This document shows positions 1 through 64,000 of a stretch of DNA of 64,000 nt, piece by piece. The DNA is taken from NCBI GenBank assembly GCA_004557245.1, contig SFEL01000006.1, positions 12,942 through 76,941 of the forward strand, in the 5' to 3' direction. The translations under genes were made by a program, and so were the position numbers. How positions within the stretch are numbered: the stretch's first letter is position 1; each line of letters opens with the position of its first letter. The notes under the pieces were generated by a model. The model saw only the letters and a list, made by a program, of their open reading frames with translations, did no database searches and had not been told where the DNA came from. Source of the DNA: Clostridiales bacterium. Its GTDB lineage: Bacteria; Bacillota; Clostridia; Christensenellales; CAG-138.

Positions 1-1455
1 GCTGCAATCGGCGCGATGCTGGCGGGCGGCGTAATGAAGGTCAGCGTGATACGGCGGCCAACGGTAGGCATAATACCTACGGGCGACGAGATAATACCCC
101 CCACCGACGATCCGAAGCCGGGCAAAATAATGGAGTTCAACTCCGCGATATTCTCCGCCATGCTGGTAAAATGGGACGCTGTGCCAAAAACATATCCCAT
201 AGTGCCGGACCAGTCTGGGTTGGTAGAGGCGGCAGTGCGCAGGGCTGCGGAGGAGTGCGATATGGTGCTGCTCAACGCCGGTTCATCGGCCGGGCGGGAG
301 GATTATTCCGCAGCGGCTATTGCCAGCGTGGGCAAGGTACTGCATCACGGCATAGCCATGAGGCCGGGCAAGCCCGCCATACTGGGTTATGCCGGGAAGA
401 AGCCCATATTGGGCGTGCCGGGCTACCCGGTATCCGGCATACTGGTGCTGGAGGAACTGCTAAAGCCCCTGATACTCAAATGGTATAATCATGGAGGATA
501 TCGGGAGGAGAATGTCAGCGCAGTGCTTTCGCGCCCCGTGGTATCCGGGCTGAAATACAGGGAATTCGTGCGGGTAAGGCTGGGAAAGGTGGGGGATAAG
601 CTGGTTGCCTCCCCTCTTAACCGGGGGAGCGGCGTTGTGACGTCGTTCGTGAAAGCGGACGGTATACTGGATATACCTCAGGGCAAGGAAGGCTGCGAGG
701 CAGGAGAAACGGTGACTGTACGCCTGCTGAGGAGAAAAAGCGATATTGAGCATACTCTGGTAGTAACGGGCAGCCACGATCCGCTGCTTGACGAGCTGGG
801 CGACATGCTGCACGCCTCAGATTCCAGCCTGTACATGAGCTCATCTCACGTGGGCTCTATGGGGGGCATAATGGCAGTGCGGCGTAGAGAGGCGCATATG
901 GCCGGCATACATCTTCTCGACGAGAGCGACGGCACATATAACCGGTCGGCTGTGAACAAGTATTTCCCGCATGGCGGAGTGCGCCTTGTGGAATGCGTGG
1001 GAAGGACTCAGGGCTTGATGGTACAAAAGGGCAGCCCGAAGGGAATAGGGAGCATAGGCGACCTTACTGCTCCCGGCGTACGCTATGTGAACCGCCAGAA
1101 AGGCTCAGGCACGCGCATCCTGACAGACCATCTTTGCAGAAAAGAGGGCATAGATACGGAAAAGATATACGGCTACGGCAGGGAGGAGCTTACCCATACA
1201 TCTGTGGCGGCGCAAATAGCCATGGGCACTGCGGACGCAGGTATGGGCATATATTCCGCCGCAAAGCTGTATGGGCTCGACTTTATACCCGTATGCACGG
1301 AGCAATACGATCTGCTGATACCGGACTGTGCATGGGATACCACCATGGTGCAAAAGCTCATAGAGATTCTTTCGGGACCGGAGTTTACCCGAAGGATAGA
1401 AAAAATGGGCGGCTATACCATAGACAGGCCGGGCAGAGTAAGAAGCATAAAATGA
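1..1455 (+). CDS. MoeA-like molybdopterin molybdenumtransferase fused to a C-terminal periplasmic-binding-protein-like domain; the 5' end lies upstream of the window
   Basis: Frame 1 is open from base 1. The product has MoeA-type motifs (IIPTGDE, LLNAGSSAGREDY, MRPGKP, GVPGYPVS) followed by a PBP-like tail (VVTGSHDP...GTADAGMGI). Confidence 0.85.
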   Translation, partial: AAIGAMLAGGVMKVSVIRRPTVGIIPTGDEIIPPTDDPKPGKIMEFNSAIFSAMLVKWDAVPKTYPIVPDQSGLVEAAVRRAAEECDMVLLNAGSSAGREDYSAAAIASVGKVLHHGIAMRPGKPAILGYAGKKPILGVPGYPVSGILVLEELLKPLILKWYNHGGYREENVSAVLSRPVVSGLKYREFVRVRLGKVGDKLVASPLNRGSGVVTSFVKADGILDIPQGKEGCEAGETVTVRLLRRKSDIEHTLVVTGSHDPLLDELGDMLHASDSSLYMSSSHVGSMGGIMAVRRREAHMAGIHLLDESDGTYNRSAVNKYFPHGGVRLVECVGRTQGLMVQKGSPKGIGSIGDLTAPGVRYVNRQKGSGTRILTDHLCRKEGIDTEKIYGYGREELTHTSVAAQIAMGTADAGMGIYSAAKLYGLDFIPVCTEQYDLLIPDCAWDTTMVQKLIEILSGPEFTRRIEKMGGYTIDRPGRVRSIK

Positions 1456-1504
1456 CGCCTGATATGGATCACATTGGTGCGGAGAGAAAAGCAATTAGAC
1501 AACT

Positions 1505-1540
1505 AAAAAAGTGGCGCTCAGCCACTTTTTCCACAGTCTG
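1505..1540. repeat. Palindromic terminator repeat, copy A (AAAAAGTGGC-GCTCA-GCCACTTTTT plus CCACAGTCTG tail)
   Basis: A 10-bp stem flanked by A-run and T-run lies between convergent genes. The same unit recurs at 24841, 34237 and 61937. Confidence 0.7.
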
Positions 1541-2158
1541 TCATACTTCAAGAGGTTTAAAACCGGAGAGGTATACGGCCCGGCATTCCCGGGTCTTTAT
1601 GGCCTCCACAAGTTCGGGTACGGTGGTGAAATATCCTTGTATTTCAGTGGCGTAAATGCCGACCTGCACCGTGCTGTGGGCATCGCTGGCGCCGAACTGC
1701 TTGAGGCCTGTCTTTATGCAGGTATCCAGAGCCTTACGGTTCTCAAGGGGCGTGGTGCTGCCGTTGAGCACTTCTACGCCTGTCATGCCTTTTAGCGTGA
1801 ACAGCATATCCCCAAGGCCGCGGCTGTTGGCCCGGTAAGGGTGGGCGGATATACATATGCCGCCGCGGGCAGTGACATAATCTATGAATTCCTGCGCCAT
1901 AAGGTGGGGCTCTGGAAGCCGGTCAATGCCGAAGGCCACGATATCCCCTTCGCAGGCAAGGTACTCCACGCCAACAAATATAGGATAGTTTTCCTGTTCG
2001 GCTATTTTTGCGGCATATTGTGTAAGTCCCATCTGGTCATGATCGGTAATACATATGCCGTCGAGACCCTTGCGCCTTGCTTCCGAAACAAGCTCAAGCA
2101 GGTTCATTCGGCTGTCGCCGGAAAATGTGCGTTCGTGAAGGTGAGTGTCTATTATCAA
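1541..2158 (-). CDS. PHP-domain metal-dependent phosphoesterase
   Basis: The N-terminus reads IIDTHLHERTFSGDS, with later ITDHD and SAHPYR motifs typical of the PHP family. A TTG start at 2158 follows GGGAGA. Confidence 0.8.
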   Translation of the reverse strand: MIIDTHLHERTFSGDSRMNLLELVSEARRKGLDGICITDHDQMGLTQYAAKIAEQENYPIFVGVEYLACEGDIVAFGIDRLPEPHLMAQEFIDYVTARGGICISAHPYRANSRGLGDMLFTLKGMTGVEVLNGSTTPLENRKALDTCIKTGLKQFGASDAHSTVQVGIYATEIQGYFTTVPELVEAIKTRECRAVYLSGFKPLEV

Positions 2159-2479
2159 GGTGTTTTTCTCCCATACATAAAGGTGCCCTCATGGCGGGCA
2201 CATTAATATTAGCAGACCGGCGGATATACAGTACAACTCAAAAAAACGATAATATCGACGATGATATCGGAATACGAGATAACGGCTCAGCCGTAGACAA
2301 TTCCAAATCAGAAAGCATTTCTTAATGGACTCTGTTTTAATTAGCATTTACCGGTTTTGCCGATGCGAAGGCATCTGAGCGGGCCGGTTTTTTATATGAG
2401 CATATCCTGCGGCGCCTGACATGACAAAAAGGGGCAAGGATGTAACAGCCATGCTGGGCTTTTAGCGTACGGCGCGGTG

Positions 2480-3352
2480 TTATGCTTCGCTGACATATAC
2501 TTTGAGGTACTTTATAAACCTCTTTGCTGCAGGGGACAGTATGCGGGATGCGGGATAGGCCACGCCCAGCTCCGCGTATTCCGGCGGGTCAAGGGGTAAG
2601 AGAACGGTATTGGCGGTGCGCCCAGAGGTAGCAAGCTCGTTGAAAAGGCCTATGCCGAGCCCTGCTGCTATCATGGCTATCGCAGCGTGGTCCTCGCCGG
2701 TGGAATAGCTTATGCTGGGATTTATACCGTGGCGATTAAGTACCTTCATGCTGTCGTAATCATACCCGTCGGCAGGCATTATGAAAGGCTCGTCCCTGAA
2801 GGAAGCGATGGGGAAGCTGCTAAGCTTTGCCATCGGATGCCCGGAGGCAAGCACCGCCACCATGCGGTCACGCTTCAATGGTATCCATTGGCATTCACCG
2901 TCCGGCGGGTAGCTGAACAGGCAAAAATCCGCAAGCTGCTCGCACAGCAGCTGGTCCAGCTTCTGGTGTACGCCTTCTATTATTTTAATGCCCACATTTG
3001 GATAATCCTTCTGAAAGCGGCATATTACGCCGGGCAGCCAGCTTGCGGCTATGCTGAAATAGCTCCCTATGGTAATATCCCCCACGATGACGCCCCTGAT
3101 CTCGGAGGATACCTGATATAGCTGCTCCTCACAGCGCATCATATCCCTGAGCACCGGCACTATCCTTTCGCCGTCCGGAGTAAGGGTCACGCCCTTGTTG
3201 CTGCGCTGGAAAAGGGGAAAGCCAAATTCCTTTTCCAGCGAATTCATCATGTGCACTACGCCTGAGGGAGTATAACCCAGCTTTTCAGCTGCGCCGGAAA
3301 AACTGCCTACGTCAATCGCCTCTAAGAATACCTTATATTTATCTGTGGCCAT
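2480..3352 (-). CDS. LysR-family transcriptional regulator
   Basis: It has an N-terminal HTH (FLEAIDVGSFSGAAEKLGYTPSGVVHMMNSLEKEFGFPLFQR) and a LysR substrate-binding domain of typical length. Confidence 0.9.
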   Translation of the reverse strand: MATDKYKVFLEAIDVGSFSGAAEKLGYTPSGVVHMMNSLEKEFGFPLFQRSNKGVTLTPDGERIVPVLRDMMRCEEQLYQVSSEIRGVIVGDITIGSYFSIAASWLPGVICRFQKDYPNVGIKIIEGVHQKLDQLLCEQLADFCLFSYPPDGECQWIPLKRDRMVAVLASGHPMAKLSSFPIASFRDEPFIMPADGYDYDSMKVLNRHGINPSISYSTGEDHAAIAMIAAGLGIGLFNELATSGRTANTVLLPLDPPEYAELGVAYPASRILSPAAKRFIKYLKVYVSEA

Positions 3353-3601
3353 ATAAATCTTAACTGTGAGAGTTTCTCACACTGCCCTTTCAAAAAACGA
3401 GTTTTACTAATATTTATTCATAGTATATACTGCAGACAACAGAGTTTCAAGGTGCTTAAATAACTGCGAGCATATAACTTATTTATTAAGTCCTAACGTA
3501 TTTAGGCAAATATTTAATATATCTATAGGAGATAATAAACATATAAGCTGGACTTATTGAAAACTCTGCTGAATAATAATCCAAAAAATGGAGGAAGCTT
3601 T

Positions 3602-5713
3602 ATGGAATTGTATATTGTACTGTGCGTTATTGTCCTTGCGGTAGTATATGTATTCTATAATTATTTCAAGATCAAGAGGATGGATGAGGGTACTGCCGAA
3701 ATGGCGGAGATGGCAGGAATAATCCGCAGCGGAGCAGTCGAATTCCTCAAGACGGAGTTCAGGACAATCGCAATAGTGATTCTGCTGGCGGCTGTCGTGT
3801 TTACGCTATTTATCGAAAAGACCAGCGGCATTACCTTCATAATGGGCGGCCTTATGAGCAGCACGGTATGCATACTGGGCATGCGCAGCGCCACCTATGC
3901 CAACGTCCGCACCGCCAATAAGTCCCGGGAGTCCCTCTCAATAGGTGAAACGGTAAAGGTAGCTCTCTGCGGCGGCAGCATATCCGGCCTCAGCGTACAG
4001 GCTTTCGGCATGCTGGGCATGGTGCTGGTGCTGATAATATGGGGTATCGACTTTGACGCAGTAGGCCACGGCCTCATTGCAAACCTCAAGTGCAATCCTT
4101 CCATAATGCGTATGTCCACTTATTCTCTGGGCTGCTCCATAGTTGCAATGTTCAACCGCGTAGCGGGAGGTAACTATACCAAGGCTGCGGACATCTCGGC
4201 AGACATTCTGGCAAAGATACGCCACGATATGCCTGAGGATGACAGCCGCGTTCCCAATACCATAGCGGATTTCATAGGCGATAACGTAAACGACATAGCA
4301 GGCAACTGCTCAGATCTTCTGGAGAGCTTCGTGGCCACTATGGCGGCTTCCATAATGATTGCCGTTACCATATTCAACAACAATCGGGCTATAGGAGAGG
4401 CTACCTTCAATGCCACCTGCGCGTTCCCGATACTGTTGGCTGGCTGTGGCCTGCTGGGCTGCGTGCTGGGTCTGGGTTATGCCTCCCTGCGCAAGATGGG
4501 CGACAATCCCTCCCATGAGCTTAACCTTGCTACCTATATTTCTTCCGGACTTACCATAGCGCTGGGCTTTGTAGCCTGCAAGGTGGTGTTCGGCAATGTT
4601 CCCCTTTACGATTCCTTTAGAATAGGATGGATATCTCCTTGGGTATCGGCGGTCCTGGGCACAATAAGCGGCGTAGCCATAGGCATGATAACCGAGTACT
4701 ACACCTCTACAGACTATAAGCCCACAAAGATGCTTGCGGACATGGCTACAGAAGGCGAGGCTTTCGTAATAACCAAGGGCGACGCCATAGGCTCCCGCTC
4801 CTGTCTGCTGCCCATACTGCTCATAGGCATATCGCTGTTCATCTCTGGAAAGATCTGCGGCACATACGGCATAGCCATATCCTCTCTGGGCATGCTGGCT
4901 TTTGTAGGTACTACCGTATCCATAGACGCGTTTGGCCCCATAGCGGACAATGCGGGCGGCCTTGCGGAATCCTGCCATCTTGACGCGGACGTGCGCAAGA
5001 TAACCGACAAGCTGGACGCCGTGGGCAACACCACCGCAGCTATAGGCAAGGGCTTTGCCATAGGCTCCGCCGCGTTCGCCACGGTTTCACTTATCGTTGC
5101 ATACGTTGGCAACTACACCGCAAACGGCGCTGAGCCGGTGCTGAACTTCGCTTCCTTTGTAGTAGTGGCGGGCGGCATAATCGGCGGTGCGCTGGTTGAG
5201 TACTTCTCTGCCCTTCTTACTGACAACACCATCGAGTCCGCCCGACTCATGGCTGACGAGGGCGACCGCATGCTCTCTGTTCCCGGCGTGCTGGAAGGCA
5301 CCGTAAAGCCGGATTACAACAAGATGATAAGGATGGCCGCACAGCAGGCCCTCAGAAAGATGCTGCTGCCCTCAGTGTTGTCCATGCTCATTCCCGCAGT
5401 AGGAGGATTCCTCTTCGGTGTTGAGTTCGTAGGCGGCATATTGGTAGGCGCTACCATAGTGGCCATACCCAGGGCAATATTTATGGGCAACTCCGGCGGT
5501 GCCTTTGATAACGCCAAAAAGTACATCGAGTCCGGAGCAATCGAGGGCCACGGCAAGGGCTCCGACGCCCACAAGGCCTCTGTCACCGGCGATACCGTAG
5601 GCGATACCCGCAAAGACGTAGTAGGCGTTGCGCTGGATATATTCATAAAGTCTATGTCCACCGTAGCCAATACCCTCGCAAGCGTATTCTCTACATTAAC
5701 TCTGTTCAGATAA
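3602..5713 (+). CDS. hppA: Membrane-bound ion-translocating pyrophosphatase (K+-dependent type signature)
   Basis: It is a multi-TM protein with GDNVNDIAG, DAFGPIADNAGG, GNTTAAIGKGFAIGSAA and GDTVGDTRKD motifs. The ATG at 3602 follows GGAGGA, and the ORF-track TTG start at 3557 lacks an RBS. Confidence 0.95.
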   Translation: MELYIVLCVIVLAVVYVFYNYFKIKRMDEGTAEMAEMAGIIRSGAVEFLKTEFRTIAIVILLAAVVFTLFIEKTSGITFIMGGLMSSTVCILGMRSATYANVRTANKSRESLSIGETVKVALCGGSISGLSVQAFGMLGMVLVLIIWGIDFDAVGHGLIANLKCNPSIMRMSTYSLGCSIVAMFNRVAGGNYTKAADISADILAKIRHDMPEDDSRVPNTIADFIGDNVNDIAGNCSDLLESFVATMAASIMIAVTIFNNNRAIGEATFNATCAFPILLAGCGLLGCVLGLGYASLRKMGDNPSHELNLATYISSGLTIALGFVACKVVFGNVPLYDSFRIGWISPWVSAVLGTISGVAIGMITEYYTSTDYKPTKMLADMATEGEAFVITKGDAIGSRSCLLPILLIGISLFISGKICGTYGIAISSLGMLAFVGTTVSIDAFGPIADNAGGLAESCHLDADVRKITDKLDAVGNTTAAIGKGFAIGSAAFATVSLIVAYVGNYTANGAEPVLNFASFVVVAGGIIGGALVEYFSALLTDNTIESARLMADEGDRMLSVPGVLEGTVKPDYNKMIRMAAQQALRKMLLPSVLSMLIPAVGGFLFGVEFVGGILVGATIVAIPRAIFMGNSGGAFDNAKKYIESGAIEGHGKGSDAHKASVTGDTVGDTRKDVVGVALDIFIKSMSTVANTLASVFSTLTLFR

Positions 5714-5719
5714 ATAAGT

Positions 5720-6031
5720 TAGACATAATTTTCAATTAGGCGGCCTTAAGGGTCTGATATCTGTGCTGAGCAGGTGTCAGGCCCTTTAGTTTTGCCTTGA
5801 TCCGGTGGTTGCTGTAGTAAACGAGGTAGTCGATGAGTTCAGCTTTGAAATGTTCAAGAGAATCGAGGTCCTGAATGTAAAGCGGTTCGGCTTTGAGTAT
5901 CCCGAAGAAGTTTTCCATTACAGCATTGTCCAAACAGATGATTGCATGCAATTTCTGCTTTCTGTTCCGGTGCCCATATCCGATTCTTCTGTTCCTTTTT
6001 CACGCTCATCACTTCCAAGTTGATTTTAACA
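5720..6031 (-). mobile_element. Internally deleted IS3-family insertion sequence remnant (OrfA N-terminus joined to OrfB C-terminus)
   Basis: The minus strand reads MSVKKEQKNRIWAPEQKAEI, then out of frame ..CLDNAVMENFFGILKAE..YYSNHRIKAKLKGLTPAQHR, which is an IS3 integrase C-terminal signature. There are weak terminal inverted repeats (TAAAATCAACTTGG / TAATTTTCAATTAGG). Boundaries are approximate. Confidence 0.6.
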
Positions 6032-6077
6032 TAAAAAATAAGGTAGACATCATGGTGGTTTATCATGTGTCTACCTT
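6031..6077 (-). terminator. Rho-independent terminator of the esterase gene
   Basis: A 10-bp stem (AAGGTAGACA / TGTCTACCTT) is followed on the minus strand by ATTTTTTAT. Confidence 0.6.
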
Positions 6078-6108
6078 TATATTATAGCTTTACAAAGCGG
6101 GGGGATTA

Positions 6109-6906
6109 TTATTTGCCAAAGAAGAAGGGCATTATCTCGTTTATTATGCGGCCGTTCCAGTAGCTGAAATCGTGCACGCCGTTGCCCTCGGTATAGGTGA
6201 AGTCTAAGCCAAGCGACTGGGCTTTTTTGCGCCATTCCTGGCTGAATGCATAAATGAAATCCTGTTTGCCGATAGTGTGATACATGGGAGGCACGTATTT
6301 GCCTGCGGCCTTGCGCGCCGCTGCCTTATCCAGAAGAGCCAGCATGTCGTTGTCGCCGTCCTTCATATCCGGCCAGTCGGACAGGGAAGTATGTATGGTG
6401 AATATGCTGCCGTTTTCAAAGGCATTTATGAATCCAGCCATATCCATACAGCCTGACAGGGAGGCTATTTTGCAGTATCTGTCGGGGTTCATGAGGCCGA
6501 TCTTGACCGCACCGAAACCGCCCATGGAGTAGCCCATTATGTAGCGGTCCTTGGCATCGGTGGAGGCGTGAAATGTAGCCTCTATCATGGCAGGCAGTTC
6601 TTCGGATATGTAGGTGTAGTATTTTGCTCCATAGGGTGTGTCATTGTAACAGCTCAGTGCTGCATCGGGCATTACTGCAATAAAGCCGTACTGGCAGCAG
6701 AGCTGTTCCATGTCGGCGCGCTGTATCCATTCAAAGCCGTCGCCGCCTGCGCCGTGCAGCATATATACTACCGGCCAGCGCTTTTCAGGGTCGTATTTGT
6801 CTTTGCGCTGTATCATTTCGCCAAGGGTAGGGGTAGGATAAGCAACCCAGACGCTGGTCTTCATTGCGAGACAACGGGAAGTGAAGTTGATGTTCATTAT
6901 GGCCAT
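6109..6906 (-). CDS. Esterase-family serine hydrolase (tributyrin esterase / S-formylglutathione hydrolase-like)
   Basis: It has an MLHGAGGDG oxyanion region and a GYSMGGFGA nucleophile elbow. A GGAGGG RBS lies upstream. Confidence 0.85.
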   Translation of the reverse strand: MAIMNINFTSRCLAMKTSVWVAYPTPTLGEMIQRKDKYDPEKRWPVVYMLHGAGGDGFEWIQRADMEQLCCQYGFIAVMPDAALSCYNDTPYGAKYYTYISEELPAMIEATFHASTDAKDRYIMGYSMGGFGAVKIGLMNPDRYCKIASLSGCMDMAGFINAFENGSIFTIHTSLSDWPDMKDGDNDMLALLDKAAARKAAGKYVPPMYHTIGKQDFIYAFSQEWRKKAQSLGLDFTYTEGNGVHDFSYWNGRIINEIMPFFFGK

Positions 6907-7092
6907 AACGGCAAGCCCTCCTTTTTACTTTGATAGAATTATAACTCCAAAAAAACCTATAGTAAAGGCAAATATACTAAAAATAAAACATTCTAAAAAT
7001 AGAATTTACCTAAATTGCCAGATCTTCGGCATACCGGAAACACTGTTGCGAGCAAAAATAAAAAAAATGAAGTAGAATTATAAAAGTTGCTA

Positions 7093-7121
7093 TTGAAAAA
7101 TTCGATGTAAGGTATTATATT
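7093..7121 (+). promoter_or_regulatory. Candidate sigma-A promoter for the aldehyde dehydrogenase gene
   Basis: It reads TTGAAA, a 17-nt spacer, then TATATT, in an AT-rich gap about 75 nt upstream of the GTG start. Confidence 0.4.
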
Positions 7122-7195
7122 ATAAATAGAACATAGGTCAAAATAATAACGAGATTCCAAAAAGGTATTTTATAATTTGAATAGGAGGAATAAAA

Positions 7196-8683
7196 GTGAA
7201 TCCGCTGGATTATGTAAGAAAAACGCCTTACGAGCTGTATATTGACGGCAAGTATGTACCCGCTGAAAAGGGCAAAGTGGTGGATGTTATCAACCCCGCT
7301 AACAATGAACCGTTTGCTCAGGTATATCGGGGCACTGTGGAGGACGCGGAGAAGGCGGTGCAGGCTGCCCGAAAGGCGTTTGACGAAGGCCCCTGGGGCC
7401 GCACTGCTGCCCGTGACCGCGCCAAGATACTTGCCAAGGCCGCACAGATAATGGAACGCCGGGGAGAGGAATTTGCAATACTCGAGTCGCTCGAATGCGG
7501 CTATCATTACGGGTCCGCACGCTACTATTGCGTGCCAATGGCAGTGGATTCCTTCAACCTGTTCGCCGGAAAGGCAAGGGATATTGAAGGCAAAGTCGTT
7601 CCTTCCGATTACGGCACGCTGAACTACGTTACATGGAACCCGGTTGGCGTAGTGGCCGAGATACTGCCCTGGAACGGGCCTTATCTCATGGGCTGCCAGA
7701 AAATAAACGCTATACTGGCCGCAGGCAATACCTGCATTATCAAGCCCCCATCCTGGGGAGTGCTGGCTCTGCTGCAGCTGGCTGGCGTATATGAAGAAGC
7801 CGGTCTGCCCGCAGGCGTATTCAATGTAGTTACCGGCTCAGGCTCAGAAGTGGGCGCGTATCTCACCAAGCATCCCATGGTAGACATGGTCGCCATGACA
7901 GGAGGAATTGAGACCGGCCGCGAGGTGATACACAACTCTGCCGAGCGCGTAAAGGATATTGCCCTTGAACTGGGCGGCAAGAGCCCTGCAATCTTCTTTG
8001 ACGACGTAAACGTAAAGGACGCCGCCAAGTGGGCCGTCTGGGGCTTCACCAACCATTCCGGTCAGGTATGCGTTTCAGGTACCCGTGTGCTTGTACAGCG
8101 CAGCATCTACGATGAGTTTGTAGAGGAAATGAAAAAGTTTATCGCTGAGAAGTATGTTGCGGGCGATACTTTCGATTTTAACTCCAACCTGGATCCCCTC
8201 ATTTCCAAGTCCCATGCCGCAAAGGTATGGAGCTATATAGAGAAGGGTAAGGAAGAGGGCGCGAGGCTGGTCTGCGGCGGCGAGCACTACACCGACCCTG
8301 TGCTTGCAAAGGGCAATTACGTTCCGGTGACTCTGTTTGCCGATGTAACTCCCGATATGACCATATATCAGGAAGAGATATTCGGGCCTGTGGGCTGTGT
8401 TACTCCCTTTGACACCGAGGAAGAAGCCATCGCTCTTGCAAACGGTACCTCCTACGGCCTTGCGGGCGCCGTATATACCAACGATCTCAAGCGCGGCATC
8501 CGCGTTGCCAACAGCATAAAGGGCGGGCAGATCTATGTTAACCACTACTTCAGCAAGGGCATGATAGAGTCTCCCGGCACTGGATGGAAAGAAAGCGGTC
8601 TGGGCGTTGCGGGTATGCAGAAGTACATGATTTCCAAAACTGTATTCGTGGAAACCATTGACGGAACCCTTCCTCCTGTGTGA
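7196..8683 (+). CDS. NAD(P)+-dependent aldehyde dehydrogenase
   Basis: It has the ALDH glutamate motif LELGGKSP and the catalytic cysteine region GQVCVSGTRV. A GTG start follows AGGAGGA. Confidence 0.9.
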   Translation: MNPLDYVRKTPYELYIDGKYVPAEKGKVVDVINPANNEPFAQVYRGTVEDAEKAVQAARKAFDEGPWGRTAARDRAKILAKAAQIMERRGEEFAILESLECGYHYGSARYYCVPMAVDSFNLFAGKARDIEGKVVPSDYGTLNYVTWNPVGVVAEILPWNGPYLMGCQKINAILAAGNTCIIKPPSWGVLALLQLAGVYEEAGLPAGVFNVVTGSGSEVGAYLTKHPMVDMVAMTGGIETGREVIHNSAERVKDIALELGGKSPAIFFDDVNVKDAAKWAVWGFTNHSGQVCVSGTRVLVQRSIYDEFVEEMKKFIAEKYVAGDTFDFNSNLDPLISKSHAAKVWSYIEKGKEEGARLVCGGEHYTDPVLAKGNYVPVTLFADVTPDMTIYQEEIFGPVGCVTPFDTEEEAIALANGTSYGLAGAVYTNDLKRGIRVANSIKGGQIYVNHYFSKGMIESPGTGWKESGLGVAGMQKYMISKTVFVETIDGTLPPV

Positions 8684-8726
8684 TACTGTTAATAATTATT
8701 AAAGTATCACTCAAGGGGTAAATATA

Positions 8727-9332
8727 ATGCCTAATAAAGAACAAGATTTTTCCAGGGAAAACGATAGTACGGTAGGCGCTAAGATACGTGCCCTGAGAAG
8801 AATCCGCGGCCTGTCGCTGCAGCAGATGTCACAGGAAACGGGAATGAGCTATTCATACCTTTCGGGTCTGGAGAATGGCAAGCATTCCGTGTCCATAACC
8901 AATCTGCAGCGCATCGCAAAGTATTTTGATGTCGACATGGTGTACTTCCTTATGCCCAGCGGCGCAGTGCCGAAGGTATTCCGTAAGGAAGAGCTCTTCA
9001 GAGGAAATAATGCCTTTGCCGACATAGCCTACCGGGTAATAACCCCCGAAAAGACCAGTAATCTGCAGGTAAGCTATGTCTACCTGCCCCCCGATGAACC
9101 CAGCGAGCGGCATATCCACAAGCACGGCAAGGGGCAGGAGATGCTGATTACTTTGGACGGCTGCGTCTGTGTCATGGTAGAGGAAGAACGGTACAGGATC
9201 GAGCAGGGCGACTGTATAGTATTCGATGCAAATATTGAGCATGTTATGTATACAGAAGAACAGCCGGCAACATTTGTGATAATATCCAGTCCGCCATACG
9301 GGCAAAACATTCTTCCAACTACACATGAATAA
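8727..9332 (+). CDS. XRE-family HTH plus cupin-domain transcriptional regulator (PuuR-like architecture)
   Basis: It has an N-terminal HTH (IRALRRIRGLSLQQMSQETGMSYSYLSGLENGK) and a C-terminal cupin (HKHGKGQEMLITLDG...GDCIVFDANIEH). Confidence 0.85.
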   Translation: MPNKEQDFSRENDSTVGAKIRALRRIRGLSLQQMSQETGMSYSYLSGLENGKHSVSITNLQRIAKYFDVDMVYFLMPSGAVPKVFRKEELFRGNNAFADIAYRVITPEKTSNLQVSYVYLPPDEPSERHIHKHGKGQEMLITLDGCVCVMVEEERYRIEQGDCIVFDANIEHVMYTEEQPATFVIISSPPYGQNILPTTHE

Positions 9333-9337
9333 GCTGA

Positions 9338-9375
9338 AAAGCGGGGGGCTGAAAGCTCTCCGCTTTATATTTTTT
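9338..9375 (+). terminator. Rho-independent terminator after the regulator gene
   Basis: The stem AAAGCGGGG..CTCCGCTTT is followed by ATATTTTTT. Confidence 0.6.
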
Positions 9376-9445
9376 GCATGGCTGCGATTTTTGAATAAAT
9401 CTTACAATATTTTTAACCAAGATAAGAAAGGACTCCTGATACAAA

Positions 9446-10777
9446 ATGAGTTTGAAGGCGGTACACTATATCAACCAGTTCTATGCCGGAATAGGTGGCG
9501 AAACCATGGCGGACACCGGCTTTGGCGTACTGGAAGAGAAAAAAGGGCCTGCTCTGGGCCTTGAGCAGCTTTGGAATGGAGAAATGACCATATCCAAGGT
9601 AGTATATTGCGGCGACAATTACGTAAACACTGATGAGAACTATGGTGAGGTAAAGGAAAAGCTGGCCAAGGTCATCCGAGAGGAAAAACCGGACGTATTT
9701 ATCGCGGGTCCCGCATTTAATGCCGGCCGCTACGGCGTTGCCTGCGCCAAGGTATGCGATTACGTTCGCAGCGAGCTTGGAGTACCCAGCGTTACCTGTA
9801 TGTGGCATGAGAACCCTGCCATAGACATGTACGTGGAAAACAACTATATCGTACCCAGCACAGAGACTGCTGTAGGTATGCGCAAGACTCTGCCTGCGCT
9901 TGCAAAGCTTGCCCTTAAGCTTGCCAGGAAGGAAAAGATAGGTACCGCCCACGCCGAGGGATACCTGCCTACCGGCCACCGCTATAATGAATATTCCGAT
10001 AAGTCCGGCGCAGAACGCGTTGTGGATATGCTCGTGGCGAGGCTGTATAACAAGAAGTTTGAGACAGAGGTGCCCCTCAGGAGCTTTGAGGTAATACCCC
10101 CTGCCGCAAAGATAAAGGACATAAGCAAGGCTACCATAGCCCTGTTTACCACTGGCGGTCTGGTCCCTGTGGGCAACCCGGATAAGATCAAGCAGGCGTT
10201 TGCCGTAAGCTTTGGTATTTATGATATGACCGGCCTCGACGCTCTTAAGAAGGGCGTGTATGAATCAATACACGGCGGATACGATACTACCGCCGCCAGC
10301 GCCGATCCTCATCGTCTGGTACCTCTTGATGCTCTTCTCGATTGCAAGAAGGAAGGCAAGATTGGAGATATCTACAAGTTCTTCGGTGCTACCTGCGGTG
10401 TTGGCACAAACATCGGCAGCAGCCAGGAGATGGGCAAGAAGTGGGCAAATATGCTTAAGGATGCCAAGGTGGATGCTTGTCTGCTGACCTCTACCTGAGG
10501 AACCTGCACTCGTTGCTGCGCAACGATATCAAAAGAGCTTGACAGAGCAGGCATACCTAATGTACACATAACTGCGTTTACCACCATAGCTAAGAGCGTT
10601 GGTGCGAACCGCATAGTATTTGGCGGCGAATTTACCGCTCCGGTGGGCAATCCCGATCTGCCCATAGACAGAGAAAAGGTTTACCGCCGCAAGATCATCG
10701 ACAAGGCGTTGGAAGTCCTGCAGATGGACATCACCGCACCCACGGTATTTACTGTGGACGAGAGCAAGGAGGACTAA
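9446..10777 (+). CDS. GrdB/GrdF/GrdH-type selenoprotein B (glycine/sarcosine/betaine reductase family), 443 residues including one selenocysteine
   Basis: The N-terminus HYINQFYAGIGGE is GrdB-like. The ORF-track stop at 10496-10498 is a UGA followed in frame by GTCTRCCATISKELDRAGIPNVHIT..., giving the UxxCxxC motif of selenoprotein B. The frame continues 93 codons to TAA at 10775-10777. The GrdE-like gene starts 3 nt later. Confidence 0.85.
10496..10498 (+). other. In-frame UGA read as selenocysteine
   Basis: The context is LLTST-U-GTCTRCC. The downstream frame is open and homologous in character to the GrdB C-terminus, and no other ORF accounts for 10499-10777. Confidence 0.8.
10510..10526 (+). 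promoter_or_regulatory. SECIS-like hairpin downstream of the UGA
   Basis: TCGTTGC-TGC-GCAACGA forms a 7-bp stem with a small G-containing loop. It starts 11 nt after the UGA, the usual spacing for a bacterial SECIS. Confidence 0.55.
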
Positions 10778-10780
10778 GCA

Positions 10781-12100
10781 ATGATAGATATGAAGCTTAC
10801 CCGTCAGTATTTTGACGTTAAGGATGTTTGCTTTGGCGATAAGTGCGCATTGGAAAACGGTGTGCTTACCGTAAACGAAGCCGAGCTTCAGGCGCTGACC
10901 GCCGACCTCTGCAAGGCTGTGAAGGGCTATCATCTCGAGATAACCAAGCCGGGTGAAAATGCACGCATCATACACGTTCTGGACACGATAGCCCCCATGG
11001 TAAAAATAGAGGGAGAGGGCGTACAGTACTCAGGATTTTTCAGCACCCCTTATACCGTAGGCCGCGGCGTCACCAACATGCTGTCCGGCTTTGCCGTAAT
11101 AGAGAGTGCGGCCCTTCCGTGGGATGAGTCCAACGCCTCCAGCGGCCTGCTGTATCCCCGCGACGCCATAATCGAGCTCAGCGGTTTCTATGCGGGCTAT
11201 ACGCCTTTTTCCAAGACAAACAATCTGGTCATCATATACGACCTGAATGAGGGCAAATCCTCTATCGAGTACGATAACGATATTCGCCTTATTGCCATCA
11301 GAATATCCAATTATCTGGCGGAGCTCACACGCAGCATGACTCCCGACAGGACGGAGGAGTTCTCCACTGAGGAAGAGCATCCGGAGTTGCCCGGGGTAGT
11401 GATGGTATGGCAGTGCCAGAACCAGGGACCGTATGCGGATACAATGCTCTATGGAATGCCCATAGACGATATGGTTCCCACCGTGCTTCATCCCAACGAG
11501 ATGCTGGATGGCTGCGTGGTAAGCGGCAACTATGTGTGGCCTGCCTTCAAGGTACCCACCTATCTGCACGTTAACCACCCGGTGCTGTTGGAACTGTACA
11601 GGCGCCACGGTAAGGATATCAACTTCAAGGGCGTAATATTCTGCCGCAGCCACAATCCCAGCACATGGCATAAGCAGCGCTGTGCAAGCCACGTGGTAAA
11701 GCTTGCTCAGATGCTGGATGCAAAAGGCCTGGTAATGGTATGGGAAGGCGGCGGCAACGCCTGCACTGACGGCATGCTTACAATACAGACCGCTGAGCGC
11801 CACGGTATCCGCACCGCCGGCATCACCTTCGAATTCGGCGGCAAGGACGGCACAGAGGGCATACTGCTGGTTGACGATGTACCAGAAGCTACAGCTATGT
11901 GCAGCGGAGGTTCCATTGAGAAGACGGTACACCTTTCTGCTGTGGACAGGGCAGTAGGCGGAGATACCTTCAGGCTCAATAAGGAATCCGGCGGCTTCTT
12001 CCCTCCCGCCAAAGGCGAACTCACACTTGAGCAGACTACCCACCTTTATCTCGGCGGCAACCAGTGTGCATACAGCAAGATATACGGGGCGGCCTATTAA
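10781..12100 (+). CDS. GrdE/GrdG/GrdI-type subunit of a glycine-reductase-family protein B
   Basis: Conserved blocks are TPFSKTNN, PTVLHPNEMLDGCVVSGN and LELYRRHGKDINFKGVI. An AAGGAGGA RBS lies 7 nt upstream, and the gene is tightly coupled to the selenoprotein gene. Confidence 0.85.
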   Translation: MIDMKLTRQYFDVKDVCFGDKCALENGVLTVNEAELQALTADLCKAVKGYHLEITKPGENARIIHVLDTIAPMVKIEGEGVQYSGFFSTPYTVGRGVTNMLSGFAVIESAALPWDESNASSGLLYPRDAIIELSGFYAGYTPFSKTNNLVIIYDLNEGKSSIEYDNDIRLIAIRISNYLAELTRSMTPDRTEEFSTEEEHPELPGVVMVWQCQNQGPYADTMLYGMPIDDMVPTVLHPNEMLDGCVVSGNYVWPAFKVPTYLHVNHPVLLELYRRHGKDINFKGVIFCRSHNPSTWHKQRCASHVVKLAQMLDAKGLVMVWEGGGNACTDGMLTIQTAERHGIRTAGITFEFGGKDGTEGILLVDDVPEATAMCSGGSIEKTVHLSAVDRAVGGDTFRLNKESGGFFPPAKGELTLEQTTHLYLGGNQCAYSKIYGAAY

Positions 12101-12141
12101 AAAAAGATTTTAAAAATACTAATACGAAAGGAAAAAGAATT

Positions 12142-12924
12142 ATGAAGCGCAGAATGAATAATTTCTTTAAAAAGGATGGCAAGTCCTTCGTGTTGGCTAT
12201 GGATCACGCGGCAATGATGCCTTCTCCCGATTTGAAGGATCCGGGACATGTTATCCGCGAGGCTGTGGCCGGTGGTGCTGACGGATTTCTGACTACCTAT
12301 GGTATTATTAAGGCCTTCCAGAATGATTTCGGCAATGCCGGTATTATAATGCGTGCGGACGGAGGAATTTCTGCACTCCGCAAACCCATGAACCCCCTCA
12401 GCCTGCTGTACACCCCCGAGGATGCGGTGCGCGTAGGCGCCGATGCCATGCTGTGCATGGGTTATCCGGGCTCTACCGACAATGAGCACACCCTGGAGTA
12501 CCTTGCTAACCTCTGCGCCGAGGCTGAAAAGCTCAACATTCCGGTAGGCGCCGAGATGCTGCCTTACGGCTTTGAAAAGCACGAGGGCATTGATACCCGT
12601 TCTGTTGAGAATATGAGCTTTGCCTGCAGGCAGGGCGCAGAGCTGGGCGCTGATTTTATCAAGGCCGAGTTCGTTGGGGGCGAACGTTTCCGCGAGGTCG
12701 TTGACGGCTGCTACGCGCCCATACTGGTGCTGGGCGGCGGCAAGGCCAAGAGCGAGGAGGAGATATTCGCCAACATTCGCGGCGCTCTGGACGCTGGCGC
12801 AAAGGGTATTATAATGGGCCGAAATATCTACCGTCACGAGAATATAGCCGCCGTTTGCGCGGCCATTGCCGCGATAGTGCATGACGATGCCACCGTTGAC
12901 GAGGCCATGAAGATGCTTAAATAA
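12142..12924 (+). CDS. Class I (Schiff-base, DhnA/FbaB/LsrF-type) aldolase family protein
   Basis: It reads KSFVLAMDHAAMM, then ADFIKAEF (candidate catalytic Lys region), VLGGGK and GIIMGRNI, typical of the COG1830 family. I place the start at the ATG at 12142 rather than the ORF-track 12064. Confidence 0.8.
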   Translation: MKRRMNNFFKKDGKSFVLAMDHAAMMPSPDLKDPGHVIREAVAGGADGFLTTYGIIKAFQNDFGNAGIIMRADGGISALRKPMNPLSLLYTPEDAVRVGADAMLCMGYPGSTDNEHTLEYLANLCAEAEKLNIPVGAEMLPYGFEKHEGIDTRSVENMSFACRQGAELGADFIKAEFVGGERFREVVDGCYAPILVLGGGKAKSEEEIFANIRGALDAGAKGIIMGRNIYRHENIAAVCAAIAAIVHDDATVDEAMKMLK

Positions 12925-12939
12925 CCGGAGGTAAAAGAT

Positions 12940-13986
12940 ATGTCTATTCAAATTAAGACTATTGCCGTAACCGGCGAAAAACAGACCGAGATAATGAATC
13001 TGACCACCCCGGATCTTCGCAACGGCGAAGCATTGATAAAGGTACATGCCGTAGCGCTCTGCACCCTTGAGCAGCGCATATTCAGGGGTGAAGTAAAGAT
13101 GCCTCTGCCATGCACCGGTGGCCACGAGGTATCAGGCGAGATAGTTGCTCTGGGCGATGGCGTGAACAAGAAAATGTGGGCGCCAGGAGACCGCGTTGCC
13201 GTACGTCTGCTTTACAACTGCGGCGAGTGCTATTACTGCCGTACCGGACATGCTAATCTCTGCGAAAGGGCGCAGAAAAAGCCCGTACGCGAGGGACTGC
13301 TTATAGGACCCGGCGGCCTTTGCGATTACGTTATAGTAAATACCGGTTATCTCTTTAAGATACCCGACACTCTGAGTTACGAAGAAGCCAGCCTTACCGA
13401 GCCTCTTGCATGTGTGGTGCATAGCGTCACCAAGGCCAACATTCAGCTGGGTGAAGACGTGGTCGTAATAGGCGGCGGCATAATGGGTCAGTATCACGTA
13501 ATGCTGGCAAAGCGCAGGGGTGCAAGGGTCATAATGAGCGAGGTAGACGAGAACCGCCGCGCTCTGGCACAGAAGCTGGGAGCCGACATTACTTTCAACC
13601 CCATGGAGAAGGACCCTGTTGAGTACGTAAAGAGCCTTACCGAGGGCCGTGGCGCAGACGTGGTGTTCAACACCACCGCCATACCTTCCGTGGTACCTCA
13701 GGCTATCGCCATGACAGGCAAGGCCGGCCGCATGATACAGTACAGTTCCATGCATCCCGATGCCCCGGCACCGGTAAGCCCCCAGATGCTGCATGGCAAT
13801 GAGCCAATACTCACCGGCTCCATCAGCCCCGACGTACACGACTTTTTTACCGCTAACCGTCTGCTTTCCGGCGGCATAATAGACTGCAAGCCGCTTATTG
13901 CAAAGAAGTTCCCCTTCGAGCAGGCACAGCAGGCCTTTGAGGCGGCGATTGTGCCCGGCACCTTCAGGGTAATAATAACCGACTGA
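12940..13986 (+). CDS. Zinc-dependent alcohol dehydrogenase (threonine/sorbitol dehydrogenase-like MDR family)
   Basis: It has a GHEVSGEIVALG catalytic zinc motif, a CGECYYCRTGHANLC structural zinc motif and a GGGIMG Rossmann motif. Confidence 0.9.
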   Translation: MSIQIKTIAVTGEKQTEIMNLTTPDLRNGEALIKVHAVALCTLEQRIFRGEVKMPLPCTGGHEVSGEIVALGDGVNKKMWAPGDRVAVRLLYNCGECYYCRTGHANLCERAQKKPVREGLLIGPGGLCDYVIVNTGYLFKIPDTLSYEEASLTEPLACVVHSVTKANIQLGEDVVVIGGGIMGQYHVMLAKRRGARVIMSEVDENRRALAQKLGADITFNPMEKDPVEYVKSLTEGRGADVVFNTTAIPSVVPQAIAMTGKAGRMIQYSSMHPDAPAPVSPQMLHGNEPILTGSISPDVHDFFTANRLLSGGIIDCKPLIAKKFPFEQAQQAFEAAIVPGTFRVIITD

Positions 13987-14000
13987 TATGGCCCGGACTT

Positions 14001-14031
14001 TTCCGTACAGGGTCGTTGGCCCTGTACGGAA
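14001..14031 (+). terminator. Strong hairpin ending the reductase-aldolase-ADH transcription unit (no clear U-tract)
   Basis: TTCCGTACAGGG-TCGTTGG-CCCTGTACGGAA lies directly after the ADH stop. Confidence 0.5.
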
Positions 14032-14137
14032 ATACTGTAAATAGAATTTACTTAAAATCTGCTGGCGCAAAGCATCAACTGGGGAGAACCGAGAGAATAA
14101 TGCTGATGTAACCACATTAGTTATTATAAGATTGATA

Positions 14138-14166
14138 TTGACAAAAACGATGTTAAATATTAAACT
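14138..14166 (+). promoter_or_regulatory. Candidate sigma-A promoter for the APC permease
   Basis: It reads TTGACA, a 17-nt spacer, then TAAACT, in an AT-rich gap. Confidence 0.45.
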
Positions 14167-14276
14167 ATATCATAAATGAAATGTTCGATTAAGTGAATTA
14201 CCAGTAAAAATGAATTAGGTTTTGGGATGCTCAGGTCCCGAAAAATCAATAAAAACACATTATTTAGGAGGATTCT

Positions 14277-15599
14277 ATGGAAAACAAAGATAGTGGTAAG
14301 CTTGGCCTTGTAGCTTGCATTGCTATACTTACCGGCGGCTGCATCGGCAGCGCGATTTTCTCACTTTCCGGCATGACTATGTACTATGCCGGTCCCGCAG
14401 CTATAATTACATGGATAGTTGCAGCTATAATACTTGGTTGCTATGGCGTTCAGGTGGCCGAGCTGTCCGTAAGATACCCCCATTCCGGTGGCGTTTACGT
14501 ATTTCCTGCTAAGTCCCTGAATAAATTCTGGGGCTTCGCTGCAGCCTGGGGCTACGTTATTTCCAACTTTATCGCTGTAGCCTTCTCCGCTATTTACGTA
14601 GCCACTTATCTGGGTGTTGGCTTCGAGGCGCTTGCCGGTCTGCAGATACCCCTCGCGCTGGCCTCCATACTGTTCTGTGTAATACTTAACATGATGAAGG
14701 TTACCGATGCCGGCAAGTTCAACAACGTACTGGTCGGCCTGCTCATCATTACAATGCTGCTGTTCAGCGGTATTGCCCTGTCTCACGGCAACTTTAACTT
14801 TGATAACTTCAGCAACTTCTTCGATGGCGGCATGGGCAAGACCGGTTGGATACAGGCTATCCCCAATGCCATGGTAGCTTACGGCTCCGTGGTTGCAATA
14901 GCCTTCATGGTGGGCCAGGTAAAGGATCCCAACCGTACCGTTCCCAAGTCCATGGCTATCGCCCTGATAATCGTAGTTTCCCTGTACCTTCTGATGATCG
15001 TTGGAACCTTGGGTCACATTACTACCCAGTTCCTGGTAGATAATCCCGGCATGCGCTTCATACCTATGTTCGCCGCTGCATGGACTTCAATGACCAACGT
15101 GCCCTGGCTCTCTAAGCTGATCTCTGTTTCCGCCTTCATCGCCCTGATCACCACCATGCTGGTTGTTCAGAACCTGAATGCCCTGACCATTCGGGCCATG
15201 GCTGAGGATGGCGCTCTGCCAAAGGTATTGGCAAAGTCTAACAAGAACGGCGCACCCTCTGCAGGCATCATCTTGGCTGCTGTTGTAGCTGGTATTCTCA
15301 GCTGCCAGCCCTCCTGGACTGAGCTGCTGGTAAACCTCGGCTCCATAGCCGCTGCCGTTACCGTAGTTATAGTTTGCTATTCCCTGATAGCATCCCGCAA
15401 GCAGATGCCCAGCATTGAGGGCAAATACAAGGCTCCCGGCGGCAATGCTCTGAGCTGGGCTACCATAATCGTGATCGTAGCGAGCTACATACCCGCCATA
15501 TTCAACGGCGGCGCGCAGATGTGGATATTCACTGCCATCATCTACATCGTAGGTATACTGATTTACTTCCTTTACTCCAAGAAACATCTCGCTGAATAA
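14277..15599 (+). CDS. APC-superfamily amino acid/amine permease
   Basis: It is a protein of about 12 TM segments with an APC-type N-terminus (GCIGSAIFSLSG). An AGGAGGA RBS lies upstream. Confidence 0.9.
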   Translation: MENKDSGKLGLVACIAILTGGCIGSAIFSLSGMTMYYAGPAAIITWIVAAIILGCYGVQVAELSVRYPHSGGVYVFPAKSLNKFWGFAAAWGYVISNFIAVAFSAIYVATYLGVGFEALAGLQIPLALASILFCVILNMMKVTDAGKFNNVLVGLLIITMLLFSGIALSHGNFNFDNFSNFFDGGMGKTGWIQAIPNAMVAYGSVVAIAFMVGQVKDPNRTVPKSMAIALIIVVSLYLLMIVGTLGHITTQFLVDNPGMRFIPMFAAAWTSMTNVPWLSKLISVSAFIALITTMLVVQNLNALTIRAMAEDGALPKVLAKSNKNGAPSAGIILAAVVAGILSCQPSWTELLVNLGSIAAAVTVVIVCYSLIASRKQMPSIEGKYKAPGGNALSWATIIVIVASYIPAIFNGGAQMWIFTAIIYIVGILIYFLYSKKHLAE

Positions 15600-15687
15600 G
15601 CCGATATAGTTGTTTGAATTGAGGCGTAAAGTCCTGCGGCAGTGCATCGCTGCCGCAGGTATGTCTCGAGACCGGAGGAAACTTACA

Positions 15688-16590
15688 ATGAAGCATGTAT
15701 TGGATTTTTGCGGTGGTACGAAGGACGGTACCTGTGTAGCTTTTGGACATTTTGACGGTATCCACCTTGGCCACAGGGCAGTTATAGAAAAGGTCTGTGC
15801 CCATGAGGGGCTTGTACCTGTGATAGTAAGCGCAGACGAGACATTCAAGCCCGTTATATATACCGAGCGGGAAAAGGAAGAACTCCTTAAAGAAACCGGC
15901 GTGGAAATAATGGTTTCGGTAAACGCCCGGGATTATGATTCCATGACCGCAGAAGAGCTTTGCAGTGCCGTTGCCGGAAAGCTCAACGCAAAGGTGGTAG
16001 TAGCCGGAGAGAATATCTGCTTTGGCTCCGATAATAAGGGTATCGCAGAGCTTAAGGCCCTCGGTGCAAAGTACGGCTTTGCTGTTGAGTCTGTTCCCGT
16101 CGTTTATCACAATGGCGAAGAAGTATCCACAGCAGCCGTAATGAAGGCAATTGAGGATAAGGATTTTAATAAGATGTCCGAACTCCTTGGCCATGTATAT
16201 ATTATGATGGGAAGGGTCGTCCACGGTAAGGCGGCCGGGCGCAAGCACGGAATGCCCACGGCTAACCTGGGCGTAGCGGCTAATAAGCTGTTTCCTCCTC
16301 ACGGCGTATATGGCACGCTTTCCATAATAGATGGCAGATATTACAGGGGCATGACCAACATAGGTCTGCGTCCCTCAGATGACGATATACCCATTGCCAC
16401 GATAGAGACATTTATACTGAACTTTGACCAAGATATATACGACAAGGATGTACTGCTTCAGGTTTATGCCTATATCCGCGGAGTGAAGAAATTCTCCGGT
16501 GGTCTGGATGAAGTCCGCAAGCAGATCGACAAGGATATTCAGGACGTCAAGTCTTATATGGACGAAGTAGTACGCAAGCTTGGCATTTGA
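15688..16590 (+). CDS. ribF: Bifunctional riboflavin kinase / FMN adenylyltransferase
   Basis: It has GHFDGIHLGHRAVI, and a riboflavin kinase C-terminus (GRVVHGKAAGRKHGMPTANL, TFILNFDQDIYDK). The ATG at 15688 follows GGAGGA. Confidence 0.9.
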   Translation: MKHVLDFCGGTKDGTCVAFGHFDGIHLGHRAVIEKVCAHEGLVPVIVSADETFKPVIYTEREKEELLKETGVEIMVSVNARDYDSMTAEELCSAVAGKLNAKVVVAGENICFGSDNKGIAELKALGAKYGFAVESVPVVYHNGEEVSTAAVMKAIEDKDFNKMSELLGHVYIMMGRVVHGKAAGRKHGMPTANLGVAANKLFPPHGVYGTLSIIDGRYYRGMTNIGLRPSDDDIPIATIETFILNFDQDIYDKDVLLQVYAYIRGVKKFSGGLDEVRKQIDKDIQDVKSYMDEVVRKLGI

Positions 16591-16623
16591 TTCGAACACC
16601 TACTTTTCATAACTATTCTTAAC

Positions 16624-16661
16624 GAGAGAGGCAGACGGGCTAAGGCCCGTCTGCCTCTCTC
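16624..16661 (+). terminator. 17-bp perfect hairpin after ribF (no U-tract)
   Basis: The sequence is GAGAGAGGCAGACGGGC-TAAG-GCCCGTCTGCCTCTCTC. Confidence 0.5.
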
Positions 16662-16771
16662 TGTGCAAACAGAAGATAGTGCCGCTGCTCTGAAGGACAG
16701 CGGATGCATACTTGACAAGCAGGGGGCATTTTAGGAAAATATGCTTAAGATTCGACATTGAGAGGGTTCTT

Positions 16772-17620
16772 ATGGATATATATGTCAGGGATGGTTCTAT
16801 CATAGTGTCCGGGGTCAGTTGCTTTGACCTTGCCCGTTCCTGCGACTGCGGGCAGGCGTTTCGCTGGAAGAATACGGGAAACGGCTGGTTTGGCGTGGCA
16901 GGCGGCAGGGGAGCTACGGTAAGGCAGACGGGAGAAACTCTGATTATAACCCCCGGCAAGGATAAAGATGTCGGCTTCTGGCTCAATTACTTTGACTTAT
17001 ACAGAAACTATCAGGCTATAGAGGACGAGGTGAGATGTGACGCTACCCTTGGCAAATGCCTGGACTACGCCAGCGGCATACACATATTCAATCAGGACCC
17101 ATTTGAAACGCTGATAAGCTTTATCATATCGGCAAACAACAACATAAAGCGCATAACCGGTATAGTGGACAGGCTTTGTATCCTGGCAGGAGAAAAGCAC
17201 GAAGGAACTACAGAATACTATTCCTTCCCGGCGCCTGAGGCCATAGCGGAGCTGACCGTTGAACAGCTCACCGCCATAGGCTCCGGCTACCGGGCGCCAT
17301 ATATCAAAGGCAGCGCCAGAATGATAGCCGACGGGTACGAACTGGAAACGCTGAGAAACGTGCCGACGGCGGCGGCAAGAAAAGAACTGCTGAGATTCCC
17401 GGGCGTGGGGCCAAAGGTTGCGGACTGCGTGCTGCTGTTCTCGCTGGGCCATGCGGACGCATTTCCGTTGGACGTATGGATGAAGCGCGCCATGCGGCTC
17501 ATGTACTTCCAAGGCGCAGAACCGGGGAAAAAGGCCATGGAGGATCAGATAGCCGCCCTTGGCCCAAACAGCGGCATATTGCAACAATACATATTCCAAT
17601 ACGCAAGAGAGAATATGTAG
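16772..17620 (+). CDS. ogg: 8-oxoguanine DNA glycosylase (HhH-GPD family, clostridial Ogg type)
   Basis: It has CDCGQAFRW near the N-terminus and the HhH-GPD region LLRFPGVGPKVADCVLLFSLGHADAFPLDVW. Confidence 0.8.
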   Translation: MDIYVRDGSIIVSGVSCFDLARSCDCGQAFRWKNTGNGWFGVAGGRGATVRQTGETLIITPGKDKDVGFWLNYFDLYRNYQAIEDEVRCDATLGKCLDYASGIHIFNQDPFETLISFIISANNNIKRITGIVDRLCILAGEKHEGTTEYYSFPAPEAIAELTVEQLTAIGSGYRAPYIKGSARMIADGYELETLRNVPTAAARKELLRFPGVGPKVADCVLLFSLGHADAFPLDVWMKRAMRLMYFQGAEPGKKAMEDQIAALGPNSGILQQYIFQYARENM

Positions 17621-18742
17621 CTATTTGGAATAGGCGTGACGGAACATCTCCTCTACCTTTTTTTGAGTGTCGTCCGGGATAATTTGGGCAACTTCGCCGC
17701 ACTGTGCTACCCTCGCCGTAAGGCGGGGGAGCTTTTTTAAAAAAGCGTTTTTATCCCGTTCCAGCTCGCAGAGCTTCAACGGCAGCCCCAGCATGTCCGC
17801 ATATTCCTCAATGAGCGCAGCAAGAGCCTCGGGAGTATCCTTCAGACCCAACTCCGACGCTATGGCGGCGTAGCCCTCGGAGTATTGGCCGGTTGAACGC
17901 CGTATTATGGCAGGAAGGTACACGGCGCAAAGCGTCCCGAAGGATACACAGCCAAACAGCCCCATAGATCCGTGAACCATTGCAGAGCAAAGGCCGGGGG
18001 AGGCGTTGTAGTGGGCTATGCCGCTGAGTATCTGGGCGTTGAGCAGCGGCTCTGATGGAAATGGCAGGCAGGAAAACGCAATGGTGCTGCTTATTATGGT
18101 ATGCATGGCCTGCATTGCGAAGGGGCGGCTGAAAAAACTGCCTTCGGGAGAGACGGCCGCTTCCACGGAAAGCGCCAGTGCGGACAATACTGCTTCGCCG
18201 GTATGGGTGTGGGGTAAGGCGTTGAGCAGCAGCGGGTCGATTATGGCGGCGTGGGGCATGAGACCGGGGCAGTATATAACCTGCTCAAGGCATTCCCGGG
18301 GATTCCATAGCGCCGCGTATCCGGTGGCCTCGCCGCCGTTTGAACCGAGGGTAGGAACGGCTATAAGACGTGTGCGCCCCAGTTTCATTCTGGGTATATC
18401 GGACCTGACAAGATCGTCCGGAGTAAGGTCGGGACGCTCGTAGAATATCCGCATGAGCTTTGCGCAGTCCATGGCGGCATGGCCTCCTATGGCGATTATC
18501 CAGCCCGGCTTGAACTCCATAAGCGCCTTTGCCCCTTCCAGTACCGTCGGGCCGTCGACCGGGCCTTCGGGCACGCTGAATACCCGTATGTGCATGCCGG
18601 TGCGCCTGGCCTGCTTCTGGGCTATCCTGCACGCGGCCTCGCAGTCATGCACCAGCAGCATTCGGTCGCCCCGGAGGCCGGATATATGCTCCAATGTGCC
18701 GTCGCCGTAAAGTATCCTTATGGGTATTCTAAACTCCGCCAT
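17621..18742 (-). CDS. Iron-containing (group III) alcohol dehydrogenase family protein, divergent
   Basis: Fe-ADH fold signatures are present (IAIGGHAAMDCAK, VPTLGSNGGEATG). Its stop abuts the ogg stop, forming a TAGCTA palindrome. Confidence 0.8.
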   Translation of the reverse strand: MAEFRIPIRILYGDGTLEHISGLRGDRMLLVHDCEAACRIAQKQARRTGMHIRVFSVPEGPVDGPTVLEGAKALMEFKPGWIIAIGGHAAMDCAKLMRIFYERPDLTPDDLVRSDIPRMKLGRTRLIAVPTLGSNGGEATGYAALWNPRECLEQVIYCPGLMPHAAIIDPLLLNALPHTHTGEAVLSALALSVEAAVSPEGSFFSRPFAMQAMHTIISSTIAFSCLPFPSEPLLNAQILSGIAHYNASPGLCSAMVHGSMGLFGCVSFGTLCAVYLPAIIRRSTGQYSEGYAAIASELGLKDTPEALAALIEEYADMLGLPLKLCELERDKNAFLKKLPRLTARVAQCGEVAQIIPDDTQKKVEEMFRHAYSK

Positions 18743-18899
18743 AAGCGCCCCCTAAAAACGTAATGCGTTTATAGGATGCTGCATTTTGGGAAAATGATGC
18801 ATATTATCCGGATACGCGATGTTTGGGAAGATTAAATTCAAATTATATGGTATAATAATAACGCATCTAAGAATTTTGCCGAAAGGAATATGAATAATA

Positions 18900-19544
18900 A
18901 TGATGAAACTCAATAAGTACATCGACCATACCCTTCTCAAGCCCGACGCCACTACCGAACAGATAAAGAAAATATGTGACGAGGCGAAGAAGTACGACTT
19001 CGCCAGCGTATGCGTAAATTCCTGCCATGCTGAGCTGGTAGCAAGGGAGCTTAAGGACAGCGGCGTTTCCACCTGCTGCGTAGTAGGCTTTCCTCTAGGC
19101 GCAATGCTCACCGAGGCAAAGGCATATGAAGCCAGGCTGGCGGTAGAAAAGGGCGCAAACGAGATAGACATGGTGATCAACATAGGCGCCGCTAAGGAAG
19201 GCGACTGGAAACTCGTAGAGGACGATATAAAGGCCGTAGTTGACGCATGCCATCCCAAGGCGCTGCTGAAGGTCATAATCGAGACCTGCCTGCTCACCGA
19301 TGACGAAAAGCGCGAGGCCTGCCGCTGCGCCGTAAGGGCGGGAGCCGATTATGTCAAGACCAGCACCGGCTTTTCCACCGCAGGCGCAAACGTACACGAC
19401 GTTGCACTCATGCGCGAGACTGTAGGCCCGGATGTGGGCGTAAAGGCCTCTGGCGGCGTGCGCACCCACGAGGACGCTGATAAAATGATAAAGGCGGGGG
19501 CGACAAGGCTCGGCACCAGCTCCGGCGTAAAGCTCATGGCATAA
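18900..19544 (+). CDS. deoC: Deoxyribose-phosphate aldolase
   Basis: It reads [30 protein letters not shown] and GVKASGGVR. Confidence 0.95.
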
Positions 19545-19558
19545 TACAAAAACGCTTC

Positions 19559-19596
19559 AGAGCGAAGGTAAAATCCTTCGCTCTTTTTGTTTTTTG
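19559..19596 (+). terminator. Rho-independent terminator of deoC
   Basis: AGAGCGAAGG-TAAAAT-CCTTCGCTCT is followed by TTTTGTTTTTT. Confidence 0.8.
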
Positions 19597-19738
19597 GCAG
19601 TTTTTACAAAGGAAGTGCATATTCGCCAAAGTTCGTGGGAATAATTTGAAGGAGGCGAAATTTGCGTAAAGAATAACCACAGTTAAGCCCTGAATGGACA
19701 GGCATAAGCAGGGCAAAAGCGGTAAATCGGAGGTAATT

Positions 19739-20041
19739 ATGCAGCTTGAAAAGAACAGAAGAGGAAGGGAGCTTCGCGTTGTGCTGTCAGGAGAACTGGA
19801 TCACCACAACGCGGCCATTATTCGCGAGGAGATAGATCGTGAGCTGGACGGCAGCGTAAAGCTGCTGACGCTGGATATGAGCGGTATAACCTTCATGGAC
19901 AGCTCGGGCATAGGCGTGGTGCTGGGCAGATACCGGCGCATGAGCGAAAGCGGGGGGAAGCTCAGAATGGGCGGCATGAGCATATATGCGGAAAAGATAC
20001 TCAGAATGGCCGGCGTACTGGCGCTGCTGGAAAGAAAATAG
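19739..20041 (+). CDS. spoIIAA: Anti-sigma-F factor antagonist (STAS domain)
   Basis: It has the STAS motif LDMSGITFMDSSGIGVVLG and is the first gene of a spoIIAA-AB-sigF operon. The ATG follows GGAGG. Confidence 0.9.
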   Translation: MQLEKNRRGRELRVVLSGELDHHNAAIIREEIDRELDGSVKLLTLDMSGITFMDSSGIGVVLGRYRRMSESGGKLRMGGMSIYAEKILRMAGVLALLERK

Positions 20042-20060
20042 ATCAGGGGGGTAAGTTACG

Positions 20061-20501
20061 ATGACGAAAAACAGCATGGAGCTCAGCTTTGACAGCATAT
20101 CTCAAAACGAATCACTGGCCAGGTCGGTGGCGGCGGCATTTTCGGCCCAGCTCAATCCCACCATAGGGGAGCTGACGGACATACGCACCGCCATAAGCGA
20201 GGCGGTAACTAACGCCATAATACACGGCTACGGCAATGACCCGGCTAAAAAGGTATACATGCGCTGTACCGCGGAGGACAGGCTGCTCACATTTGAAATT
20301 GAGGATAAAGGCAAGGGAATAGAAAACGTAGCGCTTGCAATGCAGCCATTTTACACTACCGAGCCAAACCTCGAGCGTTCCGGTATGGGCTTTTCGGTGA
20401 TGGAAGCCTTTATGGATGACGTAAGGGTGGAGTCCGAGCTGGGCAATGGCACGAGGGTTACCATGAAAAAGAGCATTTCGGCGGTGAGGGAAGATGAATG
20501 A
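20061..20501 (+). CDS. spoIIAB: Anti-sigma-F factor (serine kinase)
   Basis: It has GHKL ATPase motifs (EAVTNAIIHGY, DKGKGI, SGMGFSVM) and the expected operon position. Confidence 0.95.
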   Translation: MTKNSMELSFDSISQNESLARSVAAAFSAQLNPTIGELTDIRTAISEAVTNAIIHGYGNDPAKKVYMRCTAEDRLLTFEIEDKGKGIENVALAMQPFYTTEPNLERSGMGFSVMEAFMDDVRVESELGNGTRVTMKKSISAVREDE

Positions 20502-21258
20502 TGAGAAGATCATGCCCAACCCGCAGTTCCCATACGAAGAAACGCTGAAATACATAAAGCTGGCTCAATCCGGCGACAGGGAGGCCATGAACGAGCTGGT
20601 GGAGCGCAACATGGCTCTGGTGCGCTCCATAGTGAAGAAATACCTCAACCGGGGCACAGAGTACGACGATCTGTATCAGATAGGCAGCATGGGCCTGGTC
20701 AAGGCCATAAAAAACTTTGACAGCTCATATGGGGTGCGCTTCTCCACATACGCTGTGCCAATGATAGCAGGTGAAATAAAGCGGTTCCTCCGTGACGACG
20801 GCATGATAAAGGTGAGCCGCACCTTGAAGGAGCTTGCGGCAAAGGTATGCGCCGCCCAGCGGGAGCTTGGTACGGCATTGGGACGGGACCCCGGCGTGCA
20901 GGAAATAGCGGAGTACATAGGCGAGACGCCCGAGGATATCGCCCTGGCGCTGGACGCTTCACGGCCGCATGTATCCATATACGAGCCGGTATACAGCGAT
21001 GAAGGTGAGGCGCTGGTAATGGACAGGATAACCGCCGAGGAGGACGGCACAGATACGGCTCTCGACAGGGTGCTTTTGCAGCAGCTGATGGAGATACTGG
21101 ACAGCCGGGAAAAGAAGATAGTAGTAATGCGATACTTCCGCGACAAGACGCAGAGCGAGATCGCGGCGTACCTGGGCATATCCCAGGTGCAGGTATCGAG
21201 GCTTGAGAACCGCATAATGGAAAAATTAAGAGAAAGGGCGCTGGAAAAGGCGCAATAA
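20494..21258 (+). CDS. sigF: Sporulation sigma factor F
   Basis: Sigma-70 regions 2-4 are present (DDLYQIGSMGLVKAIKNFD, FSTYAVPMIAGEIKRFLRD). It overlaps the spoIIAB end by 8 nt. Confidence 0.95.
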   Translation: MNDEKIMPNPQFPYEETLKYIKLAQSGDREAMNELVERNMALVRSIVKKYLNRGTEYDDLYQIGSMGLVKAIKNFDSSYGVRFSTYAVPMIAGEIKRFLRDDGMIKVSRTLKELAAKVCAAQRELGTALGRDPGVQEIAEYIGETPEDIALALDASRPHVSIYEPVYSDEGEALVMDRITAEEDGTDTALDRVLLQQLMEILDSREKKIVVMRYFRDKTQSEIAAYLGISQVQVSRLENRIMEKLRERALEKAQ

Positions 21259-21281
21259 AAGGCCGGGAAACCGGCCTTTTT
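21257..21281. terminator. Bidirectional terminator between sigF and a convergent lipoprotein gene
   Basis: The sequence is AAAAGGCCGG-GAAA-CCGGCCTTTT. Confidence 0.75.
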
Positions 21282-21291
21282 GTATGCTTTG

Positions 21292-21885
21292 TTATTTGCG
21301 GGTCTTTATGAAGGCCTCAACATCGCCGGTGCGTATGTCTATACAGTCATCGGAGAATGCAGTACCGTAGCTGAACCGCATATACATGGGCTTTTCATCA
21401 GGAACGCCACCTATGGCCAGCGAATAGCCGTTGTCAATGTCATATAACAGTATATGCAGCCCGGAGCCAACGTCCTTGCTTTTATACTGTGCGAAATCCT
21501 CCCAGCCCAGCTTGTCGCCCTTTTTGGAGAGCCGTACTACGTCGTCGAGGGTGAGATCGTCCGCCACAAACAGCGTCCATTCGTTGTTGAATATCACCAC
21601 GAGCCCGTCCGAGGTAAATGCGTACTGGTCGCCTGCGCTGCCGAAATTGGCCTGGCCGTGTTCCTCCGGAAGCTGATTTAACGGTACGGTAGAGGTTATT
21701 TCACCCTGAATGGCTGCGGGATCAACCTCGCCCGGCATCGCACCTTTGTCGGAAAGATGGTAGCGGACGCCGTCGATCATGATGGAGGGAAGGTAACTGT
21801 CCGGTGTTTCGGAAACAGCCCTTTCGCAGCCGATGAGCAGCAGCGCAAGCAGAAATGCTGGCAGTAAAAGTGCAATACGCTTCAT
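21292..21885 (-). CDS. Putative lipoprotein of unknown function
   Basis: It has a signal peptide plus lipobox (LLALLLIGCER). I recognise no other motif. Confidence 0.6.
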   Translation of the reverse strand: MKRIALLLPAFLLALLLIGCERAVSETPDSYLPSIMIDGVRYHLSDKGAMPGEVDPAAIQGEITSTVPLNQLPEEHGQANFGSAGDQYAFTSDGLVVIFNNEWTLFVADDLTLDDVVRLSKKGDKLGWEDFAQYKSKDVGSGLHILLYDIDNGYSLAIGGVPDEKPMYMRFSYGTAFSDDCIDIRTGDVEAFIKTRK

Positions 21886-21903
21886 GGAGACCTCCTTATG
21901 GGT

Positions 21904-23202
21904 TTAATCATACAGGTGCTTCAGCGCCTTTCTTACATCGTGGTATATGCGGTCCTTATCCATTGTAAGGAATTCGCCGTTTTCATACAGTATCCTGCCG
22001 TCCACCATCGTCATGCATACGTCGCTGCCCTGTGCGCTGTAGCACAGCATGGCAAGAGGATCGAAGGCGGGGAGAAGGTGGGGCTTATCGAAATTCAGCG
22101 CGATGATGTCCGCCCTGTTGCCTACCTTGATTCCGCCGCAGTCGGTTCTGCCCTGAATTTTAGCACCGTTGAGGGTGGCCATCCTGACCGTATCATTGGG
22201 CTTCATTATAGTTGGATCCTGATTGTAGCCGTTGTGCACTACTGAGCAAAGGTGCAGCTCCTCCAGCATGTTCAGGTTGTTGTTGCTGGCGGCGCCGTCA
22301 GTGCCCAGACCAACGTTGAGCCCTTCATCCAGCATCTTATGCACTCTGGCAAATCCGCTTCCAAGCTTCAGGTTGCTGGTTGGGCAGTGCACAGGAGACA
22401 CGCCGCATTCCTTCATCAGCGCCATATCATCGTCCGTTACCCATACGCAGTGGGCGGCAAGGGCCGGGCTGTCAAACGCACCCAGATCGTAGAACCAGCG
22501 GGCCGGGGTCTTGCCGTATTTTTCTATGCAGGCATCATGCTCGGACTTTGTCTCGGACAGGTGTATATGCATTATGGCGCCCAGCTCTTTACATTTTTCG
22601 CTGTGGCGGCGGACTATGTCCTCAAGACAGGTGTACTCCGCGTGTATGGACAGGTCTATCTTTATCCTGCCGTTTGCCGCGTTGTTGTAGCTATTGTAAA
22701 GAGAAAGGGCTTCCTTTACCCTGTAACTGTCCTCATAGGCCTCATTGGGATCAAATGCGGAGAGGGCGCGGCAGAGGTTGGCCTTCATGCCGGACTCTAT
22801 GACGCAGTCCGCCGTGGTGTCGCAGAAGTAATACATATCAGAAAAACTTACGGTACCCGTGGATAGCATTTCCAATATGGCCAGTTCTGTGCCCGCCTTT
22901 ACGTCCTCTGCCCTGAGCTTATCTTCGGTGGGAAACATATTATCGTACAGCCATTCCTTTAGCGGCAAGTCGCTGCCAATGCCGCGAAGCAGCGTCATGG
23001 CGGCATGGTTGTGGGCGTTTATCAGGCCGGGGTAGAGTACCCTGCCGGTCATGTCCTTGATGATATCGTACTTTTCCGCAGGCATACCCGTACCGAGATA
23101 GCAGATATAAGCGCCGTCAACGCCGCAAAAGCCGTTTCGTATCACCTCAAAGCCGGAATCGGTAGTGGTTACTATATCGCAGTTTTTAAAAAGCGTCTTC
23201 AT
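21904..23202 (-). CDS. mtaD: Amidohydrolase-family 5-methylthioadenosine / S-adenosylhomocysteine deaminase
   Basis: It reads PGLINAHNHAAMTLLRG, HIHLSET, HCVWV and GLGTDGAASNNNLNM, the typical MtaD/DadD metal-ligand blocks. Confidence 0.85.
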   Translation of the reverse strand: MKTLFKNCDIVTTTDSGFEVIRNGFCGVDGAYICYLGTGMPAEKYDIIKDMTGRVLYPGLINAHNHAAMTLLRGIGSDLPLKEWLYDNMFPTEDKLRAEDVKAGTELAILEMLSTGTVSFSDMYYFCDTTADCVIESGMKANLCRALSAFDPNEAYEDSYRVKEALSLYNSYNNAANGRIKIDLSIHAEYTCLEDIVRRHSEKCKELGAIMHIHLSETKSEHDACIEKYGKTPARWFYDLGAFDSPALAAHCVWVTDDDMALMKECGVSPVHCPTSNLKLGSGFARVHKMLDEGLNVGLGTDGAASNNNLNMLEELHLCSVVHNGYNQDPTIMKPNDTVRMATLNGAKIQGRTDCGGIKVGNRADIIALNFDKPHLLPAFDPLAMLCYSAQGSDVCMTMVDGRILYENGEFLTMDKDRIYHDVRKALKHLYD

Positions 23203-23236
23203 TATATAATTGCACTCCTTGACAGGTTATGCCTTG

Positions 23237-23245
23237 ATTATAACA
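23237..23245 (-). promoter_or_regulatory. Candidate extended -10 (TGTTATAAT) for mtaD
   Basis: The minus strand reads TGTTATAAT about 35 nt upstream of the mtaD ATG. The -35 element is weak. Confidence 0.4.
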
Positions 23246-23258
23246 GATAACCGCCCCG

Positions 23259-23287
23259 TTGACACCATATTACTGCGCTGTTAAAAT
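23259..23287 (+). promoter_or_regulatory. Near-consensus sigma-A promoter pointing at ahcY
   Basis: It reads TTGACA, a 17-nt spacer, then TAAAAT. The predicted start falls at the first bases of repeat copy 1. Confidence 0.55.
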
Positions 23288-23291
23288 TAAA

Positions 23292-23463
23292 CTACCATCA
23301 GTTGACAAGGACACACAAGGTTTTAGAAGCCAAACAGCACGGCATAACTGTGTCGTCCTCATTTGAAATACAACCAGTATTTCTGCACTCGTCCTCCTTG
23401 TTCTGCCATAAGCGTCCCAAAACAAGCCTTTAGGGCTTGTGTGCTCTTGTCAACTGATGGTAG
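23292..23463 (-). repeat. MITE-like element with 27-bp terminal inverted repeats, copy 1 (inverted relative to copies 2 and 3)
   Basis: Its ends are TACCATCAGTTGACAAGGACACACAAGG ... CTTGTGTGCTCTTGTCAACTGATGGTA. It has a subterminal hairpin ACAAGCC-TTTAG-GGCTTGT and a divergent core. Confidence 0.75.
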
Positions 23464-23497
23464 CATTAACAATTATTAATATATGAAGAGGTAAAAT

Positions 23498-24739
23498 ATG
23501 AGCACTGTGCGCGATATGTCCCTTGCCGAATACGGCAGAATGAAGATACTCTGGGTGCGGGACTTTATGCCTGCTCTTTCCGTTATCAGGGACCGCTTTG
23601 AAGCTGAGCAGCCTTTCAGGGGAATGAAGATAACCACCTCCATACACATGGAGGCCAAGACAGCCTACCTCGCCCTCTGCCTTGCGGCTGGCGGCGCAGA
23701 GGTACACGCTACAGGCTGCAACCCGCTTTCCACACAGGACGATGTGGCGGCGGGGCTTGCCTCTCTGGGCGTAAACACGTATGCGGAATACGGAGTGGAC
23801 AAGGAACAGTATGAAAAGCTGCTGCTGGAAGCCTTGGCCTGTAAGCCGAATCTTATCATCGATGACGGCGGCGATCTGGTGGAGACGCTGTACAGGCACC
23901 CCGAGCTTGCAGCAGAGCTTATAGGCGGTGCGGAGGAGACTACCACCGGCATACATCGTCTCAAGGCGCGCGCCAAGGCGGGAGTGCTGCAGTTCCCCAT
24001 GATGAACGTAAACGATGCGAAGTGCAAACACTATTACGACAATAAGTACGGCACGGGCCAATCCGTATGGGACGCCATAATGCACACCACAAACCTTCTG
24101 GTTGCCGGGCGCACCGTCGTGGTGGCGGGATACGGCTACTGCGGAAGGGGTGTGGCCATGAGAGCCAAGGGCATGGGGGCGAACGTCATAGTAACCGAGA
24201 TAGACCCAATAAAGGCGCTGGAAGCTTCTATGGATGGCTGCCGGGTAATGCCCATGGATAAGGCTGCCCGGGAGGGCGACATATTCGTCACCACCACAGG
24301 CTGCCGGGACGTAATAACCCGCCGCCACTTCGAGGTGATGAAGAACAACGCTTTCCTTTCCAATGCAGGCCACTTCAACGTGGAAGTGAACGGCGAGGAG
24401 CTGGAAAATATGGCGGTTCGGGTATACAAGCGCCGCAACGACATAATGGGCTACGAGCTTCCGGACGGGCGCACGCTTAACCTCCTTGCGGAAGGCCGCC
24501 TTGTGAACCTTGCCTCCGGCAACGGCCACCCGGCTGAGATAATGGATACCAGCTTTGCCATACAGGCCCTCGCTATGGAGTACATGGCGAAAAATGGACG
24601 GGGCCTCCACAGGCAGGTATACGAAGTGCCAAAGGAGATAGACGACGAGGTATCCCGCATAAAGCTGGAGGGCTGCGGAATGGAGATCGACAGGCTCACT
24701 CCCGAACAGGAAGCTTACATGAACGGCTTTGAGGTGTGA
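23498..24739 (+). CDS. ahcY: Adenosylhomocysteinase (short, about 410 aa form)
   Basis: It reads SLAEYGRMKI, GCNPLSTQDDVAA, EETTTG, DNKYGTGQS, GYGYCGRGVA and GHFNVE. Confidence 0.95.
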   Translation: MSTVRDMSLAEYGRMKILWVRDFMPALSVIRDRFEAEQPFRGMKITTSIHMEAKTAYLALCLAAGGAEVHATGCNPLSTQDDVAAGLASLGVNTYAEYGVDKEQYEKLLLEALACKPNLIIDDGGDLVETLYRHPELAAELIGGAEETTTGIHRLKARAKAGVLQFPMMNVNDAKCKHYYDNKYGTGQSVWDAIMHTTNLLVAGRTVVVAGYGYCGRGVAMRAKGMGANVIVTEIDPIKALEASMDGCRVMPMDKAAREGDIFVTTTGCRDVITRRHFEVMKNNAFLSNAGHFNVEVNGEELENMAVRVYKRRNDIMGYELPDGRTLNLLAEGRLVNLASGNGHPAEIMDTSFAIQALAMEYMAKNGRGLHRQVYEVPKEIDDEVSRIKLEGCGMEIDRLTPEQEAYMNGFEV

Positions 24740-24840
24740 TACAATAGGATACAAAAGGCTATCGGGCAAGCGGCAGTATCCGGCCCATAGTTTCACGGGG
24801 CAGAACCTCATGCTTTATGCAGGGCTAAACCCGTATAAAC

Positions 24841-24878
24841 TCGAAAAAGTGGCGTTCAGCCACTTTTTCAACAATCTC
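24841..24878. repeat. Palindromic terminator repeat, copy B
   Basis: TCGAAAAAGTGGC-GTTCA-GCCACTTTTTC plus an AACAATCTC tail lies between the convergent ahcY and FMN-binding genes. Confidence 0.7.
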
Positions 24879-24898
24879 ATATATCTTATAGACAATAA

Positions 24899-25429
24899 TT
24901 ATTTATCCAGACCTGCTACGTAATCGAGTACGGCATTTACGCCGTTTACTACAGCGCCGGAGCTTACGGAAGCACCGCTGACGGAGTCCACGTTGCCCTT
25001 GAGGGTAAGAGGAGCGGACAGACCCTTGAACTGCTCAGTGAATGCGGGCTCCTTGGTCTTTGCGCCAAGGCCTGCGGTCTCGGAGAAGTTTGCACCGCCC
25101 ACGTTGATGCCGGTGATAACGCCGTCATTGTCAACGCCGACCACCACTTCTATCTCTCCGCCGTAACCCTTTACGGTGATCTGGGCGGTATAGCCTATGG
25201 TTTCTCCGTTTGCAAGTCCCTTGTAGCAATAGTCGATGTCGTCGTTATCCACCGCCATCTCTTCAAAATCGGTAGCGGCGGGGAGGACAGCGCGGCGTGC
25301 TTCATCAGCGGAAGCAAGAGCCTGTTCCTTGATTACGGGCGCAGTGACTTCATTGGTAAGGCCAAGCGCACAGCCGGCAATGAGGGCGATAAGTCCGAGA
25401 ACTATCCAGGCGGGCCACTTTTTATCCAT
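24899..25429 (-). CDS. Membrane-anchored FMN-binding domain protein (RnfG/NqrC-like, single domain)
   Basis: It has an N-terminal anchor and an FMN_bind domain, with the flavinylation motif D-S-V-S-G-A-S (VDSVSGASVSSGAV). Confidence 0.85.
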   Translation of the reverse strand: MDKKWPAWIVLGLIALIAGCALGLTNEVTAPVIKEQALASADEARRAVLPAATDFEEMAVDNDDIDYCYKGLANGETIGYTAQITVKGYGGEIEVVVGVDNDGVITGINVGGANFSETAGLGAKTKEPAFTEQFKGLSAPLTLKGNVDSVSGASVSSGAVVNGVNAVLDYVAGLDK

Positions 25430-25553
25430 GATCAGAAAACCTCCTCAAATGAAAAACAGAATTATGTATATCTTGCAAAATTCAGCGTTTTTATTATAGC
25501 ACAGCTAATATCGAGATTCCAGCAGAAATGATAGATATTTATTTCACGCAGTT

Positions 25554-25697
25554 TACCATCAGTTGACAAGAGCACACAAGCCCTAAAGGCTTGTTTTGGG
25601 ACGCTCCTGCGTTCTCGTCGCTTGTATTACATCCAGTAGTACTGCGCTCCTGCTGTTTGGCTCCTAAAACCTTGTGTGTCCTTGTCAACTGATGGTA
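25554..25697 (+). repeat. MITE-like element, copy 2 (shortest)
   Basis: TACCATCAGTTGACAAGAGCACACAAG and CTTGTGTGTCCTTGTCAACTGATGGTA pair at 25 of 27 positions. It lies between divergent genes. Confidence 0.75.
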
Positions 25698-25778
25698 GCG
25701 TTATGTAAACAAAAGACTGAGATTGTCAGGGCAAAAATCGCCATATCAAATAAGAATGAATGATGTTATAATCAAGGA

Positions 25779-26768
25779 ATGAAGAAATTTGCGAAAAAAA
25801 TGTGTGGCTTCCTGGCGATTGCCTGTGTTCTCGGTATTTGCGGCTGCGATACTGCTCCGGCAAGCAACTCTGCGCTGGGATTTTATCTGGATACAGTTAT
25901 AACGATAACCGGATATGCGGACAAGGCGACCCTTGAGAATGCGGTGGCCCTGTGCGGCGAATACGAGAAGGTATTCAGCAGGACTGTCAAGGGCAGCGAT
26001 GTGTGGCGCATAAACCACGGGGAGGGCAGTCCTGTCCAGGTATGCGATGAAATGGCGGAGCTGCTGACCATAGCCCTTGAGGTATGCGAAAAAAGCGGCG
26101 GTGCGCTGGATATAACCATAGCCCCTGCAAGCGATCTGTGGGACTTTAAGTCAGAGCAGCCGAAAATACCGGACAGGGACCAGCTGGAGCGTGCGGCGAA
26201 GCTTGTGGACTATACTAAGCTTAAGCTCGAAGGCGATGTGGTTACGATGCCGGCCGGCATGGCCATAGACCTTGGGGCAGTAGCCAAGGGCTACATAGCG
26301 GACAAGGCGGAGGAGTATTTAAAGGAACAGGGCGTTACGAGCGCCATACTTAACATTGGGGGCAATGTCGTAGCTTTAGGCAGCAAGCCTGATGGAAGGA
26401 AATGGTCAATAGGCATACAGGATCCGGAAAAGGAAAACGGCAAGTACGGGTATAGCGTGATGGTTGCAGACAAAAGCGTGGTCACCAGCGGCATATATCA
26501 GCGGGGCTTTGACAAAGATGGCGTAAGGTATCATCATATACTCGACCGCGCCACAGGCTGGCCGGTGCAGAATGGCCTTGCATCTGTCACCATAATAGCC
26601 GATAGCTCTGCGATGGCAGATGCCATGTCCACCGCCTGCTTTGCGCTGGGCAGGGACAGGGGAATGAGCTTTGCAGAGGAGATGGGCGTTCAGGCGGTAT
26701 TCATAGGTACGGACGGAAAAGTAAGCTGCACACCTGCGCTTGAGGGCAAGCTGGAAAAGACGGAATAA
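25779..26768 (+). CDS. apbE: FAD:protein FMN transferase (ApbE family lipoprotein)
   Basis: It has a lipobox (LGICGC) and ApbE motifs (DLGAVAKGY, TSGIYQRGF, HHILDRATG, AMADAMSTA). Confidence 0.9.
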   Translation: MKKFAKKMCGFLAIACVLGICGCDTAPASNSALGFYLDTVITITGYADKATLENAVALCGEYEKVFSRTVKGSDVWRINHGEGSPVQVCDEMAELLTIALEVCEKSGGALDITIAPASDLWDFKSEQPKIPDRDQLERAAKLVDYTKLKLEGDVVTMPAGMAIDLGAVAKGYIADKAEEYLKEQGVTSAILNIGGNVVALGSKPDGRKWSIGIQDPEKENGKYGYSVMVADKSVVTSGIYQRGFDKDGVRYHHILDRATGWPVQNGLASVTIIADSSAMADAMSTACFALGRDRGMSFAEEMGVQAVFIGTDGKVSCTPALEGKLEKTE

Positions 26769-26780
26769 GGGATAAAGCTT

Positions 26781-28154
26781 ATGTTTGATAGAAATACAGA
26801 AATGGATATGACAGAAGGCCCTCTTTTCAAAAAGCTGGTAGCCTATGCGATACCCATAATGCTTACGGGCATATTGCAGCTTCTGTTCAACGCAGCGGAT
26901 CTTATAGTGGTGGGCCGATTTGCCGGGCGTACAGCTCTTGCGGCAGTGGGCTCTACCACCTCTCTAACCAATCTGCTGGTAAATGTATTCATGATGATAT
27001 CCATAGGCGTAAGCGTGGCGGTGGCGCAGCATTACGGAGCACATGAGCCTGATGAGGTGGAGCAGACGGTATCAACCGCCATGTTCATGAGCGTGCTGCT
27101 GGGCGTAGCCGTGTGTCTGATAGGCATGGGGGCCTGTAAGCCCATGCTGAAAGCCATGGGTTCGCCGGATGACGTAATAGATCAGTCGGTGCTGTATATG
27201 CGAATATATTTTACCGGAATGCCGGCGTTTATGGTATACAACTTCGGCGCTTCTGCGCTGCGCGCCGTGGGGGATACCAGGCGGCCCATGCAGTTTTTGA
27301 CCATAGCGGGCATAATAAACGTGATACTTAATGTTATCACGGTGGTGAATTTCAAGTTGGGTGTGGCGGGCGTCGCCATAGCCACATCTGTCTCACAGTA
27401 CATATCCGCCATATTCGTTGTGCTGAGCCTCGTCAGGACAGAGAGCTGCCTGCATCTGGATATCAGGCATATGCGCATGCACAGGGATAAAATACTGGCA
27501 ATACTTAAAGTCGGCCTGCCGGCAGGGCTGCAAAGCTTCGTATTTTCGATCTCCAACGTGGTGATACAGTCCTCGGTGAACTCCTTTGGCTCCGCCGTAA
27601 TGGCGGGCAGCGCGGCCTCCAGCAACGTTGAGGGTTTTATCTATACTTCCATGAACGCTGTGGTGCAATCCACGATGGCCTTTACAGGGCAGAATATAGG
27701 CGCCCGCAGATTTCAACGCATAGGCGAGATAGTCAGAAAAAGCATACTGCTGCAAATAATCATAGCCGGGTCTATGGCTGTCATAGGCTGCGCCCTCAGC
27801 GAGCAGCTCATAAGTATATACGCCAAGGGAGATGTGGAGTCCATAGCCTGGGGTGTATCACGGCTGAGGATAATCGGCGGCACGTATTTTATAATGGGCA
27901 TATCAGATGTGGCGGTGGGCGCCATGAGGGGCATGGGCAATTCCACTGTGCCTATGGCCATAAGCATATTCGGCATATGTGTGCTGAGGATAGTTTGGAT
28001 ATATACAGTATTTTCCGCATACAGGACATTTGAGATGCTGATAGTAAGTTACCCCGTATCCTGGATAGTAACGCTGGTAGCCCAGTATGTATGCTACGGC
28101 ATAGTAAAGCGAAAAACCGTTGCAGCAATGAGTTCCGGAGAAAAAAGCATATAG
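26781..28154 (+). CDS. MATE-family efflux transporter
   Basis: It is a 12-TM protein with the MATE N-terminal signature (LFKKLVAYAIPIMLTGILQLLFNAADLIVVGRF). Confidence 0.9.
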   Translation: MFDRNTEMDMTEGPLFKKLVAYAIPIMLTGILQLLFNAADLIVVGRFAGRTALAAVGSTTSLTNLLVNVFMMISIGVSVAVAQHYGAHEPDEVEQTVSTAMFMSVLLGVAVCLIGMGACKPMLKAMGSPDDVIDQSVLYMRIYFTGMPAFMVYNFGASALRAVGDTRRPMQFLTIAGIINVILNVITVVNFKLGVAGVAIATSVSQYISAIFVVLSLVRTESCLHLDIRHMRMHRDKILAILKVGLPAGLQSFVFSISNVVIQSSVNSFGSAVMAGSAASSNVEGFIYTSMNAVVQSTMAFTGQNIGARRFQRIGEIVRKSILLQIIIAGSMAVIGCALSEQLISIYAKGDVESIAWGVSRLRIIGGTYFIMGISDVAVGAMRGMGNSTVPMAISIFGICVLRIVWIYTVFSAYRTFEMLIVSYPVSWIVTLVAQYVCYGIVKRKTVAAMSSGEKSI

Positions 28155-28308
28155 CTATTTCGGTTTGGACTCATATTGGGTATAACGCTGTCCACAGCCG
28201 ATCTAAGCGATTCAAACGGTGTTCATGCTGGCAATACTTTAAAAGAACAATAAAGTATGCTAAAGAGACGGCCAATGGCCGCTTCTTTAGCATGTACGCA
28301 TAAAATAC

Positions 28309-28338
28309 AAAAGGGGCGGCATTTGTGCCGCCCCTTTT
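28309..28338. terminator. Bidirectional terminator between the MATE and htrA genes
   Basis: The sequence is AAAAGGGGCGGCA-TTTG-TGCCGCCCCTTTT. Confidence 0.75.
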
Positions 28339-28386
28339 GCCAGATGGTTGGGGGTATGTCACAGACGGTGTGTGGGGGAACCCGCC

Positions 28387-29694
28387 TTATGACCTTTCGC
28401 CAAGTACGACTGTGAGATCCTTTGTCTCATTGCCCCTCAGCACTGTTATTGTTACCGTATCGCCGACTTTATATTCATAAAGCATTGCGGCGAATTGGGA
28501 GGAACCGGTAATTTCTTTGCCGTTGAGGGACATCAGTATATCGTTTACCAGCAAACCGCCTCTTTCGGCCGCACTGCCGGACTCGACGCTCATTACCTGT
28601 ACGCGGGTCACATAATTGTCCATGTAGAAAGAGAAGGGGTTATTGCGGTTGTTGCTGTTGCCGTAGCGCAATGACACGTCCTGCATAGTAATACCGATAT
28701 AGGGACGGCCGGTAACGTAGCCGAGATCCACAAGGTCCACAATGACGGGCTTTGCCGAGTCTACTGGGATGGCGAAGCCAAGGCCCTCCACCTCCAGGCT
28801 GGCGCTCTTGGCGTTGACGATGCCGATGAGCTCGCCGGACTCGTTGAACAGGCCGCCGCCGGAATTGCCGGGGTTGATGGAGGCGTCAGTCTGCATAAGC
28901 GTCATGCTGATGCCGTCTATGGTAATGGTCCTGTCAAGGCCGCTGATGATGCCCTTTGAAACTGAACTTGTGAGCACGCCCAGAGGATTGCCTATGGCGT
29001 ATACCGTGTCTCCCACGGTGACGTTGCCGGAACTGCCGATGGTTGCGGCGGGCAGATTGGCCACATCGATCTTTACGATTGCCAGGTCGGAGAAGGTATC
29101 CGTTCCGATCAGCTTCGCATCATATTTAGTGCCGTCCTGCAGATAAACATGAATGGTGTCTGCGCCCTGCACGACGTGGTTGTTGGTCACGATATAGCCG
29201 TCATCAGTGATTATGACGCCGGAACCGGATCCGGTATCCTGCTCCTGGGTTTCGCCTGTGGCATAGGATATTGTGGTGTTGCCAACGTAGATGCCGACTA
29301 CGCTTGCCATGCAGTTCTGGACTACGCCGGTTGCGTTTGTGCTGTCCTGGCCGTCATTTGCTATGTTGAGCTTATCGGAGGGGTGTTCGCTGTTTTCAGG
29401 CTTGCTCACGCTGTCATCAGAAGCTTCGGGGTCGGTCTTATTGACGTCGTCCTTATTGGGTTCTTCAACTATCATGTTGGAGGAATCAGGCGTGGGAGCT
29501 TGCTCCTTATTGATTCGTCCGCCGAGATATGCGCCTGCGGTGCCAAATATGAGCGCTACCGCCAGCAGGCATACTATAAACTGCGCGGGAGTTACGCCCT
29601 TCTTTTTCTTTTCATTGGGGGTGTAGTAGCCGTCAGAGGAATAATTTCCCTGACCGTTCTCGTTTCCGTTATTGCTGTACCAGTTGTTTTCCAT
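28387..29694 (-). CDS. htrA: HtrA/DegP-family serine protease with PDZ domain
   Basis: It has a trypsin-like catalytic region (TNNHVV, DLAIVK, GNSGGGLF) and a C-terminal PDZ domain. I prefer the start at MENNWY (29694) over the ORF-track 29757. Confidence 0.85.
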   Translation of the reverse strand: MENNWYSNNGNENGQGNYSSDGYYTPNEKKKKGVTPAQFIVCLLAVALIFGTAGAYLGGRINKEQAPTPDSSNMIVEEPNKDDVNKTDPEASDDSVSKPENSEHPSDKLNIANDGQDSTNATGVVQNCMASVVGIYVGNTTISYATGETQEQDTGSGSGVIITDDGYIVTNNHVVQGADTIHVYLQDGTKYDAKLIGTDTFSDLAIVKIDVANLPAATIGSSGNVTVGDTVYAIGNPLGVLTSSVSKGIISGLDRTITIDGISMTLMQTDASINPGNSGGGLFNESGELIGIVNAKSASLEVEGLGFAIPVDSAKPVIVDLVDLGYVTGRPYIGITMQDVSLRYGNSNNRNNPFSFYMDNYVTRVQVMSVESGSAAERGGLLVNDILMSLNGKEITGSSQFAAMLYEYKVGDTVTITVLRGNETKDLTVVLGERS

Positions 29695-29865
29695 ATATCT
29701 AAAAGAACTCCTTTCGTATTTTCCAAGATGAATTGTAATATTTGAATTTGAAGGCATAGTATCAGCATTATGCCAAACTTGTGGTAAATCGTGAACAAAT
29801 TATGGCACACATTTTATTACGACCGATTTTTCCCAAATATACGGCAATTATGGTATAATTGCAAT

Positions 29866-32073
29866 ATGCAGATAAAGGGTACCGTCAAAAATATAATATT
29901 CAGAAGCGACGACACGGGCTTTACCGTGCTGGAGCTGGTTGACGACCAGGGCGACGAGATAACGGCAGTAGGTCCTATGTTTGCTGCTGCCGTTGGAGAG
30001 CGAATAGAGGTGACGGGGGACTGGAACGAGCACCGCTCTTACGGCATGCAGTTTAAAGCCACCGGCTGCGTAACCCTTGCACCGGCCACCATAGGCGCAC
30101 TGACGGCGTACCTCAGCTGCGGCCTTATAAAGGGAATTGGTCCGGAGACTGCGAAGAATATCGTAGCTACTTTCGGCATGGATACTATTTCGGTGATGGA
30201 GAATCAGCCGGAAAGGCTTACCGAGGTATACGGAATAGGCAGAGTCAGGGCAGCGGCTATCGCTGCGTCCTACATGGCCCAGAAGGATATGCGGGACGTC
30301 ATGATAGGCCTTCAGGAGTACGGCATAACCGTAAACCAGGCTATGAAGCTGTATAAGATATACGGCCCACGTTGTCTTGAGCGGTTGAAGGAGAACCCGT
30401 ACCGGCTCATAGACGACGTAGAGGGAATAGGATTCAGGACGGCGGACAAGATAGCCCAGAACGGTGGATTTGCGCCGGATTCACCCTTCAGGCTGAGGGC
30501 GGGGCTGCGCTATACCCTGCAATGGGCATGTCACGAGGGGCATACCTATCTGCCGAGAGAAAAGCTTATTCAGGTGGCGGCGGATATATTAGGTTCGGAT
30601 TTAGGCCCGGTAGAGAGGGAGCTGGATGAGCTGATAATAAGCGAAAGCGTAGTATATAAGGCGGTAAACAATACCGATGCCTGCTTCCTGCCGTATTTAT
30701 ACAGAATGGAGTCCGAATGTGCGGCGAGGCTTAACCTGCTGGCTGCGCCGAGGGAAAAGACATTGCCATATTTCAATATAGAGAGCCAGACGGAAAAGCT
30801 GGAGACGAAGTATAAAATATCCCTTGCCGCGGAGCAGAAGAGGGCGGTACGCCTCGCGCTTACCAGCGGCGCGCTGGTCATAACAGGCGGCCCCGGCACA
30901 GGTAAGACCACAATATTGCAGTTCGTCATAACCATGCTGGAAAAGCTCGGGGAAAGCTTTGAGCTCTGCGCCCCAACAGGAAGGGCGGCAAAGCGCATGA
31001 CCGAGGCTACCGGGTGCGAGGCGCGGACCATACACCGGCTGCTTGAGTACGGCTACGGCGAGAGCGGCTTTACGCGAAATCAGGATAATCCCATAGATGC
31101 AGACGTAATAATCGTTGACGAGATGAGCATGGTGGACGTGCAGCTGCTATGGTCCCTGCTTAGGGCTACACGGGCTGGTACGCGGCTCATTATGGTAGGC
31201 GACGCGGATCAGCTGCCCTCGGTAGGCGCCGGCAACGTGCTGAGGGACATCATAGCTTCGGAGACGGTGCCTGTGGTTCGTCTGACGGAAATCTACCGGC
31301 AGGGTGGCCGCAGCGCCATAGTCACCAACGCCCACAGGATAAACAACGGCCAGCCTCCCATACTTCACGGCGAAGAGGAGTTCGGGTTCGAGCCAATAGA
31401 CTCCGCGGAGGGCATACTGCGGCGGCTTACGGCGCTGTGCTCCGGCAAGGTAAGCAAGCTGGGCGCAGCGGATCCTTTGAAAGATATACAGGTGCTGTCA
31501 CCTATGAAAAAAGGCGCGCTTGGAGTGCGCAATATAAATCTCCGTCTACAGGAGGCTCTAAATCCGCCAGCACATAAGAAACACGAGCGAAAATACGGCG
31601 AGACGGTATTCCGTGAGGGCGACAAGGTTATGCAGGTGAAGAACGACTACCGCATGAGCTGGAAGAGGGCGCGGCGGGGCAGGCCGGACGAGCTTGGGGA
31701 GGGGGTTTACAATGGCGATCTCGGCACCATAATGAGCATAGACTTATATGAGCAGACGGTGGACGTGCTCTTTGACGACGAGCGTGAGGCGCTGTACGAG
31801 TTCAGCCAGCTTGAGGAGCTGGAGCTTGCATACTGCATATCCATACACAAGAGCCAGGGCAGCGAGTTTCCGGTGGTGATATTGCCTCTCGCGGGAGGTC
31901 CGCCTATGCTTATGACCAGGAACCTGCTTTATACGGCGGTCACGCGGGCGCGAAAGGCGGTATATATAATAGGCCATGAGGAGTGTCCCGCGCAGATGGT
32001 GGCCAACAATCAGGTAAAGCAGCGCTACAGCGCCCTTGCGGCGCTCATGTGGGCGGACAGGGGGCTGCAGTGA
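29866..32073 (+). CDS. recD2: RecD2-type SF1B DNA helicase
   Basis: The N-terminus reads GTVKNIIFRSDDTGFTVLEL. It has Walker A GGPGTGKTT, plus DEMSMVD, GDADQLPSVG and the C-terminal SIHKSQGSEF. Confidence 0.9.
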   Translation: MQIKGTVKNIIFRSDDTGFTVLELVDDQGDEITAVGPMFAAAVGERIEVTGDWNEHRSYGMQFKATGCVTLAPATIGALTAYLSCGLIKGIGPETAKNIVATFGMDTISVMENQPERLTEVYGIGRVRAAAIAASYMAQKDMRDVMIGLQEYGITVNQAMKLYKIYGPRCLERLKENPYRLIDDVEGIGFRTADKIAQNGGFAPDSPFRLRAGLRYTLQWACHEGHTYLPREKLIQVAADILGSDLGPVERELDELIISESVVYKAVNNTDACFLPYLYRMESECAARLNLLAAPREKTLPYFNIESQTEKLETKYKISLAAEQKRAVRLALTSGALVITGGPGTGKTTILQFVITMLEKLGESFELCAPTGRAAKRMTEATGCEARTIHRLLEYGYGESGFTRNQDNPIDADVIIVDEMSMVDVQLLWSLLRATRAGTRLIMVGDADQLPSVGAGNVLRDIIASETVPVVRLTEIYRQGGRSAIVTNAHRINNGQPPILHGEEEFGFEPIDSAEGILRRLTALCSGKVSKLGAADPLKDIQVLSPMKKGALGVRNINLRLQEALNPPAHKKHERKYGETVFREGDKVMQVKNDYRMSWKRARRGRPDELGEGVYNGDLGTIMSIDLYEQTVDVLFDDEREALYEFSQLEELELAYCISIHKSQGSEFPVVILPLAGGPPMLMTRNLLYTAVTRARKAVYIIGHEECPAQMVANNQVKQRYSALAALMWADRGLQ

Positions 32074-32714
32074 AACTGCTGAAAGTGTTCCTGAATGCGT
32101 TGTACCCTGAGGGTGTAGCCTGCCTGCTCTGCAACAGAAACGCAAGGCTGGACAGGCGCGGCTTATGCGAGAAGTGCAGGGAGAGCATAGACCCGGCGGC
32201 GGAGATACATATTGACGGCGTGATATCCGGGGCTGTGGCGGCCATGGCATATAACGACGCCGCGGCAAAGCTCATACACGGATTCAAGTATGGCAACAGG
32301 AGGTACATGGGCCGAGGCCTGGCGGGAGGGATCGATCTGCCGGAAAATTGGAATATAGACGCTGTAGTGCCTGTGCCGCTGCACCCTAAAAGGGAAAAGG
32401 AACGAGGCTATAACCAGAGCATGATACTCGCCGAGGAGCTGGGCAGACGATATGATATACCGGTGCGGCCAAGGCTTTTGCAACGCATAAGATATACGGA
32501 AATGCAGTCCATGACTGCCGGGAGGGACAGGCGCGAAAACGTCCGGGGCGCCTTCCGGGCGAGGGAATGCAAGGGCAGAAATATATTGCTGGTGGACGAC
32601 GTCATAACCACCGGCAGCACGATGGAGGAATGCGCAATTGCGCTGAAAAACGCCGGCGCGGGTAAGATATACTGCGCGGCCGCGGCGTATGCGGGCCATG
32701 GCGAAGGAGAATAG
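32070..32714 (+). CDS. comFC: ComF-family phosphoribosyltransferase-domain protein
   Basis: A GTG start overlaps the recD2 stop (GTGA). It has a zinc-finger-like CLLCN..CEKC and a PRT motif ILLVDDVITTGST. Confidence 0.8.
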   Translation: MKLLKVFLNALYPEGVACLLCNRNARLDRRGLCEKCRESIDPAAEIHIDGVISGAVAAMAYNDAAAKLIHGFKYGNRRYMGRGLAGGIDLPENWNIDAVVPVPLHPKREKERGYNQSMILAEELGRRYDIPVRPRLLQRIRYTEMQSMTAGRDRRENVRGAFRARECKGRNILLVDDVITTGSTMEECAIALKNAGAGKIYCAAAAYAGHGEGE

Positions 32715-32715
32715 G

Positions 32716-33432
32716 ATGAGCAACAGATTTTGCAGAACAGAGATAATGCTGGGGGCTGATGCCATGGAAAGGCTGAAGAACGCCTCCGTGGCGGTATTCG
32801 GCGTGGGCGGCGTAGGCGGCTTTGCAGCTGAGGGCATAGTAAGAAGCGGCGTAGGCAGCATAACGCTGGTGGACGACGACGTGGTTGCAGAAAGCAATCT
32901 CAACCGGCAGATAATCGCGCTTACTTCCACAATTGGCCGGCCAAAGGTGAGCCTTATGGCAGCGCGGGCGCGGGATATAAACCCGGACGTAATGATCGAC
33001 GAGCGGATTATGCGGTATGACGAATCCACCGCGGAAAGCTTTGACTTTACAAAATACGACTATATAGTCGACGCTATTGATTCCGTCACATCAAAGCTCA
33101 TACTCATTGAGCGGGCCAAGGCTGCGGGAGTGCCGATAATATCCTGCATGGGCGCGGGGAATAAGCTGGACCCTACGGCGTTTCAGGTGGCAGATATAAG
33201 CGAGACCACAGTCTGTCCCCTCGCCCGCGTGGTGCGGCGCGAGCTGAAAAAGCGGGGCATAGTGCGCGGAGTGAAGGTTGTATATTCCAAGGAGCCTGTC
33301 ATATTCCCTGAGGACGGCAGCGAGAAGATACTGCCGGGAAAGCACCGCACCACGGGCAGCATAGCCTTTGTGCCATCAGTTGCGGGTATGATAATTGCAG
33401 GCACTGTGGTAAAGGATATCGCAGGGGTATAA
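32716..33432 (+). CDS. tcdA: tRNA threonylcarbamoyladenosine dehydratase (ThiF/E1-like)
   Basis: It reads VAVFGVGGVGGFAAEGIVRSGVGSITLVDDDVVAESNLNRQ. Confidence 0.85.
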   Translation: MSNRFCRTEIMLGADAMERLKNASVAVFGVGGVGGFAAEGIVRSGVGSITLVDDDVVAESNLNRQIIALTSTIGRPKVSLMAARARDINPDVMIDERIMRYDESTAESFDFTKYDYIVDAIDSVTSKLILIERAKAAGVPIISCMGAGNKLDPTAFQVADISETTVCPLARVVRRELKKRGIVRGVKVVYSKEPVIFPEDGSEKILPGKHRTTGSIAFVPSVAGMIIAGTVVKDIAGV

Positions 33433-33485
33433 TAGGGTGCAAAACCGCCCATACTTGACCGATGACATTATAGAGGTAGAATTAT

Positions 33486-34226
33486 ATGAAACTCACCGTA
33501 TTGGGGCGGCACGGCCCATTTCCCGCGCCGGGAGGCGCCTGCTCGGGGTATCTCATAGAGGCGGGAGATACAAAGCTCTGCGTGGATCTTGGCAGCGGCA
33601 CCCTTGGCAACCTGAGGAATATACTGCCGGGGCTGAAGCTGGACGGCATATTGCTTTCACACCTCCACAGCGACCATATGTCCGATATGCTGGTATTGCG
33701 CTATGCGCTTACGCAGCTCAGCGCCAAGGGGACGGAGATAGGATTGCCAATGACGGTGGTAGCGCCTGAAACGCCGGAGGTAGAGTTCAGGCAGCTTGCC
33801 TCCTCCGGGGTTTTCGAGATGGTACACGCCAAGGCGGGGCTGAAGCTGCGCTTCGGAGAGGTGACTGTGACGCTTTACAGCTCGGCGCACCCGGTGGAAA
33901 CCTATGCCTTCGATATAGAACACAAGGGCAAGCGCATATTCTATACCGGTGACACGGGCATGTACACAGAACTGGTCCGTCAGTGCATGGGGGCGGATAT
34001 ACTGCTTGCGGATGCCTGCTTCCTGGACGGGGAAAAGCCGGGCGAGAACGCCCCGCACCTTACCGCTGGGGAGGCGGGGAAGGTAGCCAAAGAGGCGGGA
34101 GTGGGGCAGCTTATCTGCACCCATATATGGGGAGGCCGGGACATGGCCGGTGAGATACTTGCAGAAGCCCGAAGGCAGTTCCCGAATACCCTTGTAGCAG
34201 AAGAGATGCACGAATATTTCGTATAA
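33486..34226 (+). CDS. MBL-fold metallo-hydrolase
   Basis: It has the HLHSDH motif and downstream His/Asp ligands. Confidence 0.8.
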   Translation: MKLTVLGRHGPFPAPGGACSGYLIEAGDTKLCVDLGSGTLGNLRNILPGLKLDGILLSHLHSDHMSDMLVLRYALTQLSAKGTEIGLPMTVVAPETPEVEFRQLASSGVFEMVHAKAGLKLRFGEVTVTLYSSAHPVETYAFDIEHKGKRIFYTGDTGMYTELVRQCMGADILLADACFLDGEKPGENAPHLTAGEAGKVAKEAGVGQLICTHIWGGRDMAGEILAEARRQFPNTLVAEEMHEYFV

Positions 34227-34236
34227 GAATAAAGCG

Positions 34237-34281
34237 GAGACTGTGGAAAAAGTGGCTGAACGCCACTTTTTCCACAGTCTC
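34237..34281. repeat. Palindromic terminator repeat, copy C (most complete, 20-bp arms)
   Basis: The sequence is GAGACTGTGGAAAAAGTGGC-TGAAC-GCCACTTTTTCCACAGTCTC. Confidence 0.75.
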
Positions 34282-34431
34282 ATATATAAGTTCTACGTTA
34301 TCATCGCTTTGCAGTGCGTCCACCTCATATGGTTCTCCTTATATAAGACTGGCAAAGGCAAAAAATGTTGCGTTTTTGCCGTAATAAATATTTATCGCCG
34401 CGGAAAACTAAAGAAAAAAGGAGATATGCTT

Positions 34432-34599
34432 ATGACGAGGAAGACCGCCGCGTGGCTGATAGCATGCGCCGCACTGATAATAGGACTTGCGGTGATAATG
34501 ATAGCTGCCCTTGCAAAGGACAGGAAGCCCTCAGCGGATACTGCACGGTTTGTGATCCAAAATGAGTTCAGGGCGCAGGGTAAAGACCTGACGCCCTGA
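34432..34599 (+). CDS. Small single-TM hypothetical protein (55 aa)
   Basis: An ATG lies 8 nt after GGAG, and there is one hydrophobic helix (AAWLIACAALIIGLAVIMIAAL). I recognise no homology. Confidence 0.35.
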   Translation: MTRKTAAWLIACAALIIGLAVIMIAALAKDRKPSADTARFVIQNEFRAQGKDLTP

Positions 34600-34611
34600 T
34601 ATTTTATTTGA

Positions 34612-35307
34612 TTATTCGTCCTGGTCCTGCTCGCTGTCCGGAACGTGTATGCCGGCTACGGCATCAACGGGGAGCGAGAACATTACGGTATGGGCGGGGG
34701 ACTTTACGCCCGCCTTATTCATTATGGAACTCATTATGTCATTGCGCTTGTCTGCGCTTGCCACTATGTACACCACATCCTTCTCCTCGGCAATGGATAC
34801 TCCGAAAAACTTTGCCCGGGACTCGGTCAGTGCACCCTTGGCCCGGACTATTGTACCGCCGGTGGCTCCCGCCTCGCGGGCCGCGTCCATTACCATGCCG
34901 GTATGTCCCTGCTCGGCAATTGCAACTATAAGAGAATGTTTGGCTTCCTTCATGTATTTCACCTCGTTTCCGATGATAGTGTCCTCAGTATAAAGGTACC
35001 TAAGCGCCGACGCACCGCCTATGCATTCAAGACTGATAAAATAGGCGATGCCGTTGTTTGGCGCATCTATGTGCATCTCTGTGCGCAGGTGCCTGAGTAT
35101 GCGGGGACGCAGGGCGGAGGGCAGCACACAGTGCAGCATTACCTTCTCCTTACGCTCAAGCCCGAGCATATCGAGAAGCTTTTTACGCGCTGAGCCCTCG
35201 CAGAGAGAGCCCAATACCACACCTGCGCCGTTTCGCTGGAAAAAATCTATGTAATCCTGATCCTGATCGCGCCGCACTATGGCGGTTATCATACTGTATC
35301 CGTTCAT
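34612..35307 (-). CDS. Tandem P-II-like (GlnB-fold) signalling protein
   Basis: Two repeats of about 100 aa each have a P-II-like beta-alpha-beta pattern (MITAIVRRDQ..., SLIVAIAEQGHTGMVMDAAREAGATGGTIVRAKG...). Its start overlaps the stop of the upstream DUF1538 gene. Confidence 0.75.
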   Translation of the reverse strand: MNGYSMITAIVRRDQDQDYIDFFQRNGAGVVLGSLCEGSARKKLLDMLGLERKEKVMLHCVLPSALRPRILRHLRTEMHIDAPNNGIAYFISLECIGGASALRYLYTEDTIIGNEVKYMKEAKHSLIVAIAEQGHTGMVMDAAREAGATGGTIVRAKGALTESRAKFFGVSIAEEKDVVYIVASADKRNDIMSSIMNKAGVKSPAHTVMFSLPVDAVAGIHVPDSEQDQDE

Positions 35308-36875
35308 TCTTTTTCCTCCTCGAAAACGATGATGACGTCTTTATCGCTTTCATGAAGCTCGTCTGCCTGATCCGCCTTCAACGCCTTGGCGGTCTTGAAC
35401 TTATAATAGAGTCCCAACAGCTGTATGGTGATGAGCGGCGTCATCGCTACCATTGCTACCACGCCGAAGGCGTCCTGAGCTACATTGCCGCCCACGGATA
35501 TGCAAAGCCCCATGGCGAGAGGCAGCAGGAATGTGGCGGTCATAGGTCCGGATGCTACTCCGCCGGAGTCAAAGGCTATGGCGGTGAACACCGGGGGCAC
35601 GAAGAAGCTTAGCAGCAGCGCCATGCCGTAGCCCGGCCCCAGCAGCCACATTATGGGCAGCCCCGTAAGTACCCTGAGCATGGAAAGCCCTACGGATATG
35701 GCCACGCCTATGGAAAGGCTGAGGCTCATGGCTTTCTGGGGTATAGCACCTTCTGTCATTTCGGCGACCTGGCGGTTCAAAACATGAACAGCAGGTTCCG
35801 CAGCAACGATGAAGTAGCCCAGCAGCATACCTATGGGCACGATTATCCAATTGTAGGGAAGCTGGCCTATGAGTTCGCCCAACATATTACCTACAGGCAT
35901 AAAGCCAACGTTGGCCCCTGTAAGGAAGAATACCAGACCAAGGTAGGTATATGCAAGACCTATGCAGATCCTTATTATCTCCGTAAGGCCAAGACGGCAG
36001 CGGGGTATCTGAAAAATGGCAAATATGCAGACTATAGGCAGGAAGGCTTCGGCCACCTCCTTAAAGTAGCCTGGGAAGGCGTCGGAAAAGAGCTTCCACA
36101 GCTCAAGAGAGTTGGTTATATCGGGCACTACTACGGGAGAATACGCGCCGCCCTCCGAACTGAACAGCAGCCCCAGCACCAACACGGCGATGATAGGGCC
36201 TACAGAGCTGAGAGCTACCAAGCCGAAGCTGTCTTCGCCTGCATGGCTGTCGCTTCGTACAGAGGCGACGCCCACGCCCAACGCCATTATAAAGGGCACC
36301 GTCATAGGCCCGGTGGTGACTCCGCCGGAATCGAAGGCGGTGGAGAGAAAGTCCTTTGGAACGAAGGCCGCAAGTGTAAATACCGCCACGTAAAGCCCAA
36401 TGAGGAGATAATTCAGCGGCAGCCGGAAAAATATTCGCAGCATTGCGAGTACTAGGAATATGCCTACGCCTATGGCTACCGACCATATTATGGCTTGATT
36501 AGGAATATTTGGCACCTGTTGGGCAAGCACTCTGAGATCGGGTTCTGATACCGTGATGAATATGCCTACCGCAAGGCTGACTACGATTATCAGGATAAGC
36601 TTTTTTGAATGTGAAACGACCGCACCTATGTGCTCGCCTATTCTGGACATCGCCATATCCGCGCCCATGGAGAACAGCCCCATGCCGATTATAAGAAGGC
36701 ACGCCCCCACTATGAAGGCCAGCATAACGCTACTGGGTACAGGAACCACGATAAAGCACAACAGGAATATAACAGCAGTAACCGGCAGCACTGATTTGAG
36801 CGATTCGCTCAGCTTTTCTGGAAGAATGGTTTTTAATATGTTTTTCACTGGGGAGAGAAACACGTCCCTTCTCAA
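35304..36875 (-). CDS. Integral membrane protein with duplicated DUF1538-type domain
   Basis: It is a polytopic protein with an internal repeat: FDSGGVTTGPMTVPFIMALGVG, then AFDSGGVASGPMTATFLLPLAMG. Confidence 0.75.
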   Translation of the reverse strand: MRRDVFLSPVKNILKTILPEKLSESLKSVLPVTAVIFLLCFIVVPVPSSVMLAFIVGACLLIIGMGLFSMGADMAMSRIGEHIGAVVSHSKKLILIIVVSLAVGIFITVSEPDLRVLAQQVPNIPNQAIIWSVAIGVGIFLVLAMLRIFFRLPLNYLLIGLYVAVFTLAAFVPKDFLSTAFDSGGVTTGPMTVPFIMALGVGVASVRSDSHAGEDSFGLVALSSVGPIIAVLVLGLLFSSEGGAYSPVVVPDITNSLELWKLFSDAFPGYFKEVAEAFLPIVCIFAIFQIPRCRLGLTEIIRICIGLAYTYLGLVFFLTGANVGFMPVGNMLGELIGQLPYNWIIVPIGMLLGYFIVAAEPAVHVLNRQVAEMTEGAIPQKAMSLSLSIGVAISVGLSMLRVLTGLPIMWLLGPGYGMALLLSFFVPPVFTAIAFDSGGVASGPMTATFLLPLAMGLCISVGGNVAQDAFGVVAMVAMTPLITIQLLGLYYKFKTAKALKADQADELHESDKDVIIVFEEEKE

Positions 36876-37238
36876 ATTTTCGCAATGGGCGAAGAAAAAG
36901 TAGGATCATTTACTTAATAATTGTAGCTTATATGTACCCCCGGCACAAGCCGAAAACACAAAAGTTTACCTTATATTTTCCTTTTGGCGGCGAATTTGAC
37001 GGTTTATTAACGCGATGAGGGAACAATATCCAGTTAAACACCGGAATAAATGCAGGGGCGCGGTGCAGACTACATAATAAAAAGATATGTTGCAGAGGTA
37101 TTGTGTATATGAACGGCATTTCACAAAGGGTGATGCTGCCCCAAAGCGAACTGCTGCCCAAGGAGGGCACGCGAGGGGCGGAGATACGTTACAAGGAGTA
37201 CGCACCAAGGGAACACCTGAGCAGGGAGGAGAGAACTG

Positions 37239-37694
37239 ATGGCCAATGAAAAGAAAACGCCGGAGCAGGTAAAGTATCAGAAGCTGGTAAAGGAGCGCAT
37301 GCCCAAGAGCCAGACGTTTTCCCAGTGTGTCAGGGCGTTTATTTCCGGCGGCATAATATGCTGCATAGGGCAGCTTATGCGCAACTGGGCGCAGCAGGGC
37401 ATGGGACTGGACGAAAAGGGAACGGCGGCGTTCACTGCCATAGTGATGGTATTCCTTGGGGCGACGCTTACCGGCATAGGCGTGTACGATAAGATAGGCG
37501 AATGGTCCGGCGCAGGATCCATAGTGCCTATAACCGGCTTTGCCAATTCCATCGTCTCACCCGCCATGGAGTTTAAACGCGAAGGCTTCATAACCGGCAC
37601 CGCCGCAAAGCTTTTTACAATAGCCGGCCCTGTGCTGGTTTACGGCGTGGGCAGCTCAGTGATAGTGGGCCTTTTGAGCCTACTGTTCAAATAG
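37239..37694 (+). CDS. spoVAC: Stage V sporulation protein AC
   Basis: It has a conserved SpoVAC sequence (FISGGIICCIGQ..., ITGFANSIVSPAMEFKREG). A GGGAGGAG RBS lies upstream. Confidence 0.9.
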   Translation: MANEKKTPEQVKYQKLVKERMPKSQTFSQCVRAFISGGIICCIGQLMRNWAQQGMGLDEKGTAAFTAIVMVFLGATLTGIGVYDKIGEWSGAGSIVPITGFANSIVSPAMEFKREGFITGTAAKLFTIAGPVLVYGVGSSVIVGLLSLLFK

Positions 37695-37702
37695 GAGGAC
37701 GC

Positions 37703-38758
37703 ATGGCGGATATACTGAACAATATGATACCCGTAAAGCGCGCCGGAAGGCAGACGGTGCTGTTTTCCAACCCCCCGGCGATAATAAGCTCGGCTACCGT
37801 TGTAGGCCCAATGGAGGGCAAGGGGCCGCTGGGGCCATACTTTGATATGGTGCTCAAGGACGATACCTGGGGCGAGGACAGCTGGGAGAAGGCGGAACGC
37901 AAGATGTTCGAGCACACTGTAAGGAGCGCGATGGACAAGGTGAACCTCCAAAGCGGCGGCGTGGACTGCCTGCTGGGCGGCGACCTTCTGAACCAGATAA
38001 TCTCCGCAAACTTTGCGGCCAGAGAACTGAAATTGCCGTTCTTAGGCCTGTATGGCGCCTGCTCTACCATGGCGGAATCACTCCTCATAGGCAGTATGCT
38101 CATAGACGGAGGGTATGCCGGCAGGGTGGCCTGCATAGCTACCAGCCATTTTTCCACCGCCGAAAGGCAGTATCGCAACCCTCTGGAGATGGGTGGCCAG
38201 ACTACCCCCACGGCACAGCGCACAGTGACCGGCGCAGGCTGCAGCATAGCCGCAAATCCGACTCTGGAAGGCGACAGACTGTATGGCAATGTATTCGTAA
38301 CTGCGGGTACGATCGGCAAGGTTACGGATCTCGGCATCACCGATGTCAACAATATGGGAGCCGCAATGGCGCCTGCAGCGGTGGACACTCTGACAGCGCA
38401 CCTTAGCGATACCGGTAGGGGAGTAATGGACTATGATTTGATAGTGACCGGCGACCTCGGAAGATTCGGCAGCGAGATGTTCAGGGAGCTGTGCCTGCAA
38501 AACGGAATAGACGTGGGCAACAGGCACCTTGACTGCGGCAACCTGGTATTCTCCGGGGAGCAGAAGGTGGACTGCGGAGGCAGCGGCTGCGGCTGCTGTG
38601 CAAGCGTGCTTAACGCATACCTGCTTGAGCGCATAGAAAAGGGCGATCTGAGGCGCATATTCTTCATGGCGACGGGGGCGCTGCTGAGCCCTACCAGCAG
38701 CATGCAGAACGACAGCATACCTGGTATAGCCCACGGTATAGTGCTGGAAAGGAAGTAA
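37703..38758 (+). CDS. spoVAD: Stage V sporulation protein AD
   Basis: It has a thiolase-like SpoVAD fold (GGDLLNQI, ACSTMAES) and the expected operon position. Confidence 0.9.
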   Translation: MADILNNMIPVKRAGRQTVLFSNPPAIISSATVVGPMEGKGPLGPYFDMVLKDDTWGEDSWEKAERKMFEHTVRSAMDKVNLQSGGVDCLLGGDLLNQIISANFAARELKLPFLGLYGACSTMAESLLIGSMLIDGGYAGRVACIATSHFSTAERQYRNPLEMGGQTTPTAQRTVTGAGCSIAANPTLEGDRLYGNVFVTAGTIGKVTDLGITDVNNMGAAMAPAAVDTLTAHLSDTGRGVMDYDLIVTGDLGRFGSEMFRELCLQNGIDVGNRHLDCGNLVFSGEQKVDCGGSGCGCCASVLNAYLLERIEKGDLRRIFFMATGALLSPTSSMQNDSIPGIAHGIVLERK

Positions 38759-38760
38759 AC

Positions 38761-39117
38761 ATGGATTATCTCTGGGCATTTGTGATAGGAGGCGGAATAT
38801 GCGTCATAGGTCAGCTTTTGATAAGCCTGACAAGGCTCACAGCGGCGCGTATACTGGTGATTTTCGTAACGGCAGGCGTGGTGCTTACGGCGCTGGGACT
38901 GTATGAGCCGCTGGTAGAGCTTGCAGGAGCCGGGGCCACTGTACCGCTTACCGGCTTCGGCTACGCTCTTGGCAAAGGGGCCTTAGAGGCGGCAAGGGAG
39001 AGCGGCGTAATAGGCGCCTTTACCGGCGGCATAACAGCCACGGCGGGAGGCGTTGCGGCGGCCATAGTGTTCGGCTACCTCAATGCGCTGCTATTCACCC
39101 CTAAAACAAAAATGTGA
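38761..39117 (+). CDS. spoVAEb: Stage V sporulation protein AE (AEb type)
   Basis: It is a small membrane protein paralogous to SpoVAC (PLTGFGYALGKGALEA) and follows spoVAD. Confidence 0.85.
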   Translation: MDYLWAFVIGGGICVIGQLLISLTRLTAARILVIFVTAGVVLTALGLYEPLVELAGAGATVPLTGFGYALGKGALEAARESGVIGAFTGGITATAGGVAAAIVFGYLNALLFTPKTKM

Positions 39118-39128
39118 CATATACAAAT

Positions 39129-39156
39129 AAATCCCCCGGACGACCGGGGGATTTTG
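39129..39156. terminator. Terminator between the spoVA operon and the convergent VanW gene
   Basis: AATCCCCCGG-ACGA-CCGGGGGATT is followed by TT. Confidence 0.75.
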
Positions 39157-39167
39157 CTGCTCCGGAA

Positions 39168-40853
39168 TTACTGTGTGAGGCCTGTTCCGGCGCCTTCAGT
39201 GGAGTTTGCGGCGTCGGGGTTTGCAAGGCTCAATGTTCCGTCCTCGTTTGCTTTTAGCTCATACTGAGGGTCGAGGGGTTCTCCGGCGTAGCCGGGCCAT
39301 ACATAGTAGCGGGTGGGATGCATCTTGTACTCGGTGTTGCCTATGGACTTGGTCTCTACAACCTTGCCGTTGAGCTTGTAGGTCTTGAAGGATTCGTATA
39401 TGGAACCCTTGACCGCGTTGTTTTTGAGCATCCAATAGGGGGAGTACAGACTGCTCTTTACTTCGTATTCGGGTTCGCCGGGCTCCAGAGGTTCGACCAG
39501 CGTGGAGCTGAGCTCTATCTCGTCGAAGGTTTCCGGGAAGGGCTGGCCGTAGATGGAGCAGTTCACGGTGTAATTCTTGGTGTCTATCCAAGTGAACACG
39601 TAACAGGGGGACTCGGTATTGTTTTTCCACTTGAAGTCGATATAGCCGGTTACGGTGTTTATGGTAGCATCAAGACCGTTGGGATAGCCACTGGGGGTGG
39701 AATGAGGACGGCGTGCAGTAACCTCAAAGTCCCCGTACAGAACCGCCATATATGTGGTAGTGGCTATCTGGCATACGCCGCCGCCGGGCTGATCCTCATG
39801 GTCGGCGCCGCCCGCTATTACTGCCGGGGCAGGCTTCCAGCCATTCTTGATGGTACGGTCCCCAAGTATGGTGTTGGCGGAGAATTCTTCGCCGGGCTGG
39901 AGCACTGTGCCGTATACCATGCCGCAGGCCTTCTCAAGATTATGGCAGCGGTTGGTGTTGCGGCGCTTGCTCTTGTAGGTGGTGGAGGCCGTGCCCCTGA
40001 GGAACAGGCTCTCCTTGAGCTTTTCTACGGTAACATCTGAATGTATTGGGGCCATGGTGACCTCAATGTCGCCAAAGTCCTTGCTCTCGCACCGTGTACG
40101 CACGGTGGCCATAAGCGCGTCAACGTCTACTCCGTAGCCGTCTACAGGCTCGGTAAAATCGAAAAATACGTCCCGGGGATCGGTTATGGCCTGCTTGTCA
40201 GCGCCAAGTCCCGCTTTTTTTGCCTCCTCGCCTACCAGACCAAGGTCGGAGGTATCATAGGCGTTGGTCTTGGTGCTCTTCTCCGGGTAATGCACGGTGA
40301 AGCTTGCAGGAGTTGCAGGAGTTGTAACTTCGTCCGCGAAGGAATGTATAAAGCTCTCGACGCCGGTAGGCTCTACGGTATAATCAATGGTATAAGCCCT
40401 GCCGTTTTCCTTTATGTCCTTAAGCTCGGCGGTAAGCGCCTGATAATCGCCTTCGCGGGCCAGGGACATAGCCTCGTTCAGTATTTCCTCGGTGTTGCAG
40501 GTTATGGTGAATTTAGAAGAATCAGCCGTATAGCTCTTGCCGTTGCAGGTGAACGTCAGATGAACGCTGTCGGCTATCTCCTTTTCGGCGGTACCGGCCA
40601 GCGTGGCTTTTGCTTCATTAAGCGTCTGACCAGAAATATCAACTCCGTTTACCGTTACGCCATCATGGAAGGTGGTGGAATTCATTATTTGCTGACGCTG
40701 CTGCTCGCGGTAAATAATAAAATAGTACAGCGTGCCCAGCACCATGAGCAGAGCCGCCAATACTATAAGCAGGGTCCTTACGATATTGCCGGAGGATTTT
40801 TTCTTGTTTTTCTTTGACGTCCTGGACGTCCTTTCGCGTGTCCTTGTTTCCAT
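39168..40853 (-). CDS. VanW-family protein, membrane anchored
   Basis: It has an N-terminal TM segment and a VanW core (GTVLQPGEEFSANTILGDRTIKNGWKPAPAVIAGG...GGGVCQIATTTYMAVL). Confidence 0.85.
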   Translation of the reverse strand: METRTRERTSRTSKKNKKKSSGNIVRTLLIVLAALLMVLGTLYYFIIYREQQRQQIMNSTTFHDGVTVNGVDISGQTLNEAKATLAGTAEKEIADSVHLTFTCNGKSYTADSSKFTITCNTEEILNEAMSLAREGDYQALTAELKDIKENGRAYTIDYTVEPTGVESFIHSFADEVTTPATPASFTVHYPEKSTKTNAYDTSDLGLVGEEAKKAGLGADKQAITDPRDVFFDFTEPVDGYGVDVDALMATVRTRCESKDFGDIEVTMAPIHSDVTVEKLKESLFLRGTASTTYKSKRRNTNRCHNLEKACGMVYGTVLQPGEEFSANTILGDRTIKNGWKPAPAVIAGGADHEDQPGGGVCQIATTTYMAVLYGDFEVTARRPHSTPSGYPNGLDATINTVTGYIDFKWKNNTESPCYVFTWIDTKNYTVNCSIYGQPFPETFDEIELSSTLVEPLEPGEPEYEVKSSLYSPYWMLKNNAVKGSIYESFKTYKLNGKVVETKSIGNTEYKMHPTRYYVWPGYAGEPLDPQYELKANEDGTLSLANPDAANSTEGAGTGLTQ

Positions 40854-41034
40854 TTTATCTCCGCTTTATTCTTAAAATTATCTCTTGCACTAATGCCTTT
40901 CCGTATCCGGCGTCAAAGCCGCTGGCACGGTACCCTTAATTATATGTGATTGTGGGACATAATGTAAAGCCCCGTAAAACATTTTAGCAGGTATATTTGC
41001 TGGAGCATTTGTAAGGGTCCCTGATAAAGCTTTG

Positions 41035-41064
41035 GTTGCAAAGTATAGCACTATGATGCTAAAA
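41035..41064 (+). promoter_or_regulatory. Candidate sigma-A promoter (extended -10) for the ECF S-component / coaX unit
   Basis: It reads TTGCAA, an 18-nt spacer, then TGCTAAAAT. Confidence 0.45.
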
Positions 41065-41100
41065 TTAACCTTTAGCAGGGAAAGGACAGGAGGAATGATT

Positions 41101-41718
41101 ATGCGAAAGATCCAAACCAGGACAATAGTACTTTACGGGCTGTTTATCGCCGTGATTTTTCTTCTGGGACTTACTCCGCTTGGCTATATAAACCTTCCCA
41201 TAGCAGCCATAACCACGGTGCATATCCCGGTGATAGTGGGCGGATATGTGCTGGGTAAAAAGGGCGGTGCGGTACTGGGATTCTTCTTTGGCCTTACCAG
41301 CCTCATACGCTGCTTTACCACACCGGACGCCACGGCGGCGGTGATACTTGGAACAGGCACAGGCTTTGGAGCGTATAACCTGCTTCTTATTCTGGCGGTC
41401 ATATTCCTTCCACGTATACTCACCGGACTGTTTTCCTCCGCGCTGTATGAGCTTATAGGCGGTACCGGCAAGCGGCAGATAGCTGCCATGGGTGTAAGCG
41501 CTTTCGCAGGCAGTATGACAAATACGGTATTTTACCTCGGCGGCCTGTATCTTCTGGCCTTCGAACAGACCGCAAACATAATGGGCGTGGCGGGCAGCGC
41601 GCTGCTCAAGGCGCTCATGAGCATAGTGGCTTTCAACGGCGTGCTTGAGGCAATGGCCGCGGTAATACTTTGTATTGCGGTAGGCAAGGCGCTGAGCGCG
41701 TACATCAACAAAAAATAA
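41101..41718 (+). CDS. ECF-transporter substrate-specific (S) component, possibly pantothenate-specific by context
   Basis: It is a small 6-TM protein (LFIAVIFLLGLTPLGYINLPIAAITTVHIPVIVGG) directly upstream of coaX. The ATG is 7 nt after GGAGG. Confidence 0.8.
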   Translation: MRKIQTRTIVLYGLFIAVIFLLGLTPLGYINLPIAAITTVHIPVIVGGYVLGKKGGAVLGFFFGLTSLIRCFTTPDATAAVILGTGTGFGAYNLLLILAVIFLPRILTGLFSSALYELIGGTGKRQIAAMGVSAFAGSMTNTVFYLGGLYLLAFEQTANIMGVAGSALLKALMSIVAFNGVLEAMAAVILCIAVGKALSAYINKK

Positions 41719-41741
41719 ATATACGGAGATAATTACAAACA

Positions 41742-42509
41742 ATGCTTCTGGTAATGGACATAGGCAATACCAATATAAAGACCGGCCTTTTCAAGGACGG
41801 CAGGCTCCAGAACTCATGGCGTCTGCGTACGGATTCTCTGCGCACAGCGGACGAGTACGGCACCCAGATGGAGGGCTTTTTCGGTCATTTGAATATAGAT
41901 ACCCGCGAAGTAGACGGTATAATAATGTCCTCCGTTATACCATCCATGAACTACACCATGGAGCACATGTGTGAGCTGTACTTTCATCAGCAGAAGGTCA
42001 TGGTGGTAAACAGCGAGATGAACCTGGGAATATCCATACGCTACGATATGCCTTCGCAGCTGGGCTCCGACCGTATCTGCAATGCGGTCGAAGCTTACCA
42101 TATCTACGGCGGCCCCTGCACAATAGTGGATTTCGGCACTGCAACCAACTTCGCCGTGGTATCGGCTGAGGGCGAGTTCCTGGGCGGCCTCATATGCCCC
42201 GGCATAATGGTATCAGCAGACGCCCTCATAGAGCGGGCTGCCATGCTGCACAAGGTGGAATACATAAAGCCCGAGAAGGTCATAGGCACCAACACCCGCG
42301 ACGGCATACAGTCCGGAGTCATACGGGGCTATGTGGGCCAGGTGGACTACATACTCCGGCAGATAGAGAAGGAGCTGGGCGTAAAGCAGACAGTAGTGGC
42401 TACAGGCGGCATGTCCAACATGATAGCCAGCGAGACAGACAGGATAAACTACGTCAATCCTACCCTGACCCTGGAAGGCCTTGCACGCATATACGACATG
42501 AACCGTTAG
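41742..42509 (+). CDS. coaX: Type III pantothenate kinase
   Basis: The N-terminus reads LLVMDIGNTNIK, followed by GSDRICN, VDFGTATN and TGGMS. Confidence 0.95.
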   Translation: MLLVMDIGNTNIKTGLFKDGRLQNSWRLRTDSLRTADEYGTQMEGFFGHLNIDTREVDGIIMSSVIPSMNYTMEHMCELYFHQQKVMVVNSEMNLGISIRYDMPSQLGSDRICNAVEAYHIYGGPCTIVDFGTATNFAVVSAEGEFLGGLICPGIMVSADALIERAAMLHKVEYIKPEKVIGTNTRDGIQSGVIRGYVGQVDYILRQIEKELGVKQTVVATGGMSNMIASETDRINYVNPTLTLEGLARIYDMNR

Positions 42510-42679
42510 CGGGAGAACCACTCAACAACGTAACATGCGCTGAGCATCAACTGGAGAAAAAACAGAACATAGCATACGCTGCGCCGGGTGTTATCATTCC
42601 GGCGCTTGTATATTTCTGCGCCTATGAGCGGCACGGCGGGTATTATCCCCGCATAAAGCAGAAAAAGCACAGTCATATC
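42506..42679 (-). CDS. Possible small two-helix membrane protein (57 aa)
   Basis: An ATG follows GGAAGG and the sequence is hydrophobic. Its 3' end overlaps the coaX stop by 4 nt. I recognise no homology. Confidence 0.3.
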   Translation of the reverse strand, partial: DMTVLFLLYAGIIPAVPLIGAEIYKRRNDNTRRSVCYVLFFLQLMLSACYVVEWFSR

Positions 42680-42875
42680 GATACCTTCCTTTATTGTGAT
42701 AGATAACCGTGTTGCACGTATGTACAGCATAACATCTGGGTATAAGCTTATTCGATAGTGGAAGTTTGGCAATATGGGAATAATATAGTACAAACATTTG
42801 TGCGATTGTGCTATAATGCTATACAGGTGGGTAATGCGGCCAACAACCCCCAAATTATCGAAGGAGAATAAAACC

Positions 42876-43157
42876 ATGGTAACTCATATCGTTTGCCACA
42901 AGTACACCGACAGAGAAGAAGCAAAGAAGATAGCCCCAATGCTCAAGGGCCTGGTAGGCAAGGTTCCCGGCCTTATCAGCATGGAAGCCGGCGCCGACTT
43001 CATGGGCAGCGGCAGGAGCTATGATTTGGCGCTTATCGCAAAGTTTGCGAACCGCGAGGATCTGGCGGTTTACGCCGACCATCCGGAGCATGTAAAGGTA
43101 AAGCAGTATATCCATAAGGTGCTGGTAAACGGCATATCCGTGGATTTCGAGGATTGA
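42876..43157 (+). CDS. Dabb (stress-responsive alpha/beta barrel) family protein
   Basis: It reads MVTHIVCHKY...EDLAVYADHPEHVKV, the typical Dabb signature. Confidence 0.85.
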   Translation: MVTHIVCHKYTDREEAKKIAPMLKGLVGKVPGLISMEAGADFMGSGRSYDLALIAKFANREDLAVYADHPEHVKVKQYIHKVLVNGISVDFED

Positions 43158-43184
43158 TTTTTTTCGGGAGTTTAAGGTATCAGC

Positions 43185-45188
43185 ATGGGAGAGTTCAAAG
43201 TAGTATCCCCCTTTGAGCCGCAGGGCGACCAGCCCGAGGCCATAGCCGCCCTGAGCGAGGGCGTAAAGCGGGGGGACAGACTTCAGGTGCTTTTGGGCGT
43301 CACCGGCAGCGGCAAGACCTTCACCATGGCGAAGGTGATAGAGCAGGTGCAAAAGCCTACTCTTGTCATCGCCCATAACAAGACCCTTGCGGCACAGCTT
43401 TGCGGCGAGCTGAGGGAGTTCTTCCCGGACAGCGCGGTAGAGTATTTCGTCTCGTACTATGACTACTACCAGCCTGAGGCGTACATAGCCTCGTCGGATA
43501 CATATATAGAAAAAGTAGCCACAGTGAACGACGAGATAGACAAGCTGCGCCACAGCGCTACCTGCGCCCTGAACGAGCGCAGGGATGTTATAATCGTGGC
43601 TTCCGTAAGCTGTATATACGCTCTGGGAGACCCGGCAGAATACCTTAAACTCTCCATATCCCTGCGCAAGGGCATGGAGATAGACCGGGACGAGGTAATG
43701 CGGCGGCTGGTCGATATACAGTACCAGCGCAACGAATATGACTTTGTCCGGGGCACCTTCCGGGCAAAGGGGGACGTGTTGGAGGTGTTTCCCTCCAACT
43801 GGTCGGATAAGGTGCTGCGCATCGAGTTCTTCGGCGACGAGGTGGAGCGCATAAGCGAAGTAAACTGTACTACCGGCGAAATACTTTTGGACAGGAGCCA
43901 TGTGGCCATATTTCCCGCCTCCCATTACGCCACGGGCCGGGACAAGCTGGTAAAGGCTCTTGGAGAGATAGAACATGACATGCAGGTCAGGGTAGAGGAG
44001 TTTAAGGCGGAGGATAAGCTGGTAGAGGCACAGCGCATAGAGCAGCGTACTACATACGATATGGAGATGATGCGTGAGATAGGCTACTGTCAGGGTATAG
44101 AGAACTACTCCCGCTACTTTGACGGCCGCAAGCCTGGCCAGCCTCCATATACGCTGATAGACTATTTCCCCAAGGACTTTCTTATGATAATCGACGAGTC
44201 CCACGTAACTCTGCCGCAGATACGGGGTATGTACAGCGGGGATTTATCCCGAAAGACAGCCCTCGTGGATTACGGCTTCCGCATACCGAGCGCCTATGAC
44301 AACAGGCCCCTGAAGTTTGACGAGTTCAAGGAGCGGGTAAATCAGCTCATATGCGTATCCGCTACACCCGGCGAGTATGAACTGAGCCGGGCCAGCCAGG
44401 TGGCGGAGCAGGTGATACGCCCCACAGGACTGTTGGATCCCGAGATTGAGGTGCGCAAGGTAGAGGGACAGGTGGACGATCTGCTGGGCGAGATAAAGAA
44501 GACCGCCGCCAAGGGGGAAAGGGTGCTGGTTACTACCCTTACAAAGCGAATGGCGGAGATGCTGACGGAATATCTTGACGGAATGGGCATACGGGTGCGG
44601 TACATGCACTCGGAAATCGAGACAATAGAGCGAATGGAGATAATCCGCGACCTGCGCCTGGGGGAGTTTGACGTGCTGGTAGGCATAAACCTCCTGCGCG
44701 AGGGACTGGATCTTCCGGAGGTGGGCCTCGTTGCCATACTGGACGCGGACAAGGAGGGATTCCTGCGCTCCGCAACGTCGCTGATACAGACTATAGGCCG
44801 CGCCGCGCGAAACGCGGACGGCAGGGTAATAATGTACGCGGATACCATAACGCCTTCCATGAAGGAGGCAATAGACGAGACTGCCCGCCGCCGCCAAAAG
44901 CAGCAGGCATATAATAAGGAACACAACATTACGCCGAGGACAATCACAAAGGCGGTCCACGGCATAATTGAGATAAGCGGCAGGCCCAAGGAGGCGCAGG
45001 AGGATAGGGAAGCCCGCGCAGAGATACTGCGTGAGCAGATGCGGGCAGCGGCGGCCGAGCTGGACTTTGAAACGGCTGCAAGGCTCCGCGACAGGCTGTT
45101 CGACCTGACGGGGGAGGATAAGCCCAGAAAGATAGCTCCCGGCATGCCGGGCAGCACGAAGAAGGCAAGAGGAAGAACGAGAAAGTAA
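43185..45188 (+). CDS. uvrB: Excinuclease ABC subunit B
   Basis: It reads [32 protein letters not shown], and a C-terminal UVR domain ([14 protein letters not shown]). Confidence 0.97.
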
Positions 45189-45189
45189 A

Positions 45190-48042
45190 GTGATGAATGA
45201 AAAGCTTATAATAAAGGGCGCAAGAGAGCACAACCTAAAAAATATAGACCTTACACTGCCGCGCAACAAGCTTATAGTGTTTACGGGACTCAGCGGCAGC
45301 GGCAAGTCCTCTCTGGCGTTCGATACCATATACGCCGAGGGACAAAGGAGATACGTGGAGTCGCTGTCATCTTATGCCAGGCTGTTCCTGGGCCAGATGG
45401 AAAAGCCGGATGTGGACTACATCGAGGGCCTGTCCCCTGCCATAAGCATAGACCAGAAGAGCACCTCCAATAACCCGCGTTCCACTGTGGGCACTGTAAC
45501 CGAGATTCACGACTACATGCGCCTGCTGTATGCCCGCGTAGGCATACCTCACTGCCCCAAATGCGGAAGGGTGATTGAACGTCAGAGCATAGATCAGGTA
45601 GTTGACAGGGTGATGGCCCTTGATGGACGCATACAGATAATCGCCCCTGCTGTGCGGGCAAAGAAGGGCGAGCACGCAAAGCTCTTGGAGCAGATACGCA
45701 AGGACGGCTACGTTCGCGTCCGTGTTGACGGCGAGGTGTACGACATAAACGAGGTGCCCCCTCTCGATAAGCAAAAGAAGCACACCATAGACGTAATAGT
45801 GGACAGGCTCATCATAAAGCCCGGCATAGAGGGCCGCCTTGCGGAATCCATGGAGACCGCCTTCGCCTTCGGCGACGGCCTTGCAAAGGTGGACGTGATA
45901 GGCAAGGAGGAGCTTATCTTTTCCGAGAAGTACTCCTGTCCGGACTGCGGCATATCCATTGAGGAGCTCACGCCCCGCATGTTCTCCTTCAACAATCCCT
46001 ACGGCGCCTGCCCCTGCTGCAGCGGACTGGGTATGCTGATGAAGATAGACCCGGACATAATAGTGCCCGACAAAAGCCTGTCTCTAAATCAGAACGCCAT
46101 AAATGTCAGCGGCTGGCAGAGCGGCAAAAACGGCGGCAGCATGTCCAACATGTACTTTTCGGCCCTGGCTGAGCACTACGGCTTTTCCATGGATACACCC
46201 TTCATAGAGCTGCCAAAGAAGGTACAGGAAATATTGCTCTACGGCACAGGGGAGGAAAAGCTGGAGGTAAAGTACCAGCGGGAGTTCGGCAGCGGCACCT
46301 TCAAGACCTCCTTCGAGGGAGTGATAACAAACCTGGAGCGGAGGTACAAGGAGACCACCTCCGACGCTGCCAAGCAGGATATTGAGGCGTATATGTCCAA
46401 CATACTCTGTCCGGAGTGCAGAGGAAAGCGACTCAAGCCGGAAAGCCTTGCCGTTACGGTGAACGGCGTCTCCATCGCAGAGATGAGCGACATGACAGTC
46501 ACCGAGGCGCGAAGGTTCATAACCTCATTGAAGCTTACGGATACCGAGCGCATGATAGCGGAGCGGATACAGAAGGAAATAGACGCACGGCTTGGCTTCC
46601 TTGAAAACGTGGGCCTTGACTATCTTACCCTTTCGAGAGGCGCCTGTACACTGTCCGGCGGCGAGGCTCAGCGCATTCGCCTTGCCACTCAGATAGGCAG
46701 CGGCCTTATGGGCGTGCTGTATATACTGGACGAGCCAAGCATCGGCCTGCACCAGCGGGACAACGCCAGGCTTTTAAGCACGCTAAAGGGAATGCGTGAC
46801 ATGGGCAACACACTTATCGTAGTGGAGCACGATGAGGAGACCATGCTGGACGCGGACTACATAGTCGATATAGGCCCGGGCGCAGGAGAGCATGGCGGAA
46901 GGGTAATCGCTCAGGGCACGCCGGAGGAGATAATGGCGTCGGAGAACTCCATTACCGGCCAGTATCTATCCGGGCGTAGGTTCATACCCCTGCCTGAAAG
47001 CAGGCGCCGCAACGGCGACAAGTGGCTCAGGGTAAAGTGCGCACGGGTAAACAACCTTAAAAATATAGATGTGGACATACCCCTTGGCGTGTTCACCTGC
47101 GTTACAGGGGTATCCGGCAGCGGCAAGAGCAGCCTGGTGAATGAGGTCGTCAAGAAGACACTGCTCCACGATCTGAACAGGGCTAAGTATATCCCAAAGG
47201 ACGTGTGCGACGGCATAGAGGGAATAGAGCAGCTGGATAAGATAATAGACATAGACCAGTCCCCCATAGGCCGCACGCCCCGCAGCAACCCGGCTACATA
47301 TACCGGCCTTTTCGATATGATACGCGACGTATTCGCCATGACGCCCGATGCGAAGGTGAGGGGCTACAGCAACGGCCGCTTCAGCTTCAACGTAAAGGGA
47401 GGAAGGTGTGAGGCCTGCCGCGGCGACGGCATGCTCAAAATAGAGATGCAATTCCTGCCGGACATATATGTGCCCTGCGAGGTATGCAAGGGCAAACGGT
47501 ATAACCGTGAAACTCTTGAGGTAAAATACAAGGGCAGGAGCATTTCCGACGTGCTGGATATGACGGTGGAGGAAGCGCTCGAGTTTTTCCGGCCCATAGA
47601 AAGAATAAGGCGCAAGCTGCAAACCCTGTATGACGTGGGCCTGGGCTATATAAAGCTGGGTCAGCCCTCCACCCAGCTATCGGGCGGCGAGGCGCAGCGG
47701 GTAAAGCTCGCTACCGAGCTTTCCCGCAGGGATACCGGTAAGACGCTCTACGTGCTGGACGAGCCTACCACCGGACTTCACGTTGCGGATGTGCAGCGGC
47801 TTCTTGATATACTGCAGCGGCTTGCGGACGGCGGCAGCACGGTAGTGGTCATAGAGCACAACCTCGACGTCATAAAGTGCGCGGACTATATAATCGACAT
47901 GGGCCCTGAGGGAGGCGCGGGCGGAGGTACCGTTATAGCAAAGGGCACGCCCGAAGAGGTGGCAAAGGTAAAGGAAAGCTACACCGGTCAATACCTTGCC
48001 CCCATACTCCACAGGGACGCCGAAAGGACAAAACGAAAATAA
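45190..48042 (+). CDS. uvrA: Excinuclease ABC subunit A
   Basis: It reads [12 protein letters not shown] and [14 protein letters not shown], with two ABC modules and zinc-finger cysteines. The start is GTG at 45190 or ATG at 45193. Confidence 0.97.
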
Positions 48043-48086
48043 CAATACCGGCGGCCATCCTTCGAAATACCGCGTAATTATAATGC

Positions 48087-48115
48087 TTGAAAACTAACGA
48101 TGATGAATGTATAAT
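48087..48115 (+). promoter_or_regulatory. Near-consensus sigma-A promoter of rex
   Basis: It reads TTGAAA, a 17-nt spacer, then TATAAT. Confidence 0.55.
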
Positions 48116-48160
48116 AGCTTTGGTCAAGCTTATGTTTCCAAAGATGGAGGATTATAATAG

Positions 48161-48796
48161 ATGGAGTTTCGTAGGGTTTCCGAAGCGGTCATAAGGCGCA
48201 TGCCCAAGTATTACAGGCAGCTTACTGTTCTGCGGGATCAGGGCATGGAGCGTATCTCTTCCGGGCGTCTGGCCCAGATGATGCGCCTTAACGCTTCTCA
48301 GGTAAGGCAGGATTTCAATTGCTTCGGCGGCTTTGGCCAGCAGGGCTACGGCTATAACGTAAACACGCTGCTTGCCGAAATAAAGAACATACTCGCCATA
48401 ACCCACCCTTACAACGCCATAATCGTGGGCGCCGGCAACATCGGTACCGCCCTTGCCAACTTTGACGGGTTCGAGCAGGAAGGTTTCATAATAAAGGCAC
48501 TGTTTGACGTAAAGGAAGAGCTGGTGGGCACAGAGATAGACGGGAAGCCAGTGTATCATATAGACGAGCTGGAAAGGTACGTTCAGGAAAACAATATCAC
48601 TATAGGCGTTATCGCCGCGCGCAGAAGCGTTGCTCAGGAAATTGCTGACAGAATGGTAGCCTCCGGTATAAAGGGCATATGGAACTTTGCCCCGATGGAC
48701 GTAACGGCTACGGTACCGGTTGAGAACATACATATGACTGACAGTCTTATCTGCCTGATGTATAAGATGCACCATAATGTGATAAGCGAAAACTAA
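48161..48796 (+). CDS. rex: Redox-sensing transcriptional repressor Rex
   Basis: It reads RMPKYYR...SSGRLAQMMRLNASQVRQDFNCFGGFGQQGYGYNV and has a Rossmann motif IVGAGNIG. Confidence 0.95.
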   Translation: MEFRRVSEAVIRRMPKYYRQLTVLRDQGMERISSGRLAQMMRLNASQVRQDFNCFGGFGQQGYGYNVNTLLAEIKNILAITHPYNAIIVGAGNIGTALANFDGFEQEGFIIKALFDVKEELVGTEIDGKPVYHIDELERYVQENNITIGVIAARRSVAQEIADRMVASGIKGIWNFAPMDVTATVPVENIHMTDSLICLMYKMHHNVISEN

Positions 48797-48808
48797 TGAA
48801 AATACATC

Positions 48809-48836
48809 AAGGGCCGTCTGAAAAGGACGGCCCTTT
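48809..48836. terminator. Bidirectional terminator between rex and a VanW gene
   Basis: The sequence is AAGGGCCGTC-TGAAAAG-GACGGCCCTT. Confidence 0.75.
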
Positions 48837-48839
48837 GGA

Positions 48840-50180
48840 TTAATATGGCGAAACGCTGATTATGCCTGTTATGGAGCGGTAAGTATCCGTGCTTACAAGC
48901 TCTTTTTTTATCAGGTTGTTATCTGCATCGTAATACAGCTTGTAGCTTTCCGCTACGCTACCCCTTCGGGGCTTGCGGGTAATCTTACTCTGGCCTGGGG
49001 CGAGGGAATAATCAAATTCGGTATTTGTTCCGGGACTGCTCAGCGCCCTTATCTTTTTTGAAGTAAGCTCTATGTGCTGTCCGTCGGGCAGCGGGCGGCC
49101 ATATATCCTTACAGTGACAGTCTTTGCCTTGGCGTCGGCAGTTGCCGATACGGTCACGGGTACTTCCTGTGTGTTCTTGAATTTGAAGTTAGGCCCGCCG
49201 GTGGATATGGTGGCGTCGCGGCCTATGTCAACATATCCCAGCGGCCAGGAATGGTGACTTCTTTCCGTCACCTCAAGGTCGGCCATCAATACCGCGTTGT
49301 ACAGCGTGGTGGATACCTGACATACTCCGCCGCCGTATTCCTGAACGTACGTACCCTCTTTTATGGCTGTGGCGGTCTTCCAGCCGTTATCCTTATTGCG
49401 GTCGCCTATGGCGGCGTTCATGTCGAACTCCTGGCCGGGGGCAATGGCGGTTCCGTCTATCATGTCTGCCGCTTTGCATATGTTGAATACCCGGTTTGCC
49501 TTGCCGTATGTGCCGCCGGCAAACGATGTGGAAAATTCGGATATCAGCTGTGTGTCCGCCTTGGCCATGTCGGTGGTGTATTCGGGCAGGATGGGGGAGG
49601 ACTTGGCTGTGACATTGCCGCCGCTGCTGCCCGCGATAAGGGCGGAAATCTGGGATGTAAGGTCGTCAAAATCTATACTGCGTCCGTCCTTATGCTCGGT
49701 GTAGCGAAAGCCGCCCTTGTCCTTGTCATAGCTTGCACCGGCGTTTTCCGGGGCGTATTGCAGCGATGCGGATTGCTGTTCAAGTGCAGCCTTCAGCTCA
49801 CCGCTGTCTGCCGCCATGGAAGTATGAAGCTGGCGGGCCCCGTTGGCGGCCGGCCAGTATTTTTTCAGCGACAGCGCCTCGAGTATGACTTCACGGGTAT
49901 TGAATGCGACGGGCAGCAGGCTGCCGGATATGTCAAGGCTGTCCTCGCCGGCGGATACGGTGTAGTATAGTGCTTTGAGCGCCTCTGTATGGGCGGTTTC
50001 CACAGCTTCGAACGCCTCGGCCGGGCTCATACCTGAGACATTTACTCCGTCTATTGTTATGCATTCTCCCAAACGGGCGCCGTCGGCTTCTGCCTCCTCT
50101 ATGGAGGAATAGCCGGAAGAGCAGGCGGCACAGCATAGGCAGCACAGCAGAATGGAGAACATAGCAAATATTTTTTTCAT
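48840..50180 (-). CDS. VanW-family lipoprotein (paralog of 39168-40853)
   Basis: The start is at MKKIFAMFSILLCCLCCAACSS (lipobox). It has a VanW core (GQEFDMNAAIGDRNKDNGWKTATAIKEG...GGGVCQVSTTLYNAVL). Confidence 0.85.
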   Translation of the reverse strand: MKKIFAMFSILLCCLCCAACSSGYSSIEEAEADGARLGECITIDGVNVSGMSPAEAFEAVETAHTEALKALYYTVSAGEDSLDISGSLLPVAFNTREVILEALSLKKYWPAANGARQLHTSMAADSGELKAALEQQSASLQYAPENAGASYDKDKGGFRYTEHKDGRSIDFDDLTSQISALIAGSSGGNVTAKSSPILPEYTTDMAKADTQLISEFSTSFAGGTYGKANRVFNICKAADMIDGTAIAPGQEFDMNAAIGDRNKDNGWKTATAIKEGTYVQEYGGGVCQVSTTLYNAVLMADLEVTERSHHSWPLGYVDIGRDATISTGGPNFKFKNTQEVPVTVSATADAKAKTVTVRIYGRPLPDGQHIELTSKKIRALSSPGTNTEFDYSLAPGQSKITRKPRRGSVAESYKLYYDADNNLIKKELVSTDTYRSITGIISVSPY

Positions 50181-50381
50181 GCCAAAAGATATCCTCGCGG
50201 TCAAATTATTGTATGCTTTAGTATTGCCATATGCTTTATGGCCAATGCGCGGGGCATTTTGGGTATAAATGCCGTCAACCAAACCTGTATACAAAGAATA
50301 CACGTATGCTTGAATGTTTTAAATATCGGGTGTACAATATATATGGAGCGACTTCGCTTCGAAGGAGATGCAGAGATAGAT

Positions 50382-51023
50382 ATGTTTTTTGATTTGAGCG
50401 ATAAGCAATCGCTGACTACAAAGGTATACAATCACATTCGGAACGGCATACTGGACGGAAGCTATAAGGACGGGGACTTTCTCGTGGAGACGCGCCTCGC
50501 TGAGGAACTGGAGGTCAGCCGTACACCTATAAGAGAAGCTTTGAAGCAGCTGGAGCTGGAGGGCCTTGTGGTATCCATACCAAATCGCGGCTCAATGGTT
50601 CAGGCCATATCCGAAAACGATATAGACGATATATTCACAATTCGCCAGATACTTGAGGGTCAGGCGGCTTATTGGGCTACTCAGAGGATAACCCAAGAGC
50701 AGATGGACAAGCTGACCGAAAAGCTGGAGCTAATGGAATTTTACACCAAAAAAGGTGACGCCAACCAGCTTACAAGGCTTGACAACGAGTTCCACGATAT
50801 AATCTACAAGGCCAGCGACAGCAGAATGCTTAAGCATATTCTGGGCTCGCTGCATCAGAACATACGTCGGGCGCGCACCAGCAATCTCAATCTTCCTGCC
50901 CGTTCCAATGAATCCCTTGAGGAACACAGGGCCATATTCGCCGCTATGGAGGCGAAGGACGCGCTGGCCGCCAAGAAGGCGATGGAGGAGCACATAAAGA
51001 ACGCTCACAGCGCCAAGGGTTAG
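50382..51023 (+). CDS. GntR-family (FadR/FCD subfamily) transcriptional regulator
   Basis: It has a winged HTH (ETRLAEELEVSRTPIREALKQLELEGLV) plus an FCD domain. I prefer the start at MFFDLS. Confidence 0.85.
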   Translation: MFFDLSDKQSLTTKVYNHIRNGILDGSYKDGDFLVETRLAEELEVSRTPIREALKQLELEGLVVSIPNRGSMVQAISENDIDDIFTIRQILEGQAAYWATQRITQEQMDKLTEKLELMEFYTKKGDANQLTRLDNEFHDIIYKASDSRMLKHILGSLHQNIRRARTSNLNLPARSNESLEEHRAIFAAMEAKDALAAKKAMEEHIKNAHSAKG

Positions 51024-51030
51024 GTCATTT

Positions 51031-51057
51031 AATGCGCTCCAATAGGGCGCATTTTTC
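51031..51057 (+). terminator. Terminator after the GntR gene
   Basis: AATGCGC-TCCAATAGG-GCGCATT is followed by TTT. Confidence 0.6.
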
Positions 51058-51083
51058 TTATTTTACATGAGGAGGGCAAAAGC

Positions 51084-52265
51084 ATGCCGCGCATGGAATA
51101 CACAGCAGAAACTCATAGTACAGGCGGCCCGGGACTGTTTATATTCGGCAGGGCGGAGGAGTCGGGCGAGAGGCTGCTGACTGAGTATCGCGGCAAAGTG
51201 CAGCTTATTTATCTCGACCCTCCCTTCGGTACCGGCGACGCCTTTGAGATAAGCCGGGGGCCAAAGGGAAAAAAGATAAAGGTACCGGCATACAGCGATA
51301 AAATGTCGGACGACTCCTATATGGAAATGATGAAAAACGTGCTGGAGCTGTGCCGTGAGCTTATGACCTCCGATGGCACCCTGTACCTGCACGTGGATTA
51401 CCGCATGGCCGCCTATCTGCGGGTGCTGCTGGACGAAGTATTCGGCAAAAAGAACTTTGTGAATGAGATAATCTGGGCATACAGGTCAGGCGGAAGGGCC
51501 ACAAAGCACTTTTCCCGTAAGCATGACAATATCCTTGTCTACCGCAAGGGCAGGAGCAACTACTTCAATATCGAGGCTGTGGGGATACCGCGGGGGCCGG
51601 AGCGCCGCAACCATATGAAACGGCACATCGATGATACCGGCAGGATATACTATTCTATACGCTCTGGCGGCAAACTGTATAAGTACTATGAGGATTCGCT
51701 GATATACCCAAGCGACGTATGGACCGACATAGAGCATCTTCAGCAACGGGATCCGGAACGCACAGGCTACAGCACTCAGAAGCCCGAGGCGCTGCTCAGA
51801 CGTATAATACTGTCTTCCTCAAAAGAGGGGGACATAGTCGCAGACCTTTTTTCGGGCAGCGGAACCACGGCGGCCGCAGCCCAGAAGCTGGGACGCAGAT
51901 GGATAGCTGTGGATCCTTCTCCCGCAGCGCTTATGACCCTGCGAAAAAGGCTTCTTGACAACAACAGCGACGCCAGCCTTCTAAAGACAGCGGCCGGCAT
52001 GGATATAGAATATCTGCAAACGCCGGCTTCCGGGAAAAAGCCAAGCATAACCGTGCAAAGGACCCGCACAGGGTTTACTGTAACACCTGATGACGACAGC
52101 CTCGCCTACATGGCTGTGGGCAGGCTGGAGGAGGGCAGGTTTATCACTGAGACCTATGACACCTCGCCGCTTCCCGGCAAGAAACTCACCATTGCCAACG
52201 GCAGGCACGCCATACTTGTGTCAGACCTGTACGGCAATCTGTCGGTGTGGGGGAATTTAGATTAG
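51084..52265 (+). CDS. Beta-class N6-adenine/N4-cytosine DNA methyltransferase (type III Mod-like core), no partner nuclease in the window
   Basis: The catalytic motif IYLDPPFGTG precedes the SAM motif (STQKPEALLRRII..DLFSGSGTTAAAAQKLGRRWIAVD). A C-terminal extension of about 90 aa is unrecognised. A GGAGGG RBS lies upstream. Confidence 0.85.
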   Translation: MPRMEYTAETHSTGGPGLFIFGRAEESGERLLTEYRGKVQLIYLDPPFGTGDAFEISRGPKGKKIKVPAYSDKMSDDSYMEMMKNVLELCRELMTSDGTLYLHVDYRMAAYLRVLLDEVFGKKNFVNEIIWAYRSGGRATKHFSRKHDNILVYRKGRSNYFNIEAVGIPRGPERRNHMKRHIDDTGRIYYSIRSGGKLYKYYEDSLIYPSDVWTDIEHLQQRDPERTGYSTQKPEALLRRIILSSSKEGDIVADLFSGSGTTAAAAQKLGRRWIAVDPSPAALMTLRKRLLDNNSDASLLKTAAGMDIEYLQTPASGKKPSITVQRTRTGFTVTPDDDSLAYMAVGRLEEGRFITETYDTSPLPGKKLTIANGRHAILVSDLYGNLSVWGNLD

Positions 52266-52269
52266 GATA

Positions 52270-53025
52270 ATGGAATTCAACGGAAACAGATACATAGGCG
52301 ACATAGTATTAAAGAGAAGACCCGAGGGGGGCTCTTATCTGAACGACATACCCGCCGTGAAGTACCTGATGGAGGCGGGGCATATCGAACTCCGCTCGCC
52401 TGTGACGTTTTTTATAGGCGAGAACGGCACAGGCAAATCGACGCTGCTGGAAGCCATAGCTGTGGCAGCGGGATTCAATCCGGAGGGCGGCACCAGAAAC
52501 TTCAACTTTTCTACCCGAAATACCCATTCCGAGCTTTGCGACTGCATATCACTGACCAGGTACGGCTACCCGAAGGACGGATTTTTTCTCCGGGCCGAAA
52601 GCTTTTATAACGTCGCGTCAAATATAGATGAGCTGGACGAAGCGGGCGGAATTGGCCCACAATTAAAGGATAGCTACGGCGGGAAATCCCTGCACGCTCA
52701 GTCTCACGGCGAAAGCTTTATTTCCCTGGTGCAGAACCGCTTTGGCGGTCGTGGATTGTACCTTCTCGACGAGCCGGAGGCTGCGCTGTCGCCAATGCGG
52801 CTTATGTCGCTGCTTGTGGACATGGACGGTCTTGTAAAGAAAGCTTCACAGTTCATCATCTGTACCCATTCGCCAATACTTATGGCGTACCCCGGGGCGG
52901 AGATATACCAATTGAGCGATGAGGGCATAGAGTGTGCCGATTACAAAAACACCGAGCATTATATAGTCACAAAGCAGTTCCTCGACAACCCGGAAAGAAT
53001 GCTGAAGTATCTTTTGGAGGAATAA
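52270..53025 (+). CDS. Small ABC/SMC-like AAA ATPase (COG3910-like)
   Basis: It has Walker A GENGTGKST, a signature-like SHGES, Walker B LYLLDEPEAALS and an H-loop CTHSP. It starts 4 nt after the methyltransferase stop. Confidence 0.8.
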   Translation: MEFNGNRYIGDIVLKRRPEGGSYLNDIPAVKYLMEAGHIELRSPVTFFIGENGTGKSTLLEAIAVAAGFNPEGGTRNFNFSTRNTHSELCDCISLTRYGYPKDGFFLRAESFYNVASNIDELDEAGGIGPQLKDSYGGKSLHAQSHGESFISLVQNRFGGRGLYLLDEPEAALSPMRLMSLLVDMDGLVKKASQFIICTHSPILMAYPGAEIYQLSDEGIECADYKNTEHYIVTKQFLDNPERMLKYLLEE

Positions 53026-53070
53026 ACGGCACACAAAAAGGCCTTCCTTCCGGAAGGCCTCGTTCTGTGT

Positions 53071-53109
53071 AAAAAAAACCCGGTTGCCGCTTAACGCGCA
53101 ACCGGGTTT
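53071..53109 (-). terminator. Rho-independent terminator of the rplU-prp-rpmA operon
   Basis: The minus strand reads AAACCCGGTTGC..GCAACCGGGTTT followed by TTTTTTTT. Confidence 0.75.
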
Positions 53110-53123
53110 ATCAAGCTTTTTAA

Positions 53124-53414
53124 TTACTCAGCAACTTCTTCAGCATATACGCTGACTTCCCTGCGGCCGAGATGCTTGGTCTCAAAGCGCACGATACCGT
53201 CTGCCTTAGCATAAAGAGTATCGTCTTTGCCCAGACCTACATTTACACCGGGATGGAAGTGAGTGCCGCGCTGGCGAACCAGAATGTTGCCTGCGAGAAC
53301 GAACTGACCATCAGCACGCTTGGGGCCAAGACGCTTAGACTCAGAGTCACGACCGTTCTTGGTGGAGCCGCCGCCCTTCTTATGAGCAAAGAGCTGCAGA
53401 TTGATGTTCATCAT
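53124..53414 (-). CDS. rpmA: 50S ribosomal protein L27 with cleavable N-terminal extension
   Basis: It reads [24 protein letters not shown]. The start is at 53414 after AAAGGAAGG. Confidence 0.95.
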
Positions 53415-53418
53415 CGTG

Positions 53419-53748
53419 TTACACCTTCCTTTCTGATATTTTGATGTAATCACCATAGGTAGCGGCAATGGACCTGAGGCCCAGTGCCATCGTTTCCAAA
53501 ATGATCTGTGCTTTTTCGCAGTCCTGATCGGATATGTCTGCAGGAAGCATGAGATACATATTCGCCTCCGTGATGTCGAGTGCCGTCTGTATCTTTAATA
53601 CTTCGTTTATGCCCAGGGCCGCAGTCTGCGTCAGTGCAGACACTGCGCTGCAAACTATGTCGCTGCCCTCATCGGCATACCCGGTATGTCCCTTGGCCTC
53701 AAAGCCAACAAGGCCGGACCTGTCGCGAATAAGCGTTACGTGCGTCAT
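53419..53748 (-). CDS. prp: Ribosomal-processing cysteine protease Prp
   Basis: It has the GH and CSAVS catalytic dyad context ([24 protein letters not shown]) and lies between rplU and rpmA. Confidence 0.9.
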
Positions 53749-53751
53749 GCT

Positions 53752-54054
53752 TTAGCCGATGGACTCGATCTTGACCTTGGTGTAAGGCTGACGATGTCCC
53801 TGCTTTTTGCGTATGTTCTTCTTGGGCTTATAGTGGAATACTACGACCTTCTTGCCCTTGACCTGATCGACAACGGTTGCCTTGGCGGTAACGCCCTCTA
53901 CTACGGGCTTGCCAACTACGACCTCGTCGCCACAAAGCATCAATACTTCAAATGCGACCTCAGCACCTACTTCGGCATCCAGCTTTTCGACGAGGATCTC
54001 GTCGCCGGCTTCTACCTTGTACTGCTTGCCACCGGTACGGATGATAGCGTACAC
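53752..54054 (-). CDS. rplU: 50S ribosomal protein L21
   Basis: It reads [14 protein letters not shown]...[10 protein letters not shown]. Confidence 0.95.
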
Positions 54055-54138
54055 GTCCTGTACCTCCTTCTTTAAATCTCGCCCATATTCGGCGGTGGAT
54101 TATCTCCACGCTTACAAAGCCGATACGGAGCGGCTCAC
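54055..54138 (-). promoter_or_regulatory. Structured 5' leader of rplU (L21-leader-like)
   Basis: The UTR of about 80 nt has nested helices (TTCGGTG..CACCGCCGAA, AGCCG..CGGCT, GTGGA-GATAA-TCCAC). The family assignment is from memory of Firmicute L21 leaders and has not been searched. Confidence 0.4.
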
Positions 54139-54144
54139 CGAACT

Positions 54145-54173
54145 ATAATAACATGGCAAGTACGGCCTGTCAA
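54145..54173 (-). promoter_or_regulatory. Sigma-A promoter of the rplU operon
   Basis: The minus strand reads TTGACA, a 17-nt spacer, then TATTAT. Confidence 0.55.
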
Positions 54174-54198
54174 GACGAAAAACCGCCTGTTTGCAACA

Positions 54199-55014
54199 TT
54201 ATTTCTGTGTAAAGCTCAGTTCCCCGCCGTCGCTCTCCAGGGTTATCTCGCCGTTCCGGGTAAGCATATAATTCATCGTGCCTGCGTCTACAAGTGCCTG
54301 TACCGTTTCTTGATCCTCAGGATTTTTTTCAGAGCTGGTTATCACGGCGCTCTGCGCCCCCACCCAATTGAAAAGCTCCTGAAGCATTGTCTCGTATTTG
54401 CCGTGATGCGGCACCTTAAGAAAGTCGTATCCGGCGTCGTTCAGTTCGTTTTTTATATCTGCTATACGTTCTTTTTCGATATCACCGGTAAATAGCAGGC
54501 TGCTATTTCCATGGAATACTTCAGTCACGAGAGAAGAATTGTTGCTGGCATCATTTTCATAAACTTTGTCCGCCGGGTGTATGACAAGCTTTGCGCTGCC
54601 CAGCTGTATGTTCGTCTGCGAGGTGATTATAATCACCTTAACACCCCGATCTTCCGCCGCCGCCATGCATGCCGCAGATTCGTCGCTCTCCTTCATATAT
54701 TCCGGCCGCAGCAATGCTTTCACATCAAAATCCTGTATTATCTGTGCAGCGCCGCCGGCGTGATCCCGATCAAAATGGGTTATCATGAGATAATCTATGC
54801 TTTCCACGCCCATATCTTCAAGGCGATTTGCCACCTTTTTGCCGTCCTTGATGGTTCCCGTGTCCATGAGCAGATTTTTGCCGCCGCAGGTCATAAGGAA
54901 TGAATCCGCCTTTCCAACATCGAAAAACGAAACTGCAAGCGTATCCGGTTCTTCCTTTATAGAGCAACCGCACAGCAGCATTGCCGCCATTATGGCAAAT
55001 ATGCATCGTTTCAC
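54199..55014 (-). CDS. ComEC/Rec2-related MBL-fold hydrolase lipoprotein
   Basis: A GTG start at 55014 after GGGGG gives MKRCIFAIMAAMLLCGCS (lipobox). It has the MBL motif ITHFDRDHAGG and a later KVPHHG. Confidence 0.8.
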   Translation of the reverse strand: MKRCIFAIMAAMLLCGCSIKEEPDTLAVSFFDVGKADSFLMTCGGKNLLMDTGTIKDGKKVANRLEDMGVESIDYLMITHFDRDHAGGAAQIIQDFDVKALLRPEYMKESDESAACMAAAEDRGVKVIIITSQTNIQLGSAKLVIHPADKVYENDASNNSSLVTEVFHGNSSLLFTGDIEKERIADIKNELNDAGYDFLKVPHHGKYETMLQELFNWVGAQSAVITSSEKNPEDQETVQALVDAGTMNYMLTRNGEITLESDGGELSFTQK

Positions 55015-55140
55015 GGGCACATTCCCCCCTTTCTTATATGAATATACCATCACTTTGACCGGCCCACAACGAAAAGATTTTGAACATTTTTTGAATATGC
55101 TCATGCGCTGCTTTTCCTCATTATTCCACTTTTTTGTCGC

Positions 55141-55170
55141 GCATTTATTTCGCCCCTCCCGGCAATGCTA
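55141..55170 (+). promoter_or_regulatory. Candidate forespore (sigma-F/G type) promoter of sigG
   Basis: GCATT, a 15-nt spacer, then GGCAATGCTA resembles the GYATA / GGnnAnAHTR pattern, recalled from B. subtilis work. It is an imperfect match. Confidence 0.35.
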
Positions 55171-55201
55171 CTTTTAGCGGAGAACAAGGAGGGCAACGGA
55201 T

Positions 55202-55975
55202 ATGGCTGTGAACAAGGTGGAGATATGCGGACTGGACACTTCCAAGCTTCCCATGATGACTTATGAGCGCAGTACTGAGCTGCTCAAAAAAATAAGCGAA
55301 GGCGACGAGGAGGCCCGCGATATCTTCATCAAGGAGAACCTGCGCCTTGTACTGAGCGTCATACAACGTTTTTCAGGTCGCGGTGAGCAGATGGACGACC
55401 TGTTCCAGGTGGGCTGCATAGGGCTTATCAAGGCCATAAACAATTTCGATTTAAGCTTCAATGTGCGCTTTTCCACATATGCCGTACCCATGATCGTGGG
55501 TGAGGTTCGCCGTCATTTGAGGGACAACAACAGCCTTCGTGTCAGCCGCTCCATACGCGACACTGCCTACCACGCACTACAGATACGTGCCCGGCTCATG
55601 GATGAATCCGGGCAGGAACCTCATATTAGCGACATAGCAAAAGCCATGGATATTAAAGAAGAAGAGGTGGCCTTCGCTTTGGACGCCATTCAAGACCCTG
55701 TATCGCTTTTTGAACCCATATACCACGACGACGGAGACGCCATATACGTCATGGACCAGCTCAAGGACGACCGGACCTCTGATGATGACTGGCTCACCCA
55801 CGTAGCCATAGAGCGGGGTATGGATAAGCTTTCCGAACGCGAGCAAAACATCATAAAGCTTCGTTTCTTTCAGGGACGCACCCAGATGGAGGTGGCCGAG
55901 GAGATCGGCATAAGTCAGGCTCAGGTATCCCGCCTTGAAAAAAACGCGCTCAGGCATATGAAAAAATACGTATAA
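55202..55975 (+). CDS. sigG: Sporulation sigma factor G
   Basis: It reads NKVEICGLDTSKLP, LRLVLSVIQRF, DDLFQVGCIGLIKAINNFD and FSTYAVPMIVGEVRRHLRDNNSLRVSRS. Confidence 0.95.
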   Translation: MAVNKVEICGLDTSKLPMMTYERSTELLKKISEGDEEARDIFIKENLRLVLSVIQRFSGRGEQMDDLFQVGCIGLIKAINNFDLSFNVRFSTYAVPMIVGEVRRHLRDNNSLRVSRSIRDTAYHALQIRARLMDESGQEPHISDIAKAMDIKEEEVAFALDAIQDPVSLFEPIYHDDGDAIYVMDQLKDDRTSDDDWLTHVAIERGMDKLSEREQNIIKLRFFQGRTQMEVAEEIGISQAQVSRLEKNALRHMKKYV

Positions 55976-56182
55976 TACAAAGGCGCAAATAAGGCACTTT
56001 TGTACTTTTAAAAAGGTGGCAGCTGGCATCAAAGACATAAAAATTCGGCGCCGTATTATAAAAAAATTCCAAACAGGCGTTTAATTCTCAAAAATAGTTT
56101 TACAGAGGTAAAAATACCGTATTTTGAGCATATATTTAACCACTGAATACAAAAAACGCCAAATTGGAGGTGTCTTTTCCAA

Positions 56183-56992
56183 ATGAAGATATTGGTTCTG
56201 ACAAAGCGAACACTGATAATCGCCGCCGTCGTTCTTCTCCTGCTCATTACCGCCATAATACTGCTTTTGAGCTTCGCCCCCAACGCCGCAGCCGCCAACA
56301 GCTTCCGCAACGTGGAGGAATACGAGCTTGAGGTACTGGCCGGCAAAAAACGCGAACTTCCCATCTACAGCGTGGAGAGAAGCGACAAGAAGATCGCGCT
56401 GACTGTCGATGCAGCATGGGAAGCCGACAAAACGGATTTCATCCTGGACACACTGGATAAATACAACATTCACGCCACATTCTTCCTCTGCGGCTTCTGG
56501 GCTGATAAGTACCCGGAAAAGGTAAAGGCTATCGCTGCCCGGGGCAACGAGGTGGGTAACCACTCCTCCACCCACCCGCACATGAACCAGCTCTCTGCAG
56601 CGGACATCCGCAAGGAGCTGGAGAAGTACGATGACACCATTGAAAAGCTGCTGGGCTACCGCACAAAGGCCTTTCGCTGCCCATACGGCGAGTACAACGA
56701 CAATGTCATAACTACGATCCGCGATATGGGCTACGAGGTCTGGCAGTGGGACATCGACACTATCGATTGGAAGGAAGAACGCAGCGCCCAAACCATATTG
56801 GATACGGTCATCCCCAAGCTTCACCCCGGCTGCATAATACTCTGCCACAACAATGGATATAAAATAAAGGAGTACCTGCCCACGCTTATCGAGACGGCAC
56901 AGGCACAGGGATATGAATTCGTTACGGTTAGCGAGCTGCGGCTTGAAGGGGATACAATTATCGATGTGAACGGAACGCAAAAGGCGGCGTAA
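56183..56992 (+). CDS. Polysaccharide deacetylase (NodB homology, PdaB-like), membrane anchored
   Basis: It has a TM anchor, then LTVDAAW, ATFFLCG and GNHSSTHPHM. Confidence 0.9.
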   Translation: MKILVLTKRTLIIAAVVLLLLITAIILLLSFAPNAAAANSFRNVEEYELEVLAGKKRELPIYSVERSDKKIALTVDAAWEADKTDFILDTLDKYNIHATFFLCGFWADKYPEKVKAIAARGNEVGNHSSTHPHMNQLSAADIRKELEKYDDTIEKLLGYRTKAFRCPYGEYNDNVITTIRDMGYEVWQWDIDTIDWKEERSAQTILDTVIPKLHPGCIILCHNNGYKIKEYLPTLIETAQAQGYEFVTVSELRLEGDTIIDVNGTQKAA

Positions 56993-57453
56993 TCGCTGTA
57001 TATTTACAACCCTATTCATATAACGAATAAAAACGGTGTTCCTTATAAAACGCCGTTTTTTGCGCATCGGAAAATTCAAATGCAGCCTCTGCAAAAAATA
57101 ATGGAACAGAGTTCATAACAATATCAAAAAAATAAGAAAAAATCCAATCAGAAGTACGTTGCTTTAAAAACTTCTATTTGTTATTATGCAAAAGATGTCA
57201 GATAACAATTATAATTATACAACCCCGTGTTCAGCCGGTGACCTGTTTATAAAACAGCCGGTGGGGCAGAGCCTATATTCACGCCGGCCGATAACAAAAT
57301 GTAATACGGCGTATCTCAGCATGTCTTTGTAGGTAGTTTCGTATACCCTGCGGAAGTATTCCGTTTCATATTGCATCTCTTCATCTCCTTAATTCAAAGG
57401 ACTGTTGTCCGGACAACTATAATGACCGGGGCAAGGGCGTATCGGTTGCGCGT

Positions 57454-57486
57454 AAAACAAAAATTCCCCCGAAAAGATGGGGGAAT
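57454..57486 (-). terminator. Rho-independent terminator of the ABC / oxidoreductase unit
   Basis: The minus strand reads ATTCCCCC-ATCTTTTC-GGGGGAAT followed by TTTTTGTTTT. Confidence 0.7.
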
Positions 57487-57492
57487 GGGCTT

Positions 57493-58554
57493 TTAATCTT
57501 CTTGCCGCAGCTCTATGCTCTGCAGGCCGCAGAGCATTACCAGCTTCCGCAAAAGCGGATGGTACATAAATGGGCACTTAAGTACCTTTAGAGCCAATTT
57601 CAGCCGGATTTTCATTGTCATACGGCGGTAGGCTAACACGGGGTCCTCCTTTGACAGGGCACGTGACAGCATATCCGCGCTTTCCATGGCATAGCTTATG
57701 CCCTCGAGGGAGCTGGGGCTTATGAAGCCCGCTGCCTCCCCTATGAGGAACGCGCCTCCCTTACCCGGGCAAAAGTCAAAGAAGGAGCGGGGACGGAGCA
57801 CCACGCAGGCCTCTGTCTTTACAGGCTCCGAAAACTTTATGCCAAGGGCACGGAGCTTTTCCTTCTGCCGCTCAAACCGTTCCCGGCAGTTATCCTGAGG
57901 GAATGCCCCTCCGAATATGAAATAATCGTCCTTTGAAATCGACCATGAGCAGCAGTCGGTTGTCTCGGGATCGAATATGCAGGAGTAAAAGGGCCGGCTG
58001 TTTTCTTCGGGGAACCACTGTTGAATGGCGGTGTAGCGGCGGAGCTGCTTAGCCTTGAACAGCGAGCTGCGGACTATTGAGTTTGCGCCGTCTGCGCCCA
58101 CGACGTATTTGCAGGTAAAGCTATGCTTATGGTCTCCGTCGTGCCAGCTTACCTCAAAGCCGCCGTCAATTCGCTTTACCCCATCACAAACGCCGGTGAC
58201 ACGCTGCACAGAGGGCCTTATCATGCTAAGGAGCCACATGTCCAGCTTATGCCTGTCGAGGTTTATGTAGCAGCGCTGGTAGTGCCTGACGAGGCCGGAG
58301 GCCAGGTCGATGGTCTTTACCGAGAATATCTGCGGATCCACGAGTATGCTCTTAGGCAGCGTTATTTCGTATTTGGAGAGAGCCTTCTGGGCATCCGGCG
58401 CCAGCAGGCCGCCGCAGGGCTTTTCAAAGCCGCCTTTAGCCCTCTTTTTGTCTATAAGTATTGCACTGAGCCCTTTAGGCAGCAGCCGTCCAAGGGTAGC
58501 TCCCGCAGGCCCGCCGCCTATTATGGCTATTTGGTAATCAAAGTCACTTTGCAA
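57493..58554 (-). CDS. FAD-dependent oxidoreductase (geranylgeranyl-reductase-like family)
   Basis: It has the dinucleotide fold IAIIGGGPAGATLG, then GADGANS and GEAAGFISPSSLEGI. Confidence 0.8.
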   Translation of the reverse strand: MQSDFDYQIAIIGGGPAGATLGRLLPKGLSAILIDKKRAKGGFEKPCGGLLAPDAQKALSKYEITLPKSILVDPQIFSVKTIDLASGLVRHYQRCYINLDRHKLDMWLLSMIRPSVQRVTGVCDGVKRIDGGFEVSWHDGDHKHSFTCKYVVGADGANSIVRSSLFKAKQLRRYTAIQQWFPEENSRPFYSCIFDPETTDCCSWSISKDDYFIFGGAFPQDNCRERFERQKEKLRALGIKFSEPVKTEACVVLRPRSFFDFCPGKGGAFLIGEAAGFISPSSLEGISYAMESADMLSRALSKEDPVLAYRRMTMKIRLKLALKVLKCPFMYHPLLRKLVMLCGLQSIELRQED

Positions 58555-58620
58555 ATCAAAAATGCTCCAAGCTTTTATTTTCTCGGAGCATTATATAATA
58601 AATCCCGCTTTTATACAACC

Positions 58621-59448
58621 TTACGCATGGCCGCGCCAACGTATCAGCCGCTTTTCGAAGAAGGCAACCGCGTAATACATGGCGGCGGCGAGCACGCAGA
58701 GTATCACTATACTGGCCATAACAAGGTCCAGCTTGAACACCTGGCTGCCGTATACGATCAAATATCCGAGCCCGGCCCGCGAGACCAGATATTCGCCGAC
58801 TATGACTCCAACCCAGCTCATGCCCACGCTTATCTTGAGGGCGCTCATAATTGTGGGCACGGAGGCGGGAAGCACTACCATTGTGAGTATTTGCAGTTTA
58901 GTCGCGCCCAGCGTCCTCATGAGAAGCTGCTTTTCGCCGGTTATCTCGTTGAAGCCTGCCAGCACCGTCATTACCGTCACTACGAGGGATATAAGCAGGC
59001 CCATTATGATTATGCTCTTTACCCCTGCGCCGAACCACACTATGAGTATGGGCCCCAAGGCTATCTTTGGCAGTGCGTTGAGCACCACGAGGTATGGATC
59101 AAGTATTCTGGCGAGACTTTTGCTCCACCAGAGGAGTATGGCGATAAGCGTGCCCAGTATTGTGCCCAGGATGAAGCCTACTACAGTCTCATAAAGAGTT
59201 ATGCCTATATGATGGAACAGCTCGTTGCCGTTGTACAGCCGGGCTACAGTACTCATTACCTGTGACGGCGAGCTCATGATAAACGGGTCTATCCAGCCCA
59301 TTCTTGCCGACAGCTCCCATAGTATGAGCGCCGCTATGAGTATGAAGTATCTGAAGAACGTTACACGCCTGTCGGCCTTTTTCACGGACGACAGGAACCG
59401 GGCATGTTCGGGGGAAACTGCCGTGGTATCCCGCTTATTGCTCATCAT
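58621..59448 (-). CDS. ABC transporter permease (NitT/TauT-type)
   Basis: It is a 6-TM BPD-transporter fold with an EAA-like loop (LMRTLGATKLQIL). Confidence 0.9.
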   Translation of the reverse strand: MMSNKRDTTAVSPEHARFLSSVKKADRRVTFFRYFILIAALILWELSARMGWIDPFIMSSPSQVMSTVARLYNGNELFHHIGITLYETVVGFILGTILGTLIAILLWWSKSLARILDPYLVVLNALPKIALGPILIVWFGAGVKSIIIMGLLISLVVTVMTVLAGFNEITGEKQLLMRTLGATKLQILTMVVLPASVPTIMSALKISVGMSWVGVIVGEYLVSRAGLGYLIVYGSQVFKLDLVMASIVILCVLAAAMYYAVAFFEKRLIRWRGHA

Positions 59449-60187
59449 GGTCGATCTCCTTCCATATCATATCGAAGTAATCCTTAAATTCAGGGCTGTT
59501 GCGCCGGGAAAGAGGCGTATTGCCAACCGTGAGTTCTATCCTATGCACTGCCCGCAGCTTGGCAGGGCGGGAGGAAAACACCAGTATCCTGTCGCTCATG
59601 GATATGGCCTCCGATATGTCGTGGGTGACAAGTATAGCTGTTTTGCCTTCCTTTCGGATTATGCCGTAAATCTCGTCTGAGACGGTAAGGCGCGTTTGAT
59701 AATCCAGCGCGGAGAACGGCTCATCGAGCAGCAGCAGCTCCGGAGAGCAGGCCAGGGTGCGTATCAGCGCCACCTTCTGCCGCATGCCGCCGGAAAGCTG
59801 CCGGGGATAGCTCTTTGCAAAGTCTGAAAGGCCATAGGTCTTCAGCAGGCTGTTGGTAAATGCCCGCGTTTCTTCATTCAACATACCCTTGACCTGAAGG
59901 CCGAGCAGCACGTTGCCTTCCACCGTGCGCCAGTCTAGCAGGTGATCTCTTTGCAGCATATATCCCGGCCTTGACTTGCCATAAAGGTTTATTCTGCCTC
60001 GGCTGGGCTGCATAAGCCCGTCTATCATTGAAAGTATGCTGGTTTTTCCGCATCCGGACGGGCCGACTATAGACAGAAATTCGCCCTTTTCAACGGCGAA
60101 TGATATATCCTCAACGGCCAACGTCTCACCGTCCAGTTCGTGGTATGCAAGACCCACGTGGTCCGCTTCAAGCAATATTTCAGCCAT
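59435..60187 (-). CDS. ABC transporter ATP-binding protein (NitT/TauT-type)
   Basis: It has Walker A GPSGCGKTS, signature LSGGMRQ and Walker B LLLDEPF. The start at 60187 follows GGAGG, and the extended ORF-track N-terminus is unlikely. Confidence 0.9.
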   Translation of the reverse strand: MAEILLEADHVGLAYHELDGETLAVEDISFAVEKGEFLSIVGPSGCGKTSILSMIDGLMQPSRGRINLYGKSRPGYMLQRDHLLDWRTVEGNVLLGLQVKGMLNEETRAFTNSLLKTYGLSDFAKSYPRQLSGGMRQKVALIRTLACSPELLLLDEPFSALDYQTRLTVSDEIYGIIRKEGKTAILVTHDISEAISMSDRILVFSSRPAKLRAVHRIELTVGNTPLSRRNSPEFKDYFDMIWKEIDHDEQ

Positions 60188-60298
60188 ACAAAGCCTCCGT
60201 TTACTGTTTATACACCAATGTATTCCTTGTAAGTGCCACCTGTGCGCGGTGTAACAAAAATATACTCTGTACGTAATATGTAATAGGGAGGAGATAAC

Positions 60299-60490
60299 AT
60301 GCAAAGAAGGCCGTCCGTTGTACATATAAGAAGAGGGTGCTGTAAGCGGCGGACTCTGAGATGCGGCTTGGTATTTTTGCTTACGCTGATACTGCTGCTG
60401 TGCCTTGGGGTGGGTTTTTTGAGGTGCCTTTTCTGGGCGGGGATAATTACAGCCCTGTTCAGGCTGTTCATTATAGGCGTATTCTTATAA
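60299..60490 (+). CDS. Small Arg/Cys-rich hydrophobic protein (63 aa), hypothetical
   Basis: A strong RBS (GGGAGGAG) lies 7 nt before the ATG. It has a basic N-terminus, then two hydrophobic helices, and is followed by a terminator hairpin. I recognise no homology. Confidence 0.4.
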   Translation: MQRRPSVVHIRRGCCKRRTLRCGLVFLLTLILLLCLGVGFLRCLFWAGIITALFRLFIIGVFL

Positions 60491-60500
60491 AAATATACAG

Positions 60501-60540
60501 TATAAAAAACAGACCGACGAGAATCGGTCTGTTATATTTG
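60501..60540 (-). terminator. Terminator of rpmB (may also serve the small plus-strand ORF)
   Basis: AACAGACCG-ACGAGAAT-CGGTCTGTT has a T-run on the minus strand. Confidence 0.7.
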
Positions 60541-60553
60541 CATTGGCTGAAAA

Positions 60554-60745
60554 TCAGACGCTGCGCTGAACTTTGCCGGAACGAAGGCAGCGAGTGCAAA
60601 CGTTCATCTTGGTGACGGTACCATCAACTACTACGCTGACGCGCTGAATGTTGGGGGCCCAAGCATGGGGGGTCTTTCTGTTGGAATGGCTTACGCGATT
60701 ACCGGACATAACACCCTTGTTGCAAACTTCACAGAACTTACTCAT
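60554..60745 (-). CDS. rpmB: 50S ribosomal protein L28
   Basis: It reads MSKFCEVCNKGVMSGNRVSHSNRKT. Confidence 0.95.
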   Translation of the reverse strand: MSKFCEVCNKGVMSGNRVSHSNRKTPHAWAPNIQRVSVVVDGTVTKMNVCTRCLRSGKVQRSV

Positions 60746-60799
60746 GTATTTACACCTCCTTACCGACAGTAAGCATATATGCTAAAATCAAACATTGCT

Positions 60800-60828
60800 A
60801 TTCTAACACAAGGAAAGGTGTTTGGCAA
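60800..60828 (-). promoter_or_regulatory. Sigma-A promoter of rpmB
   Basis: The minus strand reads TTGCCA, a 17-nt spacer, then TGTTAGAAT (extended -10). Confidence 0.5.
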
Positions 60829-60929
60829 GGGTATTTTACACGGGCGAAACAAATATTTTGCTGAAAAAAGCCTTAAAAGTATTCCAAAGCGGTTCTAAAG
60901 GGAGTATGCTTTAGTTGATTAAGAAATTT

Positions 60930-61107
60930 TACCATCAGTTGACAAGAGCACACAAGCCCTAAAGGCTTGTCTTGGGACGCTCCTGCGTTCTCGTCGCTTG
61001 TATTACATCCAGTAGTACTGCGCTCCTCGGCCTTGGATCGCCCTCAAAACAAGCTCTTTAGGGTCTTTGGCTTCTAAAACCTTGTGTGTCCTTGTCAACT
61101 GATGGTA
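60930..61107 (+). repeat. MITE-like element, copy 3 (longest)
   Basis: It has the same 27-bp termini as copies 1 and 2 and carries an extra internal inverted copy of the subterminal hairpin. It ends 3 nt before the RBS of the downstream lipoprotein gene. Confidence 0.75.
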
Positions 61108-61117
61108 CCTGGAGGAT

Positions 61118-61711
61118 ATGATGAAGAGAAGCATAAGGCTTATCATTATCATGGCGGTTTCTACGCTTTTTCTCTGTGCGGGCTGTGCAGGGCAGGAGGA
61201 TTCGGCAATAGACGTTACGGTTACTGCGCCCTCTGGTACAGCAGCGCCCGAAGAAAAGGTACAACCCGAAACTGCTGAGGAAGCGCCGGAGGCTGGGGAA
61301 TCACATCAAAGCCCTGCCCAGGCGGACGACGTAAGAGGATTGTGGGAAAAGATATACGGCTACTGGAACGGAGGAGATCAGCGCTACGCTGCATTTACCG
61401 TGAACAAAAAAGGTCTGCTGCAATTTGAATACGGCAAATGGGATACCGTGGGTCGTGGAGCCGGATACGTGGAAAAAGCCCTTACGCCAATCGTCTATGG
61501 CACGGAGGACGAGATACGCCTGCAGGTATACTGGCCCGCGTACGAGAGCGAGGTGACAGGCAGGCTGGAAGAAATGACGGCTGCCGTGACGCTGAGGGTA
61601 AAGGATATCGACAATGAGGAGATAGACGTAAAAGTTGGAGATGAAGACTGGCTGCTGGGCGTATATGGCGGAAGGACTTTAGAGGAAGCATACATAGCAA
61701 ACCAAAACTAA
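61118..61711 (+). CDS. Putative lipoprotein of unknown function
   Basis: It has a signal peptide and lipobox (LFLCAGCAG), and an acidic Pro/Glu-rich linker. A GGAGGA RBS lies upstream. Confidence 0.65.
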   Translation: MMKRSIRLIIIMAVSTLFLCAGCAGQEDSAIDVTVTAPSGTAAPEEKVQPETAEEAPEAGESHQSPAQADDVRGLWEKIYGYWNGGDQRYAAFTVNKKGLLQFEYGKWDTVGRGAGYVEKALTPIVYGTEDEIRLQVYWPAYESEVTGRLEEMTAAVTLRVKDIDNEEIDVKVGDEDWLLGVYGGRTLEEAYIANQN

Positions 61712-61936
61712 AAGGCGGCTTCCGCCGCTTCAGTCTGTCGAAAAACCCCGGGGTTGATAAGGGGCTGCAGCCCCTTATGTTCAATCCGGCTCTGACGACA
61801 CAAGGTGAATTGCCACGCAGGGGCAAGAGAAGGCCCCCTGGGGGGTGTGCGTCAAAACGGATGAAAACCCAGAGGTTTTCGTACTTTGCATTCGGTGCTG
61901 ACCGCGCTATAGGCGCAAGCACCGGATGAAAAAAAC

Positions 61937-61974
61937 TCGAAAAAGTGGCGTTCAGCCACTTTTTCGACAGTCTC
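61937..61974. repeat. Palindromic terminator repeat, copy D
   Basis: The sequence is TCGAAAAAGTGGC-GTTCA-GCCACTTTTTCGA plus a CAGTCTC tail. Confidence 0.7.
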
Positions 61975-61975
61975 T

Positions 61976-63124
61976 TTAATACAGCAGCGCTTCGCTGCCG
62001 CTCTTGTCTACTATGTACCAGCTTCCATCCTTCATGGATACCGCAAAACCGTCTTTGAAATCACCGGCCTCGGAGTACCGGTAGTCGATTTTCAGCTCGC
62101 CGTAGGGGTCTATATAACCCCATAGCCCTTGGCTGCTCTGCACTGCCGCGTAACCCCCGGAAAACGAGTGGGCGTCAGCGTATTGAGGAGCTATGAGCGT
62201 GGCGCCGCCGGTATTTATGAAGCCCCACTGCCCGTCGATGCGCACAGCCGCATATCCTCCCGAAAAGGGCCTTGCAGCGGAGTATGTCTTTTTGAAAGCG
62301 CTCTTGCCGTATTTGTTCATATAATAGCAGCCGCTGCTGTCGGTTATCAGGGCAAAGTCTTCTTTATAGCCTTCGCCTGAAGAGCCGGCGTTGAGGGTTA
62401 TGAGCGCCTTACCTACCTTGTCGATTATATAGCTCTTGGAGGACAGAGAGACGAAGGCGAGGTCATTTGAGAATACATTGGCGGAGGACCATTTTTCGGA
62501 TATGGCAATGTTGCCCATAACGTCAATGTAGCCGAAGCTGGAAGCTGTGCGCACTGCAGCCCTTCCGCAGCCGAAGGGGCCTGCCTCCCTGTAGCTATAG
62601 TCTATCTTTATATTGCCGGAAGCGTCAATATACCCCCACTTGCCGTCCTTTTCAACCGCTGCCATACCCTCCGCGAAGTCGGATACCGATGACCATGCCG
62701 GCTCGGCTATCCACGCGCCGGATCTGTCAATCAAGCCGTACAGGCCGTCCTTTGCGGCAAAGGCTACGTTGCCGTCAAATTCGTTTGCGGCGGAAAAGGC
62801 GGGGAGTATGACTATCTCGCCCGATGTGTTCTTGTATCCCCACAGGCTGTTTTCGAGGAAGGGAATAAGCCTGCCCGCAGTGGCGGTGGAGACTGCACGG
62901 GGAGTAGGGGTAGGTTTGGCGGCTTCTATTGCCGCTGCTTCCTCTTCAGCCTTGCGCAGCTCCTCTTCTTTTAATACGTTAGCGCCGCCCGCACTGTATG
63001 TGAGGCCAAATACTACCGCGCCCAACAGCAGCAGGCAGAGCGTATATCCATAAAGGGAAAGCAGCGAGTGCTTTCCCTTTTTTCCGGTATTTCCATGATT
63101 GTTGTTCGGCTGTCTTGATTCCAT
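61976..63124 (-). CDS. WG-repeat (KWG-type) protein with N-terminal membrane anchor
   Basis: It has repeated WGYID / GLIDRSG / WGFINTGG modules after a TM helix. Confidence 0.8.
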   Translation of the reverse strand: MESRQPNNNHGNTGKKGKHSLLSLYGYTLCLLLLGAVVFGLTYSAGGANVLKEEELRKAEEEAAAIEAAKPTPTPRAVSTATAGRLIPFLENSLWGYKNTSGEIVILPAFSAANEFDGNVAFAAKDGLYGLIDRSGAWIAEPAWSSVSDFAEGMAAVEKDGKWGYIDASGNIKIDYSYREAGPFGCGRAAVRTASSFGYIDVMGNIAISEKWSSANVFSNDLAFVSLSSKSYIIDKVGKALITLNAGSSGEGYKEDFALITDSSGCYYMNKYGKSAFKKTYSAARPFSGGYAAVRIDGQWGFINTGGATLIAPQYADAHSFSGGYAAVQSSQGLWGYIDPYGELKIDYRYSEAGDFKDGFAVSMKDGSWYIVDKSGSEALLY

Positions 63125-63137
63125 AATATACCTGGTG

Positions 63138-64000
63138 CTAGGCCTGTACGTTCTGGTTTTCCATCACGATATTGATGAACCTCTCCGCGGCTGCGGAAAG
63201 AGGTACGCCCTCCAGCGAGATAAGTCCTATGCCTCTTGAAGGCATGGGCTCTGCAAGGTCTATCTTGAACAGCTCTCCGCTGTTTATGGCTTCGCTGGCG
63301 AATTCATAAGTGACGCACGCCACGCCCAGGCCTATTTTGGCGAAGTTTACCAGCAGGCTGTGAGCGCCCAACTCTATCTCGGGGTGAAGCGTCACGTTGC
63401 AGACGGAGGCAAAGTCGTCCAGATATTTTCTGGAGTTGGAAGCCTGCTCAAGGAGTACCAGAGGCTCACGGGCCAGCTCGGCCATGGTGACCTTACGGCC
63501 CTTGAGGTGGGCGAACCTGTCAGAAGCTACGAATACGTCGTGTACCTTGAGAACATCGCGGACGCAGAGGGCGCTGTCTACTACCGGCAGGTTGACGAGG
63601 GCTATATCTACCTTGCCGACCTTGAGCAGTTCGACGGTGTCAGGGGTAGTACGGTTTGTGACCTGAAGCTGTACCTCGGGATATTCTGTATGGAACTTTT
63701 CAAGGTAGGGCAGCAGGAAAAACTGGCACAGAGTGTCGCTGGCGCCTATCATAAGGCCGCCTGACTGCAATGTGCGCATGCGGTTCAGCTTGTCCTCGGC
63801 TGCTGATATGAGACTTATTGCCTTATCGGCATAGCTGTAAAGCATACGTCCCTCACTTGTCAGGGTTATGCCACGGCTGGTGCGGGTAAAGAGGGTGCAG
63901 CCCAGCATGTACTCTAACCTGTGCATGGACTGGCTGATGGCAGGTTGGCTCACGTAGAGCTCCCTTGCAGCATGTGAGAGGCTGCCGCAGCGGGCGACTG
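63138..64000 (-). CDS. LysR-family transcriptional regulator (5' end beyond the window)
   Basis: The frame stays open to base 64000. The HTH reads ..ARELYVSQPAISQSMHRLE, followed by a LysR substrate-binding domain. Confidence 0.85.
   Translation of the reverse strand, partial: VARCGSLSHAARELYVSQPAISQSMHRLEYMLGCTLFTRTSRGITLTSEGRMLYSYADKAISLISAAEDKLNRMRTLQSGGLMIGASDTLCQFFLLPYLEKFHTEYPEVQLQVTNRTTPDTVELLKVGKVDIALVNLPVVDSALCVRDVLKVHDVFVASDRFAHLKGRKVTMAELAREPLVLLEQASNSRKYLDDFASVCNVTLHPEIELGAHSLLVNFAKIGLGVACVTYEFASEAINSGELFKIDLAEPMPSRGIGLISLEGVPLSAAAERFINIVMENQNVQA

Follow-up and report, generated by a model that had tools for sequence, protein, structure and literature searches.

The 64 kb window, the whole stretch of DNA analysed here, contains a conserved operon that includes a GrdB-family selenoprotein (GrdB′) and a GrdE/G/I-family subunit (GrdE′). 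All genes flagged in the initial annotation were found as open reading frames exactly where they had been placed, and the family assignment of each of these genes is backed by both Pfam and NCBIfam. A RibF homologue at 15610-16590, absent from the earlier list, is also a member of the cluster. The features are:

6109..6906, minus strand: esterase (Pfam match, PF00756), divergent neighbour upstream
7196..8683, plus strand: NAD(P)-dependent aldehyde dehydrogenase (ALDH), finG-like (PF00171, 518 bits)
8727..9332, plus strand: XRE-family HTH and cupin regulator (HTH_3 and Cupin_2)
9338..9366, plus strand: terminator-like hairpin (13 bp stem and T-run) between ALDH-XRE and the grdB′ operon
9446..10777, plus strand: GrdB′ selenoprotein, finH-like, 443 aa (PF07355, 457 bits)
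10499..10536, plus strand: SECIS_4 element (Rfam RF01990), directly 3′ of the UGA
10781..12100, plus strand: GrdE′, GrdE/G/I-family subunit, finI-like, 439 aa (PF09338, 436 bits)
12142..12924, plus strand: DhnA-type class I aldolase, finC-like (PF01791)
12940..13986, plus strand: Zn-dependent polyol-type dehydrogenase (Zn-ADH), finD-like (ADH_N and ADH_zinc_N)
14277..15599, plus strand: APC-family permease, finA/F-like (AA_permease_2)
15610..16590, plus strand: RibF homologue (bifunctional riboflavin kinase / FMN adenylyltransferase), finB-like (Flavokinase 112 bits, FAD_syn 76 bits)

The GrdB′ and GrdE′ genes are tightly coupled, because the gap between the GrdB′ stop codon (10775-10777) and the GrdE′ start (10781) is small and AAGGAGG lies just upstream of that start. 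A promoter-like site (14138-14166, TTGACA-17-TAAACT) precedes the permease gene, and RibF starts 10 bp past the end of that gene. The best NCBIfam matches of the ALDH are amino-aldehyde and betaine-aldehyde dehydrogenases, and the models nearest to the Zn-ADH are threonine, inosose and galactitol-1-P dehydrogenases, all under cut-off. The regulator had been likened to PuuR; the architecture agrees, but the protein is not PuuR, since it reaches 44 bits with the PuuR model, whose cut-off is 211. The best PDB match of the aldolase is MJ0400 (142 bits), with ADFIKAEF aligned to ADIVKTSY of MJ0400, which we take to be the Schiff-base lysine segment. The catalytic RibF motifs GxFDGxHxGH and PTAN are intact in an alignment with S. 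pneumoniae FAD synthetase (3op1).

Conservation was counted across 66 species loci of the clade, B′-E′ order being scored in 64. The selenoprotein-first order remarked on initially holds in all 64, and conservation of the ALDH, aldolase, ADH and permease neighbourhood extends across dozens of species. The ALDH adjoins the Grd-like pair in 53/66 loci, the APC permease is present in 45, and the XRE-cupin regulator stands beside the ALDH/Grd core in 25. RibF lies inside the cluster in 35/66 loci, across several gene orders (for example L066 and L007 versus the window), and the complete set of aldolase, Zn-ADH and RibF is found in 33. About half of the loci consist of the ALDH/Grd core alone (with or without an Fe-ADH or a permease), lacking RibF, aldolase and Zn-ADH; some of these adjoin xanthine-dehydrogenase-like and amidohydrolase genes, and core-only loci could have a different or broader substrate range. 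Four loci with the window-type order (L008, L009, L013 and L015) have an esterase homologue (70-84% identical) upstream of their ALDH, and the esterase is possibly an associate of the cluster. Faecalicatena contorta ET51, Lachnospiraceae bacterium 62-26 and Treponema putidum ATCC 700334 are among the organisms with the window-type order.

The GrdB′/GrdE′ pair and its partner genes

The GrdB-like reading frame runs on past an in-frame TGA (10496-10498; ..LLTST-U-GTCTRCC..), which places selenocysteine (Sec) at codon 351 in the motif STUGTCTRC. The SECIS_4 match begins at the base that directly follows the TGA and, at 38.6 bits, lies just above the gathering score of 38. A TGA occupies the Sec position in 67/67 aligned relatives, and SECIS_4 recurs at the equivalent position in six of seven scanned loci (L048, L007, L041, L024, L010 and L016). 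GrdB′ thus retains Sec, SECIS and UxxCxxC.

Judged by sequence, the pair is a discrete clade apart from GrdB/E, GrdF/G and GrdH/I, the separation for which a check had been proposed. GrdB′ passes the TIGR01918 subfamily model (506 bits) and falls under the cut-offs for GrdB (TIGR01917, 463/602), GrdF (474/800) and GrdH (439/775); GrdE′ falls under those for GrdG (273/780) and FarE (115/675). In a 50%-representative library, identity to GrdE′ drops from 57% to 44%, the latter being the nearest representative outside the clade.

GrdE′ also departs from the canonical subunit at the processing site. In the family alignment it carries Y251 in SGNY where canonical GrdE has SGN|C (C239-246), and it lacks CxxxC, so that both processing cysteines are missing. 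Tyr replaces the canonical cleavage cysteine in every clade member; Cys245 is invariant and clade-specific. C242 was identified as the pyruvoyl site of C. difficile GrdE by mass spectrometry (PMC9908766), and GrdI and FarE, whose substrates are unable to form a Schiff base, likewise lack the two cysteines (PMC10838667). The missing pyruvoyl cysteine therefore disfavours glycine or sarcosine as substrate, and it is likewise at odds with free amines that react through a Schiff base.

No grdA, grdC/D, trxA/B or selA/B turned up in the 64 kb window when every ORF of 90 aa or more was scanned with Pfam, and tblastn of the window with GrdA, GrdC, GrdD, TrxA, TrxB, SelA and SelB from related loci gave nothing better than E = 0.1. 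The initial view that the pair lacks the remaining glycine reductase components holds within the window but not for the clade, since grdA and/or grdC/D lie within 10 kb of the pair in 16/66 relatives. Most of those 16 carry a trxB-trxA-grdA-grdC-grdD(-selA-selB) block, usually directly after the pair. The linked loci include L008 and L011, whose GrdE′ proteins are 96% and 82% identical to that of the window. Six of the 16 encode RibF, with the whole aldolase module in L041, L063 and L008, and L041 also encodes tRNA-Sec. Protein B clusters that stand apart and draw on a common GrdA/GrdCD have been described before (PMC4517662, PMC10838667).

A candidate route from riboflavin to lumichrome

RibF is the main clue to function and suggests a flavin substrate. 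The long form of the fin (flavin-induced) neighbourhood, the one locus induced by riboflavin in the gut bacterium Clostridium scindens, was recently described in a strain that turns riboflavin into lumichrome (Quiles Perez et al., J Bacteriol 2026, PMC13492142). The evidence there consists of transcript induction and product analysis, and overflow or damage-control roles were considered. F. fissicatena without finGHI stops at hydroxyethylflavin, whereas C. scindens with finGHI makes lumichrome (PMC13492142). The gene contents match: finB is RibF, finC a class I aldolase, finD a Zn-ADH, finG an ALDH, finHI the Grd homologues and finA/F the permeases. The locus of Muricomes intestini, a published long-type carrier (PMC13492142), encodes SorC, aldolase, Zn-ADH, permease, RibF, ALDH, GrdB′ and GrdE′ (L048), and its GrdE′ is 63% identical to that of the window and belongs to the same discrete clade.

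On balance, we consider it probable that the region is a rearranged long-type fin cluster for the O2-free removal of the ribityl side chain of riboflavin. The window cluster would then be a further member of a recently described system, the biochemistry of which is unproven. The initial suggestion of an undescribed pathway is overtaken by the publication of an equivalent gene set as the riboflavin-induced fin neighbourhood (PMC13492142).

In the proposed scheme, RibF would phosphorylate riboflavin to FMN, and the Zn-ADH would oxidise the 4′-OH of the ribityl phosphate chain to give 4′-keto-FMN. The class I aldolase could then cut between C2′ and C3′, releasing DHAP and 10-formylmethylflavin, which the ALDH would convert to 10-carboxymethylflavin, an N-substituted glycine. 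GrdB′/GrdE′ would serve as the substrate-specific 'protein B', with selenolate attack on the carboxymethyl carbon and lumichrome as leaving group. As in betaine and fluoroacetate reductases, no pyruvoyl Schiff base would be required, and we count the absence of processing cysteines from GrdE′, as from GrdI and FarE, in favour of a flavin substrate. The carboxymethyl group would pass to selenoprotein A (GrdA) and through GrdC/D to acetyl phosphate, with electrons from thioredoxin and thioredoxin reductase; on this scheme, the GrdA, GrdCD, Trx and Sel machinery of the source genome must be encoded outside the window. The initial annotation had reasoned that an N-substituted or hydroxylated amino compound is oxidised and split; with reductive cleavage of the resulting N-substituted glycine, this is essentially the scheme that fits best. 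The clade-invariant Cys245 of GrdE′ is left without a role in it.

Several observations count against a flavin substrate. The accessory proteins of the window are 36-53% identical to those of Muricomes/Dorea-type clusters, the window contains no SorC regulator (finE), and no FMN riboswitch was found near any cluster examined. APC permeases are unusual for flavins, and it is surprising that a whole grd-sel operon should be given over to a vitamin-level substrate.

Alternative substrates and roles

A much less likely explanation is that the pair serves as protein B for some other compound with an N- or X-carboxymethyl group and without need of a Schiff base. This could be a quaternary or tertiary amine acid derived from the corresponding alcohol by ADH and ALDH (choline to a betaine-like acid, compare B. 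subtilis GbsB/GbsA) or an N-carboxymethyl adduct such as carboxymethyl-lysine; the RibF/aldolase module would feed in another aldehyde, or RibF would merely raise flavin supply. GrdE′ resembles GrdI in lacking the pyruvoyl cysteines, the top ALDH matches are betaine-aldehyde and aminobutyraldehyde dehydrogenases (474 and 445 bits), and the Fe-ADHs of core-only loci match GbsB-type choline dehydrogenase, EutG and lactaldehyde reductase, similarly low. Amines and amino acids are also typical APC permease cargo, and the RibF module is missing from half of the loci. However, the GrdH score of GrdB′ conflicts with such a substrate, including the betaine-like option raised initially, and this explanation accounts neither for the genuine RibF that accompanies the pair, along with a polyol-type ADH and a DHAP-type aldolase, in 33/66 loci nor for the riboflavin induction of the homologous cluster alone in C. 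scindens.

It is improbable that the pair functions as protein B of a conventional, if divergent, glycine (or sarcosine) reductase, supplied with glycine by the ALDH from aminoacetaldehyde. The aldehyde would come from ethanolamine via the Fe-ADH, or from a phosphorylated amino-pentitol via kinase, ADH and aldolase; to our knowledge there is no natural free 1-amino-1-deoxypentitol substrate, which weighs against the latter. GrdB′ keeps the STUG/CxxC motif, and several genomes show the pair as the sole protein B of a complete trxBA-grdA-CD-selAB operon, some such loci adjoining xanthine-dehydrogenase-like and amidohydrolase genes typical of purine-to-glycine fermentation. Yet both processing cysteines, including canonical C242 (PMC9908766), are lost across the clade, scores lie far under the GrdB, GrdF and GrdG cut-offs, the gene order is reversed, and the literature searched yielded no link between glycine reductase and aminoacetaldehyde.

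We give equally little weight to the possibility, raised in the fin paper (PMC13492142), that a flavin-acting cluster handles overflow or damage from excess or reduced flavin and yields no energy, the Grd-like pair working without GrdA/GrdCD. Although a riboflavin auxotroph, C. scindens breaks down about half of the riboflavin it is given, its growth is not raised by ribose, ribitol or lumichrome, and the fin authors proposed redox relief and permease export (PMC13492142); no grdA/CD lies near the pair in the window or in Lachnospiraceae loci. Growth stimulation up to at least 90 uM riboflavin (PMC13492142) instead fits a substrate or electron acceptor, and in other taxa the clade is physically fused to grdA-grdCD-trx-sel operons, an arrangement that is hard to understand if the carboxymethyl group does not go on to form acetyl phosphate.

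Relation to known systems

Canonical GrdB/GrdE (C. sticklandii, C. difficile) shares with the pair its two-subunit architecture, Sec in STUG-CxxC, the SECIS Rfam family and, in many genomes, the trxBA-grdA-grdCD association. The pair differs in the Tyr at the C242 cleavage/pyruvoyl position, the subthreshold TIGR01917 score, the order B then E, and its dedicated ALDH, ADH, aldolase and RibF partners. Betaine reductase GrdH/GrdI (Eubacterium acidaminophilum, Clostridium sporogenes) likewise joins a GrdB-family subunit that contains Sec to a GrdE-family partner that stays unprocessed and has no pyruvoyl cysteines. Its leaving group, too, is unable to form a Schiff base, and its genes can occur as a stand-alone protein B cluster borrowing GrdA/GrdCD (grdRIH of C. 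sporogenes, PMC4517662). In contrast, GrdB′ misses the GrdH cut-off (439 bits versus 775), the window order is reversed, and a betaine transporter neighbours GrdH/GrdI in place of RibF, aldolase, ADH and ALDH. Fluoroacetate reductase FarB/FarE (Cloacibacillus porcorum, PMC10838667) shows by precedent that a homologue of Grd protein B can diverge towards an X-CH2-COOH substrate that is not an amino acid. FarE also lacks processing cysteines and the system uses a common GrdA (PMC10838667); unlike GrdB′, which keeps UxxCxxC, FarB has no CxxC after Sec, and the FarE model scores GrdE′ far under its cut-off.

The closest counterpart is the long fin form (C. scindens, also Muricomes intestini and Dorea; PMC13492142), C. 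scindens being compared by its published gene content. The fin order is aldolase-ADH-SorC-permease-RibF-ALDH-(permease)-B′-E′, that of the window ALDH-XRE-B′-E′-aldolase-ADH-permease-RibF, with XRE-cupin in place of SorC, one permease rather than two, and a conserved esterase upstream. The fin paper makes no mention of selenocysteine, SECIS, GrdA/CD or thioredoxin, and under its operational rule requiring finBCDE orthologues (PMC13492142) the window cluster would probably have gone uncounted. Both clusters are split into several transcription units, grdA/CD are adjacent neither in the window nor in Lachnospiraceae loci, and the same enzymes occur in the two, namely RibF, class I aldolase, Zn-ADH, ALDH, the Grd-like pair and APC-type permease(s).

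The GrdB′/GrdE′ pair and its cluster

The best explanation of the gene cluster around the selenoprotein B-type pair GrdB′/GrdE′, and probably the right one, is a fin-type cluster for anaerobic riboflavin side-chain degradation, with a predicted selenium-dependent, pyruvoyl-independent C–N cleaving step; fin denotes the flavin-induced neighbourhood of Clostridium scindens. The gene coordinates of the initial annotation were all reproduced in our ORF list, and Pfam and NCBIfam confirmed the families of the aldehyde dehydrogenase (ALDH), XRE-cupin regulator, DhnA-type aldolase, zinc alcohol dehydrogenase (Zn-ADH) and APC permease. One cluster gene had been overlooked, 10 bp past the permease, encoding RibF, a bifunctional riboflavin kinase/FAD synthetase homologue.

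Features in and beside the cluster
3557-5713, H+-pyrophosphatase gene
5736-5951, minus strand, IS3-type transposase C-terminal fragment (..NAVMENFFGILKAE..RIKAKLKGLTPAQHR..), between the H+-pyrophosphatase gene and an esterase gene
7093-7121, promoter-like site upstream of the ALDH gene
7196-8683, ALDH
9338-9366, strong terminator-like hairpin (13-bp stem and T-run) between the XRE-cupin gene and grdB′
9446-10777, GrdB′ (finH-like)
10781-12100, GrdE′ (finI-like)
12142-12924, DhnA-type aldolase
12940-13986, Zn-ADH
14138-14166, promoter-like site before permease-RibF
15610-16590, RibF
16712-17620, OGG-type DNA glycosylase, just beyond the cluster
17621-18742, minus strand, divergent Fe-ADH-family gene
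18900-19544, plus strand, second DeoC-family aldolase

The genes for GrdB′, GrdE′, the aldolase and the Zn-ADH are separated by 3, 41 and 15 nt. The 80 nt before grdB′ held no clear sigma-70 promoter and no Rfam match; the hairpin could be a regulated attenuator. Near the cluster, Rfam found neither an FMN riboswitch nor another RNA regulatory element in the window or in seven relative loci.

GrdB′ has 443 residues when translated through the TGA at 10496-10498, within the motif LLTST-U-GTCTRCC. A SECIS_4 element, the sole Rfam element in the whole 64 kb window, occupies 10499-10536, its first base directly after the TGA. All 67 aligned relatives have TGA at the selenocysteine position, with the motif STUGTCTRC (UxxCxxC) conserved, and SECIS_4 lies at the same place in six of the seven relative loci scanned. 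Whereas FarB of fluoroacetate reductase lacks CxxC, GrdB′ keeps UxxCxxC.

Scores of the pair against family models, in bits
GrdB′, broad selenoprotein B subfamily TIGR01918: 506.5, cut-off 65 (passes)
GrdB′, PF07355: 457, above the curated cut-off
GrdB′, GrdB equivalog TIGR01917: 462.7, cut-off 602 (below)
GrdB′, sarcosine reductase GrdF NF040794: 473.9, cut-off 800 (below)
GrdB′, betaine reductase GrdH NF040795: 438.9, cut-off 775 (below)
GrdE′, PF09338: 436, above the curated cut-off
GrdE′, GrdG NF040793: 272.7, cut-off 780 (below)
GrdE′, FarE NF053623: 115, cut-off 675 (below)

Whether the pair forms a separate clade had been raised in the initial annotation, and it appears to: both proteins fail all specific GrdB/F/H/G/FarE models tested, and GrdE′ shows an identity gap from 57% to 44%. 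Separateness was judged by NCBIfam cut-offs and this gap, the family representatives bearing only generic names. Among 1.84 billion 50%-identity representatives, two full-length ones stand closest to GrdE′, at 76% and 57% identity, followed by one at 44% and the others at no more than 41%; bit scores in that library run 575, 567, 350 and then at most 308.

GrdE′ was compared site by site in an alignment with 126 family representatives. In representatives that possess it, the canonical cleavage/pyruvoyl cysteine of SGN↓C falls at residue 239-246 (251 in one outlier, P0146). In 14 of 14 aligned clade members, the window protein and 13 others, this position is Tyr251 (SGNYVWP), and GrdE′ also lacks the second cysteine of the CxxxC pair. 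In C. difficile GrdE, mass spectrometry confirmed C242 as the cleavage/pyruvoyl site (PMC9908766). GrdI (betaine) and FarE (fluoroacetate), whose substrates are unable to form a Schiff base, are reported without these cysteines (PMC10838667). Like GrdI of betaine reductase, GrdE′ has neither pyruvoyl cysteine and is predicted to stay unprocessed. This loss argues against glycine or sarcosine as the substrate and, as read from the alignment, speaks for a leaving group that needs no imine activation to depart.

Cys245 of GrdE′ (DGCVVSGNY; about nt 11513-11515) is invariant and clade-specific and lies six residues before the lost pyruvoyl position. Possible roles are a catalytic thiol and an alternative site of processing. 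As a pyruvoyl precursor, which would imply an amine substrate, it was dropped: the position is Ala in 114 of 131 aligned family sequences, and the true SGN↓C site is Tyr. A PDB sequence search returned no solved structure related to GrdE′.

Neighbourhoods and partner genes in relatives

At E ≤ 1e-10, GrdE′ matched 737 proteins in a 5.8-billion-protein collection; the best 120 of the 737 are at least 65% identical. A survey of one genome per GTDB species gave 66 loci, whose neighbourhoods were counted by tblastn and ORF clustering. They come from Lachnospiraceae, Oscillospiraceae, Christensenellaceae, Clostridiaceae, Lutisporaceae, Tissierellales and Peptococcaceae, and also from Treponema putidum (78% identity), other spirochaetes and one Cloacimonadota MAG. 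T. putidum ATCC 700334, a spirochaete of the mouth, has every gene of the cluster in the window's order at 6545-15547 (L016); the proteins are 54-78% identical to the window's, and the locus was evidently acquired by lateral transfer from Clostridia. This strain is a cultivable carrier of the window-type cluster; Faecalicatena contorta ET51 and Lachnospiraceae bacterium 62-26 have the same gene order. The sequence cluster of the window's GrdE′ has 708 members in public metagenomes, which suggests that the window organism is a common uncultured species.

The aldolase-ADH-ALDH-permease context flagged in the initial annotation is conserved with the clade. ALDH occurs in 53 of the 66 loci, an APC permease in 45, and aldolase, Zn-ADH and RibF together in 33; a SorC-type regulator is found in 26, an XRE-cupin regulator in 25 and Fe-ADH in 17. 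The window's own Fe-ADH-family protein shares only 24-29% identity with the Fe-ADH family found beside the pair in those 17 loci. NCBIfam typing of the accessory Fe-ADHs and permeases gave only sub-threshold, non-discriminating matches. About half of the loci hold the ALDH/Grd core only, with or without Fe-ADH and permease, and some of these adjoin xanthine-dehydrogenase-like and amidohydrolase genes. The Oscillospiraceae genome AP025583 is one with such a core-only locus.

The window's order, ALDH-XRE-B′-E′-aldolase-ADH-permease-RibF, recurs in L008-L010 and L012-L017, with GrdE′ 76-96% identical. RibF stays within the cluster under other orders, such as SorC-aldolase-ADH-permease-RibF-ALDH-B′-E′ (L007), and L066 reads ALDH-B′-E′-FeADH-ZnADH-permease-RibF-aldolase. 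GrdB′ is directly upstream of GrdE′ in all 64 loci having both (median gap 10 nt). In this the window and its relatives differ from glycine reductase, whose canonical gene order is grdE-grdA-grdB. The name grdEB likewise puts E before B (PMC4517662).

Pfam scans of all window ORFs of at least 90 aa found no grdA, grdC/D, trxA/B or selA/B, and in tblastn of the window, no hit to the GrdA, GrdC, GrdD, TrxA, TrxB, SelA or SelB of related loci had an E value below 0.1. The label of orphan thus holds for the 64 kb window; it does not hold for the clade, as grdA and/or grdC/D lie no more than 10 kb away in 16 of the 66 loci. Most of these have trxB-trxA-grdA-grdC-grdD directly downstream of GrdE′, often followed by selA-selB. 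L041, which additionally carries tRNA-Sec, and L063 combine the whole aldolase/RibF module with the grd block, so that all components lie in one stretch.

In the close relative L008, GrdE′ shares 96% identity with the window protein, yet at the DNA level identity is only about 81%. Its locus has a bona fide grdA (..ECFV-U-TAAG..) and grdC-grdD about 3.6 kb upstream of the ALDH gene; some 2.6 kb, with three further ORFs, separates them from the esterase gene. The equivalent position in the window holds the IS3-type fragment and the H+-pyrophosphatase gene, which suggests that a rearrangement split the cluster from its GrdA/CD genes. Stand-alone protein B clusters are documented: grdRIH of C. 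sporogenes feeds a common GrdA/GrdCD (PMC4517662), and in Cloacibacillus multiple protein B clusters share GrdA/GrdCD (PMC10838667). By analogy, the window pair most likely relies on GrdA, GrdCD and thioredoxin from genes in another part of the genome.

The most divergent clade members (50% identity) are in two Spirochaetales MAGs (L070 and L071, 1-21300), where the pair occurs without ALDH or a RibF module. The genes upstream of it resemble those for caprolactamase/hydantoinase A and B subunits and for ornithine carbamoyltransferase. On the downstream side, grdA and trxA occur with an apparent GrdC-GrdD fusion of about 855 aa, and genes resembling aldehyde:ferredoxin oxidoreductase and xanthine-dehydrogenase subunits are also present. 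A different substrate is the probable reason for this context.

Other genes of the window
19694-21258 and 37239-39117, genes resembling spoIIAA-spoIIAB-sigF and spoVAC-spoVAD-spoVAEB
24899-25429, minus strand, FMN_bind-domain protein (flavin/vitamin-related)
25779-26768, ApbE flavin transferase (flavin/vitamin-related)
41032-41718, ECF-transporter S component, adjoining type III pantothenate kinase (flavin/vitamin-related)
41742-42509, type III pantothenate kinase (flavin/vitamin-related)
51084-53025, N6/N4 DNA methylase gene, then AAA_21/AAA_15 ATPase gene

The spoII/spoV-like genes mark the organism as a spore-forming member of Bacillota, and the methylase-ATPase pair may be a restriction-modification or defence module.

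A proposed riboflavin side-chain route

Gut microbes have been known for decades to make hydroxyethylflavin, formylmethylflavin and lumichrome from riboflavin. The fin paper supplied a candidate locus for the enzymes of these conversions (PMC13492142). A kinase, a dehydrogenase, an aldolase, an ALDH and a reductase together suggest the following route. RibF, a kinase specific for the terminal hydroxyl of the N-linked ribityl chain, would convert riboflavin to FMN, which the polyol-type Zn-ADH would oxidize to 4′-keto-FMN. The DHAP-type class I aldolase would split this into DHAP and 10-formylmethylflavin; aligned to MJ0400, it places ADFIKAEF opposite ADIVKTSY, which we take to be the Schiff-base lysine segment. 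The amino-aldehyde-like ALDH would then yield 10-carboxymethylflavin, and the Grd-type reductase, of a kind that acts on X-CH2-COOH compounds, would release lumichrome and acetyl phosphate. The two-carbon unit would probably be delivered as acetyl phosphate via GrdA/GrdCD, as is implied by the physical linkage of the pair to grdA-grdCD-trx-sel in a quarter of the species. More tentatively, GrdB′/GrdE′ could be a selenocysteine-dependent, pyruvoyl-independent "carboxymethylflavin reductase" that dealkylates flavin N10 and passes the two-carbon unit to GrdA/GrdCD for acetyl phosphate formation.

A caveat to the flavin route is that APC permeases are unusual flavin carriers. Routes from SAM by-products (methylthio- or homocysteinyl-ribose) or through sulfoacetaldehyde were dropped, as they explain neither RibF nor riboflavin induction. 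Literature searches found no paper linking glycine reductase with aminoacetaldehyde and nothing relevant on GrdB with aldolase clusters. The initial annotation, which described an orphan GrdB/GrdE-type selenoenzyme and suggested that it acts on something other than free glycine, was sound in its observation and partly so in its interpretation, for which fin-type riboflavin side-chain degradation is the best fit.

As the predicted C–N cleaving enzyme is a selenoprotein, a selenium requirement is expected for the step, and none for a pyruvoyl group; the cluster reaches well beyond a handful of Lachnospiraceae. If carboxymethylflavin reductase is the true function, the vitamin B2 side chain would serve as a Stickland-type substrate that yields ATP, and it would be the first substrate of the glycine-reductase machinery to derive from a cofactor. 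The system would then also have a much wider range than reported, with at least 66 species in Clostridia, among spirochaetes including Treponema, and in one Cloacimonadota MAG. The substrate of core-only loci might be hydroxyethylflavin or formylmethylflavin that other organisms release, or a different compound; the version with Fe-ADH, ALDH, GrdB′/GrdE′ and permease could scavenge either flavin from bacteria with only the short fin cluster. Riboflavin catabolites are reported to bind MR1 and to dampen the activation of MAIT cells (PMC12650265), so knowledge of the genes behind them bears on gut vitamin competition and host immunity.

Comparison with the fin neighbourhood

The fin paper was found through a literature search on the predicted pathway intermediates. 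C. scindens converts riboflavin anaerobically to lumichrome, and high riboflavin induces one single neighbourhood, finA-K (Quiles Perez et al., J Bacteriol, July 2026, PMC13492142). There, finB encodes RibF, finC a class I aldolase, finD a Zn-ADH, finE a sugar-binding regulator, finG an ALDH, finHI Grd homologues and finA/F permeases; Faecalicatena fissicatena, without finGHI, makes hydroxyethylflavin instead of lumichrome (PMC13492142). In its authors' proposal, a triose is released through finBCD before finHI take off a two-carbon unit; they also leave room for an overflow or damage-control role and report only about a dozen carriers, all Lachnospiraceae, with Muricomes intestini named as a long-type carrier (PMC13492142). 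M. intestini (L048) served as our literature anchor, no entry named C. scindens being among the matches to its protein.

L048 has the exact long-fin content, and its ALDH, GrdB′ and GrdE′ are 63%, 65% and 63% identical to the window's. The window has counterparts of finG and finHI (the pair is in the same clade as that of L048), of finB (Flavokinase and FAD_syn domains with intact motifs) and of finC and finD. Its RibF scores a median of 218 bits against RibF of other cluster types versus 113 bits against the best PDB RibF. Against other cluster types, the Muricomes/Dorea type included, its aldolase is 42-47% and its Zn-ADH 36-49% identical. For finE, Pfam scans of the window found no SorC-type gene, nor do most loci with the window's order have one (L017 does).

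The window differs from fin in having an XRE-cupin regulator in place of SorC and one permease, not two, and identity between its accessory proteins and the Muricomes/Dorea-type ones is only 36-53%. The gene content shared with M. intestini makes the window cluster a rearranged member of the fin system, a recently described, biochemically unproven system of which it is a further example. Selenium, thioredoxin, GrdA and acetyl phosphate go unmentioned in the fin paper (PMC13492142). Beyond that paper, our comparison adds that FinH-type proteins are predicted selenoproteins with SECIS elements, that FinI-type proteins, judged by alignment, lack the pyruvoyl cysteines, and that the clade occurs in at least 66 species.
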